Part shown: one piece after another, positions 1 to 32,000 of the stretch | Numbering within the stretch: position 1 is the first letter of the stretch | Layout of the letters: each line of letters starts with the position of its first letter | Origin: Geotalea daltonii FRC-32 | GTDB taxonomy: Bacteria; Desulfobacterota; Desulfuromonadia; Geobacterales; Geobacteraceae | Assembly: GCF_000022265.1 (NCBI RefSeq) | Contig: NC_011979.1 | Location: forward strand, 1,110,001 to 1,142,000 | Reading direction: 5' to 3' | DNA: 32,000 nt | The notes under the pieces: generated by a model | The model's input: only the letters and a program-made list of their open reading frames with translations | Database searches by the model: none | What the model was told of the DNA's origin: nothing | Program-made: the position numbers and the translations under genes

Positions 1-1
1 A

Positions 2-586
2 AACGAGATACCCTATGATGCCGATGTTTCCAGGACCTGGGTGGAGCGCTACATTGTTACCAAAGACGGCCGTACCCACATCGACTCGCCAAAGGCCGCC
101 CGCGACGGTTTTGTCGACAAAAAGGTCGATCTGGGAGAAGGGCATATGGAGGAGATAAAGGACGAGGACATCGAAAAGGCCTTTTTCGTCCCCAAGCTCT
201 GCAATCAGTGCGACAATCCACCATGCGTTCAGGTCTGCCCCGTGGGTGCCACTTACCAGACGGCCGACGGGGTTGTACTGGTCGATCGTTCCTGGTGCAT
301 CGGATGCGGCTACTGTATAATGGGCTGCCCTTACGGGGTCCGTTTTTTCCACCCGGTCTACCGGGTTGCCGAAAAATGTAACTTCTGCTACCACCGCATC
401 AGCCAAGGGATGAAAACCGCCTGTGTCGATGCCTGCCCCTTTGATGCAAGGCGGGTCGGCAACCTGAGGGACCCGTCCGATCCGGTTACCAAGGTCATAA
501 TGACCGAGCGTGTCGCCGTGCTCAAGGAAGAATATGGGACCAAACCCCAGGTGTTTTACCTGGGGCTTTCCAGGGAGGTGAGGTAG
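2..586 (+). CDS. 4Fe-4S ferredoxin-type iron-sulfur subunit of a membrane oxidoreductase (NrfC/PsrB/DmsB-like); 5' end cut by the window edge
   Basis: The frame stays open back to base 2 (NEIPYDADVSRTW precedes the first Met of the track ORF). Cys clusters CNQCDNPPCVQVCP, CIGCGYCIMGCP and CNFCYHR...CVDACP are typical of multi-cluster ferredoxin subunits. A 2-nt gap separates it from an NrfD-like membrane subunit. Confidence 0.85.
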   Translation, partial: NEIPYDADVSRTWVERYIVTKDGRTHIDSPKAARDGFVDKKVDLGEGHMEEIKDEDIEKAFFVPKLCNQCDNPPCVQVCPVGATYQTADGVVLVDRSWCIGCGYCIMGCPYGVRFFHPVYRVAEKCNFCYHRISQGMKTACVDACPFDARRVGNLRDPSDPVTKVIMTERVAVLKEEYGTKPQVFYLGLSREVR

Positions 587-588
587 CC

Positions 589-1842
589 ATGGTGCATGGT
601 GAAGCTTGGACACTGAAAGAATTCTTCGTTTATCCCAATGAATACATTTACTGGACCATCCAGATAGTCATGTATCCCTTCATGACCGGACTGGTCGCCG
701 GAGCCTTCGTCCTCTCATCCCTTTATCACGTTTTTGGCGTGAAGCAATTGAAGGATATTGCCCGTTTTTCCCTGGTTTTTTCCTTTGCCCTGCTACCGGT
801 TGCCATGATGCCGCTCATGCTGCACCTGCAGCAGCCTCAGCGGGGCTTCTCGGTTATGCTGACCCCCCATTTCACCTCAGCCATTGCTGCTTTCGGCATT
901 GTTTTTTCCACCTATGGCATGATCGTCGCCTCCGAGCTTTGGTTTGTCTACCGCCGCCATTTTGTCACTACTGCCACTCAACTGGCTACCACCGACAATG
1001 GAAGTATTGGTGACCGGATCCGCAGGCTGCTCTTTTCCGCGTTGACTTTGGGTGCTCGCGATGTCAGCGAAGAAGCATTGGCAAGGGATGAGAAGGCAGT
1101 CAAGGTGCTGGCTGCCGTGGGAATCCCCGTTGCCTGCTTTCTCCACGGCTATGCCGGCTTCATTTTTGGCTCGGTGAAGGCCAACGCCCTGTGGATGACC
1201 CCGCTGATGCCGGTAATCTTCATCTGCTCTGCTGTGGTTTCCGGTATCGCCCTTTGTATTCTGACCTATATTGCCACCATGGAGATCAGGAAACTCATTG
1301 TCGCCTGGCAGAAAAAGCACGAGCTGGCATTGTTGACCCATGAAGAGTTGAAGAGTGCCGAGATACACGTAGTTACCATGACTTCGCGCTACCTGATCAT
1401 GTTCCTGGTTCTTGCCATCACCCTGGAACTGCTGGACTTGATTTTCCGTGGATATACGGCCGTCAAGTCGTGGGATATCCTGCGCAGCGTCATCTATGGC
1501 CGGGACTTCGTCAATATATTCATTCTTCAGTATGGCCTGGGGAACCTGGTGCCGTTCATTCTCTTTCTCATTCCCGGCCTGACCATCCGCCGGGCGGCTG
1601 CAGGCTCTCTGCTGGTGCTGCTGGGGGTATTCATGATGCGCTGGAATGTGGTCATCGGCGGACAGGCTTTTTCCTCGTCCTTTGCCGGGTTCATGCACTA
1701 TCAGCTGCCCATCTGGCCCCATGATATGGAGACATTCAAGGAGGGGTTGTTCGGGGCGCTGATGGTGGCGATTACGCCTTTCGCCCTCTTCTGGCTGGTG
1801 ACAAGGGTTCTGCCGGTATTCAACCGGGATGATAGCCACTGA
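589..1842 (+). CDS. NrfD/PsrC-like polytopic membrane (quinol-interacting) subunit
   Basis: 417-aa ORF with many hydrophobic helices. GAGGTGAGG lies upstream of the ATG. It is translationally adjacent to the Fe-S subunit, the usual NrfC-NrfD/PsrB-PsrC order. Confidence 0.8.
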   Translation: MVHGEAWTLKEFFVYPNEYIYWTIQIVMYPFMTGLVAGAFVLSSLYHVFGVKQLKDIARFSLVFSFALLPVAMMPLMLHLQQPQRGFSVMLTPHFTSAIAAFGIVFSTYGMIVASELWFVYRRHFVTTATQLATTDNGSIGDRIRRLLFSALTLGARDVSEEALARDEKAVKVLAAVGIPVACFLHGYAGFIFGSVKANALWMTPLMPVIFICSAVVSGIALCILTYIATMEIRKLIVAWQKKHELALLTHEELKSAEIHVVTMTSRYLIMFLVLAITLELLDLIFRGYTAVKSWDILRSVIYGRDFVNIFILQYGLGNLVPFILFLIPGLTIRRAAAGSLLVLLGVFMMRWNVVIGGQAFSSSFAGFMHYQLPIWPHDMETFKEGLFGALMVAITPFALFWLVTRVLPVFNRDDSH

Positions 1843-1903
1843 TGCTCTAATTTTGAGCGCTACGCAATCTCTTCAGTAAAGCCGTGCAGGGATGCCGGGT
1901 GTC

Positions 1904-1932
1904 TTGACATTAAGACCACCTTCTGCTAGCCT
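1904..1932 (+). promoter_or_regulatory. sigma70-like promoter candidate upstream of the aminotransferase gene
   Basis: TTGACA (1904-1909), 17-nt spacer, TAGCCT (1927-1932), about 65 nt upstream of the ATG at 1997. Sequence match only. Confidence 0.3.
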
Positions 1933-1996
1933 CCCGGTGGTGTCTGCCCGCTTGCCGGTTGCGGCAGGGCGAACCATCCACTGACAAGGAGCACTT

Positions 1997-3061
1997 ATGG
2001 CGAAAAAGCTTTTTATTCCCGGCCCGATTGAGGTCGCACCGGAGATACTCCAGGCGATGGCCTCTCCCATGATTGGGCATCGAATGCCGGAATACGCAAC
2101 CCTGCACAAAGGGGTGACCGATAAACTGAAGGAGATGCTTTTTACCCGGGGAAAAGTATTCCTTGCCACATCCAGTGCCTTCGGTGTCATGGAGGGGGCT
2201 GTACGCAATCTTGTCGGCAAGCGCTGCGCCAACTTTTGCAACGGCGCTTTTTCCGACAAATGGCATGACGTGACCAGACGGTGCGGCAAAGAGGCCGATG
2301 CCATCAAGGTCGAGTGGGGGGAGCCCATCACCCCGGAACTGGTGGATGCCACCCTGTCCACCGGAAAGTATGACTCCATCACCCTCATTCACAACGAAAC
2401 ATCTACCGGCGTCATGTCGCCGCTGCCGGAAATAGCCGCAGTCTTGCGCAAGTATCCGGAAGTGGTGTCCATTATCGATACCGTTTCTTCCATGAGTGCG
2501 CTTAAAATCCCCTTGGACGAGCTTGGCATCGACTGCTGCATCTTCGGCGTGCAGAAGGCCCTTGCATTGCCTCCCGGGCTGGCCGTTTTTACCGCCAGTG
2601 CCAAGGCACTGGAACGCAGCAAGACCATGGAAGGGCGAGGCTATTACTTCGACTTCCAGGAATTTGCCTCCCTGGACGAAAAGGATAATACACCATCGAC
2701 ACCCAGTATCTCACTGATTTATGCCCTTGACTGCCAGCTCGTCCGGATCTTTGCCGAGGGGCTGGAGGCTCGCTGGCAGAGACATCTGGATTTGGCTGAG
2801 TACGTGCGGGGATGGGTCCGGGAACGTGGCTTCGACTTTCTGGCTGCTGAGCCTTTTCGCTCCATTACCCTTACCTGTGCCGTCAACAGCAGGAATGTGG
2901 ACTTGGCAGAGCTGAAGAAAAAGCTGGGTGAGCGCGGTTATGCCTTCGATAACGGTTATGGCAAGCTTAAGGGGAAAACTTTCCGTATTGCCCACATGGG
3001 GGACATGCAGCTGGCCGATCTGCAGGATTTCACGGCGCAGATCGACGATATTCTCAGTTGA
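1997..3061 (+). CDS. class V (AGXT/SerC-like) pyridoxal-phosphate aminotransferase
   Basis: 354 aa with an AAGGAG RBS. The N-terminal LFIPGPIEV motif and the FGVQKALALPPGL motif (PLP-lysine context) are typical of serine-pyruvate/alanine-glyoxylate-type aminotransferases. Confidence 0.85.
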   Translation: MAKKLFIPGPIEVAPEILQAMASPMIGHRMPEYATLHKGVTDKLKEMLFTRGKVFLATSSAFGVMEGAVRNLVGKRCANFCNGAFSDKWHDVTRRCGKEADAIKVEWGEPITPELVDATLSTGKYDSITLIHNETSTGVMSPLPEIAAVLRKYPEVVSIIDTVSSMSALKIPLDELGIDCCIFGVQKALALPPGLAVFTASAKALERSKTMEGRGYYFDFQEFASLDEKDNTPSTPSISLIYALDCQLVRIFAEGLEARWQRHLDLAEYVRGWVRERGFDFLAAEPFRSITLTCAVNSRNVDLAELKKKLGERGYAFDNGYGKLKGKTFRIAHMGDMQLADLQDFTAQIDDILS

Positions 3062-3198
3062 TTTAACCGAATGTATTAGCCAGATTACCGGGCCTGGATC
3101 TTCACATTATTTATCACTGGACTTGCTGCTCGAATTTCTGGCAGCATCCAATGCTCGACACGCTTTGCCAGACTTACAAATATAAGAGGGAGGATCAA

Positions 3199-3375
3199 AT
3201 GAAATGTCCTAATTGTGGAGACAGAAAATCAGTGGAGATTGATATCCACTCTTCCGGTTTTTCCTCGGAGCACTCTCCGGTAAAGGAATGCGGCGCATGC
3301 GGCCTTGTCTGGAGGGTGAAAATGGTCGGAGACAAGACAGAGATAGACATCATCAAGGCTGCAGATAAAAAGTAA
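3199..3375 (+). CDS. small zinc-ribbon protein (58 aa), function unknown
   Basis: ATG at 3199 is preceded by AGAGGGAGGA; the track start at 3151 has no RBS. CPNCG...CGACG forms two CxxC knuckles. A hairpin plus T-run follows. Confidence 0.5.
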   Translation: MKCPNCGDRKSVEIDIHSSGFSSEHSPVKECGACGLVWRVKMVGDKTEIDIIKAADKK

Positions 3376-3393
3376 GCCGGCTGCGGTCTCTAC

Positions 3394-3414
3394 CAGGCTG
3401 AGAGCCTGCTTTTT
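3394..3414 (+). terminator. rho-independent terminator candidate between convergent genes
   Basis: CAGGCT (3394-3399), GAG loop, AGCCTG (3403-3408), then CTTTTT. It sits between the zinc-ribbon gene and the convergent rubredoxin gene. Confidence 0.5.
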
Positions 3415-3572
3415 CAGGCCGGCTCAAAAACGTCCTTTCCTGCTCCGCAAATGGGGCAAACCCAGTTCTCCGGCAGCCCGGAGAAAGGGGTGCCGGGATC
3501 AATCCCGTTTTCAAGGTCTCCAGCAGCGGGGTCATAGACATAACCGCATATGGTACAGACATACCTTTCCAT
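3414..3572 (-). CDS. rubredoxin
   Basis: 52 aa [15 protein letters not shown]...[14 protein letters not shown] carries both rubredoxin CxxCG knuckles. AAGGAGAG RBS lies upstream of the internal Met, so the longer track ORF start at 3695 is rejected. Confidence 0.9.
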
Positions 3573-4132
3573 TTCAGCTCTCCTTTGAAGCAATAATCCT
3601 TCGACTAAAAAAATACGGTTGCAAAAGCCGGACTGCGACCTATAATCTTTGTGATTGTTAATTAGTCTGATTTGCTCTTTGGCGTCGATTACCAATCTCG
3701 CCTCAGGTTCAGGAGTCTAGCACAAGGTTCCTGGCTGTCAATAGTGACAATTAATTGCAATTTCAGCTTGATTTTACAAAATGTTGTGCTATTTTAGCAA
3801 AACTAAATAAGGGTTTCAGCTTTCTTCATTAGTCCCACCGGATGCCATCCCGTTCATTTTGAGCTGACCATTCAGAAAGGCATGGTTTTATGAAATTGAC
3901 TTGCCGTTCCTTTTCAGGAATTTCCCATTGCTCAGGTTGCCAAAGTTCAAAATCCATCATGCTCTGTGGATGTTTTAATCCCCACCACCCGTTTTCTCCT
4001 GTCAACGTTACGATCCAGATGCAGACTTAACAATAAATCGAGACGGTTCAATTCCAACTGGGCAATTGAATCAATAAAAGGAATTATGCCCGAGAAGAAA
4101 CATTTTTAAGCTTAAAATATTTTTATTAAATA

Positions 4133-4162
4133 TTGACAGTTGCTTTGATTGTCGGGTAAGTA
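4133..4162 (+). promoter_or_regulatory. sigma70-like promoter candidate for the PEP carboxykinase gene
   Basis: TTGACA (4133-4138), 18-nt spacer, TAAGTA (4157-4162), about 30 nt before the RBS GAGGAGGAG. The -10 element is weak. Confidence 0.3.
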
Positions 4163-4189
4163 ACTTAATGAAATGAGGAGGAGATTGTA

Positions 4190-6037
4190 ATGAGTTATGA
4201 AGTAAAAAACGAGCAATTGCGAAAATGGGTAGAAGAAGTTGCAGCACTGTGCCAACCTGCAAGCATATACTGGTGTGACGGCTCACAGGAAGAGTATGAC
4301 CGTCTTTGCACCCAGTTGGTTGAAAGCGGCACTTTCAGGAAACTGAATCAGGAAAAGCGCCCTAACAGCTATCTGGCCTGGTCTGATCCAAGTGACGTAG
4401 CCAGGGTGGAGGACCGGACCTTTATCTGCAGCCTGACCAAGCAGGATGCAGGTCCTACTAACAATTGGGTTCAGCCGAAAGAGATGAAGAAGACCCTGAC
4501 CGGTCTCTTCAAGGGCTGCATGCGTGGCCGCACCATGTATGTCATTCCGTTCAGCATGGGACCTCTCGGTTCGCCGATTGCCAAGATCGGTGTCGAGATC
4601 TCCGACTCCCCGTACGTTGCGGTCAATATGAAGATCATGACCCGCATGGGCAAGAAAGTGGTTGACGTCCTGGGTGACGGTGAGTTCGTCCCCTGCCTGC
4701 ACTCTGTGGGGGCACCGCTTGAGCCGGGGCAGAAGGACGTGCCGTGGCCATGTAACAAGGAAAAGTACATCGTCCATTTTCCGGAAGAGCGCGCCATCTG
4801 GTCTTTCGGCTCTGGATACGGCGGCAATGCATTACTCGGGAAGAAATGCCTGGCATTGCGCATCGCTTCCAAGCAGGGTAAGGACGAAGGGTGGCTGGCC
4901 GAGCATATGCTGATCCTCGGCGTCGAGTCCCCGACCGGCGAGAAGACCTATGTCGGCGGTGCCTTCCCGAGCGCCTGCGGCAAGACCAACTTCGCCATGT
5001 TGATTCCGCCAAAACCTATACAGGACAAAGGCTGGAAGGTAACCACCCTTGGTGACGACATTGCCTGGATCAAGCCCGGCCCCGATGGCCAAGTCTATGC
5101 AATTAACCCGGAATACGGTTACTTCGGCGTTGCCCCCGGGACAAATACCAAGACCAATCCCAACGCCATGGCCTCCTGTTCAAAAAACACCATTTTCACC
5201 AACGTTGCTCTGACCCCTGATGGGGATGTGTGGTGGGAAGGAATGTCCGACGAGCTCCCGGCAAAATTGACGGACTGGCAGGGGCAGGAGTGGACGCCCG
5301 GTTGCGGCCGTAACGCAGCCCATCCCAACTCCCGCTTTACCGCACCTGCCTCCCAGTGTCCTTCCATTGACCCTGATTGGGAAAACCCCAAAGGGGTGCC
5401 CATGAGCGCCTTCATCTTCGGTGGCCGCCGCAAGGATACCGTGCCGCTGGTCTACCAGGCCTTCAACTGGAACTTCGGCGTCTACCTTGCCGCGACCCTC
5501 GGTTCGGAGACAACCGCCGCTGCCGTCGGCGCCACCGGCAACGTACGCCGCGACCCCTTCGCCATGCTTCCCTTCTGCGGTTACCACATGGCTGACTATT
5601 TCGGCCATTGGCTGCAGTTCGGCCGTTCCGTACCCAAGCCGCCGCGCATCTTCAGCGTCAACTGGTTCCGTAAGGACGCCAATGGCAAATTCATCTGGCC
5701 GGGCTACGGTGACAATATGCGCGTTCTCAAGTGGATCGTCGAGCGTGTCCAGGGCAAAGCCGCTGCTGTCGAATCACCACTGGGCTGGATGCCTCGCTAC
5801 GAGGACATGGACTGGGAAGGTCTCGACATGACACGGGAAAAGTTCAACGAACTTACCTCCGTCGACCGCGATGTTTGGCAGAACGAGTTGATCGCCCACG
5901 ATGAACTCTTCGTCAAGATTTATGACCGTCTCCCCAAGGAGTTCCTGCACATGCGCGAGCTGATAACCTCCAGCCTCTGGCGTTCGCCGGAGCACTGGGA
6001 GCAGATCAATCCTTTCGTTGAAGGTTACAATGACTGA
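4190..6037 (+). CDS. pckG: phosphoenolpyruvate carboxykinase (GTP)
   Basis: 615 aa with a strong RBS. Contains the GTP-PEPCK kinase-1a P-loop FPSACGKTN plus WMRF-type family blocks ([28 protein letters not shown]). Confidence 0.95.
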
Positions 6038-6070
6038 TACCCCGCTATAAAAAAGCGGATATTACGACAA

Positions 6071-6103
6071 GAGGCCCCGTTTTTCGCGGGGCCTCTCTTT
6101 TTG
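6071..6103. terminator. bidirectional rho-independent terminator between convergent pckG and the GGDEF-EAL gene
   Basis: GAGGCCCCG (6071-6079) pairs with CGGGGCCTC (6087-6095). T-run follows on the + strand and an A-run/T-run context sits on the other side. Confidence 0.6.
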
Positions 6104-6131
6104 TACGGCTCAAGAACACCTGCCGGCATGA

Positions 6132-8261
6132 TCAGGTTGAATGCAGGTGGCCCATGGCAAGATACGGCCATTCGGTACTTTTGAGCAGGTGGGTAACCTC
6201 TTCTGCAGAAACCGGCTTGCTGAAGAGGTAGCCTTGCATCTCCTGGCAATCCAGGTCACTCAGCATCTTCAACTGCTCTACAGTCTCTACTCCTTCCGCA
6301 ATGACATTAAGTCTCAGACTCCTGGCCATGTTTATGACTGCCGTCGCTATGGCTGCATCATCCTTATTGGTGTCGATGTCGCTGACAAAGGATTGATCTA
6401 TCTTCAGTGTCTGGATCGGCAGCTTCTTGATGTATGACAGGGAAGAATAGCCGGTGCCGAAATCATCTATCGATATGTGTATGCCCAAGTTATTGAGTCT
6501 GTTTAAAGTATCGATGGTCTTATCCACATTTTGCAGCATTACGTTTTCGGTCACTTCCATTTCCAGCCAACGGGGATCCATGTCCTCCTCGGCCAGGACC
6601 TGCTCGACCATGTTTACCATCATCGGTTGCAGGAACTGTTTTGGCGAGAAATTTACGGCCACACGCATGGGGGGGTAGTTCATTTCCTGCCAACTTTTGT
6701 TCTGCCGGCAGGCAGCCCGAAGCACCCATTGTCCCAGGGGGACTATCAGGCCTATATCTTCAGCCAGCGGGATAAACTGATTGGGCGAGACAAGGCCGAT
6801 TTCCGGGTGCTGCCAGCGTACCAGGGCCTCGAAGCAGACAATCCGGCCTGAGGTGATGTTTATCTTGGGCTGATAGTAGAGGAGAAACTCGCCGTTCTGC
6901 AGTGCCCGGCGCAGGTCGTTCTCCATGGTGAGTCGTTGCAGTGCCTGTTCGTCCATGGAGGAAGTATAAAGATGGTAGCGGTTGCGGCCCTGCTCTTTTG
7001 CCCGGTACATGGCCATATCGGCATTCTTGATCAGTGTTTCGGCATCTTTACCGTCGTCGGGATAAATACTGATACCGATGCAGGTGCTGACAAACAGCTC
7101 GATGTCGGGAAGTGTAAACAGCCGGTTGAATGACACAATTATCTTCTGGGCAACCCTCACCGCTTCCTGGACCGAATCCAGGTCTGGGAGGAGGATGATA
7201 AACTCATCGCCACCCCGCCTGGCGACAGTATCGATGTCGCGGCGGCAGCATTCCCTGAGGCGCAGGGCGGCTGCCTTCAGGAGCTCATCACCGACGCCAT
7301 GGCCAAGGGTATCGTTGATTACCTTGAACCTGTCCAGGTCAAGAAAAAGAATGGCAAGAAGCCTGCCATGGCGCTGGGCCTGGGCCAGGGCAAGGTGCAT
7401 CAACTCGTTGAATAATTGGCGGTTTGGCAGGCCGGTAAGCGCGTCATAATAGGCCATCTGCTTGATCGTATCTTCTGCCTGCTTGCGCTCGGTGATGTCT
7501 TCCTGAAAGGCTATGAAATGGGTGATGTGATTATCTCCGTCGATAATGGGGGAAATGGAGGTCAAAACCCAGTAGTATGTACCGTCCTTTTTCCGGTTGT
7601 GGAACTCTCCCCACCACTCTCCACCGCTGCTTATGATTTCCCATAGCCTCCGATAGTCATCGTCCGGGCTTTGGCCTGATTTCAGCATGCTCGGCTTATT
7701 GCCTGCAGCTTCCTGCAGGCTGTATCCAGTGAGCTTTGTAAACCTTGGATTGACATACTCGATGTTTCCGGAAGTGTCGGTTATCATGATGGAGACAGGA
7801 CTTTGTTCAACGGCTCGGGATAAGCGGCGAATGAAGACTTCCTGTTCACGCAGCTGCTGCTCAAGCCTGCTGCATTCCAGGCATTCTTTAATGACCGCCT
7901 GCAGTTTTTCCTGATTGATCGGTTTAAGCACGTAATGGCTGATGCCGATATCGATTGCTTCAAGGAGGAGTCTCGCATCGGTCTGGCCAGAAAGGATAAT
8001 GATTTTGGCCTCCCTGCTCAGTTGCTTTATCTCCTTTGCCATGGTTATGCCGTCCATCACCGGCATTTTCATGTCGGTAAGAACGATCTCGGGTCTATGC
8101 TTTTTATACAGTTCGAGCCCGTTCGCACCGTTGGCTGCCGTGATCAATTTGATTCCAGGAAATCTGGCATCTATGACCAATGAAATCAGATCCCTGGTGC
8201 TCCTGTCATCTTCCACAAACAGTAGGGTCGGGGCAAATAATTTCGCTGTGGTAAATTGCAT
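6132..8261 (-). CDS. response-regulator receiver - PAS - GGDEF - EAL protein (c-di-GMP turnover)
   Basis: 709 aa. REC motif LLFVEDD...LTDMKMP and PAS motif IMITDTSGNIEYVNPRF are present. The GGDEF site is intact with RDID five residues upstream (I-site-like). EAL motifs are intact (EALVRW, DDFGTGYSSL, EGVET, QGYLFSKP). Confidence 0.9.
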   Translation of the reverse strand: MQFTTAKLFAPTLLFVEDDRSTRDLISLVIDARFPGIKLITAANGANGLELYKKHRPEIVLTDMKMPVMDGITMAKEIKQLSREAKIIILSGQTDARLLLEAIDIGISHYVLKPINQEKLQAVIKECLECSRLEQQLREQEVFIRRLSRAVEQSPVSIMITDTSGNIEYVNPRFTKLTGYSLQEAAGNKPSMLKSGQSPDDDYRRLWEIISSGGEWWGEFHNRKKDGTYYWVLTSISPIIDGDNHITHFIAFQEDITERKQAEDTIKQMAYYDALTGLPNRQLFNELMHLALAQAQRHGRLLAILFLDLDRFKVINDTLGHGVGDELLKAAALRLRECCRRDIDTVARRGGDEFIILLPDLDSVQEAVRVAQKIIVSFNRLFTLPDIELFVSTCIGISIYPDDGKDAETLIKNADMAMYRAKEQGRNRYHLYTSSMDEQALQRLTMENDLRRALQNGEFLLYYQPKINITSGRIVCFEALVRWQHPEIGLVSPNQFIPLAEDIGLIVPLGQWVLRAACRQNKSWQEMNYPPMRVAVNFSPKQFLQPMMVNMVEQVLAEEDMDPRWLEMEVTENVMLQNVDKTIDTLNRLNNLGIHISIDDFGTGYSSLSYIKKLPIQTLKIDQSFVSDIDTNKDDAAIATAVINMARSLRLNVIAEGVETVEQLKMLSDLDCQEMQGYLFSKPVSAEEVTHLLKSTEWPYLAMGHLHST

Positions 8262-8442
8262 AAGTCCCCTGTGTAAAAATATTCATATTATAAGGTATTA
8301 ATCTAGATATTGAAACAGGTTTTGTATGTCAGTCAAATTGCAGAAGGTATTTAAGTGTGTGGATGCTTAGATGCAGCACGGCTTGCAACTGGCTTTAGCC
8401 GTGTTACCCTTAAGCATGCGGGAAGAATGTGAGAGGTGGCAA

Positions 8443-8634
8443 ATGAAAAAAACAGATCACAACGATGTTTGTCAGCGCACGGAGCATAAGGATGAGAGGG
8501 TCAGGCTGAGGAATGTAAAGACCGGGGAGGTGGGGCTGACCTTCAGCTGTACTCCCAGCGGTGAAACGATTCAGGTGGAACTGGAGAATGGCGTGCTGGA
8601 TAGCTGGCCGCCCGAAGAATGCGAAGAGCTGTAA
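8443..8634 (+). CDS. small hypothetical protein (63 aa)
   Basis: Internal ATG at 8443 is preceded by GAGAGGTGG. No recognisable motif. Supported only by ORF and RBS. Confidence 0.35.
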   Translation: MKKTDHNDVCQRTEHKDERVRLRNVKTGEVGLTFSCTPSGETIQVELENGVLDSWPPEECEEL

Positions 8635-8641
8635 ATGGGGG

Positions 8642-9232
8642 CTAATCCTTGGAGTAAAGGACTGCGACGGCTTTTGCCGGCTCCGTGCCGGTCGAAACAT
8701 AGCCGTGCGGTTCTGCAGAATCATAATAGATGCTGTCTCCGGGCAACAGGGTCATGACGTCCGTACCGTAATGAAATTCCAGCACCCCTTCCAGGAGATA
8801 AATGAATTCCACCCCTTCATGGCTGTAAAAGCGGCTGTCGTCCCAGTCGGCCTGTTCGAATTCGATCAGGAAAGGTTCGATCTGCTTGTGGCGGATGCCT
8901 GGTGCCAGGGGGCGGTAAAGATAACCCTGAACAGGGTCTGCACCTGAGCGGCGTCGGCTTGACGGTCCGTCTCCGCCTCTGGTCAGAACGAACTTCTGCC
9001 GGTCTCCTTCCTCTTCAAAGAAATAGTGAATGCCGACCTTCAACCCTTTGGCAATGCGGAGCAGCGTGGCCAGCGGGGGCGTAACCTGGTCATTTTCTAT
9101 CTGGGACAAAAGCGGCTTGGACAGACCTGTAACGTCAGCCAGCTCCTGCAGGGTGTGTCTCTGCTCCTGTCTCAGTTTTCTGATCTTTTCACCAAGCTTT
9201 AATTCGAGAACTTCGGATTTTATCTCTTTCAC
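8642..9232 (-). CDS. XRE-family HTH transcriptional regulator with C-terminal cupin domain
   Basis: N-terminal LRQEQRHTLQELADVTGLSKPLLSQIENDQ is an HTH_3-type motif. The C-terminal EGVEFIYLLEGVLEFHYG...LLPGDSIYYDSAEPHGY is a cupin-type beta-barrel motif. Confidence 0.85.
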   Translation of the reverse strand: MKEIKSEVLELKLGEKIRKLRQEQRHTLQELADVTGLSKPLLSQIENDQVTPPLATLLRIAKGLKVGIHYFFEEEGDRQKFVLTRGGDGPSSRRRSGADPVQGYLYRPLAPGIRHKQIEPFLIEFEQADWDDSRFYSHEGVEFIYLLEGVLEFHYGTDVMTLLPGDSIYYDSAEPHGYVSTGTEPAKAVAVLYSKD

Positions 9233-9368
9233 GGCTCCCCCTGCTATGGCTTTATAAGCAAAAGGCTGCTTTCCGTCAAGGAGTTATTGCATGGGGGTAT
9301 TCCAACAGCGCTGGCAGGTAAACCGCTAATCAGAAGGCATCTGCGCCTGTTCACCGGTCTTAAATCCG

Positions 9369-9397
9369 TTGACAGCGCCCGGAATTTTGGCTAATCT
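9369..9397 (+). promoter_or_regulatory. sigma70-like promoter candidate for htrA
   Basis: TTGACA (9369-9374), 17-nt spacer, TAATCT (9392-9397), about 45 nt upstream of the ATG at 9440. Confidence 0.35.
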
Positions 9398-9439
9398 TGC
9401 AGCGTTTGCCAGTCGAAAACCCTTAATGGAGTAGATGCA

Positions 9440-10870
9440 ATGGGAAACCGTTTTTTCATCATTCTGCTGATTTTTGTCAGCCTCCTTCCGGCATGCAGAA
9501 AAACAGAGGAGGCATACTTCTCCGAATCCAGCCGTAAGGGTACTGCCGAAGCCCCGGTCAAGGAAGTGCCCAAGGATATACTTGCCACACAGCAGGCTTT
9601 TTCCAATGTGGTGAAGGTGGTAAACCCGGCAGTCGTCAATATCTCCACCGTAAGCAAGAAAAAATTGGTCCAGCCTTTCTTCGAGATGTCTCCGTTTTTT
9701 GAGGATTTTTTTGGCGGCCGGGGAGGGATGCCCCAGTACCGGCGTGAGAACAGTCTCGGCTCCGGCTTCATCATCAGCAAGGATGGCTACATCATTACCA
9801 ACGATCATGTGGTGAGGGATGCCGAGAGCATCCAGGTCACCCTTTCCGATGAAAAAACCTACAAGGGCAAGGTTGTCGGCGGCGATCCCAAGACCGACAT
9901 CGCTGTAATAAAGATAAATGCCAACGGAGACCTTCCCGTAGCTGTCCTCGGTGATTCCGACAAACTGAGCGTGGGCCAGTGGAGCATTGCCATCGGCAAT
10001 CCCTTCGGCCTCAATCGTACAGTCACGGTGGGGGTCATATCCGCCACAGGCCGCTCCAACATGGGCATCGAAACCTATGAAAACTTCATCCAGACCGATG
10101 CATCCATTAATCCGGGGAATTCAGGCGGGCCCCTGCTCAACGTTTACGGGGAGGTAATAGGCATCAACACGGCCATTGTTGCCTCGGGACAGGGGATCGG
10201 CTTTGCCATTCCCATTAACATGGCCAAAATTGCCGTGCCGCAACTGATCAAAAAGGGTAATGTCACCCGCGGCTGGCTGGGGGTTTCCATACAGCCGGTT
10301 ACGGAAGATCTGGCCCAATCTTTCGGATTGAACAAGACGCAGGGTGCGCTGGTCAGCGATGTTGTTCCGGGAAGTCCTGCAGCCAAGGCGGGAGTCAGGC
10401 AAGGCGATATCATTACCGGTTTTGCCGGTAAGGAGATAAAATCAGTGCAGCAGCTACAGTTGACGGTCGCCAATACTCCCGTCGGCTCTGCGGTGGAAAT
10501 AGAGGTGCTGCGGGAAGGGCAGACTAAAAAGCTTACCGTAGCACCGGCTTCAGCGGACAGTGCGGCTGCGTTGGCGCCGGCTCCTTCGGAAGCAGGTTCG
10601 GCGGCACTGGGTCTTGCAGTCGCAGACTTGCCAAGGGAACTGAAACAGACAGGGCTGCAAGGGGTAATTGTAACGGATGTGGAAGAGGGGGGGCTGGCGG
10701 CGGAAAGCGGTATCCAGCAGGGAGATGTGCTGGTCTCGGTGAATCAGAAGAAGATTTCCGGCACCGGGGATTATGCCAGGGCTATCAAGGATGCGGAACG
10801 CAAGGGCTCGGTTGCCCTCTTGGTGAGAAGGGGAAATGCCAGCATATACTTCGCCATGAAAATAAGGTAG
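9440..10870 (+). CDS. htrA: HtrA/DegP-family periplasmic serine endoprotease with two PDZ domains
   Basis: 476 aa with an N-terminal signal sequence. Catalytic triad contexts are TNDHVV, DIAVIK and GNSGGPL. Two PDZ-like blocks are present (GALVSDVVPGSPAAKAGVRQGDII and GVIVTDVEEGGLAAESGIQQGDVL). Confidence 0.9.
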   Translation: MGNRFFIILLIFVSLLPACRKTEEAYFSESSRKGTAEAPVKEVPKDILATQQAFSNVVKVVNPAVVNISTVSKKKLVQPFFEMSPFFEDFFGGRGGMPQYRRENSLGSGFIISKDGYIITNDHVVRDAESIQVTLSDEKTYKGKVVGGDPKTDIAVIKINANGDLPVAVLGDSDKLSVGQWSIAIGNPFGLNRTVTVGVISATGRSNMGIETYENFIQTDASINPGNSGGPLLNVYGEVIGINTAIVASGQGIGFAIPINMAKIAVPQLIKKGNVTRGWLGVSIQPVTEDLAQSFGLNKTQGALVSDVVPGSPAAKAGVRQGDIITGFAGKEIKSVQQLQLTVANTPVGSAVEIEVLREGQTKKLTVAPASADSAAALAPAPSEAGSAALGLAVADLPRELKQTGLQGVIVTDVEEGGLAAESGIQQGDVLVSVNQKKISGTGDYARAIKDAERKGSVALLVRRGNASIYFAMKIR

Positions 10871-10926
10871 TATCTGCAATCGAAATAAGTTACATTGCCT
10901 AAAAAAATCATTGGTCAGGTGAGAGC

Positions 10927-11190
10927 ATGAGTCTTATAGACAATCCTGAACAGGCCAGGCGGCTGGCGAGGGCCATCATTTCCGACGTTGCCATTTACAA
11001 TCGGGAAAAGGTGGAGCAGGGGATAAAGAACGATAATATCTTTGAATTGCTCACGGAAGAGCTGGACGAGGGTCGTCAACATTTCAATACCAGGGTTTCC
11101 CCTGAAATTGCCCAATCCAACGTCTTCGAGATTGCTGTCGTTGATGTACTCATCAAACGGTCGGGCAAAATAGAATCTTCAATCTGGTAA
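10927..11190 (+). CDS. hypothetical protein (87 aa)
   Basis: ORF with AGGTGAG RBS, followed by a strong hairpin plus T-run. No motif recognised. Confidence 0.5.
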   Translation: MSLIDNPEQARRLARAIISDVAIYNREKVEQGIKNDNIFELLTEELDEGRQHFNTRVSPEIAQSNVFEIAVVDVLIKRSGKIESSIW

Positions 11191-11214
11191 GCTGCGGTTC
11201 ATAGAACATCATCC

Positions 11215-11251
11215 GGAGGCGCGGTTTGTCAAATCGCGCCTCATTTTTTTT
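11215..11251 (+). terminator. rho-independent terminator candidate
   Basis: GGAGGCGCG (11215-11223) pairs with CGCGCCTC (11235-11242), followed by ATTTTTTTT. Confidence 0.55.
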
Positions 11252-11265
11252 CACAGGGCATTGAA

Positions 11266-12225
11266 GTGACAGACATTGAATTAACCGTACCGGAAAACAC
11301 GGAAGCGGAACGGCTGGACAGTTACATCGCGCGGACGGTGGAGACCCTGACCAGGGCAGCGGTGCAACGTCTTATGGAAAGCGGCATGATAACGGTCAAT
11401 GGGATGCCGCCAAAGCCTTCACTGAAGCTCAAAGGGGGGGAGCAGCTGAAAATAGCTGTTCCACCGCCGGTCGAGGCAGGGCCTGCCCCTGAAAACATTC
11501 CCCTGGAGATCCTTTACGAGGATCGCGATCTGGTGGTGGTCAACAAGGGTGCCGGCATGGTGGTTCACCCGGGCGCAGGCAACAGCGGGGGAACCCTCGT
11601 CAATGCCCTTCTCGGTCACTGCACGGACCTTTCGGGCATCGGGGGGGAATTGCGCCCCGGCATAGTCCATCGCATCGACAAGGACACCTCCGGCATCCTG
11701 GTTGTGGCCAAGAATGACGCATCCCATCTGGCCCTGTCGGAACAATTCCGGGAACACAGCATCAAGAGGATTTACATTGCCATTGTCTATGGCTCTCCCA
11801 AGACGGACAGCGGGCGCCTGGAATCGATAATCGGCCGCCACCCGGTGGACAGAAAACGCATGTCCGGCAAAGCGCGGCACGGCAAGCATGCCGTGACCCA
11901 CTGGCGGGTTATCGGCCGTTACCCGGGAATGTGTCTGATCCGCCTGCGCCTGGAAACCGGCCGCACCCACCAGATAAGGGTTCATCTCTCCGAAGCGGGT
12001 CATCCATTGGTGGGAGACGAAGTCTATGGAGGCGGAGCCCGCCTTGATTCGGTAAAAGACCCGGTGCTGCGCAGGCTGATCAGGGAGCTTGGGCGACAGG
12101 CGCTCCACGCCAAGACCCTCGGCTTCGTTCACCCTTCCACGAAAGAGTACCTTGAATTCGATACGGACCTTCCCCGGGACATGGCGACAATCGTCGAGCA
12201 CCTGGAGAAGTCGTCCCAGCCATGA
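11266..12225 (+). CDS. rluD: 23S rRNA pseudouridine synthase, RluD/RluA family
   Basis: GTG start. N-terminal S4-like segment (RLDSYIA...). Catalytic motif HRIDKDTSGILVVAK and C-terminal THQIRVH block are present. It is followed by a yfiH/pgeF homologue, as in the classical rluD-yfiH arrangement. Confidence 0.9.
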   Translation: MTDIELTVPENTEAERLDSYIARTVETLTRAAVQRLMESGMITVNGMPPKPSLKLKGGEQLKIAVPPPVEAGPAPENIPLEILYEDRDLVVVNKGAGMVVHPGAGNSGGTLVNALLGHCTDLSGIGGELRPGIVHRIDKDTSGILVVAKNDASHLALSEQFREHSIKRIYIAIVYGSPKTDSGRLESIIGRHPVDRKRMSGKARHGKHAVTHWRVIGRYPGMCLIRLRLETGRTHQIRVHLSEAGHPLVGDEVYGGGARLDSVKDPVLRRLIRELGRQALHAKTLGFVHPSTKEYLEFDTDLPRDMATIVEHLEKSSQP

Positions 12226-12253
12226 TAAATATAGTTACGAAGGATAATAAAAT

Positions 12254-13051
12254 ATGGAAATGAAAAAAGCAGGCAAGATCCACTATCTTGAGCCCCAGAA
12301 GATGATGAAATGTGGGGGAGCGGTGATGGGCTTCACTACCCGTCACGAGGGGGTCTCCAGGCCTCCTTACAACTCTCTCAATCTGGGCTCCAACACCTTC
12401 GATTCTCCCCACAGTGTTGAAGGCAATCGCAGCCTGCTTGCCCGGTCAGTCGGCGCAAGTCTTGACCGTCTGGTGACTGTGAAGCAGGTGCATGGCACCG
12501 ACCTGTTAGTCATAGATGCCCCCAATCCCGATTTTGCCCATTTCCATGCCCTGGAATGCGACGGTATCATTACCAACCAACCGCAGGTCCTGATCGGCAT
12601 TACCGTTGCCGATTGCGTGCCCGTCCTTCTCCTGGATCCGGTGAAGGGCGCGGTTGCTGCAATTCACGCCGGCTGGAAAGGGACTGCCGCCGAGATCTGC
12701 AAGAAAGGGGTCAACGCCTTGAAAGAACTGTTCGGCTCTGCCAGTGGCGATATCCTGGCTGCCATCGGTCCCGCCATCGGTCCCTGCTGTTACGAGGTGG
12801 ATGCGCCGGTGATGGAGGCATTCAAAAAAGGGGCCTCCGGCTGGGAGTTGCATGCGGTGCCCCGGGGGGAAGGTAAATGGGGGTTGGATTTGGCTGCGGC
12901 AAACCGGCGGCAGTTGCTGGAAACTGGAATCATTGAGGAGAATATATCCGAATCCGAGCAGTGCGTCAGCTGCAACCCTGATCTATTTTTCTCCTATCGC
13001 CGGGATCAGGGGGATACGGGGCGGCAGATGGGATTCATCATGTTGAAATAG
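12254..13051 (+). CDS. pgeF: YfiH/PgeF family protein (peptidoglycan editing factor / purine nucleoside phosphorylase-like, DUF152)
   Basis: 265 aa with family motifs GITVADCVPVLL, HAGWKG and CCYEV. Located directly after rluD. Confidence 0.85.
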   Translation: MEMKKAGKIHYLEPQKMMKCGGAVMGFTTRHEGVSRPPYNSLNLGSNTFDSPHSVEGNRSLLARSVGASLDRLVTVKQVHGTDLLVIDAPNPDFAHFHALECDGIITNQPQVLIGITVADCVPVLLLDPVKGAVAAIHAGWKGTAAEICKKGVNALKELFGSASGDILAAIGPAIGPCCYEVDAPVMEAFKKGASGWELHAVPRGEGKWGLDLAAANRRQLLETGIIEENISESEQCVSCNPDLFFSYRRDQGDTGRQMGFIMLK

Positions 13052-13240
13052 GAAAAACGATCCTTTTTCGCCCTGGCGGTGTCAATCTTCGGACTTGCTT
13101 GTGCGGCGTACTGGTGTACGCCTCCGCGCAATCTCTCGATTTCCTTGCCAGAACGAAAAATCCCTCGTTTTTATGCTAGCGGTATTCCAGCTCTTCTGCC
13201 ATTGATGCAGGAAACACTACTTTTTCGGGAGGATGTACAA

Positions 13241-14089
13241 ATGCAAACTGTTTTCAGATCTGTACTTCTTTTAGTGGCATCGCTTTTTACCTTCGGCTGT
13301 GCCCAGAATTTTTACAATGTTCCCAGGGACGTCTACGAAAAACAGGTGCGTACTCTGGGGGTAGCGCCGATTTTTGTGGATGGCGGTTCAGACATCCAGC
13401 ATCCGGAAAAGGATGCAGTTGTGAACCTGCTCCGGGAAAACAATCGCAAGAACGAAAAGGAACTGGTGGCGCAACTCAGGGAGACCGGGACTTACTTTGC
13501 CGTGCGACTGCTGGAAGATGATGCCGATCAGCTTTTTTCAACGCTCCTGTCGCGTCGAGAACGGCGCGACGACGCGGGGGTAAAATACAACAAGTATTTC
13601 TTCAAGCCTGAAGAGCTGAAGAACCTGATCGCCAAAAACGGCGTCGATGCCCTCATGCTGGTGACAATTAACGGCCTTACCAGGCCGGAAAAAATCTACT
13701 CAAGCAACCTCCTTTCCTACCTGGACAGCGATTACAACTACCTGGCAGTTTCCGCCCAGATCATGGATGCCGATGGCAACACCCTCTGGGAATACCCCAA
13801 TTTCCGCCAGCGCTCCCTCACCTATCCGATGCTGTTCTCACTCCAGTATCCTGATTTTGATGAAGCTGCAGCCAACGAAAGCGACAGGGTCGAGGTAAGG
13901 TTCAAGACCATTGCCGGCATCGCCAGGGCTTTTGCCAAGATGGAATCCGCCAGCAAGGGCAAGGGGCAGGTTTCCATCCTTTACAATAATATCTTCGGCG
14001 ACATGGTTTCCCTGCAGGAGCCCGAGCGTAATTTCTTCGGCGGCAGGAAGTCGGACGATAAAGTACAGAAAGCTGCCGAACAGAAGTGA
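13241..14089 (+). CDS. putative lipoprotein, function unknown
   Basis: ATG at 13241 is preceded by GGGAGGA; the track start at 13079 lacks an RBS. N-terminus MQTVFRSVLLLVASLFTFGC has a lipobox-like FGC. Confidence 0.6.
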   Translation: MQTVFRSVLLLVASLFTFGCAQNFYNVPRDVYEKQVRTLGVAPIFVDGGSDIQHPEKDAVVNLLRENNRKNEKELVAQLRETGTYFAVRLLEDDADQLFSTLLSRRERRDDAGVKYNKYFFKPEELKNLIAKNGVDALMLVTINGLTRPEKIYSSNLLSYLDSDYNYLAVSAQIMDADGNTLWEYPNFRQRSLTYPMLFSLQYPDFDEAAANESDRVEVRFKTIAGIARAFAKMESASKGKGQVSILYNNIFGDMVSLQEPERNFFGGRKSDDKVQKAAEQK

Positions 14090-14150
14090 GGAATGGCTGA
14101 TGCCTGACAGAGATGGCCGCGGCAATAAAAAGAAAAAGGATTGAGATGTC

Positions 14151-14183
14151 AAACCCGCACTGTTCAGGTGCGGGTTTTCCTTT
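14151..14183 (+). terminator. rho-independent terminator candidate
   Basis: AAACCCGCAC (14151-14160), 7-nt loop, GTGCGGGTTT (14168-14177), then a T-rich tail. Confidence 0.55.
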
Positions 14184-14263
14184 ATCCGGACCAGGCTTGC
14201 AAAAGAGACATCGCCTGTTATGTTTAATGAAGCTTACTCTGCACAGTCACTGAGGGAACTGTT

Positions 14264-16567
14264 ATGGACATGGCCACCGGCTTATTGAAGGAGCAACTGG
14301 AGTACCGCAAGCGCTTCATGGAGAAGATCAATGAGATCCACTCCGCCGCCAACCTGAACAGCATCCTGATACAGCTGAAAGACAGCATTGCCGAGCTGTT
14401 CAAAGCGGAGCGGATGACCATTTATGTGGCAGACCGGCAGCGGAACGTGCTCATTTCCCGGGTCAAATCCGGAGACGAACTGAAGCAGATTGTCGTCCCC
14501 ATCTCGCCGGAAAGCATTGCCGGCTATTGTGCCACGTCACAGCAGTTGATCAATATCACCAATGCATACGACGACCACGAGCTGAAGATGATCAACACCG
14601 GCCTTAAGTTCGACGACACTTGGGATAAGAAAACCGGCTTCCACACGGCGCAGGTGCTCTGCGTGCCGATGATCTTCGACAGCAAGCTGATCGGCGTCAT
14701 GCAGTTGATCAACAAGAAAGGTGCCGCTGCCTTCACCTCCACCGATTTGAGCTATGCCTCGGAGCTGGCAACCTCGCTGTCCATTGCCATCCACAACATC
14801 TATCGCATCAGTGCCTCGGTAAAGATTATCCGCCAAAATTCCCGCTACAATTATCTTCTGGACAAGAACCTGATCGACGAGAAGGACATCCAGAAGGCTT
14901 CAAGCCATCCGGATCTGGCAAAGATCGGTCTCGACCATCTCATCATGCGCGAATTCTCCATTTCCTCCGAGGATATGGCCAAAAGCCTCAGCCTATACTT
15001 CGGTACCGATTTCGTCTGCTTCGACGGCACCCTTCCTCCCCTGGTCGATCTTCTGGAGCGAATCAAGCCTGACCGCCTGAAAAAGGAGCGCTGGATACCG
15101 GTGAAGATTGAAAACGGCGTCCTGCAGGTGGCCATGGAAGATCCCACCGATCTGGCCAAGCAGGACCTGATCAGGTTCGTTTATCCCGAGTACCGCCGCT
15201 TGAGCTTTGTCGGCGCCTATCGCCAGGACATCGACCTCTTCATCGACCACTTCTACAATCTTGGCTCCATGGTGGGGGGCGATTCCTCCACCATCTCCGA
15301 ACTTCTCAACAGGCTTGACACCTCAGACGAGCCGGAAGTGGAGCAGGAGGTACAGAAAGTCTCCGACCAGGATAGCGTCATCGTCCAGCTGGTGAACAAG
15401 ATTGTCTGCGATGCCTACAATGCCAAGGCATCCGATATTCATATCGAACCCTACCCGGGAAAGAATGACGTCCTGGTACGGATCAGGATCGACGGCCGCT
15501 GCAAGATCTATCAGCGCATTCCATATAAATACAAGCATGCCATCACCTCCCGCATCAAGATCATGTCCGGGCTCGACATCGCAGAACGGCGCAAGCCCCA
15601 GGATGGCAAGATCGACTTCAAGAAGTTCGGTCCCATCGACGTGGAACTGCGGGTTGCCACTCTCCCCACCGCCGGCCAGCTGGAAGACGTGGTGCTGAGG
15701 GTACTTGCCTCAGGCGAGCCGATTCCCTTCGACAAGCTGGGCCTTACCTCCCGCAATACCAGGATATTTGAAGAGTCCATCAAGAAACCATACGGTCTGA
15801 TCCTTGTGGTGGGTCCCACCGGCTCGGGCAAGACGACCACCCTGCACTCGGCCGTGGCCCGCATCAACGACCCCGAAACGAAGATCTGGACTGCCGAAGA
15901 CCCGGTGGAGATCACCCAGAAGGGGTTGCGCCAGGTACAGGTCAACTCCCGCATCGGCTTTACCTTTGCCGCCGCCCTGCGCTCATTCCTGCGTGCCGAC
16001 CCGGATGTGATCATGGTCGGGGAGATGCGGGACGCCGAAACGACCTCAACCGGCATCGAGGCTTCCCTCACCGGCCACCTGGTGTTTTCCACACTCCATA
16101 CCAACTCTGCTCCGGAGACAGTCACCAGGCTTCTGGACATGGGGATGGACCCGTTCAGCTTCTCCGACGCCCTCCTCTGTATCCTCGCCCAGCGCCTTGC
16201 CCGCAGGCTCTGTCACGATTGCCGGGAGATCTATATCCCCGAGCAAAGGGAGTTGGACGGAATTATAGAGGAATACGGCGCCGAACACTTTGCCCGGCTT
16301 GGCATGGACAGGGGAGAGATCAAGCTCGCACGGGCCAAGGGATGCGCAAAATGCAATGAAACCGGTTACAAAGGGCGGCTCGGCCTGCACGAGATCCTGG
16401 AGTGCACCGATGCCATGAAGGCCCTCATCAAGCGCAAGGAAGAAGTGGATACCATCCGACGGCAGGCCATAGCCGACGGCATGACCACCCTCAAGCAGGA
16501 CGGCATCCTCAAGGTGTTCCAGGGGCTGACGGACTTAAAAGAAGTCCGCCGGGTCTGCATCAAGTAA
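14264..16567 (+). CDS. GspE/PilB-family secretion ATPase with N-terminal GAF domain
   Basis: 767 aa. Walker A GPTGSGKTTT, Asp box/Walker B DPDVIMVGEMRD, His box GHLVFSTLHTN and a tetracysteine motif (CHDC...CAKC) are present. A central T2SE N-terminal-like segment is present. The first ~170 aa look GAF-like (VLCVPMIFDSKLIGVMQLINK). Confidence 0.9.
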   Translation: MDMATGLLKEQLEYRKRFMEKINEIHSAANLNSILIQLKDSIAELFKAERMTIYVADRQRNVLISRVKSGDELKQIVVPISPESIAGYCATSQQLINITNAYDDHELKMINTGLKFDDTWDKKTGFHTAQVLCVPMIFDSKLIGVMQLINKKGAAAFTSTDLSYASELATSLSIAIHNIYRISASVKIIRQNSRYNYLLDKNLIDEKDIQKASSHPDLAKIGLDHLIMREFSISSEDMAKSLSLYFGTDFVCFDGTLPPLVDLLERIKPDRLKKERWIPVKIENGVLQVAMEDPTDLAKQDLIRFVYPEYRRLSFVGAYRQDIDLFIDHFYNLGSMVGGDSSTISELLNRLDTSDEPEVEQEVQKVSDQDSVIVQLVNKIVCDAYNAKASDIHIEPYPGKNDVLVRIRIDGRCKIYQRIPYKYKHAITSRIKIMSGLDIAERRKPQDGKIDFKKFGPIDVELRVATLPTAGQLEDVVLRVLASGEPIPFDKLGLTSRNTRIFEESIKKPYGLILVVGPTGSGKTTTLHSAVARINDPETKIWTAEDPVEITQKGLRQVQVNSRIGFTFAAALRSFLRADPDVIMVGEMRDAETTSTGIEASLTGHLVFSTLHTNSAPETVTRLLDMGMDPFSFSDALLCILAQRLARRLCHDCREIYIPEQRELDGIIEEYGAEHFARLGMDRGEIKLARAKGCAKCNETGYKGRLGLHEILECTDAMKALIKRKEEVDTIRRQAIADGMTTLKQDGILKVFQGLTDLKEVRRVCIK

Positions 16568-16575
16568 GGCTCCCC

Positions 16576-18567
16576 ATGAAGAATCCTCTCAGGCAAATCG
16601 GCAGCATCCCGGCCCCGGCCTGGCGGGGCCTGATCGGCATGCTCGTCACTGTCCTCATGGTGGTGTTGATGCTCCGCCAGTTCTACCCCCTGGAACTGCT
16701 GGAGATGAAACTTTTCGACACCGGCTTCAAGCTCCGCGGCGCCGTCACCTCTCCCGAAGCTGTCGCCATTGCCGAAATAGACGAAAAAAGCCTGCAGAAA
16801 ATCGGCCGCTGGCCCTGGGATCGGTCAGTGATGGCCCGTCTGGTGGATCGCCTTGCCGAGGCTAATGTCGCCGTCATTGCCTTCGATGTCATTTTTTCGG
16901 AAGCCGATGAAAGCGACCCCCTCTTTGCCAAAGCCATCAGCAGGGCCGGCAATGTCATCCTTCCCATAGTGTTCGATTTTCACGGGTCTCCAGCCGGTAA
17001 ACCGGATCCGCTTCTTGATACCTCCTCCTATAGCAACATTAAAAATCGGCACCTTCTGAATGATTTTGTTCCCCCCTCGGCAAATAGGGTCAATCTCCCT
17101 GTTCCAGCATTGAGCCATGAAGCCATGGGCTTTGGCCACATCAGCATGCTCCCGGACAGCGACGGCACCATGCGCTGGGAGCCGCTCGTCGTCTCCTGCG
17201 GTGGCCGCTACTTTTCCCCCCTTGGGTTGCAGGCGGCAGCCTATTTCCTCGGCGTGCCCCCGGAAAGCATCACCGTCAGGGCAACGGAGTCAGTTACCGT
17301 CGGACAGACTGTCATTCCTACCGATGTCTGGGGACGCACCATCATCAACTATTATGGCCCCGGCGGCTCCTTTCCCCATTATTCCATCAGCGACATCCTC
17401 GACGGTACCGTCCCGGCGAAGCAGCTTGAGAACCGGGTCATCCTGATCGGAGCTACCGCTCCCGGCATCTATGACCTGCGGGTAACCCCCATGGCGGCGG
17501 CCATGCCCGGGGTCGAAAAACATGCCGCCATCGCTGCCTCCATCATAGATCGTTCCTTCATCCGCAAAGTATCTGGTATTGCCGATCTGGCGGTACTTAT
17601 CGGCAGCGGCCTGCTCCTGACACTGATCCTCAGCCGGCGGAAGATCGTCGGTGCCATAACGGCAACGGCTGTAGGTATGCTGGCACTCTTCATCTCCGGC
17701 TACCTGCTCTTCAGCCTGAAGGGCATCTGGCTCAATCTGGCCTATCCCAGCAATAACCTGCTCTTCATCTTCATCGGCGTTACTGCCTTCAACTATGCCT
17801 TCGAGGAGCAGCGGGCCAGGAAAATCAGGGCCATGTTCTCCAACTATGTCACCCGCACCATCGTCAACGAGCTGATTGACAACCCGGAGATGGCGAAGCT
17901 TGGGGGGGAGCGGCGAGAGGTGACGGTGCTGTTCAGCGACCTGGTGGGGTTTACCACCTTTTCCGAGCAGCACTCGCCCGAGGAGGTGGTGGCGATCCTC
18001 AATGAATACCTGGGGGCAATGACCGACGTCATTCTCAAGTGGCAGGGGACCCTGGACAAGTTCATCGGCGACGCCATCGTCGTCTTCTGGGGGGCGCCCC
18101 TGCCGGCGGCGGACCACGCCGAGCGGGCCATCGGCTGCGCCGCGGAAATGGCCAGGGAGATGAAGCGATTGCGGGAAAAGTGGCTGGCGGAGGGAAAAAC
18201 GGCGCTCCACGCCGGCATCGGCATCAATACCGGCGAAGTGCTGGTGGGGAACATCGGCGCCCTGGGCAAGAAGATGGATTACACCGTCATCGGCGACCAG
18301 GTGAATCTTGGCTCCCGGGTGGAATCCCTGACCCGCCACTACCAAGTGCCGATCCTCATCACCGCCAACACCGTAGCCAAGCTCTGCGGTAGGGAGCCGG
18401 ATGTAAGGTTGTCAGGGCTGTCCATCCACGGTATTGAACGGGTGATTGTCAAGGGGAAGGAAGAGCCGGTTGGACTTTACCGCCTGGAGGAACAGCCGGA
18501 CCCCTCCCAGTCCCTTGTTATCGAAGACTGCCCCGAGGGGGCGGTGGTTCGATTTGCGGAGAAATGA
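16576..18567 (+). CDS. CHASE2 sensor domain - transmembrane - class III adenylate/guanylate cyclase
   Basis: ATG at 16576 lies 8 nt after the GspE stop; the track start at 16402 would overlap GspE by 166 nt. The CHASE2 signature is IAEIDEKSLQKIGRWPWDRSVMARLVDRL...IAFDVIFSE. Cyclase motifs are VTVLFSDLVGFT, KFIGDAIVVFWGAP and YTVIGDQVNLGSRVE. Confidence 0.85.
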   Translation: MKNPLRQIGSIPAPAWRGLIGMLVTVLMVVLMLRQFYPLELLEMKLFDTGFKLRGAVTSPEAVAIAEIDEKSLQKIGRWPWDRSVMARLVDRLAEANVAVIAFDVIFSEADESDPLFAKAISRAGNVILPIVFDFHGSPAGKPDPLLDTSSYSNIKNRHLLNDFVPPSANRVNLPVPALSHEAMGFGHISMLPDSDGTMRWEPLVVSCGGRYFSPLGLQAAAYFLGVPPESITVRATESVTVGQTVIPTDVWGRTIINYYGPGGSFPHYSISDILDGTVPAKQLENRVILIGATAPGIYDLRVTPMAAAMPGVEKHAAIAASIIDRSFIRKVSGIADLAVLIGSGLLLTLILSRRKIVGAITATAVGMLALFISGYLLFSLKGIWLNLAYPSNNLLFIFIGVTAFNYAFEEQRARKIRAMFSNYVTRTIVNELIDNPEMAKLGGERREVTVLFSDLVGFTTFSEQHSPEEVVAILNEYLGAMTDVILKWQGTLDKFIGDAIVVFWGAPLPAADHAERAIGCAAEMAREMKRLREKWLAEGKTALHAGIGINTGEVLVGNIGALGKKMDYTVIGDQVNLGSRVESLTRHYQVPILITANTVAKLCGREPDVRLSGLSIHGIERVIVKGKEEPVGLYRLEEQPDPSQSLVIEDCPEGAVVRFAEK

Positions 18568-18865
18568 TTTTTGAAATGATCTCCGTAAATTTTCTACAAA
18601 TAGGTCCACTATTCGCTTTCGAATTTCCAAATATCCATCCTCGATTTTCCATTCTCTCGCTTCGATCCCTAAGTCCGACAGACTCCTAGCTGGCAGAGAT
18701 ATTCACTGACAACAAATAACCCTTCCTACCTTTATTCCTCCATATTTGATCAATTACTAAACCACTAAGTATAAAATTATTTTATTTTAAGAAGTCAAAT
18801 CTTTGAATCAATTCTACATGTTCTGGCAGCATTTAACCTATTGAATTAAAAAGATATTTATAAGT

Positions 18866-18905
18866 ACTGTAAAATATTTTTACAACTGTAAAGAAATTTT
18901 ACAGT
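18866..18905. promoter_or_regulatory. two adjacent palindromes (operator-like) upstream of the giant gene
   Basis: ACTGTAAAA-TAT-TTTTACAAC (18866-18886, 7 of 9 arm positions pair; the core TGTAAAA/TTTTACA at 18868-18884 is perfect). ACTGTAAA-GAAAT-TTTACAGT (18885-18905) has perfect 8-bp arms. Both lie 80-120 nt upstream of the GTG at 18986. Confidence 0.35.
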
Positions 18906-18985
18906 CCATTAATATTGATTTTCTCAGCATTATTGTGTATGCCGTCAAATTAGTTCTAAACCAAATAACCTTACAGGAGGGTGTA

Positions 18986-21900
18986 GTGAAGGGACTCAAA
19001 ACACTCTTTTTCTTTTTGTTCATTCTGATAAGTCATGCTCTGCCGTCTTTTGCAGATACTACGGTAGGAGGTGTCATTTCCACGGATACAACCTGGACTC
19101 TGGCCGGTAGCCCTTATAATGTCACTTCAACTGTTCAGGTGTATGGGACCAGTACCACAGCAGCTACCCTCACCATAGAACCTGGCGTTGTGGTTAAATT
19201 TGCTTCCAATACCGTATTGCAGATAGGAAGTGGTGCCAGTCAGGGAGCACTAATCGCAAAAGGGACGACGACAGAGAGAATTATCTTCACCCGAAGCGGC
19301 ACAACCGGTACATGGGCAGGTCTTACCTATTATGACGGCACTGTGGATGCAACCTCAGTAATCGAAAATGCCGATGTCCAGTACAATAGCGGGTTAAATA
19401 TCACATCTGCTTCGCCTGCTTTCAGAAACTGCACCCTAACTCACATGACGGGCTATGCTAGCTTTTCTAATAGTAATCCTGTGCTGGAGAATGTCGCTAT
19501 TACCAACAACAGCAGCTACGGCATCTACCTCAACTCCTCATCGCCCATCATTACCGGCGGCAGCTTAACCAACACCAGCACCACCGGCCATGGCATTTAT
19601 GGCAGCGGCTCTCCAACATTTTCCAATTACAGCGTCTCCATCGTCAACAGTGCAGGCAAATATGGGCTCTATCAAAGCAGTACGACCTCAGCCCTTAGTG
19701 TTACCAACTCTACCATCGCCAATGGCATTTACCTTGGCTCCACCGGCATCATCCCGACTATCACTGGCAACACCTTCACTAATTTGGATAACTCCCCCCT
19801 TCATGCGGGAGCCAATATCATTGCCCAGATCATCGCCAACAACACCCTGACCGGCCAGACCTTTGCCGGCAAGATCGAGGTGGTAGGCGAGCAGATAAAC
19901 AGGGACACACTGTGGCGGAAACAGATTGCGCCTTATGTGATTTCAGGAGCCATTTACGTATACAAAGATACCATTTCGCCTGCTACTCTGACTATCGAGC
20001 CAGGAACAACAATTAAATTATTTGCAGGCGGTAGCGGGCTATACATAGGAAGTGGTGCCAATCAAGGGGCACTAATCGCAAAAGGGACGACGACGGAAAG
20101 GATTACATTTACCCGGAGCGGCACTAGCGGTACATGGGCAGGCCTTACCTATTATGACGGGGCTGTGGATGCAACATCAGTAATCGAGAATGCCGACATC
20201 CAATATACCACCGGCTTTAGTATCAACTCCGCTTCACCTGTTTTTAGAAACTGCACCATAACAGACATGACGGGCTATGCTAGCTTTTCTAATAGTAACC
20301 CGGTGCTGGAGAATGTCACTCTTACCAACAACGGCAGCTACGGTATCAATCTTTCTGCCTCATCGCCCATCATTACCGGTGGCAGCCTAACCAACACCAA
20401 CACCAACACCACCGGCCATGGTATTTATGGCAACGGGGCACCGGTCATTACGAATTACAATGTCTCTATGGTCAATAGCACTGGCAAGTACGGCCTTTAC
20501 CTGAACAGTTCCACTTCAATGTTGTCAGTCACGAACTCAACCATTGCCAATGGCATCTACCTCGCATCCACCGGCATTACCCCGACCGTTACCGGCAATA
20601 CCTTCACTAATCTGGATAGCTCTCCGATCCATGTAGGGGCGAACATAGTCGGGCAGCTTATAGCCAACAACGCCCTAACTGGCCTTACTTCAGGCGGCAG
20701 AATCGAGATCGTGGGCGAACAGGTGAACCGTAATGTAACCTGGAGCCCACTGGCAGCTCCGTATCACGTGGTCTCCGGCACTGTTTCCGTCTACAACACC
20801 ACGACAACCGCCTCGACCTTGACCATTGCACCGGGAACCGTCATCAAGTTTGCGACCAGCACCGGACTTCAGATCGGCAGTGGCACGAACCAGGGGGCAT
20901 TGATAGCCCAGGGAACACCATCAAATCGTATCACCTTCACCCGAAGCGGCATCAGCGGTACATGGGCAGGCCTTACCTATTATGACGGCACTGTGGATGC
21001 AACATCAGTAATCGAAATTGCCGACATTCAATATACCACCGGCTTTAGTATCAACTCCGCTTCACCTGTTTTTAGAAACTGCACCATAACAGACATGACG
21101 GGCTATGCTAGCTTTTCTAATAGTAACCCGGTGCTGGAGAATGTCACTCTTACCAACAACGGCAGCTACGGTATCAATCTTTCTGCCTCATCGCCCATCA
21201 TTACCGGTGGCAGCTTAACCAATACCAACACCACCGGTCATGGCATTTACGGAAGCGGCTCTCCAACAGTTTCCAATTACAGCGTCTCCATCGTCAATAG
21301 CACTGGCAAGTACGGCCTTTACCTGAACAGTTCCACTTCAATGTTGTCAGTCACGAATTCAACCATTGCCAATGGCATCTACCTCGCATCCACCGGCATC
21401 ACCCCTACCATCACCGGCAATACCTTCAGCAATGGGGATAATTCGCCACCCCATGCAGGGGCTGCCTTGATAAACCGGATTTTGTCTGAAAACACCTTCA
21501 GCGGACTTACCGCAACCGGCAAAATCGAGGTTGTCGGGGAGTATCTGACGCAAAACACTCTTTGGAAGAAGTGGGTAGCACCATATATTGTTCTCGGCAA
21601 TGTCTATGTTTTTAAGGACACCGTCACCACCGCTACCCTGACCATCGATCCGGGAGTCGTGGTGAAATTTAACACAAACACCTCGCTGCAGATTGGTTCG
21701 GGATCTTCCAGGGGGTCCATCATTGCCGATGGAGGGACGGCAGCGATCACCTTTACTTCCAGTCAGGGTACGCCTACTGCCGGAAGCTGGTCGGGTATAA
21801 CCTTCTCCGGTGACTCTGCCAGCGGCAGTATATTGAATAACATTGTCGTCGAATACGGAGGCTCAGGAGGGTACTACAATAACGCAAACGTTGTCTTTAA

Positions 21901-24391
21901 TTCTTCTTCGCCAGTGATCCGTAATTCCACAATCAGAAACAGTGCCGGAAGCGGCATCTATGTATATGGTGCACAAAACATCCCTCAGGTGGTTGGTTGC
22001 ACGGTTACAGCCAACAAGTGGGGTGTTTATGCCACTTCTTCAAACCCTTACATCGTCAATTCACGAATCTACGGCAATTCCACCGCAGGTGTATGGAACA
22101 GTTCCACGACTGTAGATGTTGACGCAAGAAATAATTGGTGGGGGGCAGACTCCGGACCAACCCATGCAAGCAACCCTTCCGGCACCGGCAACAGCGTCAG
22201 CGACAAGGTACTCTACAATCCTTGGATTGGCCAGACTCCAGGGACTGGAGTGACTTTCAGCAATGTCAAGGTTTCGCCAGCAGCGTTCAATCCTGATGGG
22301 GATTATCTCACCTTCGGGGCATTCATCTCCGCCAATGCCAACTGGACCATCACTATCACCGACAGCGGAAATAACGTCGTCAGAATTTTCACCGGCTCCG
22401 GCACTTCCATCAGTCAGAGATGGTTTGGCGAAGACAGCCAGTCTGTGAAAGTAGCGGATGGAAATTATACCTACAAGATAGAAGCGGTAAATCCTGCGAC
22501 TTTGGAAGCGGCCTCTCCCTTACAAGGAACCGTAAAGGTATTCCGCCAACTTCCTGTGGCCATTCTCGATGTGCCGACTGATGATCAGATCTTTTCCGGC
22601 GGGACCATCGTCAATGTTACCGGCACCGCCTCCGATCCTACCGATTTCAAGAACTACACCCTTGAGTATGGGGCAGGAGACAACCCGATTTCCTGGAGTG
22701 CCCTTAGGAGCGCAACAGTTCCAGTGCAAGGTAACCTTTTGTATGCCTGGGACCTCACCAATGCCACTGGAGGCGTATACACCCTGCGCCTCACCGTCAC
22801 CGATAATGCCGGGAATGCAACAGTAAAAGCGGCACGCATCAGGCTCCTCTGGATTCAGAATGCAAATTCGTCGGAGACTTACCTTTCACCGAACGGCGAT
22901 GGTACCAAGGATTCGTCGCTACTTAGCGCGACGGCCAGCTACCCGGTCAATTGGTCCGTAACGTTAAGCAACTCAACCGGTACTGTAGTGAGGACTTTTA
23001 CTATGCCGGGAAGTTCTTCCTTCAGCCAGACTTGGGACGGCCGGGATTCAGGAAATGTTGTTGTTCCTGACGGCACATACACCTATACGTTTAATGCCCT
23101 TGATCCTGTGTCCTTACTTGGAGCTTCTCCCAAAACAGGTAACATAAAGGTAGATAGTACGCTGCCCACTGTTTCCGTAACGGCGCCATTTCCCGGCGGA
23201 ATGCTGCAGAACACCGTAACCATCACCGGAACGGCAGCGGATACCAATTTGGATAACTACACAGTGGAGTATGGGTTAGTGTCGAGTGCAGGGGCGTGGA
23301 CTCTCCTTGCTTCATCGGGCACGCCAGTTACCTCTGGCACTCTGGCCGTCTGGATAACCAATGATCTTAAGAACGTGGTCAAGCTGCAAAATGGTGACTA
23401 TCAGCTCAGATTGACTGCTGTGGATAAGGCGGGAAATAGCTCCATAACCACTATCCCGGTAACGGTGGATAATCTTATTCTTTCATCCATATCAGTCAGC
23501 CGGAACACCTTAAACACAGCTTTAGGTGAATCAACAACCATCCCGTTCACCATCAACCGCTCGGGTACTGTGACGCTGAATGTCATACCCGAGAAACTCG
23601 GCTCCAATGGCACTCCCGTATATCAAGCCTCAATAAACTGTCTTGCAGCCGGCAACTATGCCTTTACCTGGAACGGCGCCGACTCGACCGGTAAAACAGT
23701 ACCAGATGAAGCATATCTTTATATCCTGAATGCTGTCGACGGAACAAGAACCGACGGCTACTCTCCGCCATATCCGAACGGCCCCGGAAGTGTCACCTGT
23801 ACCCAGAGCACGTATAACCCTCTGAAGAATCTGCCCATGACGGTGACATATACTCCGTCGCTGCCATCTCGGATCAATATGAGCATTGCCTGGGGAACCA
23901 AAAGGTACAAGATGATGGATGCAGTGCCGACATTGGCAACAACCGGCACCTTTGATTGGTTCGGAATGGACCCTGCCCAGCAAATAATGGCCAATGGCGC
24001 TTTTGCAACCTGCACGGTTGCATCGCTTCTGCCGGAAAACTTCCTGATGACTATTGGAGACATGCCCAAAGTGACCATGTTGAAAACAGACCCTTATGAA
24101 ATTTCGCTTTCATATGGGCAGTTCACCAGAATAGAATACACAGTTTCCAGGGAATCGAATGTAACCATCAAGGTTGTCTCCCCAAGTGGTATTGCGGCAA
24201 CTCTGCAAAATAATCTGCTTCAGCCGGCAGGTACTTATGAAATGGAATGGACACTTGCCGATCTTAGTGATGCATTCGGGAAGAACTTTGCTGTATCGGA
24301 AGAGGGGGATTATGCTGTCAGCATACATGCGACCAATCCCGTTACCGGCACTTACTCAATCACAAAAGGCAACCTTAGGGTCGGGCTTTGA
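18986..24391 (+). CDS. giant secreted protein: four right-handed parallel beta-helix (CASH/NosD-like) modules followed by FlgD-Ig-like and Ig-like beta-sandwich modules
   Basis: GTG at 18986 lies 6 nt after AGGAGG. Signal peptide is VKGLKTLFFFLFILISHALPSFA|DT. Repeated beta-helix rungs are present (NCTIT, NSNPVLENV, SSPIITGG, NSTIANGIYL) with an NNWWG cap. FlgD-Ig-like blocks are present (FNPDGDY..., LSPNGDGTKD...WDGRDSGNVVVPDGTYTY). Confidence 0.8.
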   Translation: MKGLKTLFFFLFILISHALPSFADTTVGGVISTDTTWTLAGSPYNVTSTVQVYGTSTTAATLTIEPGVVVKFASNTVLQIGSGASQGALIAKGTTTERIIFTRSGTTGTWAGLTYYDGTVDATSVIENADVQYNSGLNITSASPAFRNCTLTHMTGYASFSNSNPVLENVAITNNSSYGIYLNSSSPIITGGSLTNTSTTGHGIYGSGSPTFSNYSVSIVNSAGKYGLYQSSTTSALSVTNSTIANGIYLGSTGIIPTITGNTFTNLDNSPLHAGANIIAQIIANNTLTGQTFAGKIEVVGEQINRDTLWRKQIAPYVISGAIYVYKDTISPATLTIEPGTTIKLFAGGSGLYIGSGANQGALIAKGTTTERITFTRSGTSGTWAGLTYYDGAVDATSVIENADIQYTTGFSINSASPVFRNCTITDMTGYASFSNSNPVLENVTLTNNGSYGINLSASSPIITGGSLTNTNTNTTGHGIYGNGAPVITNYNVSMVNSTGKYGLYLNSSTSMLSVTNSTIANGIYLASTGITPTVTGNTFTNLDSSPIHVGANIVGQLIANNALTGLTSGGRIEIVGEQVNRNVTWSPLAAPYHVVSGTVSVYNTTTTASTLTIAPGTVIKFATSTGLQIGSGTNQGALIAQGTPSNRITFTRSGISGTWAGLTYYDGTVDATSVIEIADIQYTTGFSINSASPVFRNCTITDMTGYASFSNSNPVLENVTLTNNGSYGINLSASSPIITGGSLTNTNTTGHGIYGSGSPTVSNYSVSIVNSTGKYGLYLNSSTSMLSVTNSTIANGIYLASTGITPTITGNTFSNGDNSPPHAGAALINRILSENTFSGLTATGKIEVVGEYLTQNTLWKKWVAPYIVLGNVYVFKDTVTTATLTIDPGVVVKFNTNTSLQIGSGSSRGSIIADGGTAAITFTSSQGTPTAGSWSGITFSGDSASGSILNNIVVEYGGSGGYYNNANVVFNSSSPVIRNSTIRNSAGSGIYVYGAQNIPQVVGCTVTANKWGVYATSSNPYIVNSRIYGNSTAGVWNSSTTVDVDARNNWWGADSGPTHASNPSGTGNSVSDKVLYNPWIGQTPGTGVTFSNVKVSPAAFNPDGDYLTFGAFISANANWTITITDSGNNVVRIFTGSGTSISQRWFGEDSQSVKVADGNYTYKIEAVNPATLEAASPLQGTVKVFRQLPVAILDVPTDDQIFSGGTIVNVTGTASDPTDFKNYTLEYGAGDNPISWSALRSATVPVQGNLLYAWDLTNATGGVYTLRLTVTDNAGNATVKAARIRLLWIQNANSSETYLSPNGDGTKDSSLLSATASYPVNWSVTLSNSTGTVVRTFTMPGSSSFSQTWDGRDSGNVVVPDGTYTYTFNALDPVSLLGASPKTGNIKVDSTLPTVSVTAPFPGGMLQNTVTITGTAADTNLDNYTVEYGLVSSAGAWTLLASSGTPVTSGTLAVWITNDLKNVVKLQNGDYQLRLTAVDKAGNSSITTIPVTVDNLILSSISVSRNTLNTALGESTTIPFTINRSGTVTLNVIPEKLGSNGTPVYQASINCLAAGNYAFTWNGADSTGKTVPDEAYLYILNAVDGTRTDGYSPPYPNGPGSVTCTQSTYNPLKNLPMTVTYTPSLPSRINMSIAWGTKRYKMMDAVPTLATTGTFDWFGMDPAQQIMANGAFATCTVASLLPENFLMTIGDMPKVTMLKTDPYEISLSYGQFTRIEYTVSRESNVTIKVVSPSGIAATLQNNLLQPAGTYEMEWTLADLSDAFGKNFAVSEEGDYAVSIHATNPVTGTYSITKGNLRVGL
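19067..21535 (+). repeat. three in-frame tandem repeats of 819/828/822 bp inside the giant gene
   Basis: Units start at 19067, 19886 and 20714; the degenerate fourth module starts at 21536. 20201-20386 and 21029-21214 are identical over 186 bp by my base-by-base reading. Confidence 0.9.
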
Positions 24392-24451
24392 TTTGAAATG
24401 GTTGAAATATACTATAACCATATGATGAGACATACAATGTGGAGATATTAA

Positions 24452-25156
24452 ATGAGGATGATTGGAATCAAGATAATATTATTTATTTTGCTCTGGCTGG
24501 CCTTTGCCTCTTTGACTTCTGTCACGCCTGCTTATGCAGTTACTCCCTGTCAGAGTATCCAGCAGCAGGTAGACTTGTATTTGAATAACCCCCCAAGCAT
24601 ATATTGCAAATACACTCCCGAGTTCGGGGAGTCGGAAGTAAAGATTTGGCGGGATTGTGATTATCGGCCGGCAGCTATTAAAACAGTTACCTATTCACCT
24701 GGCACTATAAATTATACCCAAAGTGGTACAGTAACCTGTTGCTATCCGGACCGTAACTGCTATCTTCCTGAGAATCAATATAAAGATACCTATACGAACA
24801 CTTATTACAAGACCATTGTAAAGAATGAATACTGTGATGGACACATTACAACCAATGAATATTCATACGGTATGAATTGGATATATAACTATGCTTCATA
24901 CACTGGATATTGTGCTACCCCTGGCAGTAGCAATTTACAGACTTATGTTGTGCCTCAACATGAGGATTCTGCGGCATATTGTGCGTCTCAAGTAACGCGC
25001 TATCTCTATACCACCATATCCATTCCGGCTAATTGTAATGACTGTTATGATTCTTCCGACCCCTGTTGCGGCAGCACCGATAAATGTTGTGGCAAGGGCC
25101 CCTGTTGTGGTGATCCCTGCTGTGGTGATGTCTGCTGCCAGAACCAAGGGGAATAG
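24452..25156 (+). CDS. secreted Cys/Tyr-rich protein with C-terminal (CC-x3-4)5 tail; unknown family
   Basis: GGAGA RBS 6 nt upstream. Signal peptide ends PAYA|VTPCQ. The mature part has 21 Cys, and the tail is PCCGSTDKCCGKGPCCGDPCCGDVCCQNQGE. It lies 60 nt after the giant gene and 68 nt before the RHS gene. Confidence 0.7.
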   Translation: MRMIGIKIILFILLWLAFASLTSVTPAYAVTPCQSIQQQVDLYLNNPPSIYCKYTPEFGESEVKIWRDCDYRPAAIKTVTYSPGTINYTQSGTVTCCYPDRNCYLPENQYKDTYTNTYYKTIVKNEYCDGHITTNEYSYGMNWIYNYASYTGYCATPGSSNLQTYVVPQHEDSAAYCASQVTRYLYTTISIPANCNDCYDSSDPCCGSTDKCCGKGPCCGDPCCGDVCCQNQGE

Positions 25157-25224
25157 AACAATGATGGAAATTGCCTGATTTAATGTTGACCATGAAATTG
25201 AAATGAGATTCAGGAGGTTATCAA

Positions 25225-28200
25225 ATGCTCAGATGGTCAAAGAATTTTTCTCATAGTTTTTGTTTTCTTTTAACAATTACATCACTGTCGGTGTTTCCTG
25301 TTTGTGCCCATGCAGGAACGGATGCGAAAAGTGCCGACGAAGCCGCTATCCAAGCTCTCAGCGCAGAAGGCAGCGATGCTGGCACCAACAATCCCGCCTA
25401 TGCCGGCAAACCTGTAAGTCTAAATGGCGGTGCAGAAACATTTCAACGGACAGACCTGACCTTAGGCAATCTGTTACCCATCAGCATCAAGCGCCGTTAC
25501 AACAGCAAATCAGGTTATGACAGCCCCTCCGGCTACGGCTGGGCGCACAACTACGACAAGCGCCTGTACACCTATTCCGACGGATCAGTAGTCATTCGCA
25601 AAGAGACCGGCTGGAAGCGTCAGTTTACTCCATCAGGAGTAGGATTTATCACCCCTGTCGGTGAGACCGGAATCCTTACCATCAACCAAGACGGCAGCTA
25701 CACCTATACGGAAAAAGACGGCGGCAAAGAACTTTATGATCCGAAGGGCCGTTTAGTGAAAATGACAGATCCCAATGGGAGTTACCTGATTCTCAGCTAC
25801 GAATCTGCCACCAGGTTCAGTCTGTGGGGCCTCCTTCCTTGGAATATCAATCAGACGAATCCCCTGAAGGTCGCCTATGACTATCATCTGAGCAGGATCG
25901 ATGAATTCACCCCCTCCGGAACCACCACCGGCGCATGGGTCACCTTCCAGTACGACACATCTACCGGCAGGCTTACCAGCATCAGTGACAGCCTGGGAAG
26001 AAACGTCACCTATGGGTACGACACCATCGGCAACCTTGCCTCAGTTGTCACGCCCCTTAGCTCCGCCCAGTATGCATACACAGACCCCACCAACAAGCAC
26101 CTGATGACCACGGTCGACGAAGGAGACGGCCCTTATGCAAACACCTACGACAAGGCCGGACGAGTCGTTCGCCAGACCCACGGCACAGGGCAGATCGACA
26201 TCGAATACACCGTCCCCAGAAAAACAACCAAAGTCACCACCACCATAAAAGATGGCACCGGTCTGTTGCTCAATACCAACATCCGCACCGTCGAGTTCGA
26301 CGACAATGGCCAGGTAGCCAAAGAAACAGACACATTGGGCAACGTGACCACATATATCCGTAATCAACAGACCTGGATCACCCGCAAAGAGCAGTGGGAG
26401 AATACCGGCACCATAGCCAGTCCGACGCTCGTACTGAAAGCAGCCATAAATTATACCTACGACAGCATCGGCAATGTACTTACCAGCACTCAGGCGCCGG
26501 GCACACCCCAAGAAAAGCAAGCTATCTATACCTACGACCCCACCTTCAATCATCAAACCAGCGAAAGCGCAGCCAGCGTCGTCAACCCGGCAATCAGCAA
26601 GATAACCAGCCATACTTACGACAGCAAAGGCAATCGCCAGAGCACCACCGAGACCGGCCTGCTCGGAGATGGCACCCCATACAGCTACGCCACTACCTAT
26701 GAAAACGATGCCAATGGCAGAGTGACAAGGATCGACGGCCCCCGCACCGACGTGCAGGACGTCACTACCTTTACCTATGACGCCAACGGCAATATGCTGA
26801 CAAAGACCGAAGCCTTAATCGGCACCACCCGTTATGACAACTACGACGCCCTGGGCAACCCAGGCACCATTACCGATCCAAACGGCAATGCCACCACCTA
26901 CACCTATGACACCGCAGGCAGGGCACTATTCGTCAAAGCCCCCGGAGACATAAACCCCACCGAATACACCTATACCACCGGCGGGTGTGGCAGCTGCGGC
27001 GGATCAACCAACCGCATCGCCTCCATCATCCAGCCCGAAGGAAACCGTATCGACTATACCTATGACACCAACGGCAAACTGACCAAGATTGCCGATAGCC
27101 AGAATAACAGCATCAACTACAGCTACGACAGCGAAGGGAACAAACTGAAAGAAGAGATCAAAGATCCGTCAGGCATCCTGCAAAAGACCATCAGCTACCA
27201 ATACGACGTCATCAACCGCCTCAAGCAGATCAAAAACCCCGATGCCACCTACACCGAATTCGGCTACGACGCCCTCGGCAACCGAACCAGCAGCAAAGAC
27301 CCCAAACAAAACCTGACCACCAGCCAGTACGACGCCCTGAGCCGCCTCACCGCCACCATCCAGCCCGGCAATGTCACCACCGGCTTCACTTACGATACAA
27401 ATAACAACCTGACCACCGTAACCGACGCCAACAGCAACAGCACCACCTACAAATACGACGATCTGGGCAGGGTCTACCAGACCATCTCCCCTGATACCAA
27501 CACCACCACCTACAGTTATGACCCTGCAGGCAATCTCAAAACCAAGACCGACGCAAAAGGCATTATCATTGCTTACACCTACGACGACGCCAATAGGCTC
27601 ACCAGAACAAGCTTCCCCACAGACCCCGCCATCACCTACAGCTACGACACCTGTATAAATGGCAAGGGAAGAGTCTGCACCATCACCGACCAGAGCGGCA
27701 CAACCACCTACGAGTACACCAAGAAGGGACAGATAGCCAAAGAGACCAGAACCATCGACGGCATTGCCTACATCACCCAGTACACCTACGACATGAACGG
27801 CAACACGAAAACGATCATCTACCCGAGCGGCAGGGTTATCACCTACAGCTACAGCAACGACAAGCCTACCACCGTCAGCAGTACCTACGCAGGCATAACC
27901 ACCACAATAGCAAACAACATAAGTTACAAACCCTTCGGCGGGATGACAGCACTTACCTACGGCAACGGTTTAGCAAGAACCATCACCTACGACAACCAGT
28001 ACCGCATCAGCACCATGATTACCGGCACCCTGCAAAACCTCACTTACGGCTACGACGCCAACGGCAACATCACCGCTATCACCAATACTCTCGACAATAC
28101 CAAGAACAAGAGTTATACCTACGACAGCCTCGACCGGCTCGGCAGCGGCACCGGCCCATGGGGCACCATCACCTGGACATATGACGGCGTCGGCAACAGG

Positions 28201-29271
28201 CAAACCCAGATCGACAGCAGCGGCACCAGCAGCTACAGCTATCAGTCCGGCAGCAACAGGCTAACAGGAATCACAGGAGCAAACCCAGCAACCTTCGGCT
28301 ACGACACCAACGGCAACACAGCAACTGAAAACGGCAAGATCTACACCTATAACCAGAATCAGCGATTGATCCAGGCAGCAGCAAATGAGACCGGCAGCTA
28401 CAGTTACAACGCCCAGGGCCAACGCACCAAGAAGACCGTCAATGGCGTCACCACCTATTTCATCTTCGACCAGCAAGGGCAACTGTTAACCGAATCAGCC
28501 ACCAATGGCACACAAGCGGAATACATCTACCTGAGCAACCAGCCACTGGCCAAGATCGACGCCACCGGCACGAACTATGTCCACACCGATCATCTGGGCA
28601 CGCCTACCATGATGACCGATGCGGCCGCAACAAAAGTTTGGGAGATAGAGGCCAGACCATTCGGGGACAGTGCAAACATTACCGGCACAGCCTCTCTTAA
28701 TCTTCGCTTCCCAGGCCAGTACGCAGATAGTGAATCAGGGTTAAACTACAATTACTTCAGGGATTACAATCCAGGCATTGGTAGGTATATCCAAGCTGAT
28801 CCGGTTGGGCTAGATGAGGGCGTCACTCTGTTCATTTATTCTGGTAACGATCCCATTTTGAACGAAGATCCTCTAGGTTTGTGGGTAAAAAGGTGTTCGA
28901 GAGCACTTGGGAATAAAAATAAACCTAAGACTTCCAAATACAACCCTTTAAGGCATGACTACTTGAGTGTAAGCGGTACATTCGTTGGATTTCAGAGGGG
29001 TAGCAACATGCTTTGGAGTAAAGGAAGGGTAGATGTAGGTAAGGATAAAGAAGAAGATAACGGCAAATGCCATACTACAATTTGTAGTGATGACAGATTC
29101 GATAAGTATGTTATGGCGTTTGTGGACTATGCTCCAACTTATTGCATAGCAGCTAACCCAGACACAATACAACATGCTGCTGGTGCCAGAAACTGCCAAA
29201 CTTGGGCAGATACAGTTATAAAAAAGGCAAAAGAGAATTACAGAAAGAATGAAACCTGCCCAAAGTGCTAA
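25225..29271 (+). CDS. RHS/YD-repeat protein with N-terminal Sec signal peptide and C-terminal polymorphic toxin domain
   Basis: AGGAGG RBS. Signal peptide ends CAHA|GTD. Dozens of YD repeats follow the pattern YxYDxxGNxxxxxD. The RHS-associated core end reads PGQYADSESGLNYNYFRDYNPGIGRYIQADPVGL...NEDPLGL. Confidence 0.92.
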   Translation: MLRWSKNFSHSFCFLLTITSLSVFPVCAHAGTDAKSADEAAIQALSAEGSDAGTNNPAYAGKPVSLNGGAETFQRTDLTLGNLLPISIKRRYNSKSGYDSPSGYGWAHNYDKRLYTYSDGSVVIRKETGWKRQFTPSGVGFITPVGETGILTINQDGSYTYTEKDGGKELYDPKGRLVKMTDPNGSYLILSYESATRFSLWGLLPWNINQTNPLKVAYDYHLSRIDEFTPSGTTTGAWVTFQYDTSTGRLTSISDSLGRNVTYGYDTIGNLASVVTPLSSAQYAYTDPTNKHLMTTVDEGDGPYANTYDKAGRVVRQTHGTGQIDIEYTVPRKTTKVTTTIKDGTGLLLNTNIRTVEFDDNGQVAKETDTLGNVTTYIRNQQTWITRKEQWENTGTIASPTLVLKAAINYTYDSIGNVLTSTQAPGTPQEKQAIYTYDPTFNHQTSESAASVVNPAISKITSHTYDSKGNRQSTTETGLLGDGTPYSYATTYENDANGRVTRIDGPRTDVQDVTTFTYDANGNMLTKTEALIGTTRYDNYDALGNPGTITDPNGNATTYTYDTAGRALFVKAPGDINPTEYTYTTGGCGSCGGSTNRIASIIQPEGNRIDYTYDTNGKLTKIADSQNNSINYSYDSEGNKLKEEIKDPSGILQKTISYQYDVINRLKQIKNPDATYTEFGYDALGNRTSSKDPKQNLTTSQYDALSRLTATIQPGNVTTGFTYDTNNNLTTVTDANSNSTTYKYDDLGRVYQTISPDTNTTTYSYDPAGNLKTKTDAKGIIIAYTYDDANRLTRTSFPTDPAITYSYDTCINGKGRVCTITDQSGTTTYEYTKKGQIAKETRTIDGIAYITQYTYDMNGNTKTIIYPSGRVITYSYSNDKPTTVSSTYAGITTTIANNISYKPFGGMTALTYGNGLARTITYDNQYRISTMITGTLQNLTYGYDANGNITAITNTLDNTKNKSYTYDSLDRLGSGTGPWGTITWTYDGVGNRQTQIDSSGTSSYSYQSGSNRLTGITGANPATFGYDTNGNTATENGKIYTYNQNQRLIQAAANETGSYSYNAQGQRTKKTVNGVTTYFIFDQQGQLLTESATNGTQAEYIYLSNQPLAKIDATGTNYVHTDHLGTPTMMTDAAATKVWEIEARPFGDSANITGTASLNLRFPGQYADSESGLNYNYFRDYNPGIGRYIQADPVGLDEGVTLFIYSGNDPILNEDPLGLWVKRCSRALGNKNKPKTSKYNPLRHDYLSVSGTFVGFQRGSNMLWSKGRVDVGKDKEEDNGKCHTTICSDDRFDKYVMAFVDYAPTYCIAANPDTIQHAAGARNCQTWADTVIKKAKENYRKNETCPKC
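28882..29268 (+). other. 129-aa C-terminal toxin domain of the RHS protein (after DPLGL, residues 1220-1348)
   Basis: It begins right after the DPLGL motif (28867-28881). The DNA turns AT-rich here, unlike the RHS core. It contains RHDYLSVSG and ARNCQTWAD (His-then-Cys order) plus CHTTIC and CPKC. Confidence 0.7.
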
Positions 29272-29281
29272 CGGAGGAACA

Positions 29282-29704
29282 ATGGCAGAAATTAAAGAAC
29301 TAATACTTGCTTTGTTTTTTGCACAAACTATTATACTGACCCAATCACCAATTTCAATCAGTGAAAATTGGACAGATGTGCCACTCAACAAGCCGTTAAA
29401 GGTAATAAATGAAGGTGCAACATTGTATGTAGATGTTACAGAAATATCGAAACTAGAAAGAAATATAGAAAAACTAGATAAGATGTTCCCAAAACATTGT
29501 CTTATTGCGATATTGCAAGACAAAAATGGACAGAGTTTCACTTTTATGAACGAAAGTGCCTACTCGTTTACCAATAAGAACACTTCACTCATATTAGTCA
29601 GCAGTAGCAGGCTAGATAAAAAAACACCGTTTATCAAGCTGAAAGTCAAAAGTTCTGTCAGGTTAAAAAATGTCAAAATTAGTTGGTCTAACTACGAGAA
29701 GTAA
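29282..29704 (+). CDS. candidate cognate immunity protein (140 aa) with N-terminal hydrophobic segment
   Basis: ATG at 29282 is preceded by GGAGG, 10 nt after the RHS stop. It has the same AT-rich composition as the toxin domain. The N-terminus is MAEIKELILALFFAQTIILTQSP. The position is typical of RHS immunity genes. Confidence 0.55.
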   Translation: MAEIKELILALFFAQTIILTQSPISISENWTDVPLNKPLKVINEGATLYVDVTEISKLERNIEKLDKMFPKHCLIAILQDKNGQSFTFMNESAYSFTNKNTSLILVSSSRLDKKTPFIKLKVKSSVRLKNVKISWSNYEK

Positions 29705-29724
29705 CTTATATGCAAATAAACGAG

Positions 29725-29750
29725 CCTGTAAAATCGTTTGTGTAAATGGC
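29725..29750. repeat. IS256-family left inverted repeat
   Basis: CCTGTAAAATCGTTTGTGTAAATGGC compared with the reverse complement of the right end, CCTGTAAATAATTTTGTGTAAATGGC. Confidence 0.75.
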
Positions 29751-29784
29751 CATATTCGGTTATCACCAACCGAAGGAGAAACTG

Positions 29785-31000
29785 ATGGCCACTACCGACG
29801 AACTGCTTGATGCACTGATGAAAGACTACAAGAAGCCCGAAGACCTAATTGGCGAGAATGGGCTTCTGAAACAACTGACCAAGAAGCTGCTGGAGCGGGC
29901 AATGCAGGCCGAGATGACCGAGCATCTAGGCTACGAGAAGCACGCCCCCAACGGAGCCAACAGCGGTAACTCCCGCAATGGCAGCTACAAGAAGACGGTC
30001 AAAGGAGATTTCGGCAACCTTGAAATGACAGTCCCTCGGGACCGCCAGTCATCCTTCGAGCCGATCATCGTCCCCAAAGGAGAGAGCCGCTTTACCGGCT
30101 TCGATGACAAGATCATCTCCATGTATGCCCGTGGCATGACCACGCGGGATATTCAGGGGCACCTGGAGGAAATCTACGGTGTAGAAGTCTCCCCAACCCT
30201 GGTATCACAGGTCACCCAAGCCGTTACCGAAGAAATTACCCTATGGCAGAATCGCCCGCTTGATGACGTGTACCCGATCATGTACCTCGATGCCGTGCGG
30301 GTTAAAGTCAGGCACGAAGGACGGGTGATCAACAAAGCTGTTTACCTGGCCATTGCCGTTACCTTCACCGGGGTCAAAGAAAGTCCTCGGCATGTGGACT
30401 GCCGAAACCGAGGGTGCCAAGTTCTGGCTCCAGGTAGTTACGGAACTGAAGAACCTAGGCGTCAAGGACATCTTCATCGCCTGCGTCGATGGACTCAAAG
30501 GCTTCCCTGAGGCCATCGAAGCGGTATTTCCTAAAACCCAGGTTCAGCTCTGCATCGTCCACATGGTGCGCCACAGCCTGAATTACGTGTCCTGGAAGCA
30601 GCGCAAGGAAGTTGCCGACGATCTGAAGCAGATCTACCAGGCAGCAACCCTGCAGCAGGCCGAAGCGAATCTGGAAGCATTCGAAACCAAGTGGAGTGCC
30701 ACCCATCCGACCATCGGCAAATCGTGGTGCAGGAACTGGGAGCGGATCATTCCCTTCTTCTCCTATCCGCCTGAAATCCGGAAAGCCATTTATACAACCA
30801 ACGCCATAGAATCGCTGAACATGTCGCTGCGGAAGGTCACCAAGAACCGGGCATCATTCCCAAACGACGAAGCTATGCTGAAACTGCTCTACCTAGCCCT
30901 GAAGAACATCGAGAAAAAGTGGACTATGCCGATCAGAGACTGGAAATCGGCACTCAACCAGTTCACCATTATGTTTGAAGAAAGAATGCCTGCTCTTTAA
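29785..31000 (+). pseudogene. IS256-family transposase split into two frames by a +1 frameshift
   Basis: The N-terminal part MATTDELLDALMKDYKKPEDLIGENGLLKQLTKKLLERAMQAEMTEHLGYEKH... runs in the frame of 29746..30510. The C-terminal part ...KKVLGMWTAETEGAKFWLQVVTELKNLGVKDIFIACVDGLKGFPEAI... runs in the next frame (30353..31000). Removing one G from GGGG at 30370-30373 would join them as AVTFTG-SKKVLGMW. Confidence 0.75.
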
Positions 31001-31007
31001 ACCGAAA

Positions 31008-31033
31008 GCCATTTACACAAAATTATTTACAGG
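31008..31033. repeat. IS256-family right inverted repeat
   Basis: GCCATTTACACAAAATTATTTACAGG is the reverse-complement partner of 29725-29750. Confidence 0.75.
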
Positions 31034-31100
31034 ACCCCCCAGCGGGTTTCACTTTTTTCCTAAAAACAACTTTGTCGATTTAATAATTCCTTTCCTGGTT

Positions 31101-31343
31101 GTGTGGGCTGCCTCCTTTGTTTATACCGGCATAATAGGCGGGATACTTTGGATGCCTTTACATAAATTTAAATCAGACAACATTCTAACATACATCCTTA
31201 TTGCCATTGTATTCACATCTTTATTGTCACTTGGCACGAATCATGGTGTATCGCTATTGGGGATAGGCATGAGTTCAACAAATGCAATAATGATAAGATT
31301 GCTAGAAATTAAGATATTCAAACTCAGTAATAAAGCCACCTGA
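31101..31343 (+). CDS. small hydrophobic (2-3 TM) ORF; true start uncertain and possibly truncated by the IS
   Basis: The frame is open from inside the IS (30975) to 31343. The part outside the IS (31034 onward) has no convincing RBS; the first in-frame start outside the IS is GTG at 31101. An open frame of about 100 codons in very AT-rich DNA is unlikely by chance. Confidence 0.25.
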   Translation: MWAASFVYTGIIGGILWMPLHKFKSDNILTYILIAIVFTSLLSLGTNHGVSLLGIGMSSTNAIMIRLLEIKIFKLSNKAT

Positions 31344-31450
31344 CAGCCTGGCTCCGATATCGGAAAGTGAGCCTTTTTCATCAGCGTCTAAGCCCCCATC
31401 AGGAGCTTTGCACTGGCACAGGACTCAAAATATTAGAAACAGAGGTGCTC

Positions 31451-32000
31451 ATGGTGATTTTTAATATGAGAGCAATAATAGTCGTGGCTGCATTGCTTCA
31501 AGCAGTGCCAGTATATGCCGATACTCCGTGCCAAGCTCTTCAACGACAACTAGATTACTATTTACATGACATTATTGGTTGTCACTATACTGCGGAGTAT
31601 AGTGATAGAAATATAAATATCTATAAAGAATGTGATCCACCACCAACCGTCAAAACTATCACTTATTCAGCCGGTGGAGTCACTCGCACTGTAACTGATA
31701 CAGCACAATGCTGTAGTAAATCTCCTTGTTATGAACGAGATAGGTATTATGAGGAATTTACCACCATTTATTACAACACTCGGGTTGAATACGCATATTG
31801 TGATAACACTTCAACAGTTGAAGAATTCGGGTATGGAGCTTTTCCTGAATATCCATTCGTGTCTTCAGCAATATGTGGCATAACATATCCTATTAGACCA
31901 CCCACTGTTTTAACTTATGGTTGTCCAAGTCCCCAAAAAACCTTAGAGGCAACCTTAGATATCCCACCCGAATGTAAGTGTTTAGATCCGAATGATCCTT
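31451..32000 (+). CDS. paralogue of the Cys/Tyr-rich secreted protein (24452..25156); 3' end cut by the window edge
   Basis: Not in the ORF track because it has no stop in the window. My translation gives MVIFNMRAIIVVAALLQAVPVYA|DTPCQALQRQLDYYL...KTITYS...CC...YCD...YG...IPPECKCLDPNDP, 183 codons with no stop. It aligns with PAYA|VTPCQSIQQQVDLYL...KTVTYS...CC...YCD...YG...IPANCNDCYDSSDP. Confidence 0.7.
   Translation, partial: MVIFNMRAIIVVAALLQAVPVYADTPCQALQRQLDYYLHDIIGCHYTAEYSDRNINIYKECDPPPTVKTITYSAGGVTRTVTDTAQCCSKSPCYERDRYYEEFTTIYYNTRVEYAYCDNTSTVEEFGYGAFPEYPFVSSAICGITYPIRPPTVLTYGCPSPQKTLEATLDIPPECKCLDPNDP

Follow-up and report, generated by a model that had tools for sequence, protein, structure and literature searches.

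The window, that is the whole stretch of 32,000 nucleotides analysed from Geotalea daltonii FRC-32, contains in the Geob_1033 region four genes on the + strand, separated by intergenic gaps of 60, 68 and 10 nt. These encode a giant secreted protein of 1801 aa (18986..24391), a Cys-rich secreted protein of 234 aa that is an exact match to Geob_1033 (24452..25156), the RHS protein Geob_1034 (25225..29271) and a candidate immunity protein of 140 aa (29282..29704). Organization and spacing, already described in a sequence-only reading of this DNA, agree with the ORF coordinates. The giant ORF starts with GTG at 18986, the longest ORF in that frame beginning at 18935. GGAGG-type ribosome-binding sites are found ahead of 18986, 25225 and 29282, and no + strand terminator-like sites are predicted within the four-gene module. 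An AT-rich spacer of 418 nt (18568..18985, + strand, 31.6% GC) is located 5' of the module, and is probably its promoter/leader region. Promoter-like hexamers are no commoner in it than expected by chance, and no Rfam families were found in the leader or elsewhere in the window. The region had been regarded as compositionally foreign. This holds only in part: against 54.3% GC in the flank, the giant gene has 50.4%, the Cys-rich gene 43.1%, the RHS shell 53.2%, the segment encoding the putative toxin tip of the RHS protein 40.1% and the candidate immunity gene 33.3%.

The first three genes all encode proteins with AXA-type signal peptides, as read by eye from the sequence. The classical cleavage sites earlier assigned to them (SFA/DT, AYA/VT and AHA/GT, the slash marking the cleavage) are indeed present, and at four other loci the orthologues of the giant and of the RHS protein retain the arrangement. 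In the giant the predicted signal peptide is MKGLKTLFFFLFILISHALPSFA, with cleavage at SFA/DT. The mature protein features Beta_helix domains in four stretches (1e-33), NosD, and two FlgD_ig domains (8e-19), as defined by Pfam/NCBIfam. Three beta-helix repeats of about 290 aa share 69-71% identity with each other, and a fourth repeat is NosD-like. The beta-helices are followed by an array of Ig-like domains (FlgD_ig x2, PKD/Big-like) and by a beta-rich C-terminal region that belongs to no family. Matches to CHU_C/TIGR04131 suggested a T9SS substrate, but are internal (aa 1297-1371 of 1801) and overlap FlgD_ig, and this assignment was discarded. A tblastn search of plasmids with the last 701 residues of the giant yielded nothing relevant.

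Geob_1033 has a type I signal peptide (...SVTPAYA/VT) without lipobox, a beta-rich domain with seven invariant cysteines, and a C-terminal tail in which the motif (D)PCCG is repeated three times. No family was matched in Pfam or NCBIfam. An exhaustive profile search of 1.84e9 cluster representatives retrieved 12 matches at E<=1e-3, with E-values ranging from 2e-59 to 8e-5; about six of these span the full domain (P0001, P0006, P0007, P0008, P0010, P0014). Adding to the full-length matches four homologues that are 46-53% identical, the family includes about 9-10 members. Alignments highlight, beside the invariant Cys pattern, the motifs CQ..QQ, IWRDCD, YCDGH and IP..C. Scans of genomes and metagenomes with the family alignment disclosed no loci beyond those already found, tblastn against plasmids returned nothing relevant, and the fused proteins described below escaped a word-indexed protein search with wider alignments, though their contigs were retrieved. 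The family is thus very rare and previously unannotated, and is distributed among Geobacteraceae and a few sediment metagenomes. An AF2 model built on a five-sequence alignment reached pLDDT 71 and pTM 0.38; a Foldseek search of the PDB with this model gave no match below E 0.07, and the fold was not assigned.

The RHS protein Geob_1034 starts with a signal peptide (aa 1-30, ...VFPVCAHA/GT), in which R3 and K6 near the start, a hydrophobic core, and AHA/G at residues 28-31 are recognizable by eye. It is followed by a DUF6531 plug (aa 61-131, E 3.5e-17), by RHS repeats in 13 stretches (PF05593, E 1.1e-75; TIGR01643, E 8e-49) and by the RHS-associated core TIGR03696 (aa 1144-1219; 69.4 bits, cut-off 32.5), all making up the shell part of the gene (25225..28881, + strand). 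After cleavage, the N-terminus amounts to little more than the DUF6531 plug, and the protein lacks its own trafficking domain. The core terminates in NEDPLGL at residue 1219, where the DPLGL autoprotease motif (...NDPILNEDPLGL/W) marks the border with a polymorphic C-terminal tip of 129 aa (aa 1220-1348; 28882..29271, + strand, 40% GC) containing seven cysteines. The HMM searches that the sequence-only reading had proposed as a check therefore detect the expected domains in the giant (Beta_helix, FlgD_ig) and in the RHS protein (RHS_repeat, TIGR03696), and leave the Cys-rich and the immunity proteins unmatched.

The tip matched no family in Pfam and no PDB sequence (E<=10), and its AF2 single-sequence model is unusable (pLDDT 40). 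A His...NC motif brought to mind LRAT/NlpC-P60-like enzymes; BLASTP against a human PLA2G16 sequence, Pfam and the PDB gave no support to this assignment, which was dropped. The 140-aa protein, encoded 10 nt past the RHS stop by a gene with its own GGAGG, features a hydrophobic N-terminal segment, and similarly matched no family in Pfam/NCBIfam. Toxin and immunity are candidate functions of the tip and of the 140-aa protein, assigned by position. Tip and downstream gene are not conserved, and are swapped wholesale among otherwise orthologous loci. At related loci, recognizable toxin tips are found, either DUF4329/Tox-JAB-2, above the Pfam cut-off, or carrying a PLA2-like motif. The candidate immunity protein of locus L011 bears the LTSC lipobox of a lipoprotein signal, that of locus L018 is a multi-pass membrane protein located beside the weak PLA2-like tip, and glycine-zipper hydrophobic tips are found at locus L003. 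Along with the seven cysteines of the tip in the window, these features suggest that the toxins may act on the envelope.

The module might alternatively be a device for adhesion or kin recognition similar to teneurins, which provide a precedent for non-toxic YD shells (PMC3482391). The RHS shell would be displayed on the giant adhesin, and the tip would be a signal, or inert. The components are all extracellular and rich in adhesion-type domains, and the lack of a match of the tip to toxin families fits this interpretation as well. The wholesale exchange of tip and downstream gene, and their very low GC content, are the signature of a toxin/immunity cassette, however, and with toxin tips present at related loci an adhesion device looks improbable.

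The order giant, Cys-rich, RHS is kept in five distinct loci, in which the two spacers measure 52-84 and 60-81 nt, respectively. These three are the sole genes that the five loci have in common, the flanking regions being unrelated. As regards the gene neighbourhoods that the sequence-only reading proposed to survey, all five free-standing copies of the Cys-rich gene with readable context adjoin a signal-peptide RHS gene, and are found between this and a beta-helix/FlgD_ig giant. Other relatives (P0008, P0010, P0014) are single chains, running from a signal peptide through the Cys-rich domain and DUF6531 to RHS repeats. One of these fusions comes from a Trichlorobacter-like genome, likewise of the Geobacteraceae. 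The homology of the Cys-rich family to P0014 is supported by hhalign (probability 98%, E 2.5e-13). In the fused proteins the Cys-rich domain directly follows the signal peptide, and is followed in turn by FlgD_ig-type Ig repeats in some cases, by a short Cys-containing linker, and by DUF6531. In position, this linker matches the (D)PCCG tail of the free-standing Cys-rich protein. As the same domain is fused after the signal peptide in three RHS relatives, Geob_1033 is most likely an RHS N-terminal module supplied in trans. Both the fusions and the position upstream of signal-peptide RHS genes in all readable free-standing cases make it very probable that the Cys-rich protein serves RHS proteins as a dedicated partner, and the domain is, by these sequence criteria, a new RHS N-terminal domain family (Geob_1033/Geob_1037 type).

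The position of the giant is less clear-cut. Orthologues 57-72% identical to it are encoded upstream of every free-standing Cys-rich gene with readable context, co-oriented and 52-84 nt 5' of it in five out of five split loci, but the gene is missing from both of the readable fused-type loci, L018 and L019. At least some RHS proteins with the Cys-rich domain must then manage without the giant, whose link to the system is real but weaker. The giant in the window is nearest to that of locus L011 (72%), while the RHS proteins of the two loci are just 38% identical; such discordant histories denote recombination, and no strict co-evolution. Moreover, the five split loci all come from Geobacter-like genomes, and synteny could partly reflect the common ancestry of one island. 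The system may therefore consist of an RHS-immunity pair and a Cys-rich adaptor, the giant being an independent hitch-hiker on the island, active on surfaces or exopolysaccharides. The absence from fused-type loci and the phylogenetic grouping, different from that of the RHS gene, agree with this, as does the generic nature of large beta-helix/Ig surface proteins, the giant carrying no RHS-specific domain. Hitch-hiking is nonetheless rather unlikely, because the giant gene is invariably placed ahead of the Cys-rich gene in split loci that share no other genes, and the adjacency has been kept despite 28-43% sequence divergence of the giant. FlgD_ig repeats, carried in cis ahead of DUF6531 by fused RHS proteins, are moreover present in the giant too. 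The earlier suggestion that the giant is a functional partner of the RHS system is less well supported than that for the Cys-rich protein, and we rate the odds of such a partnership as about even.

Domain searches found no PAAR, VgrG, Hcp, TcA/TcB/SpvB, TpsB or LXG in any sizeable ORF of the 32-kb window, as had been concluded from the letters alone. Genes encoding VgrG, Hcp or Eag chaperones were similarly absent from the window and the related loci. DUF6531 is the sole match within residues 1-158 of Geob_1034, in which no PAAR/prePAAR or VgrG-binding domain was found, and Pfam searches showed that SpvB/TcB beta-propeller and TcA-type domains are absent from both the RHS protein and the giant. 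A GAF-MshEN-T2SSE ATPase gene further upstream (14264..16567) was considered as module machinery and rejected, being located outside any T2SS operon and having the AT-rich spacer between it and the module. Most of the characterised Rhs toxins of the best-studied diderms are T6SS effectors, and Geob_1034 could be the cargo of a T6SS encoded elsewhere in the genome, its neighbours being irrelevant to delivery. T6SS components have been reported in Geobacteraceae (PMC3543383). Yet the RHS proteins of all five loci have a type I signal peptide, which would route them out of the cytoplasm, where T6SS loading occurs; PAAR, prePAAR, VgrG-binding and chaperone domains were not found in the window, and immunity proteins at related loci are located in the envelope. 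T6SS delivery is accordingly most improbable. The system may be independent of any T6SS, and the Cys-rich and giant proteins may have a role in export, targeting or display.

Having a cleavable signal peptide and no other secretion marker, Geob_1034 fits the Sec/'T2SS'-type RHS class (Zhang et al. 2012). Signal-peptide RHS toxins are listed under 'T2SS/Sec-dependent' for all bacteria (PMC3482391, Table 1), and the premise that Sec-dependent RHS proteins are a matter of monoderms was overstated. Lineage-specific N-terminal domains on RHS toxins, and the upstream accessory gene MafA for MafB toxins, are described in the same paper (PMC3482391).

All in all, the locus is best explained as a polymorphic toxin-immunity module, RHS-based and Sec-dependent, in a diderm bacterium, located on a mobile three-gene block that includes two accessory secreted proteins. 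The probability of the whole explanation is roughly 0.6, a compromise between parts of unequal strength: that the locus is a Sec-type RHS toxin-immunity module is highly likely, while the specific steps of assembly and delivery are far less certain. According to this explanation, the giant, Cys-rich and RHS proteins would all reach the periplasm via Sec, where the Cys-rich protein would gain disulfide bonds. A general pathway, for instance T2SS or vesicles, would then carry the three out of the cell. Outside the cell, the Cys-rich protein would dock onto the plug end of the RHS protein, joining the shell to the giant, which, on the surfaces of producer or target, may be an adhesin that binds polysaccharides or a scaffold for display. 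The DPxGL autoprotease would free the encapsulated tip, which would act on the envelope of the target cell, the 140-aa downstream protein shielding the producer. A bolder and unlikely version is that the three secreted proteins form a T6SS-independent tripartite extracellular RHS complex, made of a giant carrier, a Cys-knotted adaptor and an RHS container. The giant would be a receptor-binding or polysaccharide-cutting carrier, and the RHS cocoon the payload container. If true, this complex would parallel Tc toxins in the setting of bacterial warfare, and would account for the way in which diderm RHS toxins exported by Sec locate their targets and get into them.

The Sec-dependent toxin-immunity module has partial parallels in several known systems. 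A catalogued Sec/'T2SS'-type RHS toxin combines a signal peptide, an inactive transglutaminase, bacterial Ig domains and RHS repeats (PMC3482391). The Geotalea module conforms to this class in its signal peptide, in an N-terminal domain restricted to one lineage, in Ig domains that may or may not be present, and in a shell with a variable, putatively toxic tip followed by a candidate immunity gene, and it has no dedicated secretion-system marker. It differs because the N-terminal domain belongs to an undescribed Cys-rich family, and is a separate secreted protein in Geobacter-type loci, which are also accompanied by a conserved beta-helix protein of 1800 aa. Neisseria MafA-MafB (PMC3482391) is likewise a diderm signal-peptide polymorphic toxin system with a genus-restricted N-terminal module and an obligatory upstream accessory gene. 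In contrast, there is no sequence relationship, MafB lacks an RHS shell, and the signal peptide of the Cys-rich protein is of type I and has no lipobox, MafA being a lipoprotein. Another RHS/YD toxin exported by Sec is WapA of Bacillus subtilis and Streptococcus suis, which likewise has a DUF6531-type plug and a polymorphic tip, and has a cognate immunity protein to which the 140-aa candidate would correspond; but it is wall-associated in monoderms, while in Geotalea an outer membrane must also be crossed, and partner proteins are encoded upstream. Tc toxins (TcA + TcB-TcC) also pair a toxin-containing RHS cocoon with a very large separate protein, which in Tc is receptor-binding. The likeness is an analogy only; beta-helix and Ig domains make the giant an all-beta protein, in which nothing points to a helical channel that could form a pore. 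T6SS Rhs effectors of the PAAR-Rhs type (RhsA, Tse5, Tse15) share their shell, plug and core autoprotease motif with Geob_1034, and also the toxin/immunity scheme presumed for the module; Geob_1034 has a signal peptide in place of their PAAR/prePAAR/clade domain, and no vgrG, hcp or chaperone gene nearby.

Signal-peptide RHS toxins of Gram-negatives have been catalogued since 2012. For the route by which they exit the producer and reach a target with neither T6SS nor Tc translocator, the locus supplies concrete candidates, namely a tiny unannotated Cys-rich domain family and a conserved giant adhesin-like neighbour. Since the Cys-rich family is fused to the RHS N-terminus, the link is strong enough to warrant interaction and deletion work, and G. 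daltonii is a cultured isolate. The narrow distribution (Geobacteraceae, few sediment metagenomes) limits the generality of the result.

Downstream of the module, an IS256/Mutator-family insertion sequence (29725..31033, + strand) is bordered by imperfect inverted repeats of 26 nt. Its transposase is encoded in two pieces, by overlapping ORFs (29746..30510 and 30353..31000), and no target-site duplication was found by reading the flanking 8-mers. The element cuts a multi-pass membrane protein gene, of which a C-terminal fragment is left (31035..31343, + strand). The fragment matched no family, and may be a decapitated immunity gene. An orphan paralogue of Geob_1033, the Cys-rich Geob_1037 (226 aa, 38% identity), begins at 31451 on the same strand and continues past the end of the window (31451..32000). 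Both the IS256-like element and the second Cys-rich paralogue had been overlooked in the sequence-only reading. The complete Geob_1037 gene is found at locus L013, and is followed there by the start of a transposase-like ORF.

Four plus-strand genes form the module. The giant beta-helix/Ig protein is encoded at 18986-24391, the Cys-rich protein at 24452-25156, the RHS protein at 25225-29271 and a small downstream protein, the candidate immunity protein, at 29282-29704. These ORF coordinates agree with the compact arrangement described in the sequence-only reading, as intergenic gaps measure 60, 68 and 10 nt. No terminator-like hairpin is predicted on the plus strand inside the module, which is preceded by a spacer of 418 nt with a GC content of 31.6%. 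The longest version of the giant ORF begins at 18935; the GTG start at 18986 is preferred because GGAGG is found seven bases 5' of it, and because of the N-termini of orthologues. The 234-aa Cys-rich protein exactly matches Geob_1033 from Geotalea (Geobacter) daltonii FRC-32, a diderm bacterium in the family Geobacteraceae. Reading of the sequences by eye also bears out the cleavable-type signal peptides attributed to the first three products, which are type I and of classical appearance (SFA|DT in the giant, AYA|VT in the Cys-rich and AHA|GT in the RHS protein), and signal peptides recur on the giants and RHS proteins of four further orthologous loci.

Geob_1033 has no Pfam or NCBIfam family match. 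A profile search with the Cys-rich family, in which every one of 1.84 billion cluster representatives was read at a threshold of E<=1e-3, gave 12 matches. About six (P0001, P0006, P0007, P0008, P0010, P0014) span the whole domain and, together with four homologues at 46-53% identity, set the family size at about 9-10. The other matches have the low-complexity PCCG tail alone in common. Three of these (P0009, P0011, P0012) are otherwise unrelated proteins without family and carry long PCCGS[ST][DN] arrays, with more than 25 copies in one; the (D)PCCG x3 ending of Cys-rich family members is a short version of this repeat.

The homologues at 46-53% identity are free-standing, and come from Geobacter-type genomes and metagenomes. 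Wherever the context is readable, their genes lie between a giant (Beta_helix/FlgD_ig) and a signal-peptide RHS gene, in the order giant, Cys-rich, RHS. There are five distinct loci of this split type, window included, with spacers of 52-84 nt and 60-81 nt. In an all-against-all ORF comparison, the giant, Cys-rich and RHS genes are the only ones common to them. The flanks are a cyclase gene and an IS in the window, ilv genes in contig L004, and resolvase, Dam or recombinase genes in contigs L011 and L002. In P0008, P0010 and P0014 (complete, 1476 aa), the Cys-rich domain directly follows the signal peptide and is fused to DUF6531 and RHS repeats; in P0014 the fused domain is recognized by hhalign with 98% probability (E 2.5e-13). 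P0014 features two FlgD_ig-like repeats between the Cys-rich domain and the DUF6531/RHS part. AspS and IDH encoded by the contig of P0008 share clusters with Trichlorobacter species at 90% identity or more, and therefore fused and split forms both occur within the Geobacteraceae. Fused relatives have a short Cys-containing linker (e.g. D-C-D-D-P-C-A-C-N) before DUF6531, and the C-terminal (D)PCCG x3 of split Cys-rich proteins occupies the equivalent position. In split loci the plug (DUF6531) is almost at the very start of the mature RHS protein. The simplest reading of these sequences is that the Cys-rich protein is an RHS N-terminal module split off and acting in trans. PAAR is known both as an Rhs fusion and as a separate protein, and the duality of the Cys-rich module resembles it.

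Right-handed beta-helices make up four segments of the giant (PF13229, 1e-33; NosD), of which the first three are repeats of about 290 aa with a mutual identity of 69-71%. FlgD_ig and other Ig-like domains follow, and then a beta-rich tail without family. The sole match among PDB sequences is the Ig domain of FlgD. A T9SS sorting signal was considered and rejected, as the CHU_C/T9SS match is internal and overlaps FlgD_ig. Giant orthologues (57-72% identity) are found in all five split loci, with nothing else shared beyond the three-gene set, and the FlgD_ig repeats borne in cis by fused RHS proteins have counterparts in the giant (30-40% identity). However, the giant was found neither at the two readable fused-type loci (L018, L019), where neighbours are housekeeping genes, nor at more distant FlgD_ig-RHS loci. 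Moreover, giants of the window and L011 group apart from those of L002, L004 and L009, whereas RHS shells of the window, L002 and L004 group apart from those of L009 and L011, so that the histories of the two genes are discordant. On balance of synteny and FlgD_ig content against absence at fused loci and discordant groupings, the giant is a probable, but unproven, partner of the RHS/Cys-rich pair. Of the two neighbours proposed as RHS partners, the Cys-rich protein is thus supported by five split loci and three fusions; the giant, present at five of five split loci and absent from L018 and L019, is plausible.

The RHS protein comprises a DUF6531 plug (aa 61-131), RHS repeats in 13 stretches and a TIGR03696 core terminating in DPLGL at residue 1219. 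No PAAR or other trafficking domain was found in it after the signal peptide. The tip, 129 residues with seven cysteines, has no match in Pfam or PDB sequences, and the downstream 140-aa protein, hydrophobic at the N-terminus, has no family match. GC content is 40% in the tip and 33% in the downstream gene, versus 53% in the RHS shell and 54% in the flank, a contrast commonly seen where a toxin/immunity cassette has been swapped. Elsewhere, a DUF4329/Tox-JAB-2 tip adjoins a lipoprotein immunity protein (LTSC lipobox) in L011, tips are hydrophobic and of glycine-zipper type in L003, and in L018 a PLA2-like tip is paired with an immunity protein that crosses the membrane several times. These features, along with the Cys-rich tip and the hydrophobic N-terminus of the candidate immunity protein in the window, suggest that the toxins act at the cell envelope. 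Downstream of the full-length RHS gene, at L003:7896-9428 (L002:14780-16312), is an orphan fragment of an RHS C-terminus whose tip is different and glycine-zipper-like, as is typical of spare toxin cassettes that can replace the tip through recombination. At L002:10802-13207, ENA calls two minus-strand genes within a plus-strand RHS gene that tblastn shows to be intact, with 100% identity to the L003 copy; this gene-calling artefact masks the RHS gene in precomputed annotations.

Domain search of the other sizeable ORFs agrees with the reported absence of T6SS, Tc, TpsB and LXG/WXG parts from the window. The module is assigned neither to T6SS Rhs effectors nor to Tc toxins, likeness to the latter being a functional analogy only. 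It belongs with known Sec-type RHS polymorphic toxins, with a well-supported Cys-rich and a plausible giant accessory. The premise that Sec-dependent RHS proteins belong to monoderms is overstated: Zhang et al. enter RHS toxins with signal peptides as T2SS/Sec-dependent across all bacteria, and describe lineage-specific N-terminal domains, an architecture of inactive transglutaminase, Ig and RHS, and a MafA accessory gene upstream of MafB (PMC3482391). Given their account, an RHS protein with a Sec signal is no novelty in a diderm. The novelty appears to lie in the Cys-rich domain family, in its occurrence as split and fused forms, and in the giant as a conserved neighbour; full-text literature searches turned up no publication describing these genes or a module of this kind. 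Building on directly observed domain anatomy, signal peptides, synteny and fusions, a mechanism may be proposed. All three proteins would be exported via Sec, disulfides would form in the Cys-rich protein, and cell exit would follow a general route; Gsp- and Pul-type T2SS occur in Geobacteraceae (PMC3543383). The Cys-rich protein would dock at the plug end of the RHS shell, and the polysaccharide-binding-type beta-helices of the giant could serve display or targeting. The module, of very narrow known distribution, supplies testable candidates for the delivery of such toxins.

An insertion element of the IS256/Mutator family (29725-31033), bounded by imperfect inverted repeats of 26 nt, adjoins the immunity gene. 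Frameshift or decay has divided its transposase into two overlapping ORFs. No target-site duplication was found, and the differing flanking 8-mers (TAAACGAG and ACCCCCCA) suggest IS-mediated rearrangement rather than simple insertion. An open frame at 31035-31343, truncated at the IS end, encodes the C-terminal 100 or so residues of a multi-pass membrane protein, and may be what is left of the immunity gene of a second toxin cassette now lost. Geob_1037, a second Cys-rich paralogue, starts at 31451 and runs beyond the window end (32000); it is complete at L013:3675-4355, has 226 aa, is 38% identical to Geob_1033 and carries the same PCCG tail. No giant or RHS gene is adjacent, and the ORF that follows in L013 opens with a transposase-like peptide (VADHQKLGSYPWSGH...). 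Because the membrane-protein fragment and Geob_1037 lie beyond the IS without an RHS gene, the island probably once held a second module, since broken up. Just upstream of the module, at 14264-18567, a GAF-MshEN-T2SSE ATPase gene precedes one for a CHASE2 adenylate/guanylate cyclase. The ATPase is of secretion or pilus type and stands alone, with no further genes for a T2SS or T4P in the window. For the cyclase ORF, the listed GTG start (16402) overlaps the ATPase gene, and probably lies too far upstream.

Follow-up and report, generated by a model that had tools for sequence, protein, structure and literature searches.

To our knowledge, the exit and targeting of RHS cocoons are understood only for T6SS-borne Rhs proteins, for the Tc toxins and, in part, for Gram-positive WapA, and many diderm genomes contain RHS genes with a signal peptide and no known delivery route. 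The canonical Rhs protein is a single chain that starts with a delivery domain, continues into the YD shell with its DUF6531 plug, and has the toxin at its C-terminus. DUF6531 is the N-terminal plug and has the autocleavage site at its N-terminus, and in both Rhs and WapA the N-terminal fragment released by autocleavage stays anchored by the plug; these fragments stay associated after cleavage and differ from system to system, in contrast to the conserved shell (PMC10684867, PMC12704120). A small Cys-rich gene of Geotalea daltonii FRC-32, Geob_1033, is located immediately upstream of an RHS gene. As canonical Rhs proteins cut off the N-terminal delivery fragment at the body/plug junction, Geob_1033 is read here as a trans-encoded counterpart, and is proposed, with a probability of roughly one half, to be the N-terminal module, encoded by a gene of its own, of an RHS polymorphic toxin that is exported by Sec and independent of T6SS.

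The window analysed is a stretch of 32,000 nucleotides (NC_011979.1, positions 1,110,001 to 1,142,000). Geob_1033 (24452..25156, + strand) has GGAG 7 nt upstream of its ATG and encodes 234 aa followed by a stop. Translation confirmed the original prediction in its reading of the ORF as encoding 21 cysteines (9.0%), five CC doublets at the C-terminus and clusters of tyrosine (YTNTYYKT, NEYSYG and IYNYASYTGY were all found); the contents of Tyr, Thr and Asn are 10.7%, 9.8% and 6.0%, respectively. The CC doublets start at residues 96, 205, 212, 218, 223 and 228, with one in the body and five within the final 30 residues (aa 205-234, nt 25064-25153). Residues 1-29 (24452..24538, + strand), MRMIGIKIILFILLWLAFASLTSVTPAYA, followed by VTPCQ, are predicted to form a Sec-type signal peptide with an AxA cleavage site (...TPAYA, before VTPCQ), in line with the earlier proposal that the protein is secreted. 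The AlphaFold model places a helix at aa 3-23, inside this predicted signal peptide, and a hydrophobic N-terminus ending in YA or HA is common to all members of the Cys-rich family. The mature N-terminus, T-x-C-Q-x-[IV]-Q-Q, is also conserved in the family; a thioester-like motif was considered at this position and is only noted, the spacing being unlike that of CGEQ.

The body domain (aa 30-195; 24539..25036, + strand) was delimited using an alignment of ten family members (alignment A2), the AlphaFold model and homology to the N-termini of RHS fusions. In the model, where pLDDT is above 90 across approximately aa 40-190, a single N-terminal helix is followed by long β-hairpins. All 10 aligned members share C33, C52, C69, C128, C154 and C177, and C96 and C195 are nearly invariant. 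In four orthologues sharing 46-53% identity with Geob_1033, none of the body Cys is lost and three CC doublets of the tail are retained within D-P-C-C-G, and the Cys pattern is therefore not a product of chance.

The original prediction assigned the protein to no named family, and the database searches agreed. The whole protein had no match in Pfam, NCBIfam or PADLOC, and neither the isolated body nor the isolated tail recovered any family from Pfam at E≤10. The sole match in a profile search of PDB sequences was meaningless (E 0.35), and comparison of the model with PDB and BFVD using Foldseek gave best E values of 0.03-0.05 with TM ~0.1 and rmsd > 20 Å, which does not constitute a match. Thus, the fold and family of Geob_1033 are novel. 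The family is also small, with six clusters recovered from 1.84 billion representative proteins, and the sample available is of about ten proteins, several of them from one genus. A second word-indexed protein search, for which A2 served as a wider alignment, gave only the five proteins of the first, a pattern scan of genome contigs with alignment A1 found two Geobacter MAGs only, and a metagenome scan added one more copy of an already known locus. In literature searches the name Geob_1033 appeared in no paper, and nothing relevant was retrieved for Rhs together with Geobacter.

The gene upstream (18935..24391, + strand), the first of the cassette, encodes a giant exported protein of 1818 aa with a signal-like N-terminus. 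Pfam matches include four blocks of right-handed β-helix (Beta_helix/NosD), FlgD_ig, PKD and Big Ig-like domains, and a P_proprotein-like C-terminus. A reading of the giant as a T9SS cargo was considered and not adopted, the CHU_C matches overlapping internal FlgD_ig domains rather than lying at the C-terminus. Downstream, an RHS/YD-repeat toxin of 1348 aa (25225..29271, + strand; Pfam RHS_repeat, DUF6531 and RHS, NCBIfam Rhs_assc_core) is predicted to have its own signal peptide (MLRW...VCAHA, cleaved before GTD). No PAAR or other N-terminal delivery domain was found in this protein using Pfam and NCBIfam, and the same searches found no known delivery domain (PAAR, prePAAR/TM, LXG or cell-wall binding) on either Geob_1033 or the RHS N-terminus. 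The DUF6531 plug (aa 61-131; 25405..25617, + strand), the expected joining site of the module, was located by Pfam and by alignment, 'AGKPVSLNGGAETFQRTDLTLG' of the window protein aligning with 'AGDPVSLVTGAE' of RhsP (8h8b) and with 'TGDPIDVTTGQ' of Rhs1/Tre23 (7pq5). Only 3-5 residues separate the signal peptide from the conserved plug start in four of the five split RHS proteins, the distance in the window RHS being 32 residues.

The RHS protein ends in a toxin domain (aa 1220-1348; 28882..29268, + strand) with 7 Cys, found after a DPLGL autocleavage motif and belonging to no known family, as it had no Pfam match even at E≤10. Toxin domains differ among cassettes: that of the window is unknown, the orthologous locus L010 has DUF4329, and a weak PLA2-like match was obtained for the metagenomic protein P0014. 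The ORF directly behind the toxin (29249..29704, + strand; 151 aa as listed), with a hydrophobic N-terminus and no significant family match in Pfam, is a putative immunity gene from its position, the true start probably being the internal Met at 29282.

The order of giant gene, Cys-rich gene and RHS gene starting at the DUF6531 plug was found at every orthologue with readable flanks (the window, L002, L003/L004/L009, L005, L006/L010/L015 and L008), and the giant orthologues, each directly upstream of the orthologous Cys-rich gene, are 57-71% identical. The position ahead of an RHS gene, which the original prediction had singled out as unusual, is therefore not accidental. Intergenic gaps in the window cassette are 60 and 68 nt, no + strand terminator-like site was found between Geob_1033 and either neighbour, and the three genes are probably co-transcribed. 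A small gene beside an Rhs gene might also encode an immunity protein or a T6SS-type Rhs chaperone or adaptor (EagR/DUF1795, DUF4123, DUF2169), and both identities are highly improbable for Geob_1033. It lies upstream of the toxin, a separate immunity candidate is present at 29249-29704, and the protein is conserved (46-53%) while the toxin domain varies between cassettes, unlike an immunity protein. Cytoplasmic chaperones do not resemble Geob_1033 in its signal peptide and 21 Cys, and no chaperone family was matched in Pfam, NCBIfam or PADLOC.

The body domain is part of an RHS protein in three metagenomic relatives, P0008, P0010 and P0014, where the body, signal peptide included, is fused ahead of DUF6531/RHS (whole-library E values of 1.7e-27, 2.9e-09 and 8.4e-05, respectively). 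In P0008 and P0010 the join is direct, with a linker of ~20 aa between the body and DUF6531. In P0014 two FlgD_Ig-like repeats, with similarity to the repeats of the giant (E 9e-5), lie between body and plug, and this layout indicates that a single chain can combine domain types from each of the three genes. The body is encoded N-terminal of DUF6531 in the fusions, an order that the window preserves with neighbouring genes. As every orthologue with readable flanks travels with RHS and the body is fused to the RHS front in some relatives, Geob_1033 is best explained as a separately encoded front module.

Transposases are present on both sides of the cassette, and a fragment of a Mutator-family transposase (29746..30510, + strand; Pfam Transposase_mut, profile positions 11-196 of 379) parts it from a second Cys-rich gene, Geob_1037 (P0007; 31451..32000, + strand, cut by the window end), identified from its translation and NCBI name. 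Geob_1037 encodes 226 aa and shares 39% identity with Geob_1033 (alignment A2); its body Cys follow the same pattern and its tail is complete, with five CC doublets. In the readable DNA no giant or RHS gene is directly beside it. Locus L012 is 100% identical to window positions 27777-32000. The G+C content of the Geob_1033 ORF is 43%, against 52% for the window. Tyr/Thr/Asn-rich β surfaces, such as that of Geob_1033, are common in carbohydrate binders, and together with the isolated paralogue, the G+C content and the transposases this could indicate a secreted lectin, adhesin or small toxin that acts independently and hitch-hikes in a mobile RHS island. However, body-RHS fusions exist, gene order is strict at all orthologous loci and the split RHS proteins have no N-terminal domain of their own, and an independent function is accordingly judged quite unlikely.

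The Cys tail (aa 196-234; 25037..25153, + strand) comprises C198 and the five CC doublets, spaced by 7, 6, 5 and 5 residues, and was modelled with pLDDT of 35-58, i.e. no fixed fold. Its sequence shows the tail to be a degenerate and abbreviated version of a strict heptad, P-C-C-G-x-x-D, which unrelated proteins, mostly with visible export signals, contain as arrays of 5-21 units. In these parent arrays the 7-residue period is rigid and P, C, C and G are invariant, and long arrays are modelled by AlphaFold with locally high confidence (pLDDT 86.5). Some of the proteins with this heptad have no RHS nearby, which identifies the tail as a generic module and not as a handle specific for RHS. A word-indexed search with the consensus of the tail repeat gave nothing, and literature searches for the strings DPCCG and PCCGS gave unrelated acronyms only. 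The heptad nature of the tail and the paralogue at the window end are points that go beyond the original prediction.

The original prediction had suggested surveying the CC tail in homologues, and its distribution turned out to follow the genetic arrangement, being present in all 7 stand-alone members and missing from the three RHS-linked fusions (alignment A2). A single relic, 'GPACGNS', is retained by the fusions at the alignment columns of the tail, the position where they run on into the DUF6531 plug. The suggestion that the tail is a handle for a partner such as the RHS shell is indirectly supported by its restriction to stand-alone forms and by its location at the columns leading into the plug, but the covalent form of attachment found no support. 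The Cys residues of RHS shells are local CxxC or Cx7C pairs that differ among split systems; the window giant has only 7 Cys, and giants across loci have 0-7, none conserved. A disulfide from Geob_1033 to either protein is unsupported, there being no conserved partner Cys, and the specific claim of a covalent tether was dropped. As to which protein is the partner, no giant gene was found upstream of the fusions within the 4-10 kb readable in L011 and L016, L014 showing only ~1.2 kb. Presence of the tail is thus confounded with presence of the giant gene, and the partner could be the giant protein instead of RHS.

The state of the tail cysteines bears on its function. In Geob_1033 there are 11 Cys in 32 residues (C198-C229), a density like that of metallothionein, in which short stretches have ~30% Cys in CC, CxC or CxxC motifs, and family members counted by hand have 9 or 11 Cys in the ~31 residues past C195. 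Mammalian metallothionein has 9 Cys binding three metals (M3) in its β domain and 11 binding four (M4) in its α domain, a numerical fit that may be coincidence. The total number of Cys in the seven mature stand-alone proteins is in every case odd (21, 19, 19, 21, 21, 17 and 21), and full intramolecular disulfide pairing is therefore impossible. A thiolate cluster, one of the options of the original prediction, would account for these numbers, and would make Geob_1033 an exported protein binding or depending on Cu, Zn, Cd or Fe, in which the cluster folds the tail or is itself the function; such a role would be compatible with a part in an RHS complex. The absence of a fixed AlphaFold fold is as for an apo metal site, and for the host, a strict anaerobe of metal-contaminated sediment, exported thiols can stay reduced. 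Nevertheless, no metallothionein, granulin or other metal-site model matched the isolated tail (Pfam, E≤10), and the related arrays, with their rigid period, invariant Pro and Gly and pLDDT of 86.5, look like a structural repeat. The body that carries the tail, moreover, shares its compartment and evidently forms disulfides there. Since a body with 8-10 conserved Cys needs oxidative folding, and the heptad arrays are mostly in proteins with export signals, disulfides are favoured over metal thiolates. A metal cluster is thus considered rather doubtful, the tail is probably a disulfide-stapled connector, and Geob_1033 is most likely the front (delivery or docking) module of the toxin rather than a free-standing metal-binding protein.

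The odd Cys count across the seven stand-alone members could also be explained by an inter-chain bond. The tail contains K-G-P-C-C-G-D and D-P-C-C-G units, and GPCCG is reported as the collagen III cystine knot, used for covalently linked trimers (Mechling & Bachinger 2000; Boudko et al. 2008, cited in PMC13138384). Inter-chain P-C-C-G knots would link Geob_1033 into dimers or trimers presenting several heads, and as the neighbouring proteins offer no partner Cys, self-linking would be the simplest use of a free Cys. No Gly-X-Y triple-helix sequence is present beside the motif or anywhere in Geob_1033. Moreover, the 7-residue period is incompatible with the collagen helix, and long arrays are modelled as single chains with high local confidence, suggesting an intramolecular fold. 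An oligomerization knot is accordingly regarded as unlikely.

Returning to Geob_1033 as the front module of the toxin, the giant protein, the Cys-rich module and the RHS protein, all with predicted signal peptides, would meet outside the cytoplasm. The β-rich, disulfide-braced body would be the functional head, acting in docking or target binding, and the P-C-C-G heptad tail would be a compact Cys-stapled connector that takes the place of a peptide bond between the two and ties the head to the RHS plug and/or the giant protein. We infer the association of the cassette proteins, the role of the tail, its redox or metal state and the crossing of the outer membrane. A wider proposal can be put forward only tentatively, namely that the cassette represents an undescribed way in which diderms deliver RHS toxins, tripartite, dependent on Sec and independent of T6SS. 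It would consist of the giant β-helix/Ig surface protein as a carrier, a plug-first cocoon, a trans-encoded head of novel fold, and a heptad-rod connector, stapled by disulfides or metal, that also forms stalks of up to ~20 units in unrelated exported proteins.

The cassette is a compact and conserved set of three genes in which the usual N-terminal delivery fragment appears to have become a gene of its own. As the gene is separate and natural fusions point to its partner, the head/plug junction is genetically separable and directly testable. The tail reveals an undescribed and strictly periodic Cys-doublet heptad repeat of bacterial proteins, most with visible export signals, which could serve as a small, rigid, cross-linked spacer.

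Several described systems resemble parts of this arrangement. The tail is Cys-dense with vicinal CC at 5-8 residue spacing, as are the Cys-doublet modules of metallothionein, granulin, the collagen III knot and keratin-associated proteins. The granulin 12-Cys motif is CX5-6CX5CCX8CCX6CCX5CCX4CX5-6C, and the order of the tail from C195, C-C-CC-CC-CC-CC-CC, resembles the granulin ladder, C-C-CC-CC-CC-CC-C-C. However, spacings in the tail are 2, 6, 5, 4, 3 and 3 residues, so that the loops are shorter, and there was no Pfam granulin match. The tail has the PCCG motif in common with the collagen III knot, whereas the Gly-X-Y helix of collagen is absent from Geob_1033. The parent repeat, with its strict spacing of 7 residues and its invariant P, C, C and G, has no counterpart in these four, and no profile match to them was obtained either.

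The teneurin ectodomain (EGF/Cys-rich, Ig-like TTR, FN-plug, NHL and YD shell), in which Cys-rich N-terminal modules mediate covalent dimerization, is paralleled in module order by the fusion P0014 (Cys-rich, Ig-like repeats, plug, YD shell and toxin-like C-terminus), and TEN_YD-shell matches were found on the RHS proteins. The parallel is architectural only, as searches revealed no sequence or structure similarity of the Cys-rich domain to EGF or to the Cys-rich region of teneurin. The ABC (Tc) toxins share a multi-gene cassette with a very large protein beside an RHS cocoon holding a polymorphic toxin, and there an adaptor element joins the TcB/TcC cocoon to the large TcA protein. In contrast, the giant has no TcA matches (Beta_helix, NosD, FlgD_ig and PKD only), the RHS protein lacks the SpvB/FG-GAP of TcB (Pfam), and all parts of the Geotalea cassette are predicted to be Sec-exported.

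The nearest described relatives in architecture are the N-terminal fragments of canonical Rhs proteins. Unlike these, Geob_1033 is a separate gene with its own predicted signal peptide, and is thus not a product of autoproteolysis. PAAR, transmembrane and cell-wall-binding domains are absent from it, its fold has no detectable relative, and its Cys-heptad tail is not known from any described N-terminal fragment. In contrast to the Gram-positive WapA host, G. daltonii is a diderm, with an outer-membrane step to be crossed. Nonetheless, the body in the fusions occupies the same junction, before the DUF6531 plug, as the PAAR-containing N-terminal fragments of Tse5, RhsA, Rhs1 and RhsP and the NCWB of WapA.

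The open reading frame at 24452-25156 (forward strand), Geob_1033, has a GGAG 7 nt upstream of its ATG and translates into 234 aa, including 21 Cys (9.0%) and, by composition count, 10.7% Tyr, 9.8% Thr and 6.0% Asn. CC doublets occur at residues 96, 205, 212, 218, 223 and 228, five of them within the last 30 residues. This translation is identical to that in the original prediction (21 Cys, CC tail), and the statement made there that the protein is recognisable as no named family was upheld, as Pfam, NCBIfam, PADLOC and the sequences in PDB gave no match; its annotation in Geotalea (Geobacter) daltonii FRC-32 is 'hypothetical protein'. The N-terminus (…LTSVTPAYA/VTPCQ) reads as a Sec-like signal peptide, with residues 3-23 helical in the AlphaFold2 model. 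The start of the mature protein (aa 30-43, 24539-24580) carries a nearly invariant T-x-C-Q-x-[IV]-Q-Q-x-V-D within a predicted helix; its Cys beside conserved Gln residues recalls thioester-forming motifs, with a spacing unlike CGEQ. At 24001-25000, the G+C content of the Cys-rich ORF is 43% versus 52% for the window and ~50% for its neighbours, for which the Tyr/Asn/Thr/Lys-rich composition accounts in part.

Among 5.8 billion proteins, word-indexed searching disclosed only four relatives of Geob_1033 (46-53% identity), and a profile search run exhaustively over 1.84 billion cluster representatives gave 12 matches, of which six share the body domain (proteins P0001, P0006, P0007, P0008, P0010 and P0014), five hit the tail repeat only, and one is short and probably spurious. 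The relatives with names come from the Geobacter MAGs UBA698 and H2geo, and the others are metagenomic. C33, C52, C69, C128, C154 and C177 are kept in all ten aligned family members, with C96 and C195 nearly invariant, and this conservation shows the Cys pattern to be no product of chance. Conservation of the CC tail was borne out for the orthologues, in which three doublets are invariant, every one as D-P-C-C-G, and doublets four and five are a single Cys in certain cases.

AlphaFold2 with the ten-sequence alignment gave a mean pLDDT of 82.7, exceeding 90 over about aa 40-190, and modelled the body with an N-terminal helix (32-45), long beta-hairpins (76-97 and 109-127) and shorter strands. 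The tail, at pLDDT 35-58, is predicted to lack a fixed fold. A Foldseek search of this model against PDB and BFVD returned nothing credible (best E 0.03-0.05, TM about 0.1); as modelled, the body fold is without relative among solved (PDB) or viral-predicted (BFVD) structures, and the family is undescribed, its fold being novel with respect to both sets.

Geob_1033 is the middle of three genes in one orientation. Upstream lies the gene for a giant protein of 1818 aa (18935-24391, forward strand) with four right-handed beta-helix blocks, FlgD_ig, PKD and Big Ig-like domains and a P_proprotein-like end (Pfam); downstream is an RHS protein of 1348 aa (25225-29271, forward strand) with DUF6531, 13 RHS repeats, an RHS core and the DPLGL motif. 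All three N-termini are signal-peptide-like, and the gaps of 60 and 68 nt hold no terminator-like site on the forward strand. The DPLGL motif is followed by a C-terminal toxin domain of 129 aa (28882-29268, forward strand) with seven Cys, ending in ...NETCPKC and matching no Pfam family, and behind the RHS gene is a small ORF (29249-29704, forward strand), presumably the immunity gene. Since the toxin is Cys-bearing and the N-terminus of the small ORF is hydrophobic, their sequences suggest a toxin/immunity pair working outside the cytoplasm. For Geob_1033 itself, a role as immunity protein or chaperone is effectively excluded by gene position, signal peptide and conservation despite differing toxins. 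Directly 5' of the cassette, 14264-18567 encodes a GAF-MshEN-T2SSE ATPase (14264-16567), an MshE-like secretion or pilus ATPase of the c-di-GMP type, and a CHASE2 adenylate/guanylate cyclase; between these genes and the cassette sits a terminator-like hairpin (18527-18545), and no link of either the T2SS-type ATPase or the cyclase to the cassette was found.

The position next to an RHS gene, which had been noted as unusual, recurs at all orthologous loci with readable flanks, always in the order giant, Cys-rich, DUF6531-RHS (L002, L003/L004/L009, L005, L006/L010/L015 and L008), and the orthologous giants are 57-71% identical to that of the window. One Cys-rich protein, P0002, was found in two contexts, L001 and L002, in both of which the giant gene is broken into two ORFs (1166 and 297 aa). 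L002 has a full DUF6531-RHS gene behind P0002, and in its place L001 has two reverse-strand ORFs of unknown family and then an orphan RHS C-terminus.

In three relatives, P0008, P0010 and P0014, the body domain is part of the RHS protein itself, a signal peptide and body domain being followed by DUF6531 and RHS repeats (E-values over the whole library 1.7e-27, 2.9e-09 and 8.4e-05, respectively). P0014 is a full-length RHS toxin of 1476 aa, matched by Geob_1033 at 2e-06 in pairwise BLAST. The CC tail is absent from all three fusions. The 'GPACGNS' of P0008 and P0010 shares alignment columns with the first tail unit, 'DPCCGST', and leads into 'NLKSGNYYH', the start of DUF6531, while P0014 has two repeats of ~85 aa between body and plug that are similar to the FlgD_ig repeats of the giant (E 9e-5). 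Upstream of the fusions no giant gene was found, the readable stretches being ~4 kb (L011), 10 kb (L016) and just ~1.2 kb (L014). Tail, split arrangement and giant gene always occur together, so that the partner of the tail could be the RHS protein or the giant.

DUF6531 forms the plug at the N-terminal end of the RHS shell; autocleavage at its N-terminal edge is described for Tse5, RhsA, Rhs1, TseI and WapA, and in Tse5 the plug anchors the end of the freed N-terminal fragment inside the shell (PMC10684867, PMC12704120). In the RHS protein of the window, AGKPVSLNGGAETFQRTDLTLG aligns with AGDPVSLVTGAE of RhsP (8h8b) and with 'TGDPIDVTTGQ' of Rhs1/Tre23 (7pq5). After predicted signal-peptide removal, four of five RHS proteins of split systems would retain 3-5 residues ahead of the conserved plug Pro, and that of the window 32. 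With so little sequence between signal peptide and plug, the split RHS proteins are therefore shells devoid of an N-terminal delivery fragment, and the protein that fills the pre-plug position of the fusions has, in the split systems, its own gene directly 5' of RHS. The simplest reading, to which we assign about an even chance (roughly 0.5), takes Geob_1033 for the N-terminal module, supplied in trans, of a Sec-dependent RHS toxin; an independent lectin was also weighed. Any specific role of the tail is less probable than this.

As for the tail, the Cys number is odd in all mature stand-alone members (21, 19, 19, 21, 21, 17, 21) and in the fusion N-terminal regions as well (11, 11, 17), as counted over P0001-P0008, P0010 and P0014. 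This rules out complete intramolecular pairing and leaves at least one Cys outside intramolecular disulfides; a single inter-chain bond, an unpaired thiol or ligation of a metal would each fit. Neither the RHS shells nor the giants showed a conserved partner Cys: in the shells they form local pairs varying by system, and the giants have 0-7 unconserved Cys. The 9 or 11 Cys in about 31 residues beyond C195 equal the counts of the metallothionein beta (9) and alpha (11) domains, and a metallothionein-like site is a lead on that count; an oligomerisation knot is another, as the odd Cys number permits an inter-chain bond and GPCCG is the cystine knot of collagen III (references in PMC13138384). 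The C-C-CC-CC-CC-CC-CC order is also reminiscent of the granulin ladder. The tail gave no Pfam profile match to metallothionein, collagen III knot or granulin, and these likenesses are leads rather than memberships.

The tail is a short, compressed array (spacings 7, 6, 5, 5) of a heptad that is perfectly periodic, P-C-C-G-[SN]-x-[DN], over 5 to 21 units in the unrelated metagenomic proteins P0009, P0011, P0012, P0015 and P0016, and that seems to be a hitherto undescribed repeat of Cys doublets. The arrays are C-terminal or between domains, and export signals are visible in P0011, P0012 (lipoprotein-like) and P0015. The loci of these proteins include L017 and one JGI contig, and in the two contexts examined no RHS gene was found nearby. 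AlphaFold on register-aligned 12-heptad windows gave a mean pLDDT of 86.5 and pTM of 0.40, DSSP assigning neither helix nor strand; one of five models collapsed (36.5), and a Foldseek search of PDB came back without any match. On these models the array looks locally well defined, unlike solved structures, and is probably elongated. Disulfides are favoured for the tail Cys on three grounds: the body, which shares the compartment of the tail, clearly relies on them, most heptad arrays belong to proteins with export signals, and a strict period suggests a structural repeat.

A second family gene lies at the window end. P0007 is Geob_1037 (226 aa, 31451-32000, forward strand, running past the end; L012:3675-4355), a paralogue of Geob_1033 on the Logan contig L012, which is 100% identical to 27777-32000. 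It is 39% identical to Geob_1033, shares its body Cys pattern and has five CC doublets, with tail DNA 77% identical. It stands behind the RHS gene, the putative immunity gene and a Mutator-family transposase fragment (29746-30510, forward strand, profile positions 11-196 of 379) overlapped by a second ORF (30353-31000); 29746-31000 is probably an IS element, decayed or frameshifted, between both Cys-rich genes. As far as the DNA can be read, no giant or RHS gene directly adjoins Geob_1037. In L012 it is followed by an ORF that begins VADHQKLGSYPWSGH and looks transposase-like. L013 holds a tandem pair of family genes (25-759 and 905-1237), the first of which, P0006, has a degenerate tail with one CC doublet.

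With Geob_1033 as a module supplied in trans, the three proteins of the cassette would all be Sec-exported, with assembly taking place outside the cytoplasm. The RHS protein would encapsulate its toxin in the shell, as all Rhs proteins do, and Geob_1033 would be the head, equivalent to the N-terminal fragment of other Rhs proteins. Its tail, as a compact, cross-linked connector, would join it to the plug and/or the giant beta-helix/Ig protein, and the giant may be a surface carrier or adhesin. The RHS toxin system itself is of known kind; the trans-encoded N-terminal module would be new, and the P-C-C-G heptad connector is the most original element. Geob_1033 is like the N-terminal fragments of Rhs proteins in the pre-plug place taken by its domain in the fusions, and unlike them in having its own gene.

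Follow-up and report, generated by a model that had tools for sequence, protein, structure and literature searches.

In Geotalea daltonii FRC-32, a toxin-immunity cassette has been recombined onto the 3´ end of an RHS gene whose product is predicted to be exported by Sec. The cassette occupies 28.7–29.7 kb of the window, that is, the whole stretch of 32,000 nt that was analysed (NC_011979.1, positions 1,110,001 to 1,142,000). It comprises a 129-aa C-terminal toxin domain belonging to an undescribed family with five invariant residues, and an adjacent gene that accompanies this domain at other loci. From structure modelling, the domain is most likely a Cys-His enzyme with a circularly permuted papain-like fold of the LRAT/PLAAT type, the signals for this fold being consistent but weak.

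An RHS carrier with a predicted export signal and a recombined 3´ end

The carrier protein (25225..29271, forward strand; 1348 aa) is encoded by a single ORF and has, from N- to C-terminus, a Sec-type signal peptide, a DUF6531 domain, about 20 RHS/YD repeats, the RHS core and the toxin tip. It is matched by RHS_repeat (1.1e-75), DUF6531 (3.5e-17) and RHS (4.1e-07) in Pfam, and by YD_repeat and Rhs_assc_core in NCBIfam. The signal peptide (MLRWSKNFSHSFCFLLTITSLSVFPVCAHA, followed by G; 25225..25314, forward strand) was predicted by eye from the sequence, with its hydrophobic maximum at residues 12–30, and the proteins that bear this tip in other genomes likewise begin with signal-like peptides. 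PAAR and VgrG are absent from the Geotalea carrier and its relatives. The RHS-associated core (aa 1144–1219; 28654..28881, forward strand; TIGR03696, 2.8e-19) ends in DPLGL (aa 1215–1219, nt 28867–28881). In Rhs/Tc proteins, the tip is freed by autoproteolysis after DPxGL. The Geotalea protein has the anatomy of an RHS polymorphic toxin in that the RHS/YD repeats and the RHS-associated core stop at DPLGL and the tip begins directly after it, and in every complete readable protein with this tip it is preceded by the DPxGL of an RHS/YD-shell protein.

The original prediction placed a compositional break exactly at DPLGL. The break is real, with GC content stepping from 54.0% in the RHS core (25601–28600) to 40.5% in the tip and 33.3% in the downstream gene, and GC3 falling from 0.6–0.77 to 0.27–0.44; the hand counts on which the claim was based (51.7% at 27361–27420 and 28.3% at 29281–29340) were reproduced. 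Its position, on the other hand, is upstream of DPLGL. The maximum likelihood estimate for a single change point is 28727 (LLR 37.7), and the 2-lnL support interval from the change-point analysis and GC profile (28692..28856), the likely recombination junction, sits 11–175 nt 5´ of DPLGL (best point about 140 nt) and within the core matched by TIGR03696. This agrees with orphan cassettes elsewhere, which include 40–90 residues of core 5´ of DPxGL. RHS proteins from several phyla and a teneurin-like protein end in the same tip, and orphan fragments and arrays contain it as well. The composition break, the sharing of the tip by unrelated carriers and the orphan copies characterize a mobile cassette and, together with homologues of the downstream gene at 18 loci, support the earlier idea of a swapped toxin/immunity tip. 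Neither the tip nor the locus has a relative among the plasmids searched. An IS element lies directly 3´ of the cassette; no further RHS-core remnants were found downstream of it, and a Cys-rich ORF upstream is not kept in related loci.

The predicted cognate immunity gene (29282..29704, forward strand; 140 aa) begins 10 nt past the toxin stop and has a GGAGG ribosome binding site 5 nt upstream. A homologous gene of about 140 aa, with 19–34% identity, is found directly 3´ of the toxin at 18 loci. An immunity-like neighbour kept so strictly in synteny is the mark of an active toxin, and protection by its product is predicted from this co-occurrence. Members of the immunity family have a single short N-terminal hydrophobic stretch with a conserved motif (FFLILFF..LLTP.P), a beta-rich remainder and a conserved C-terminal WxNY. 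A clear-cut signal peptide or lipobox was not found in the protein, and the family has no relatives in Pfam or the PDB.

A toxin family with five invariant residues

The toxin domain (28882..29268, forward strand) defines a small family that comprises 77 clusters in a set of 1.84 billion proteins and was located at 21 loci when 185,579 species genomes were searched. It is thinly spread over Gammaproteobacteria, Betaproteobacteria, Desulfobacterota and Bacteroidota, and its cultured carriers include Desulfosarcina cetonica, Zooshikella harenae, Chitiniphilus eburneus and a Massilia sp. The tip, the tip with the core, and the family profile gave no sequence match in Pfam, NCBIfam or the PDB; the only PDB profile matches, Toxoplasma NTPases at E 0.5–1.7, were dismissed as noise. 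When 5.8 billion proteins were searched with the profile for a bridging, annotated family, only the toxin family itself was recovered.

Among 63 full-length homologues with a mean column identity of about 36%, only Cys1224, His1244, Cys1282, Asp1293 and Cys1324 are invariant (63/63). The original prediction had singled out a His followed by a Cys. The positions it gave for DPLGL, His1244 (28954..28956, forward strand) and Cys1324 (29194..29196, forward strand), the spacing of 80 residues between the latter two and the tip length of 129 aa are all correct, and the pair belongs to the conserved core of the domain: invariance across so many homologues of such low identity places it far beyond chance. 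In the structure model, His1244 is at the start of strand 2 (tip residues 29–35) and is the predicted catalytic base, and Cys1324, the predicted nucleophile, is the first residue of a long helix (110–128) and is part of an (N/D)C(Q)xW motif, in which the preceding residue is Asn in 58 and Asp in 5 of the 63 homologues. Cys1224 (28894..28896, forward strand) is located in strand 1 and is a candidate disulfide partner of Cys1282 or a candidate active-site residue. Asp1293 (29101..29103, forward strand), in an FD motif where the helix following strand 5 begins, is a candidate third catalytic residue. Cys1282 (29068..29070, forward strand) is the first Cys of the CHTTIC sequence and is also present in members that lack the C-terminal motif discussed below.

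CHTTIC (Cys1282...Cys1287) and a terminal CPKC (residues 1345–1348; 29257..29268, forward strand) are both present as first described, and were proposed to form a four-Cys zinc site. The conservation pattern contradicts this grouping. The CPxC knuckle is optional, occurring in 38/63 members (about 60%), and short-form members stop before it. Cys1287 (29083..29085, forward strand) co-varies with it, being a Cys in 38/38 members that have CPxC, as against 2/25 of those that lack it, such that Cys1287, Cys1345 and Cys1348 are lost or kept together, whereas Cys1282, like Cys1224, is invariant regardless. Cys1307 (in TYC; 29143..29145, forward strand) is usually there when CPxC is there (26/38, as against 1/25 of the members without), which makes it a possible fourth ligand or partner; it is a likelier fourth member of the Cys1287/CPxC set than Cys1282. 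A deaminase-like reading of these motifs (H..E / PCxxC) was rejected on the grounds that CPxC is optional and at the extreme C-terminus, and that the His is on a strand.

Predicted fold and relation to known families

The AF2 model of the tip (pLDDT 91.4, pTM 0.86) consists of five strands (b1–b5), a helix, a short strand and a long helix, with His1244 opening b2 and Cys1324 opening the long helix. A second model, of the short-form member P0016 (pLDDT 88), has an identical order of elements. In both models, a helix begins with the Cys and the antiparallel sheet before it contains the His in one of its strands, which is the layout of a permuted papain fold. In Foldseek comparisons against the PDB, the top three matches to the tip model were H-box/NC 2A proteins (7zu3, 8a2g and 7zua; E 0.57–1.6, TM 0.23–0.35), which are homologues of PLAAT3 (bioRxiv 10.1101/2024.04.06.588386); no PLAAT, LRAT, YiiX, DeSI or TseH structure was among the 50 PDB matches listed. 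Against a viral library, matches were mainly to picornavirus polyproteins, in addition to hypovirus polyproteins, a PPPDE protein (E 0.086, TM 0.49) and an LRAT protein, the best having E 0.017–0.05, prob 0.97–0.99 and TM 0.51–0.53. The P0016 model had no papain-like PDB neighbours, only SH3-like noise, which counts against the robustness of the fold signal. The likeness to permuted NlpC/P60 enzymes that had been suspected from the motifs is upheld to the extent that the fold evidence favours the permuted group containing LRAT and PLAAT and that a structural search with the tip yields papain-like neighbours (best E 0.017 in the viral library and 0.57 in the PDB); all of the similarity is sub-threshold, and the structural neighbours are confined to one of the two models.

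Profile comparisons point in the same direction. The tip, 21 members and 3 family consensus sequences were scanned against 24,736 Pfam models at E≤10. The only models to match more than one family member were DUF6540 (PF20174; 11/21 members, best E 0.0012) and DUF2145 (PF09916; 6/21), both classed as papain-like (PMC10318531) and both sub-threshold here, with scores of 13–18 bits against cut-offs of 25–27. DUF6540 was a top match for all three consensus sequences, in two of them together with DUF2145. The matches always span the helix-Y-NC region including Cys1324, but the alignment is limited to the C-terminal third, and DUF2145 has Ser where the tip has Cys. In the same scan, PF04970 (LRAT) and PF05903 (PPPDE/Peptidase_C97) gave no match, nor was there a Pfam match to NLPC_P60, CHAP or Peptidase_C97 for the tip or members, or to DUF4105 or DUF6695 for the tip. 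By hhalign, the family aligned in register with PLAAT3 over helix-G..Y-NC(E/Q)x(F/W) with P 0.025–0.056, a value equalled by 3/60 column shuffles, and an extended alignment placed His1244 on PLAAT3 His23 and Cys1324 on PLAAT3 Cys113. As a positive control, the accepted relatives Tox-Act1 and PLAAT3 reached only P 0.0056. Alignments to one Tox-Act1 homologue and to a 7-sequence alignment (an Aeromonas homologue from the S3 table of PMC12994826 and six plasmid homologues) were off-register (P 0.06–0.07) and twice put Cys1282, not Cys1324, on the Tox-Act1 Cys.

The tip resembles LRAT/PLAAT proteins in the nature of its motifs and the order in which they occur (H-box ... NCxx[FW]) and in the modelled order of secondary structure elements. 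It differs in its H-box (HDYLxVSG versus HxxxYxG), in an insertion of about 11 residues before the NC motif, and at the second catalytic His of PLAAT (His35). This position is Gly1255 here, with Ser in 38/63 and Gly in 24/63 homologues, and the third residue expected on the strand after the His strand, where it would orient the His, is missing; Asp1293, Cys1224 or Cys1282 may stand in for it. Moreover, the tip has no C-terminal membrane anchor, ending in ...NYRKNETCPKC with no hydrophobic tail, and it is part of a secreted bacterial protein that has an immunity gene as partner. By sequence, the tip is not a member of the LRAT family: there is no PF04970 match, the second His is Gly/Ser and the anchor is missing. 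The picornavirus H-box/NC 2A proteins are of similar size (about 120–145 aa) and are the top structural neighbours in the PDB, but they function in viral replication and are not known to act as toxins. PPPDE/DeSI proteins (Peptidase_C97) share the permuted papain fold and the His...NC order; unlike the tip, they are eukaryotic or viral isopeptidases without a toxin/immunity context, and the tip has no PF05903 match.

Lipid-targeting permuted NlpC/P60 toxins have been characterized only recently, and are represented by Tox-Act1 (STox_15; 2024–2026) and TseH (DUF6695) (PMC12994826). Tox-Act1 is a phospholipase that acts in the periplasm, requires its His and Cys, and is found on Rhs and PAAR carriers, including a DUF6531+RHS protein from E. 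coli, QMP79959.1 (S3 table of PMC12994826). Like these toxins, the Geotalea tip is a C-terminal polymorphic-toxin domain with an adjacent immunity gene, a predicted permuted papain fold, His-then-Cys order, an H-box of the H-x-[FY]-[VL]-S-[IV] type and an NC motif. Unlike them, it gave no in-register match at the level of sequence or profile, has a His-Cys spacing of 80 rather than about 103–108, contains two extra invariant Cys and the optional CPxC clamp, and is carried on Sec-signal proteins rather than on PAAR/T6SS carriers. Its immunity partner of about 140 aa has one hydrophobic stretch, in contrast to the two TM helices of Imm-Act1, and is of a different family. The off-register alignments (P 0.06–0.07), the absence of DUF4105 and an immunity protein without two TM helices led us to reject membership of the Tox-Act1 family. 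Tox-HDC, which likewise combines H, D and C residues with RHS and Sec, has an SGxH motif and a Rossmannoid alpha/beta fold but lacks an immunity gene (Zhang et al., 2012; PMC3482391), and was rejected for a tip that has no SGxH, no Pfam match, a modelled antiparallel sheet with helices, and an immunity gene.

Mechanism, alternatives and implications

We propose that the C-terminal 129 residues lie inside the RHS shell and would be freed by a cut after DPLGL. The freed domain would fold as a permuted NlpC/P60 protein of the branch that includes LRAT/PLAAT, the H-box/NC 2A proteins, PPPDE and Tox-Act1/TseH, with Cys1324 of the long C-terminal helix as nucleophile and His1244 of strand 2 as general base. 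For want of an LRAT-type second His, Asp1293 or the Cys1224/Cys1282 pair could provide the third function or, in the case of the pair, a structural disulfide, and Cys1287, CPKC and perhaps Cys1307 may form an optional C-terminal clamp stabilized by metal or disulfide. The likeliest chemistry, by analogy with every characterized bacterial toxin of the permuted branch, would be phospholipase-A-like hydrolysis or transfer of acyl esters or amides on the membrane lipids of the target cell, and the 140-aa product of 29282–29704 would block the toxin in the producer cell. Taken as a whole, from cassette and fold to Cys1324/His1244 catalysis, phospholipase-A-like action and immunity, we consider this model probable on balance. 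A lipid or envelope target would be in keeping with the Sec-signal carriers and the precedent of Tox-Act1; it is weakened by the usual action of RHS tips in the cytoplasm (PMC12994826), by the lack of a clean signal on the immunity protein and by the lack of a membrane anchor on the toxin.

The same fold and Cys-His chemistry could instead serve a peptide or isopeptide substrate, making the tip a peptidoglycan amidase or endopeptidase, like Tae1, or a PPPDE/DeSI-like cytoplasmic isopeptidase or protease. The PPPDE and hypovirus polyprotein matches rank beside those of LRAT type, and the His-to-Cys spacing of 80 falls between that of the DeSI type (about 70) and that of PLAAT3 (90). The customary cytoplasmic site of RHS tips (PMC12994826) and the immunity protein without a clear export signal would also fit, and Tae1 offers an example of a Cys in the third position of the active site (PMC10318531), the tip having two further invariant Cys. 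On the other hand, the permuted toxins so far characterized from bacteria, Tox-Act1 and TseH, are lipases (PMC12994826), NLPC_P60, CHAP and Peptidase_C97 are all missing from the Pfam matches, and the Sec-exported carriers suggest an extracytoplasmic route; we regard a peptide-bond substrate as a serious but minority possibility. A departure in another direction would be a separate clade of permuted-papain toxins, founded by the tip and its partner, with an unusual active site in which an invariant Asp and an invariant Cys pair back a Cys-His dyad in place of the LRAT second His. Delivery would be from Sec-exported RHS or teneurin-like cages and not by T6SS. Such toxins would act by a chemistry other than that of phospholipase A, e.g., by transferring acyl groups to lipoproteins or LPS, or by cleaving an envelope precursor that is linked to lipid, and the FFLILFF..LLTP.P peptide of the immunity protein would plug the acyl-binding groove of the toxin. 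We hold this to be unlikely.

More radically, Cys1224, His1244, Cys1282 and Cys1324 could be the C-H-C-C ligands of a metal site, with activity located elsewhere (e.g., at Asp1293) and the papain-like neighbours arising by chance. Four invariant potential zinc ligands alongside an optional CPxC knuckle, the statistical weakness of all papain-like similarity, its failure to recur with the second model and the repeated alignment of Cys1282, not Cys1324, to Tox-Act1 would all be accounted for. Yet Cys1324, in N-C-Q-x-W, opens the long helix in both of the confident models, which is the hallmark of papains and not the setting of a zinc ligand; DUF6540/DUF2145, the PLAAT3 alignment and the viral Foldseek matches are three independent weak signals that converge on the same superfamily and residue; and the four putative ligands are scattered over 100 positions (strands 1, 2 and 5 and a helix). 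A metal site of this kind appears quite improbable. Finally, the IS element directly 3´, the absence of any encoded secretion machinery within the 32,000-nt window and the fact that the nearest PDB matches, the H-box/NC 2A proteins, are not known as enzymes might suggest a decayed or non-enzymatic tip, such as a binding module, on an RHS protein with a surface or adhesion function. An intact ORF, five residues invariant in 63 homologues from several phyla and strict synteny with the immunity-like gene at 18 loci make this very hard to sustain.

In conclusion, the cassette is a new branch of a recently recognized type of bacterial weapon, not a new type, and it leaves the general picture of polymorphic toxins unchanged. 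It would add a second family of toxins with the permuted fold, unrelated in sequence, with its own immunity family, and absent from the libraries searched. As a compact predicted enzyme of 129 aa with five invariant residues, the tip offers a case for replacement of the third catalytic residue in this superfamily, and its association with Sec-exported RHS cages provides a handle on RHS toxins that are independent of T6SS.

The cassette, its boundary and the surrounding DNA

The plus-strand RHS gene (25225..29271) encodes a 1348-aa carrier with a predicted Sec-type N-terminal signal peptide, DUF6531, approximately 20 RHS/YD repeats and an RHS core (Pfam), and carries the tip at its 3´ end. The RHS-associated core domain (TIGR03696, aa 1144–1219) ends in DPLGL and is followed by the 129 residues of the tip (nt 28882–29268), which has no match in Pfam, in NCBIfam or among PDB sequences. 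GC content is 54.0% in the RHS core (25601–28600), 40.5% in the tip and 33.3% in the gene downstream, and GC3 declines from ~0.7 to ~0.35 across the break. The original prediction, both of whose hand GC counts were exactly reproduced, had placed a compositional break exactly at DPLGL. The break itself is evident from GC and GC3, but a likelihood change-point analysis positions it ~140 nt further upstream, at 28727 (support 28692–28856), inside the final ~50 codons of that conserved domain, as expected from cassette exchange by recombination within the conserved core. In orphan copies elsewhere, 40–90 residues of core precede DPxGL. The RHS core (25900–28600) also displays extreme strand skews (GC skew to -0.44, AT skew to +0.54) that disappear where the GC break falls.

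The 140-aa putative immunity gene (29282–29704) starts 10 nt past the RHS stop, with a GGAGG ribosome-binding site ahead. At 18 loci, the gene directly 3´ of the toxin encodes a ~140-aa homologue of this protein (19–34% identity). The family has no relative in Pfam or PDB; its members share an invariant WxN(Y) at the C-terminus and, at the N-terminus, a stretch conserved to a striking degree, M..FFLILFFxxxxLLTPxPxD. The N-terminus of the copy in the window equals the carrier's signal peptide in hydrophobicity; in the family, this stretch is often interrupted midway by a charged residue and has no clear cleavage site or lipobox, and it may have a role in export, membrane anchoring or toxin binding. 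A noise-level Pfam match to IseA, an inhibitor of NlpC/P60 DL-endopeptidases, was found in one of 16 immunity homologues (E 0.044) and was left out of the evidence because it did not recur. We consider it very probable that the feature is a toxin-immunity cassette on an RHS carrier.

An IS256/Mutator-family element with imperfect 26-nt terminal inverted repeats (29725–31033) lies ~20 nt past the immunity stop. Its transposase occupies two overlapping ORFs (29746–30510 and 30353–31000, matching Pfam Transposase_mut positions 11–196 and 193–377) and is thus frameshifted; the GC content is 53%, against 33–40% on either side. Past the element (31001–32000), GC returns to ~40%, and a very hydrophobic 122-aa ORF (30975–31343) begins within the IS end. 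This DNA could be the remnant of a further cassette or of an immunity gene broken by the IS. It showed no RHS-core motif (30975–32000). Directly 5´ of the RHS gene is a 234-aa ORF (24452–25156, GC 43%) whose N-terminus is signal-like and whose C-terminus is very rich in Cys (CCGSTDKCCGKGPCCGDPCCGDVCCQ); it has no Pfam match and no counterpart in related loci. An 1818-aa protein next to the RHS gene (18935–24391) consists of three or four long internal right-handed beta-helix repeats followed by FlgD-Ig/PKD-like domains, and has an internal CHU_C (T9SS-signal-like) match. The flank at 1–18600 has ordinary chromosomal content (4Fe-4S/NrfD-type oxidoreductase subunits, GTP-dependent PEPCK, a PAS-GGDEF-EAL response regulator, a DegP-like protease, RluD, a GAF-MshE-type T2SS/T4P ATPase and a CHASE2 adenylate cyclase) and lacks genes for a T6SS or for any other system dedicated to toxin export.

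Distribution and carriers of the tip family

Searching 5.8 billion proteins by word index gave 21 relatives of the tip, and scanning 1.84 billion cluster representatives exhaustively with HMMER gave 77 matches, 54 of them with E <= 1e-10. A profile search added further relatives, but no annotated family among them. The nearest tip in these collections, from which the window's own protein is absent, is 67% identical. Scanning one genome for each of 185,579 species revealed 21 loci, in Lysobacterales/Xanthomonadales, other Gammaproteobacteria (Zooshikella, Aliikangiella), Betaproteobacteria (Massilia, Rhodoferax, Chitiniphilus), Desulfosarcina cetonica and a Chitinophagales MAG.

In every full carrier protein that could be read, the tip follows the DPxGL of an RHS/YD-shell protein. 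The carriers checked have DUF6531 and a signal-like N-terminus, and no PAAR, VgrG, LXG or CdiA parts. One metagenomic carrier (2609 aa) is bacterial teneurin-like, with two CBM5/12 chitin-binding modules, TTR, FN-plug, an NHL propeller and a YD shell, a hint of binding to chitinous surfaces by some versions. The tip is also present in orphan modules and in tandem toxin-immunity pairs adjoining integrases. Among such copies (L001:6001–8110 and L002–L004) are two tandem toxin-immunity modules with an integrase and a primase alongside, and arrays made up of orphan C-terminal RHS fragments adjoining IS1595.

Conserved residues and predicted fold

Only Cys1224, His1244, Cys1282, Asp1293 and Cys1324 are invariant in an alignment of 63 full-length domains with a mean column identity of ~36%; Tyr1306, Asn1323 (Asp in five), Gly1267 and Val1331 are nearly so. 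His1244 and Cys1324, the motif residues of the original prediction, are thus the real core of the domain, and their coordinates (28954–28956 and 29194–29196) were exactly reproduced. The proposed four-Cys zinc site, combining CHTTIC with the terminal CPKC, does not hold as one unit. Cys1287 is present in 38 of 38 members with the C-terminal CPxC and in two of 25 without it, whereas Cys1282 is invariant even in the short form, which has neither Cys1287 nor CPxC. Cys1287, often Cys1307 (26 of the 38 CPxC-bearing members) and CPxC form an optional clamp of either zinc-knuckle or disulfide type; disulfides are no less plausible than zinc, since the carriers are Sec-exported. Cys1224 and Cys1282 are a separate invariant pair.

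An AlphaFold2 model of the tip (21-sequence alignment; pLDDT 91.4, pTM 0.86) has five strands (7–13, 29–35, 38–43, 54–58 and 68–73 in tip numbering), then a helix and, after a short strand at Tyr1306, a long helix (110–128). Strand 2 has His1244 at its second position, and the long helix begins with Cys1324. In the circularly permuted papain/NlpC-P60 layout, the defining feature is a nucleophile that opens a helix following the sheet. The element order recurs in a model of a short-form member (54 sequences, pLDDT 88.4). In Foldseek searches of PDB, the top three neighbours of the window model were picornavirus H-box/NC 2A proteins (7zu3, 8a2g, 7zua; E 0.57–1.6, TM 0.23–0.35), all homologous to PLAAT3, a lipid-modifying enzyme (bioRxiv 10.1101/2024.04.06.588386). 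A viral library yielded mostly picornavirus polyproteins from H-box/NC 2A genera, along with hypovirus polyproteins, one PPPDE protein and one LRAT protein (best E 0.017–0.05, probability 0.97–0.99, TM 0.51–0.53). The short-form model found no papain-like neighbours in PDB, and the structural evidence is therefore coherent, not robust.

Sequence comparisons give weak signals in the same direction. With hmmscan (21 members, E <= 10), the only families recurring across members were DUF6540 (11, best E 0.0012) and DUF2145 (six), always spanning the helix-Tyr-NC region and with all scores under the curated cut-offs. Both are classed as papain-like in an independent survey (PMC10318531); as only ~105 of 24,736 Pfam families are papain-like, two such recurrent matches are unlikely by chance. 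Of three family consensus sequences (E 0.004–0.05), two matched both, and that of the CPxC-bearing long form matched DUF6540 alone, plus a chance match to Rad9. Aligned to PLAAT3 by hhalign, a 59-sequence tip profile paired helix-xG..Y-...-NC(E/Q)x(F/W) (P 0.056); a greedier alignment (P 0.025) paired His1244 with His23, Cys1324 with Cys113 and Gly1255 with the second catalytic His35. Three of 60 column-shuffled profiles scored equally well. In a power control, Tox-Act1 homologues, accepted relatives of PLAAT3, reached only P 0.0056 against it; hhalign is weak at this distance. Taken together, we think it likely that the tip has a permuted papain-like fold with catalysis by Cys1324 and His1244.

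Relation to known toxins and possible function

Polymorphic toxins with a permuted NlpC/P60 domain are no longer a new idea. Tox-Act1, found on PAAR and DUF6531+RHS carriers, is a phospholipase acting in the periplasm that requires His43 and Cys151, has an immunity protein with two TM helices, and groups with TseH, DUF4105/Lnb, LRAT and YiiX (PMC12994826). Against Tox-Act1 homologues (one from Aeromonas in the published list and six from plasmids), hhalign found no match that was in register (P 0.06–0.07). It twice paired tip residues 1265–1282 (nt 29017–29070; sxGxvxxxExxdNxkC, ending at Cys1282) with the Tox-Act1 catalytic segment GRxIDxYDvTGxNC (P 0.06–0.07), out of register with the AlphaFold2 model; this may be chance, or Cys1282 may lie near the active site. 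Tox-HDC (Zhang et al., 2012) was a further candidate and was excluded. Members of the tip family have no match to DUF4105, DUF6695, LRAT, Peptidase_C92 or Peptidase_C97, which places the tip outside every named family. Compared with the known permuted branch, its His and Cys are closer together (80 residues apart), the second His is missing, ~11 residues are inserted ahead of the NC motif, one Asp and two additional Cys are invariant, and there is the optional CPxC clamp.

By analogy with Tox-Act1, TseH and PLAAT, and from the Sec-exported carriers, the tip might attack an acyl ester or amide in the target envelope in a phospholipase-like manner, a tentative assignment that we hold at somewhat below even. 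One main rival keeps the same fold and makes the substrate a peptide or isopeptide. The other main rival takes the invariant Cys/His set as a metal site, to be set against Cys1324 at the helix N-terminus and the recurrent papain-like matches. Because substrate and compartment derive from analogy and Sec-exported carriers, the full explanation, a cassette whose permuted papain-like Cys-His enzyme makes a phospholipase-like attack on the envelope, is favoured only slightly.

The original prediction thus singled out a real feature, with its residues and structural neighbourhood correctly picked. Of its term LRAT-like, the neighbourhood stands and membership of LRAT does not, given the lack of a family-HMM match; we read the tip as, at best, a new family within the same permuted papain-like branch, and so as a variant within a recently established kind of toxin.

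Follow-up and report, generated by a model that had tools for sequence, protein, structure and literature searches.

Geob_1037 of Geotalea daltonii FRC-32: a diverged cysteine-rich paralogue, and possible spare N-terminal module, at the edge of an RHS toxin locus

The RHS Locus of Geotalea daltonii FRC-32

The window, i.e., the whole stretch of 32,000 nucleotides analysed here, comes from Geotalea daltonii FRC-32 and ends inside a gene for a small cysteine-rich protein. The features considered are the following:

18935..24391, + strand: Geob_1032, large secreted beta-helix/FlgD_ig protein of 1818 aa (Pfam scan), first gene of the cassette
24452..25156, + strand: Geob_1033, 234 aa, the complete paralogue, with signal peptide, Cys-rich head and vicinal-cysteine (CC) tail
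25225..29271, + strand: Geob_1034, RHS/YD-shell toxin of 1348 aa with Sec signal and DUF6531 plug (Pfam/NCBIfam)
29249..29704, + strand: 151-aa ORF overlapping the RHS stop, candidate immunity protein by position only
29725..31033, + strand: insertion sequence of the IS256/Mutator family, with 26-nt terminal inverted repeats
31035..31343, + strand: 102-codon 3' gene remnant encoding two hydrophobic segments, truncated where the right end of the insertion sequence abuts it
31451..32000, + strand: Geob_1037, first 183 codons (BLASTP, shuffles, protein record, contig L004)
31451-31519, + strand: signal peptide of Geob_1037, cleavage after VYA
31520-31975, + strand: beta-rich Cys head of Geob_1037
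31976-32000, + strand: opening residues of the CC tail of Geob_1037

To judge from its domains, Geob_1034 is an ordinary RHS polymorphic toxin, with matches to PF05593 (1e-75), PF20148 (3.5e-17) and TIGR03696 (2.8e-19), and with an Rhs core motif, ...NEDPLGLW..., in which the DPxGL cleavage motif is present. The 133 aa after DPLGLW (28870-29271) constitute its C-terminal tip. Neither this tip nor the 151-aa ORF gave a match in Pfam, NCBIfam or the PDB, and together they look like an uncharacterised toxin/immunity pair. Inside the RHS gene, the region 26001-28000 has a GC skew of -0.23 to -0.32 and an AT skew of +0.37 to +0.44, a strand bias that probably reflects the Thr/Tyr/Asp/Asn-rich codons of the repeats.

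The C-terminal ~330 aa of Geob_1032 (residues 1485-1818, about 23387-24388) match those of the large protein of another RHS locus, L016 (39% identity, E=4e-70; L016 5493-7514). The N-terminal parts of the two proteins differ, consisting of a beta-helix in Geob_1032 and of fn3 repeats in the L016 protein, and by this alignment the C-terminus of Geob_1032 looks like a conserved module joined to variable N-terminal parts. The RHS, Cys-rich and large proteins all start with hydrophobic signal-like N-termini.

Further upstream, the window ORFs 14264-16567 (a GAF-MshEN-T2SSE ATPase) and 16402-18567 (a CHASE2 adenylate/guanylate cyclase) share 166 nt of one strand, and the true start of the cyclase ORF probably lies downstream of the GTG assigned to it.

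The Open Reading Frame at the Window Edge

The sequence-only reading of this DNA had pointed to an ORF at 31451 that was missing from the supplied ORF track. Translation of the window gives 183 open codons from this ATG, with no stop through base 32000, as had been stated. The frame indeed runs off the window; it is, however, present in the public annotation, being residues 1-183 of Geob_1037, a 226-aa protein annotated as hypothetical, whose stop codon lies 132 nt past the window end. An independent assembly, the Logan contig L004, coincides with the window over 4224 nt with 0 mismatches and adds 289 nt to it. The remainder of Geob_1037 beyond the window is DPCCNSTDECCGKGPCCYDPACCGDVCCQGKGVNGAIDSIFGQAK. 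The CC-rich tail that had been predicted past base 32000 was found there, both in the 226-aa protein and in the L004 extension; its vicinal-cysteine heptads read DPCCNSTDECCGKGPCCYDPACCGDVCCQ and are followed by a 16-aa extension.

A plausible ribosome-binding site, GAGG, is found 6 nt ahead of the ATG, and a promoter/terminator scan around the gene gave nothing above shuffles. The signal-peptidase site, which was located by inspection of the sequence and by alignment with every family member, is AVPVYA|DTPCQ, of the AxA type and placed directly before T-x-C-Q. The possibility of a lipoprotein was discarded, the lipobox being absent and the site being AxA, and an immunity protein was ruled out by export, by upstream position and by the N-terminal fusion seen in relatives. 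On its own, the window-edge ORF would be a mere hypothetical gene, already annotated.

Geob_1037 and Geob_1033 Are Diverged Paralogues

The protein encoded at 24452, Geob_1033, had been proposed as a paralogue of the window-edge product. BLASTP aligns the Geob_1037 ORF with it at 89.7 bits (E=5e-27), with 64/199 identities (32%), and all the blocks that had been picked out by eye, namely YA|xTPCQ, Q-Q-D-YL, KT(I/V)TYS, the CC pair, YCD, YG and IPxxCxxCxDxxDP, lie in this alignment. The shuffling check that had been called for was run and is significant: the Smith-Waterman score is 266 against 40.0 +/- 7.2 in 2000 shuffles (z=31.5), and z is still 25 when signal peptides and tails are left out. 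The two mature proteins have 21 cysteines each. An alignment of ten sequences, with Geob_1037 as the reference row, contains 17 family-invariant columns, forming a framework of Cys, CD and IP..C, and all 17 are kept in Geob_1037. By sequence comparison, Geob_1037 is thus an intact, very diverged, true paralogue of Geob_1033.

Both Cys-rich genes are AT-rich, their GC content being 0.40-0.42 where most of the window has about 0.53. Cys-rich paralogues also occur in tandem in a metagenome contig (L011, 25-759 and 905-1237, 145 nt apart), so duplication of the gene is not unique to G. daltonii.

A Small Family with a Predicted All-Beta Head

Scans of Geob_1033 and Geob_1037 against Pfam and NCBIfam gave no match, and no relative turned up when PDB sequences were searched with the family profile. 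Among 5.8 billion proteins, four more close relatives were recovered (P0002-P0005, 46-53% identical to Geob_1033), and when 1.84 billion cluster representatives were searched exhaustively with the profile, only ten proteins came up; Geob_1037 matches the family profile with E=5e-78. A metagenome scan for the locus re-found the H2geo-type locus alone, and literature searches on the Geob locus tags, the DPCCG motif and Rhs in Geobacter found nothing relevant.

The AlphaFold model of the Geob_1033 head, built from ten sequences, has a pLDDT of 90.8 and a pTM of 0.71. It consists of one N-terminal helix followed by an antiparallel sheet, Thr/Tyr-rich and with two strands of ~20 residues. The full-length model of Geob_1037 (pLDDT 73.7 overall) has the same core, with values of 80-96 over most of residues 51-170 and of about 75 from residue 31, and a disordered tail. 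Foldseek searches of the PDB with both models gave no match at E<=0.001, all TM-scores being <0.2; the best PDB match of the confident Geob_1033 head model had E=0.06, and the full-length Geob_1037 model had no match in BFVD.

In Geob_1033 the CC tail starts at 25037 and reads DPCCGSTDKCCGKGPCCGDPCCGDVCCQ. Four otherwise unrelated proteins without RHS repeats (P0010, P0011, P0013 and P0014) carry from 5 to ~25 tandem DPCCGS[ST] heptads, for which there is no Pfam family match, and on these sequences the CC tail seems to be an abbreviated form of a more widespread heptad repeat that has not been described.

The Cys-Rich Protein as a Partner of RHS Toxins

The earlier proposal that the Cys-rich protein is a dedicated partner of the RHS toxin, rather than a chance neighbour, gains strong support from sequence comparison, because of conserved gene order, head-RHS fusions and analogous Cys-rich proteins in the same slot. 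Three loci (L003, from Geobacter sp. H2geo, L006 and L007) encode, on one strand, a large beta-helix/FlgD_ig protein, then the Cys-rich protein and then a DUF6531-RHS protein. The contig of Geobacter sp. UBA698 (L002) ends after the large protein and the Cys-rich gene, and L005, an insertion variant of the cassette locus, agrees as far as the contig reaches. Taking the split loci together, eight keep the position of the Cys-rich gene, with three or more unrelated head types, and in seven split loci the RHS start follows the Cys-rich stop at about 50-90 nt on the same strand.

An identical Cys-rich protein, P0002, is encoded within the regions 10001-16312 of L005 and 3117-9428 of L006. It is followed by a 1240-aa RHS in L006; in L005, the place of the RHS is taken by two reverse-strand genes (267 and 488 aa, no Pfam match), downstream of which a 510-aa RHS fragment remains.

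Three further proteins (P0008, P0009 and P0012) are fusions, in which the Cys-rich head (residues 1 to about 200-230) runs into a DUF6531 plug and RHS repeats. They belong to three separate 50%-identity clusters, and each is a continuous translated gene on its own contig. The signal peptide is present in them and the CC tail is absent. Their loci also lack the large upstream gene, and the large protein may thus be dispensable or unrelated. In the complete fused form P0012 (L009 4240-8670), two Ig-like repeats (residues ~205-390) lie between head and plug and have a weak similarity (E=1e-4) to the FlgD_ig region of Geob_1032, and the C-terminal tip has a sub-threshold match to phospholipase A2 (PLA2G12).

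The same slot is also occupied by proteins of other kinds. The RHS proteins P0017, P0021 and P0026 (loci L013, L015 and L016) are 51-56% identical to residues 1-584 of Geob_1034, and each is preceded by a small secreted Cys-rich protein whose head is not homologous to that of Geob_1033 and which has no Pfam/NCBIfam match. The small proteins of L013 and L016 end in clear DPCCG-type tails (DPCCGSKDPCCGSKDPCCGVTDRCC, and CCTNPDPCCYDP...CCGKTCCGEDECCE, respectively), and that of L015 has a single partial motif, DPSNPCCGSPDPFCG. A large surface protein is encoded upstream in L015 and L016 too.

Where the two genes are split, hardly anything separates the signal peptidase site of the RHS protein from its plug, which leaves the mature protein without a delivery domain of its own.

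Surroundings of Geob_1037 and the Question of a Second Cassette

It had also been suggested that a second cassette starts at the window edge, with an RHS/YD gene following beyond base 32000. Geob_1033 has a large protein with an Ig-type C-terminal module upstream and a DUF6531-RHS gene downstream. By contrast, no large surface-protein gene lies directly upstream of Geob_1037, this place being taken by the IS256-type element and the cut membrane-protein ORF. The transposase of the element is broken over two frames that overlap (29746-30510 and 30353-31000), and the frameshift is identical in the independent assembly L004 (0 mismatches). The 8-bp flanks, TAAACGAG and ACCCCCCA, are unlike, with no target-site duplication, pointing to rearrangement or IS-mediated recombination at 29725-31033 rather than to a simple insertion. 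The remnant at 31035-31343 has no homologue in the related loci and may be what is left of an orphan immunity gene.

On the other side, L004 allowed 158 nt to be read past the Geob_1037 stop. The next ORF begins 81 nt after this stop with VADHQKLGSYPWSGHVVLLGKRAME (VADHQKLGSYPWSGH...); it lacks a signal peptide and resembles none of 11 aligned RHS N-termini. Its 25 codons gave no match by plasmid tblastn, by Pfam/NCBIfam hmmscan or by blastp against the fetched loci. The sole likeness is that of YPWSGH....GKR to EEYRWSSYLATAGRAK of the L013 Y1_Tnp protein, which has no statistical support; it recalls what follows the catalytic domain in Y1 transposase-like proteins such as that of L013 (9237-9947). 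In L013 (9252-9950) and L014 (11981-13003), the RHS cassettes are followed within a few kb by transposase-like genes of the Y1_Tnp (IS200/REP) type, an echo of this motif.

An RHS gene directly behind Geob_1037 is excluded, and the sequence reached lends no support to a second cassette that would start at the window edge. A true second cassette would then need an RHS gene a few kb downstream, displaced by an inserted mobile element. Such an arrangement would fit the intact state of Geob_1037, its plausible ribosome-binding site and its conserved tail. Interruptions of this kind do occur, the insert of L005, mobile or foreign, lying between a like Cys-rich gene and RHS remnants; the Y1-type genes of L013 and L014 are also found at such a distance, and the end of L004 at 158 nt past the stop is what would be expected at the start of a repeated element. 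However, the ORF behind Geob_1037 is neither RHS-like nor provided with a signal peptide, and what lies upstream is an insertion sequence without target duplication and a cut gene instead of a large-protein gene. A weak argument is that no second G. daltonii RHS was recognised among the at least 120 relatives listed for Geob_1034 (residues 1-584), a list in which no protein exceeds 1014 aa and the query itself is absent. Taking both sides into account, a displaced second cassette is considered unlikely.

Is Geob_1037 a Decaying Copy?

A slightly less likely alternative is that Geob_1037 is a relic, i.e., a copy without function that has survived from an old duplication or from a cassette destroyed by mobile elements, its frame being open by chance. 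Its head is the most diverged in the family, with 34% identity to that of Geob_1033 and 34-38% to those of all other members, against 48-56% for the orthologues among themselves. No orthologue of Geob_1037 was found among the 5.8 billion proteins, its nearest relative being its own paralogue; this lack and the unusual 16-aa C-terminal extension would also fit a decaying copy, and rearrangement scars flank the gene. Against decay, the frame of 226 codons is wholly open in AT-rich DNA, and the signal peptide with its AxA site, the 17 invariant columns and the 21 cysteines have all been retained.

The tail also speaks against a relic. It is 74% identical between Geob_1033 and Geob_1037 (28/38 residues), and the identity of the two Geotalea tails to those of the orthologues is lower (52-67% and 53-64%). 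The tail is the only part of the two genes that aligns at the DNA level, with 77% identity over 87 nt, and many of the differences fall at third codon positions. The conservation of the tail protein, with DNA that has diverged to this extent, argues for purifying selection on the tail of Geob_1037 rather than for recent gene conversion.

It is very improbable that the Cys-rich proteins are unrelated periplasmic or extracellular proteins, metal-binding or structural, that merely lie beside RHS genes: vicinal-cysteine repeats could bind metals, and the long DPCCGSx arrays of P0010, P0011, P0013 and P0014 occur without RHS repeats, but three independent head-RHS fusions, a position that eight split loci share although their heads are of at least three unrelated types, and the short same-strand gaps of about 50-90 nt all stand against it.

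A Proposed Spare Head for the RHS Machinery

The reading proposed here, which is held with a confidence slightly above even, is that Geob_1037 is an orphan or spare duplicate of an N-terminal RHS module encoded by a gene of its own, and that this duplicate probably still works with Geob_1032 and Geob_1034. Geob_1033 and Geob_1037 would be Sec-exported proteins with a disulfide-rich head which, in the models, is all-beta and made of very long antiparallel strands, and both end in a short tail of vicinal-cysteine heptads (DPCCGxx). The family would be the separate counterpart of the N-terminal module of Sec-dependent DUF6531-RHS polymorphic toxins. Since the RHS protein of the split loci brings no delivery domain, and given the position of the head with respect to the plug, the Cys-rich head may be that domain, supplied separately, and it could serve in surface attachment or in target recognition for the toxin cocoon.

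The tail, which is dropped in the fused forms and is common to unrelated heads, would be a docking element. It would replace the missing peptide bond, docking the head on the RHS protein, on the C-terminal module of the large protein, or on both. Mature Geob_1034 has zero cysteines before the plug, which makes a simple disulfide between the tail and the RHS N-terminus unlikely.

As for Geob_1037 itself, it lies at the 3' edge of the RHS locus, from whose cassette it may have been parted by IS-mediated rearrangement, and it would be an alternative head for the same Geob_1032/Geob_1034 machinery. That it probably works with these two proteins is suggested by the retention of all the invariant residues and by a tail whose nearest counterpart is that of Geob_1033.

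A more far-reaching version can be put forward only tentatively, with a chance of being right well below even: a hitherto undescribed three-part, Sec-dependent system for RHS delivery in Geobacter-like diderms. It would comprise a large surface protein whose conserved C-terminus acts as a dock, a small head that can be exchanged, and the toxin cocoon. The DPCCG tail would act as a portable docking zipper into which unrelated heads could plug, and Geob_1037 would provide the one RHS protein of the locus with a second head, of alternative specificity. If this were true, targeting modules too, besides toxin tips, would be polymorphic and stored as spares.

The Cys-rich protein, absent from the family and structure libraries searched, would be a concrete accessory candidate for Sec-exported RHS toxins of diderms that have no T6SS or Tc partners, and it bears on how such toxins leave the cell and find a target. 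The reading of Geob_1037 as a spare head suggests, moreover, that the spares stored in RHS loci include N-terminal modules besides toxin tips.

Comparison with Known RHS Systems

The RHS shell is closed at its N-terminus by the DUF6531 plug, and in Tse5, Rhs1 and WapA an N-terminal delivery or anchoring fragment is cleaved just before the plug and stays attached through it (PMC10684867, PMC12704120). The fused Cys-rich head occupies the same place, N-terminal of the plug, as the PAAR-bearing fragments of the T6SS effectors (Tse5-NT, Rhs1-NT) and the cell-wall-binding fragment of WapA, and entry by a Sec signal peptide is shared by WapA and the Geotalea cassette. However, the Cys-rich head is unrelated in sequence, Pfam family and fold to PAAR, to LysM and to the known N-terminal modules, the Geotalea module is a separate gene with a vicinal-cysteine tail, and its host is a diderm with no adjacent T6SS or sortase. 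A T6SS-delivered Rhs effector was itself considered for Geotalea; there was no PAAR or Eag match and there were no T6SS genes within the window, and the missing PAAR together with the Sec signal peptides ruled it out.

In the Tc (ABC) toxins, the RHS cocoon formed by TcB and TcC docks on a separate translocator, TcA. The Geotalea cassette is similar in being a same-strand, multi-gene arrangement, in placing an RHS cocoon beside a very large secreted protein and in needing a separate docking interface. Unlike the Tc toxins, it has no TcA-, SpvB- or TcB-propeller-type domain, its large protein is of beta-helix/Ig or fn3/Ig type, its small Cys-rich middle component has no Tc counterpart, and the fused forms dispense with the large gene. 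A Tc toxin complex was ruled out, the Pfam scan of the cassette giving only Beta_helix, FlgD_ig, Ig-like, DUF6531 and RHS.

Teneurins are eukaryotic, single-chain membrane proteins with a YD shell, whose Cys-rich/EGF regions lie N-terminal of the plug. They share with the present proteins a Cys-rich extracellular region ahead of the plug and the YD shell itself, and the RHS proteins match the TEN_YD-shell model; the Cys-rich regions, however, are not homologous.

The position of Geob_1037 recalls the orphan modules found at the 3' end of rhs loci, as it is a spare, diverged part downstream of the rhs-immunity pair and among insertion sequences. Orphan or fragmented RHS C-terminal pieces are likewise found in this zone in L005, L006 and L012-L016. 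The orphan modules of rhs loci are displaced toxin tips with their immunity genes, whereas Geob_1037 is an N-terminal partner module and not a C-terminal tip, and we know of no description of orphan copies of an N-terminal RHS accessory.

The closest counterparts in function would, by analogy, be the N-terminal fragments found in Tse5, Rhs1 and WapA; those of the spare copy would be the orphan modules at rhs loci. With respect to all of them, what appear to be new are the head family and its fold, a CC tail common to unrelated heads, the alternation of split and fused forms, and an orphaned N-terminal partner.
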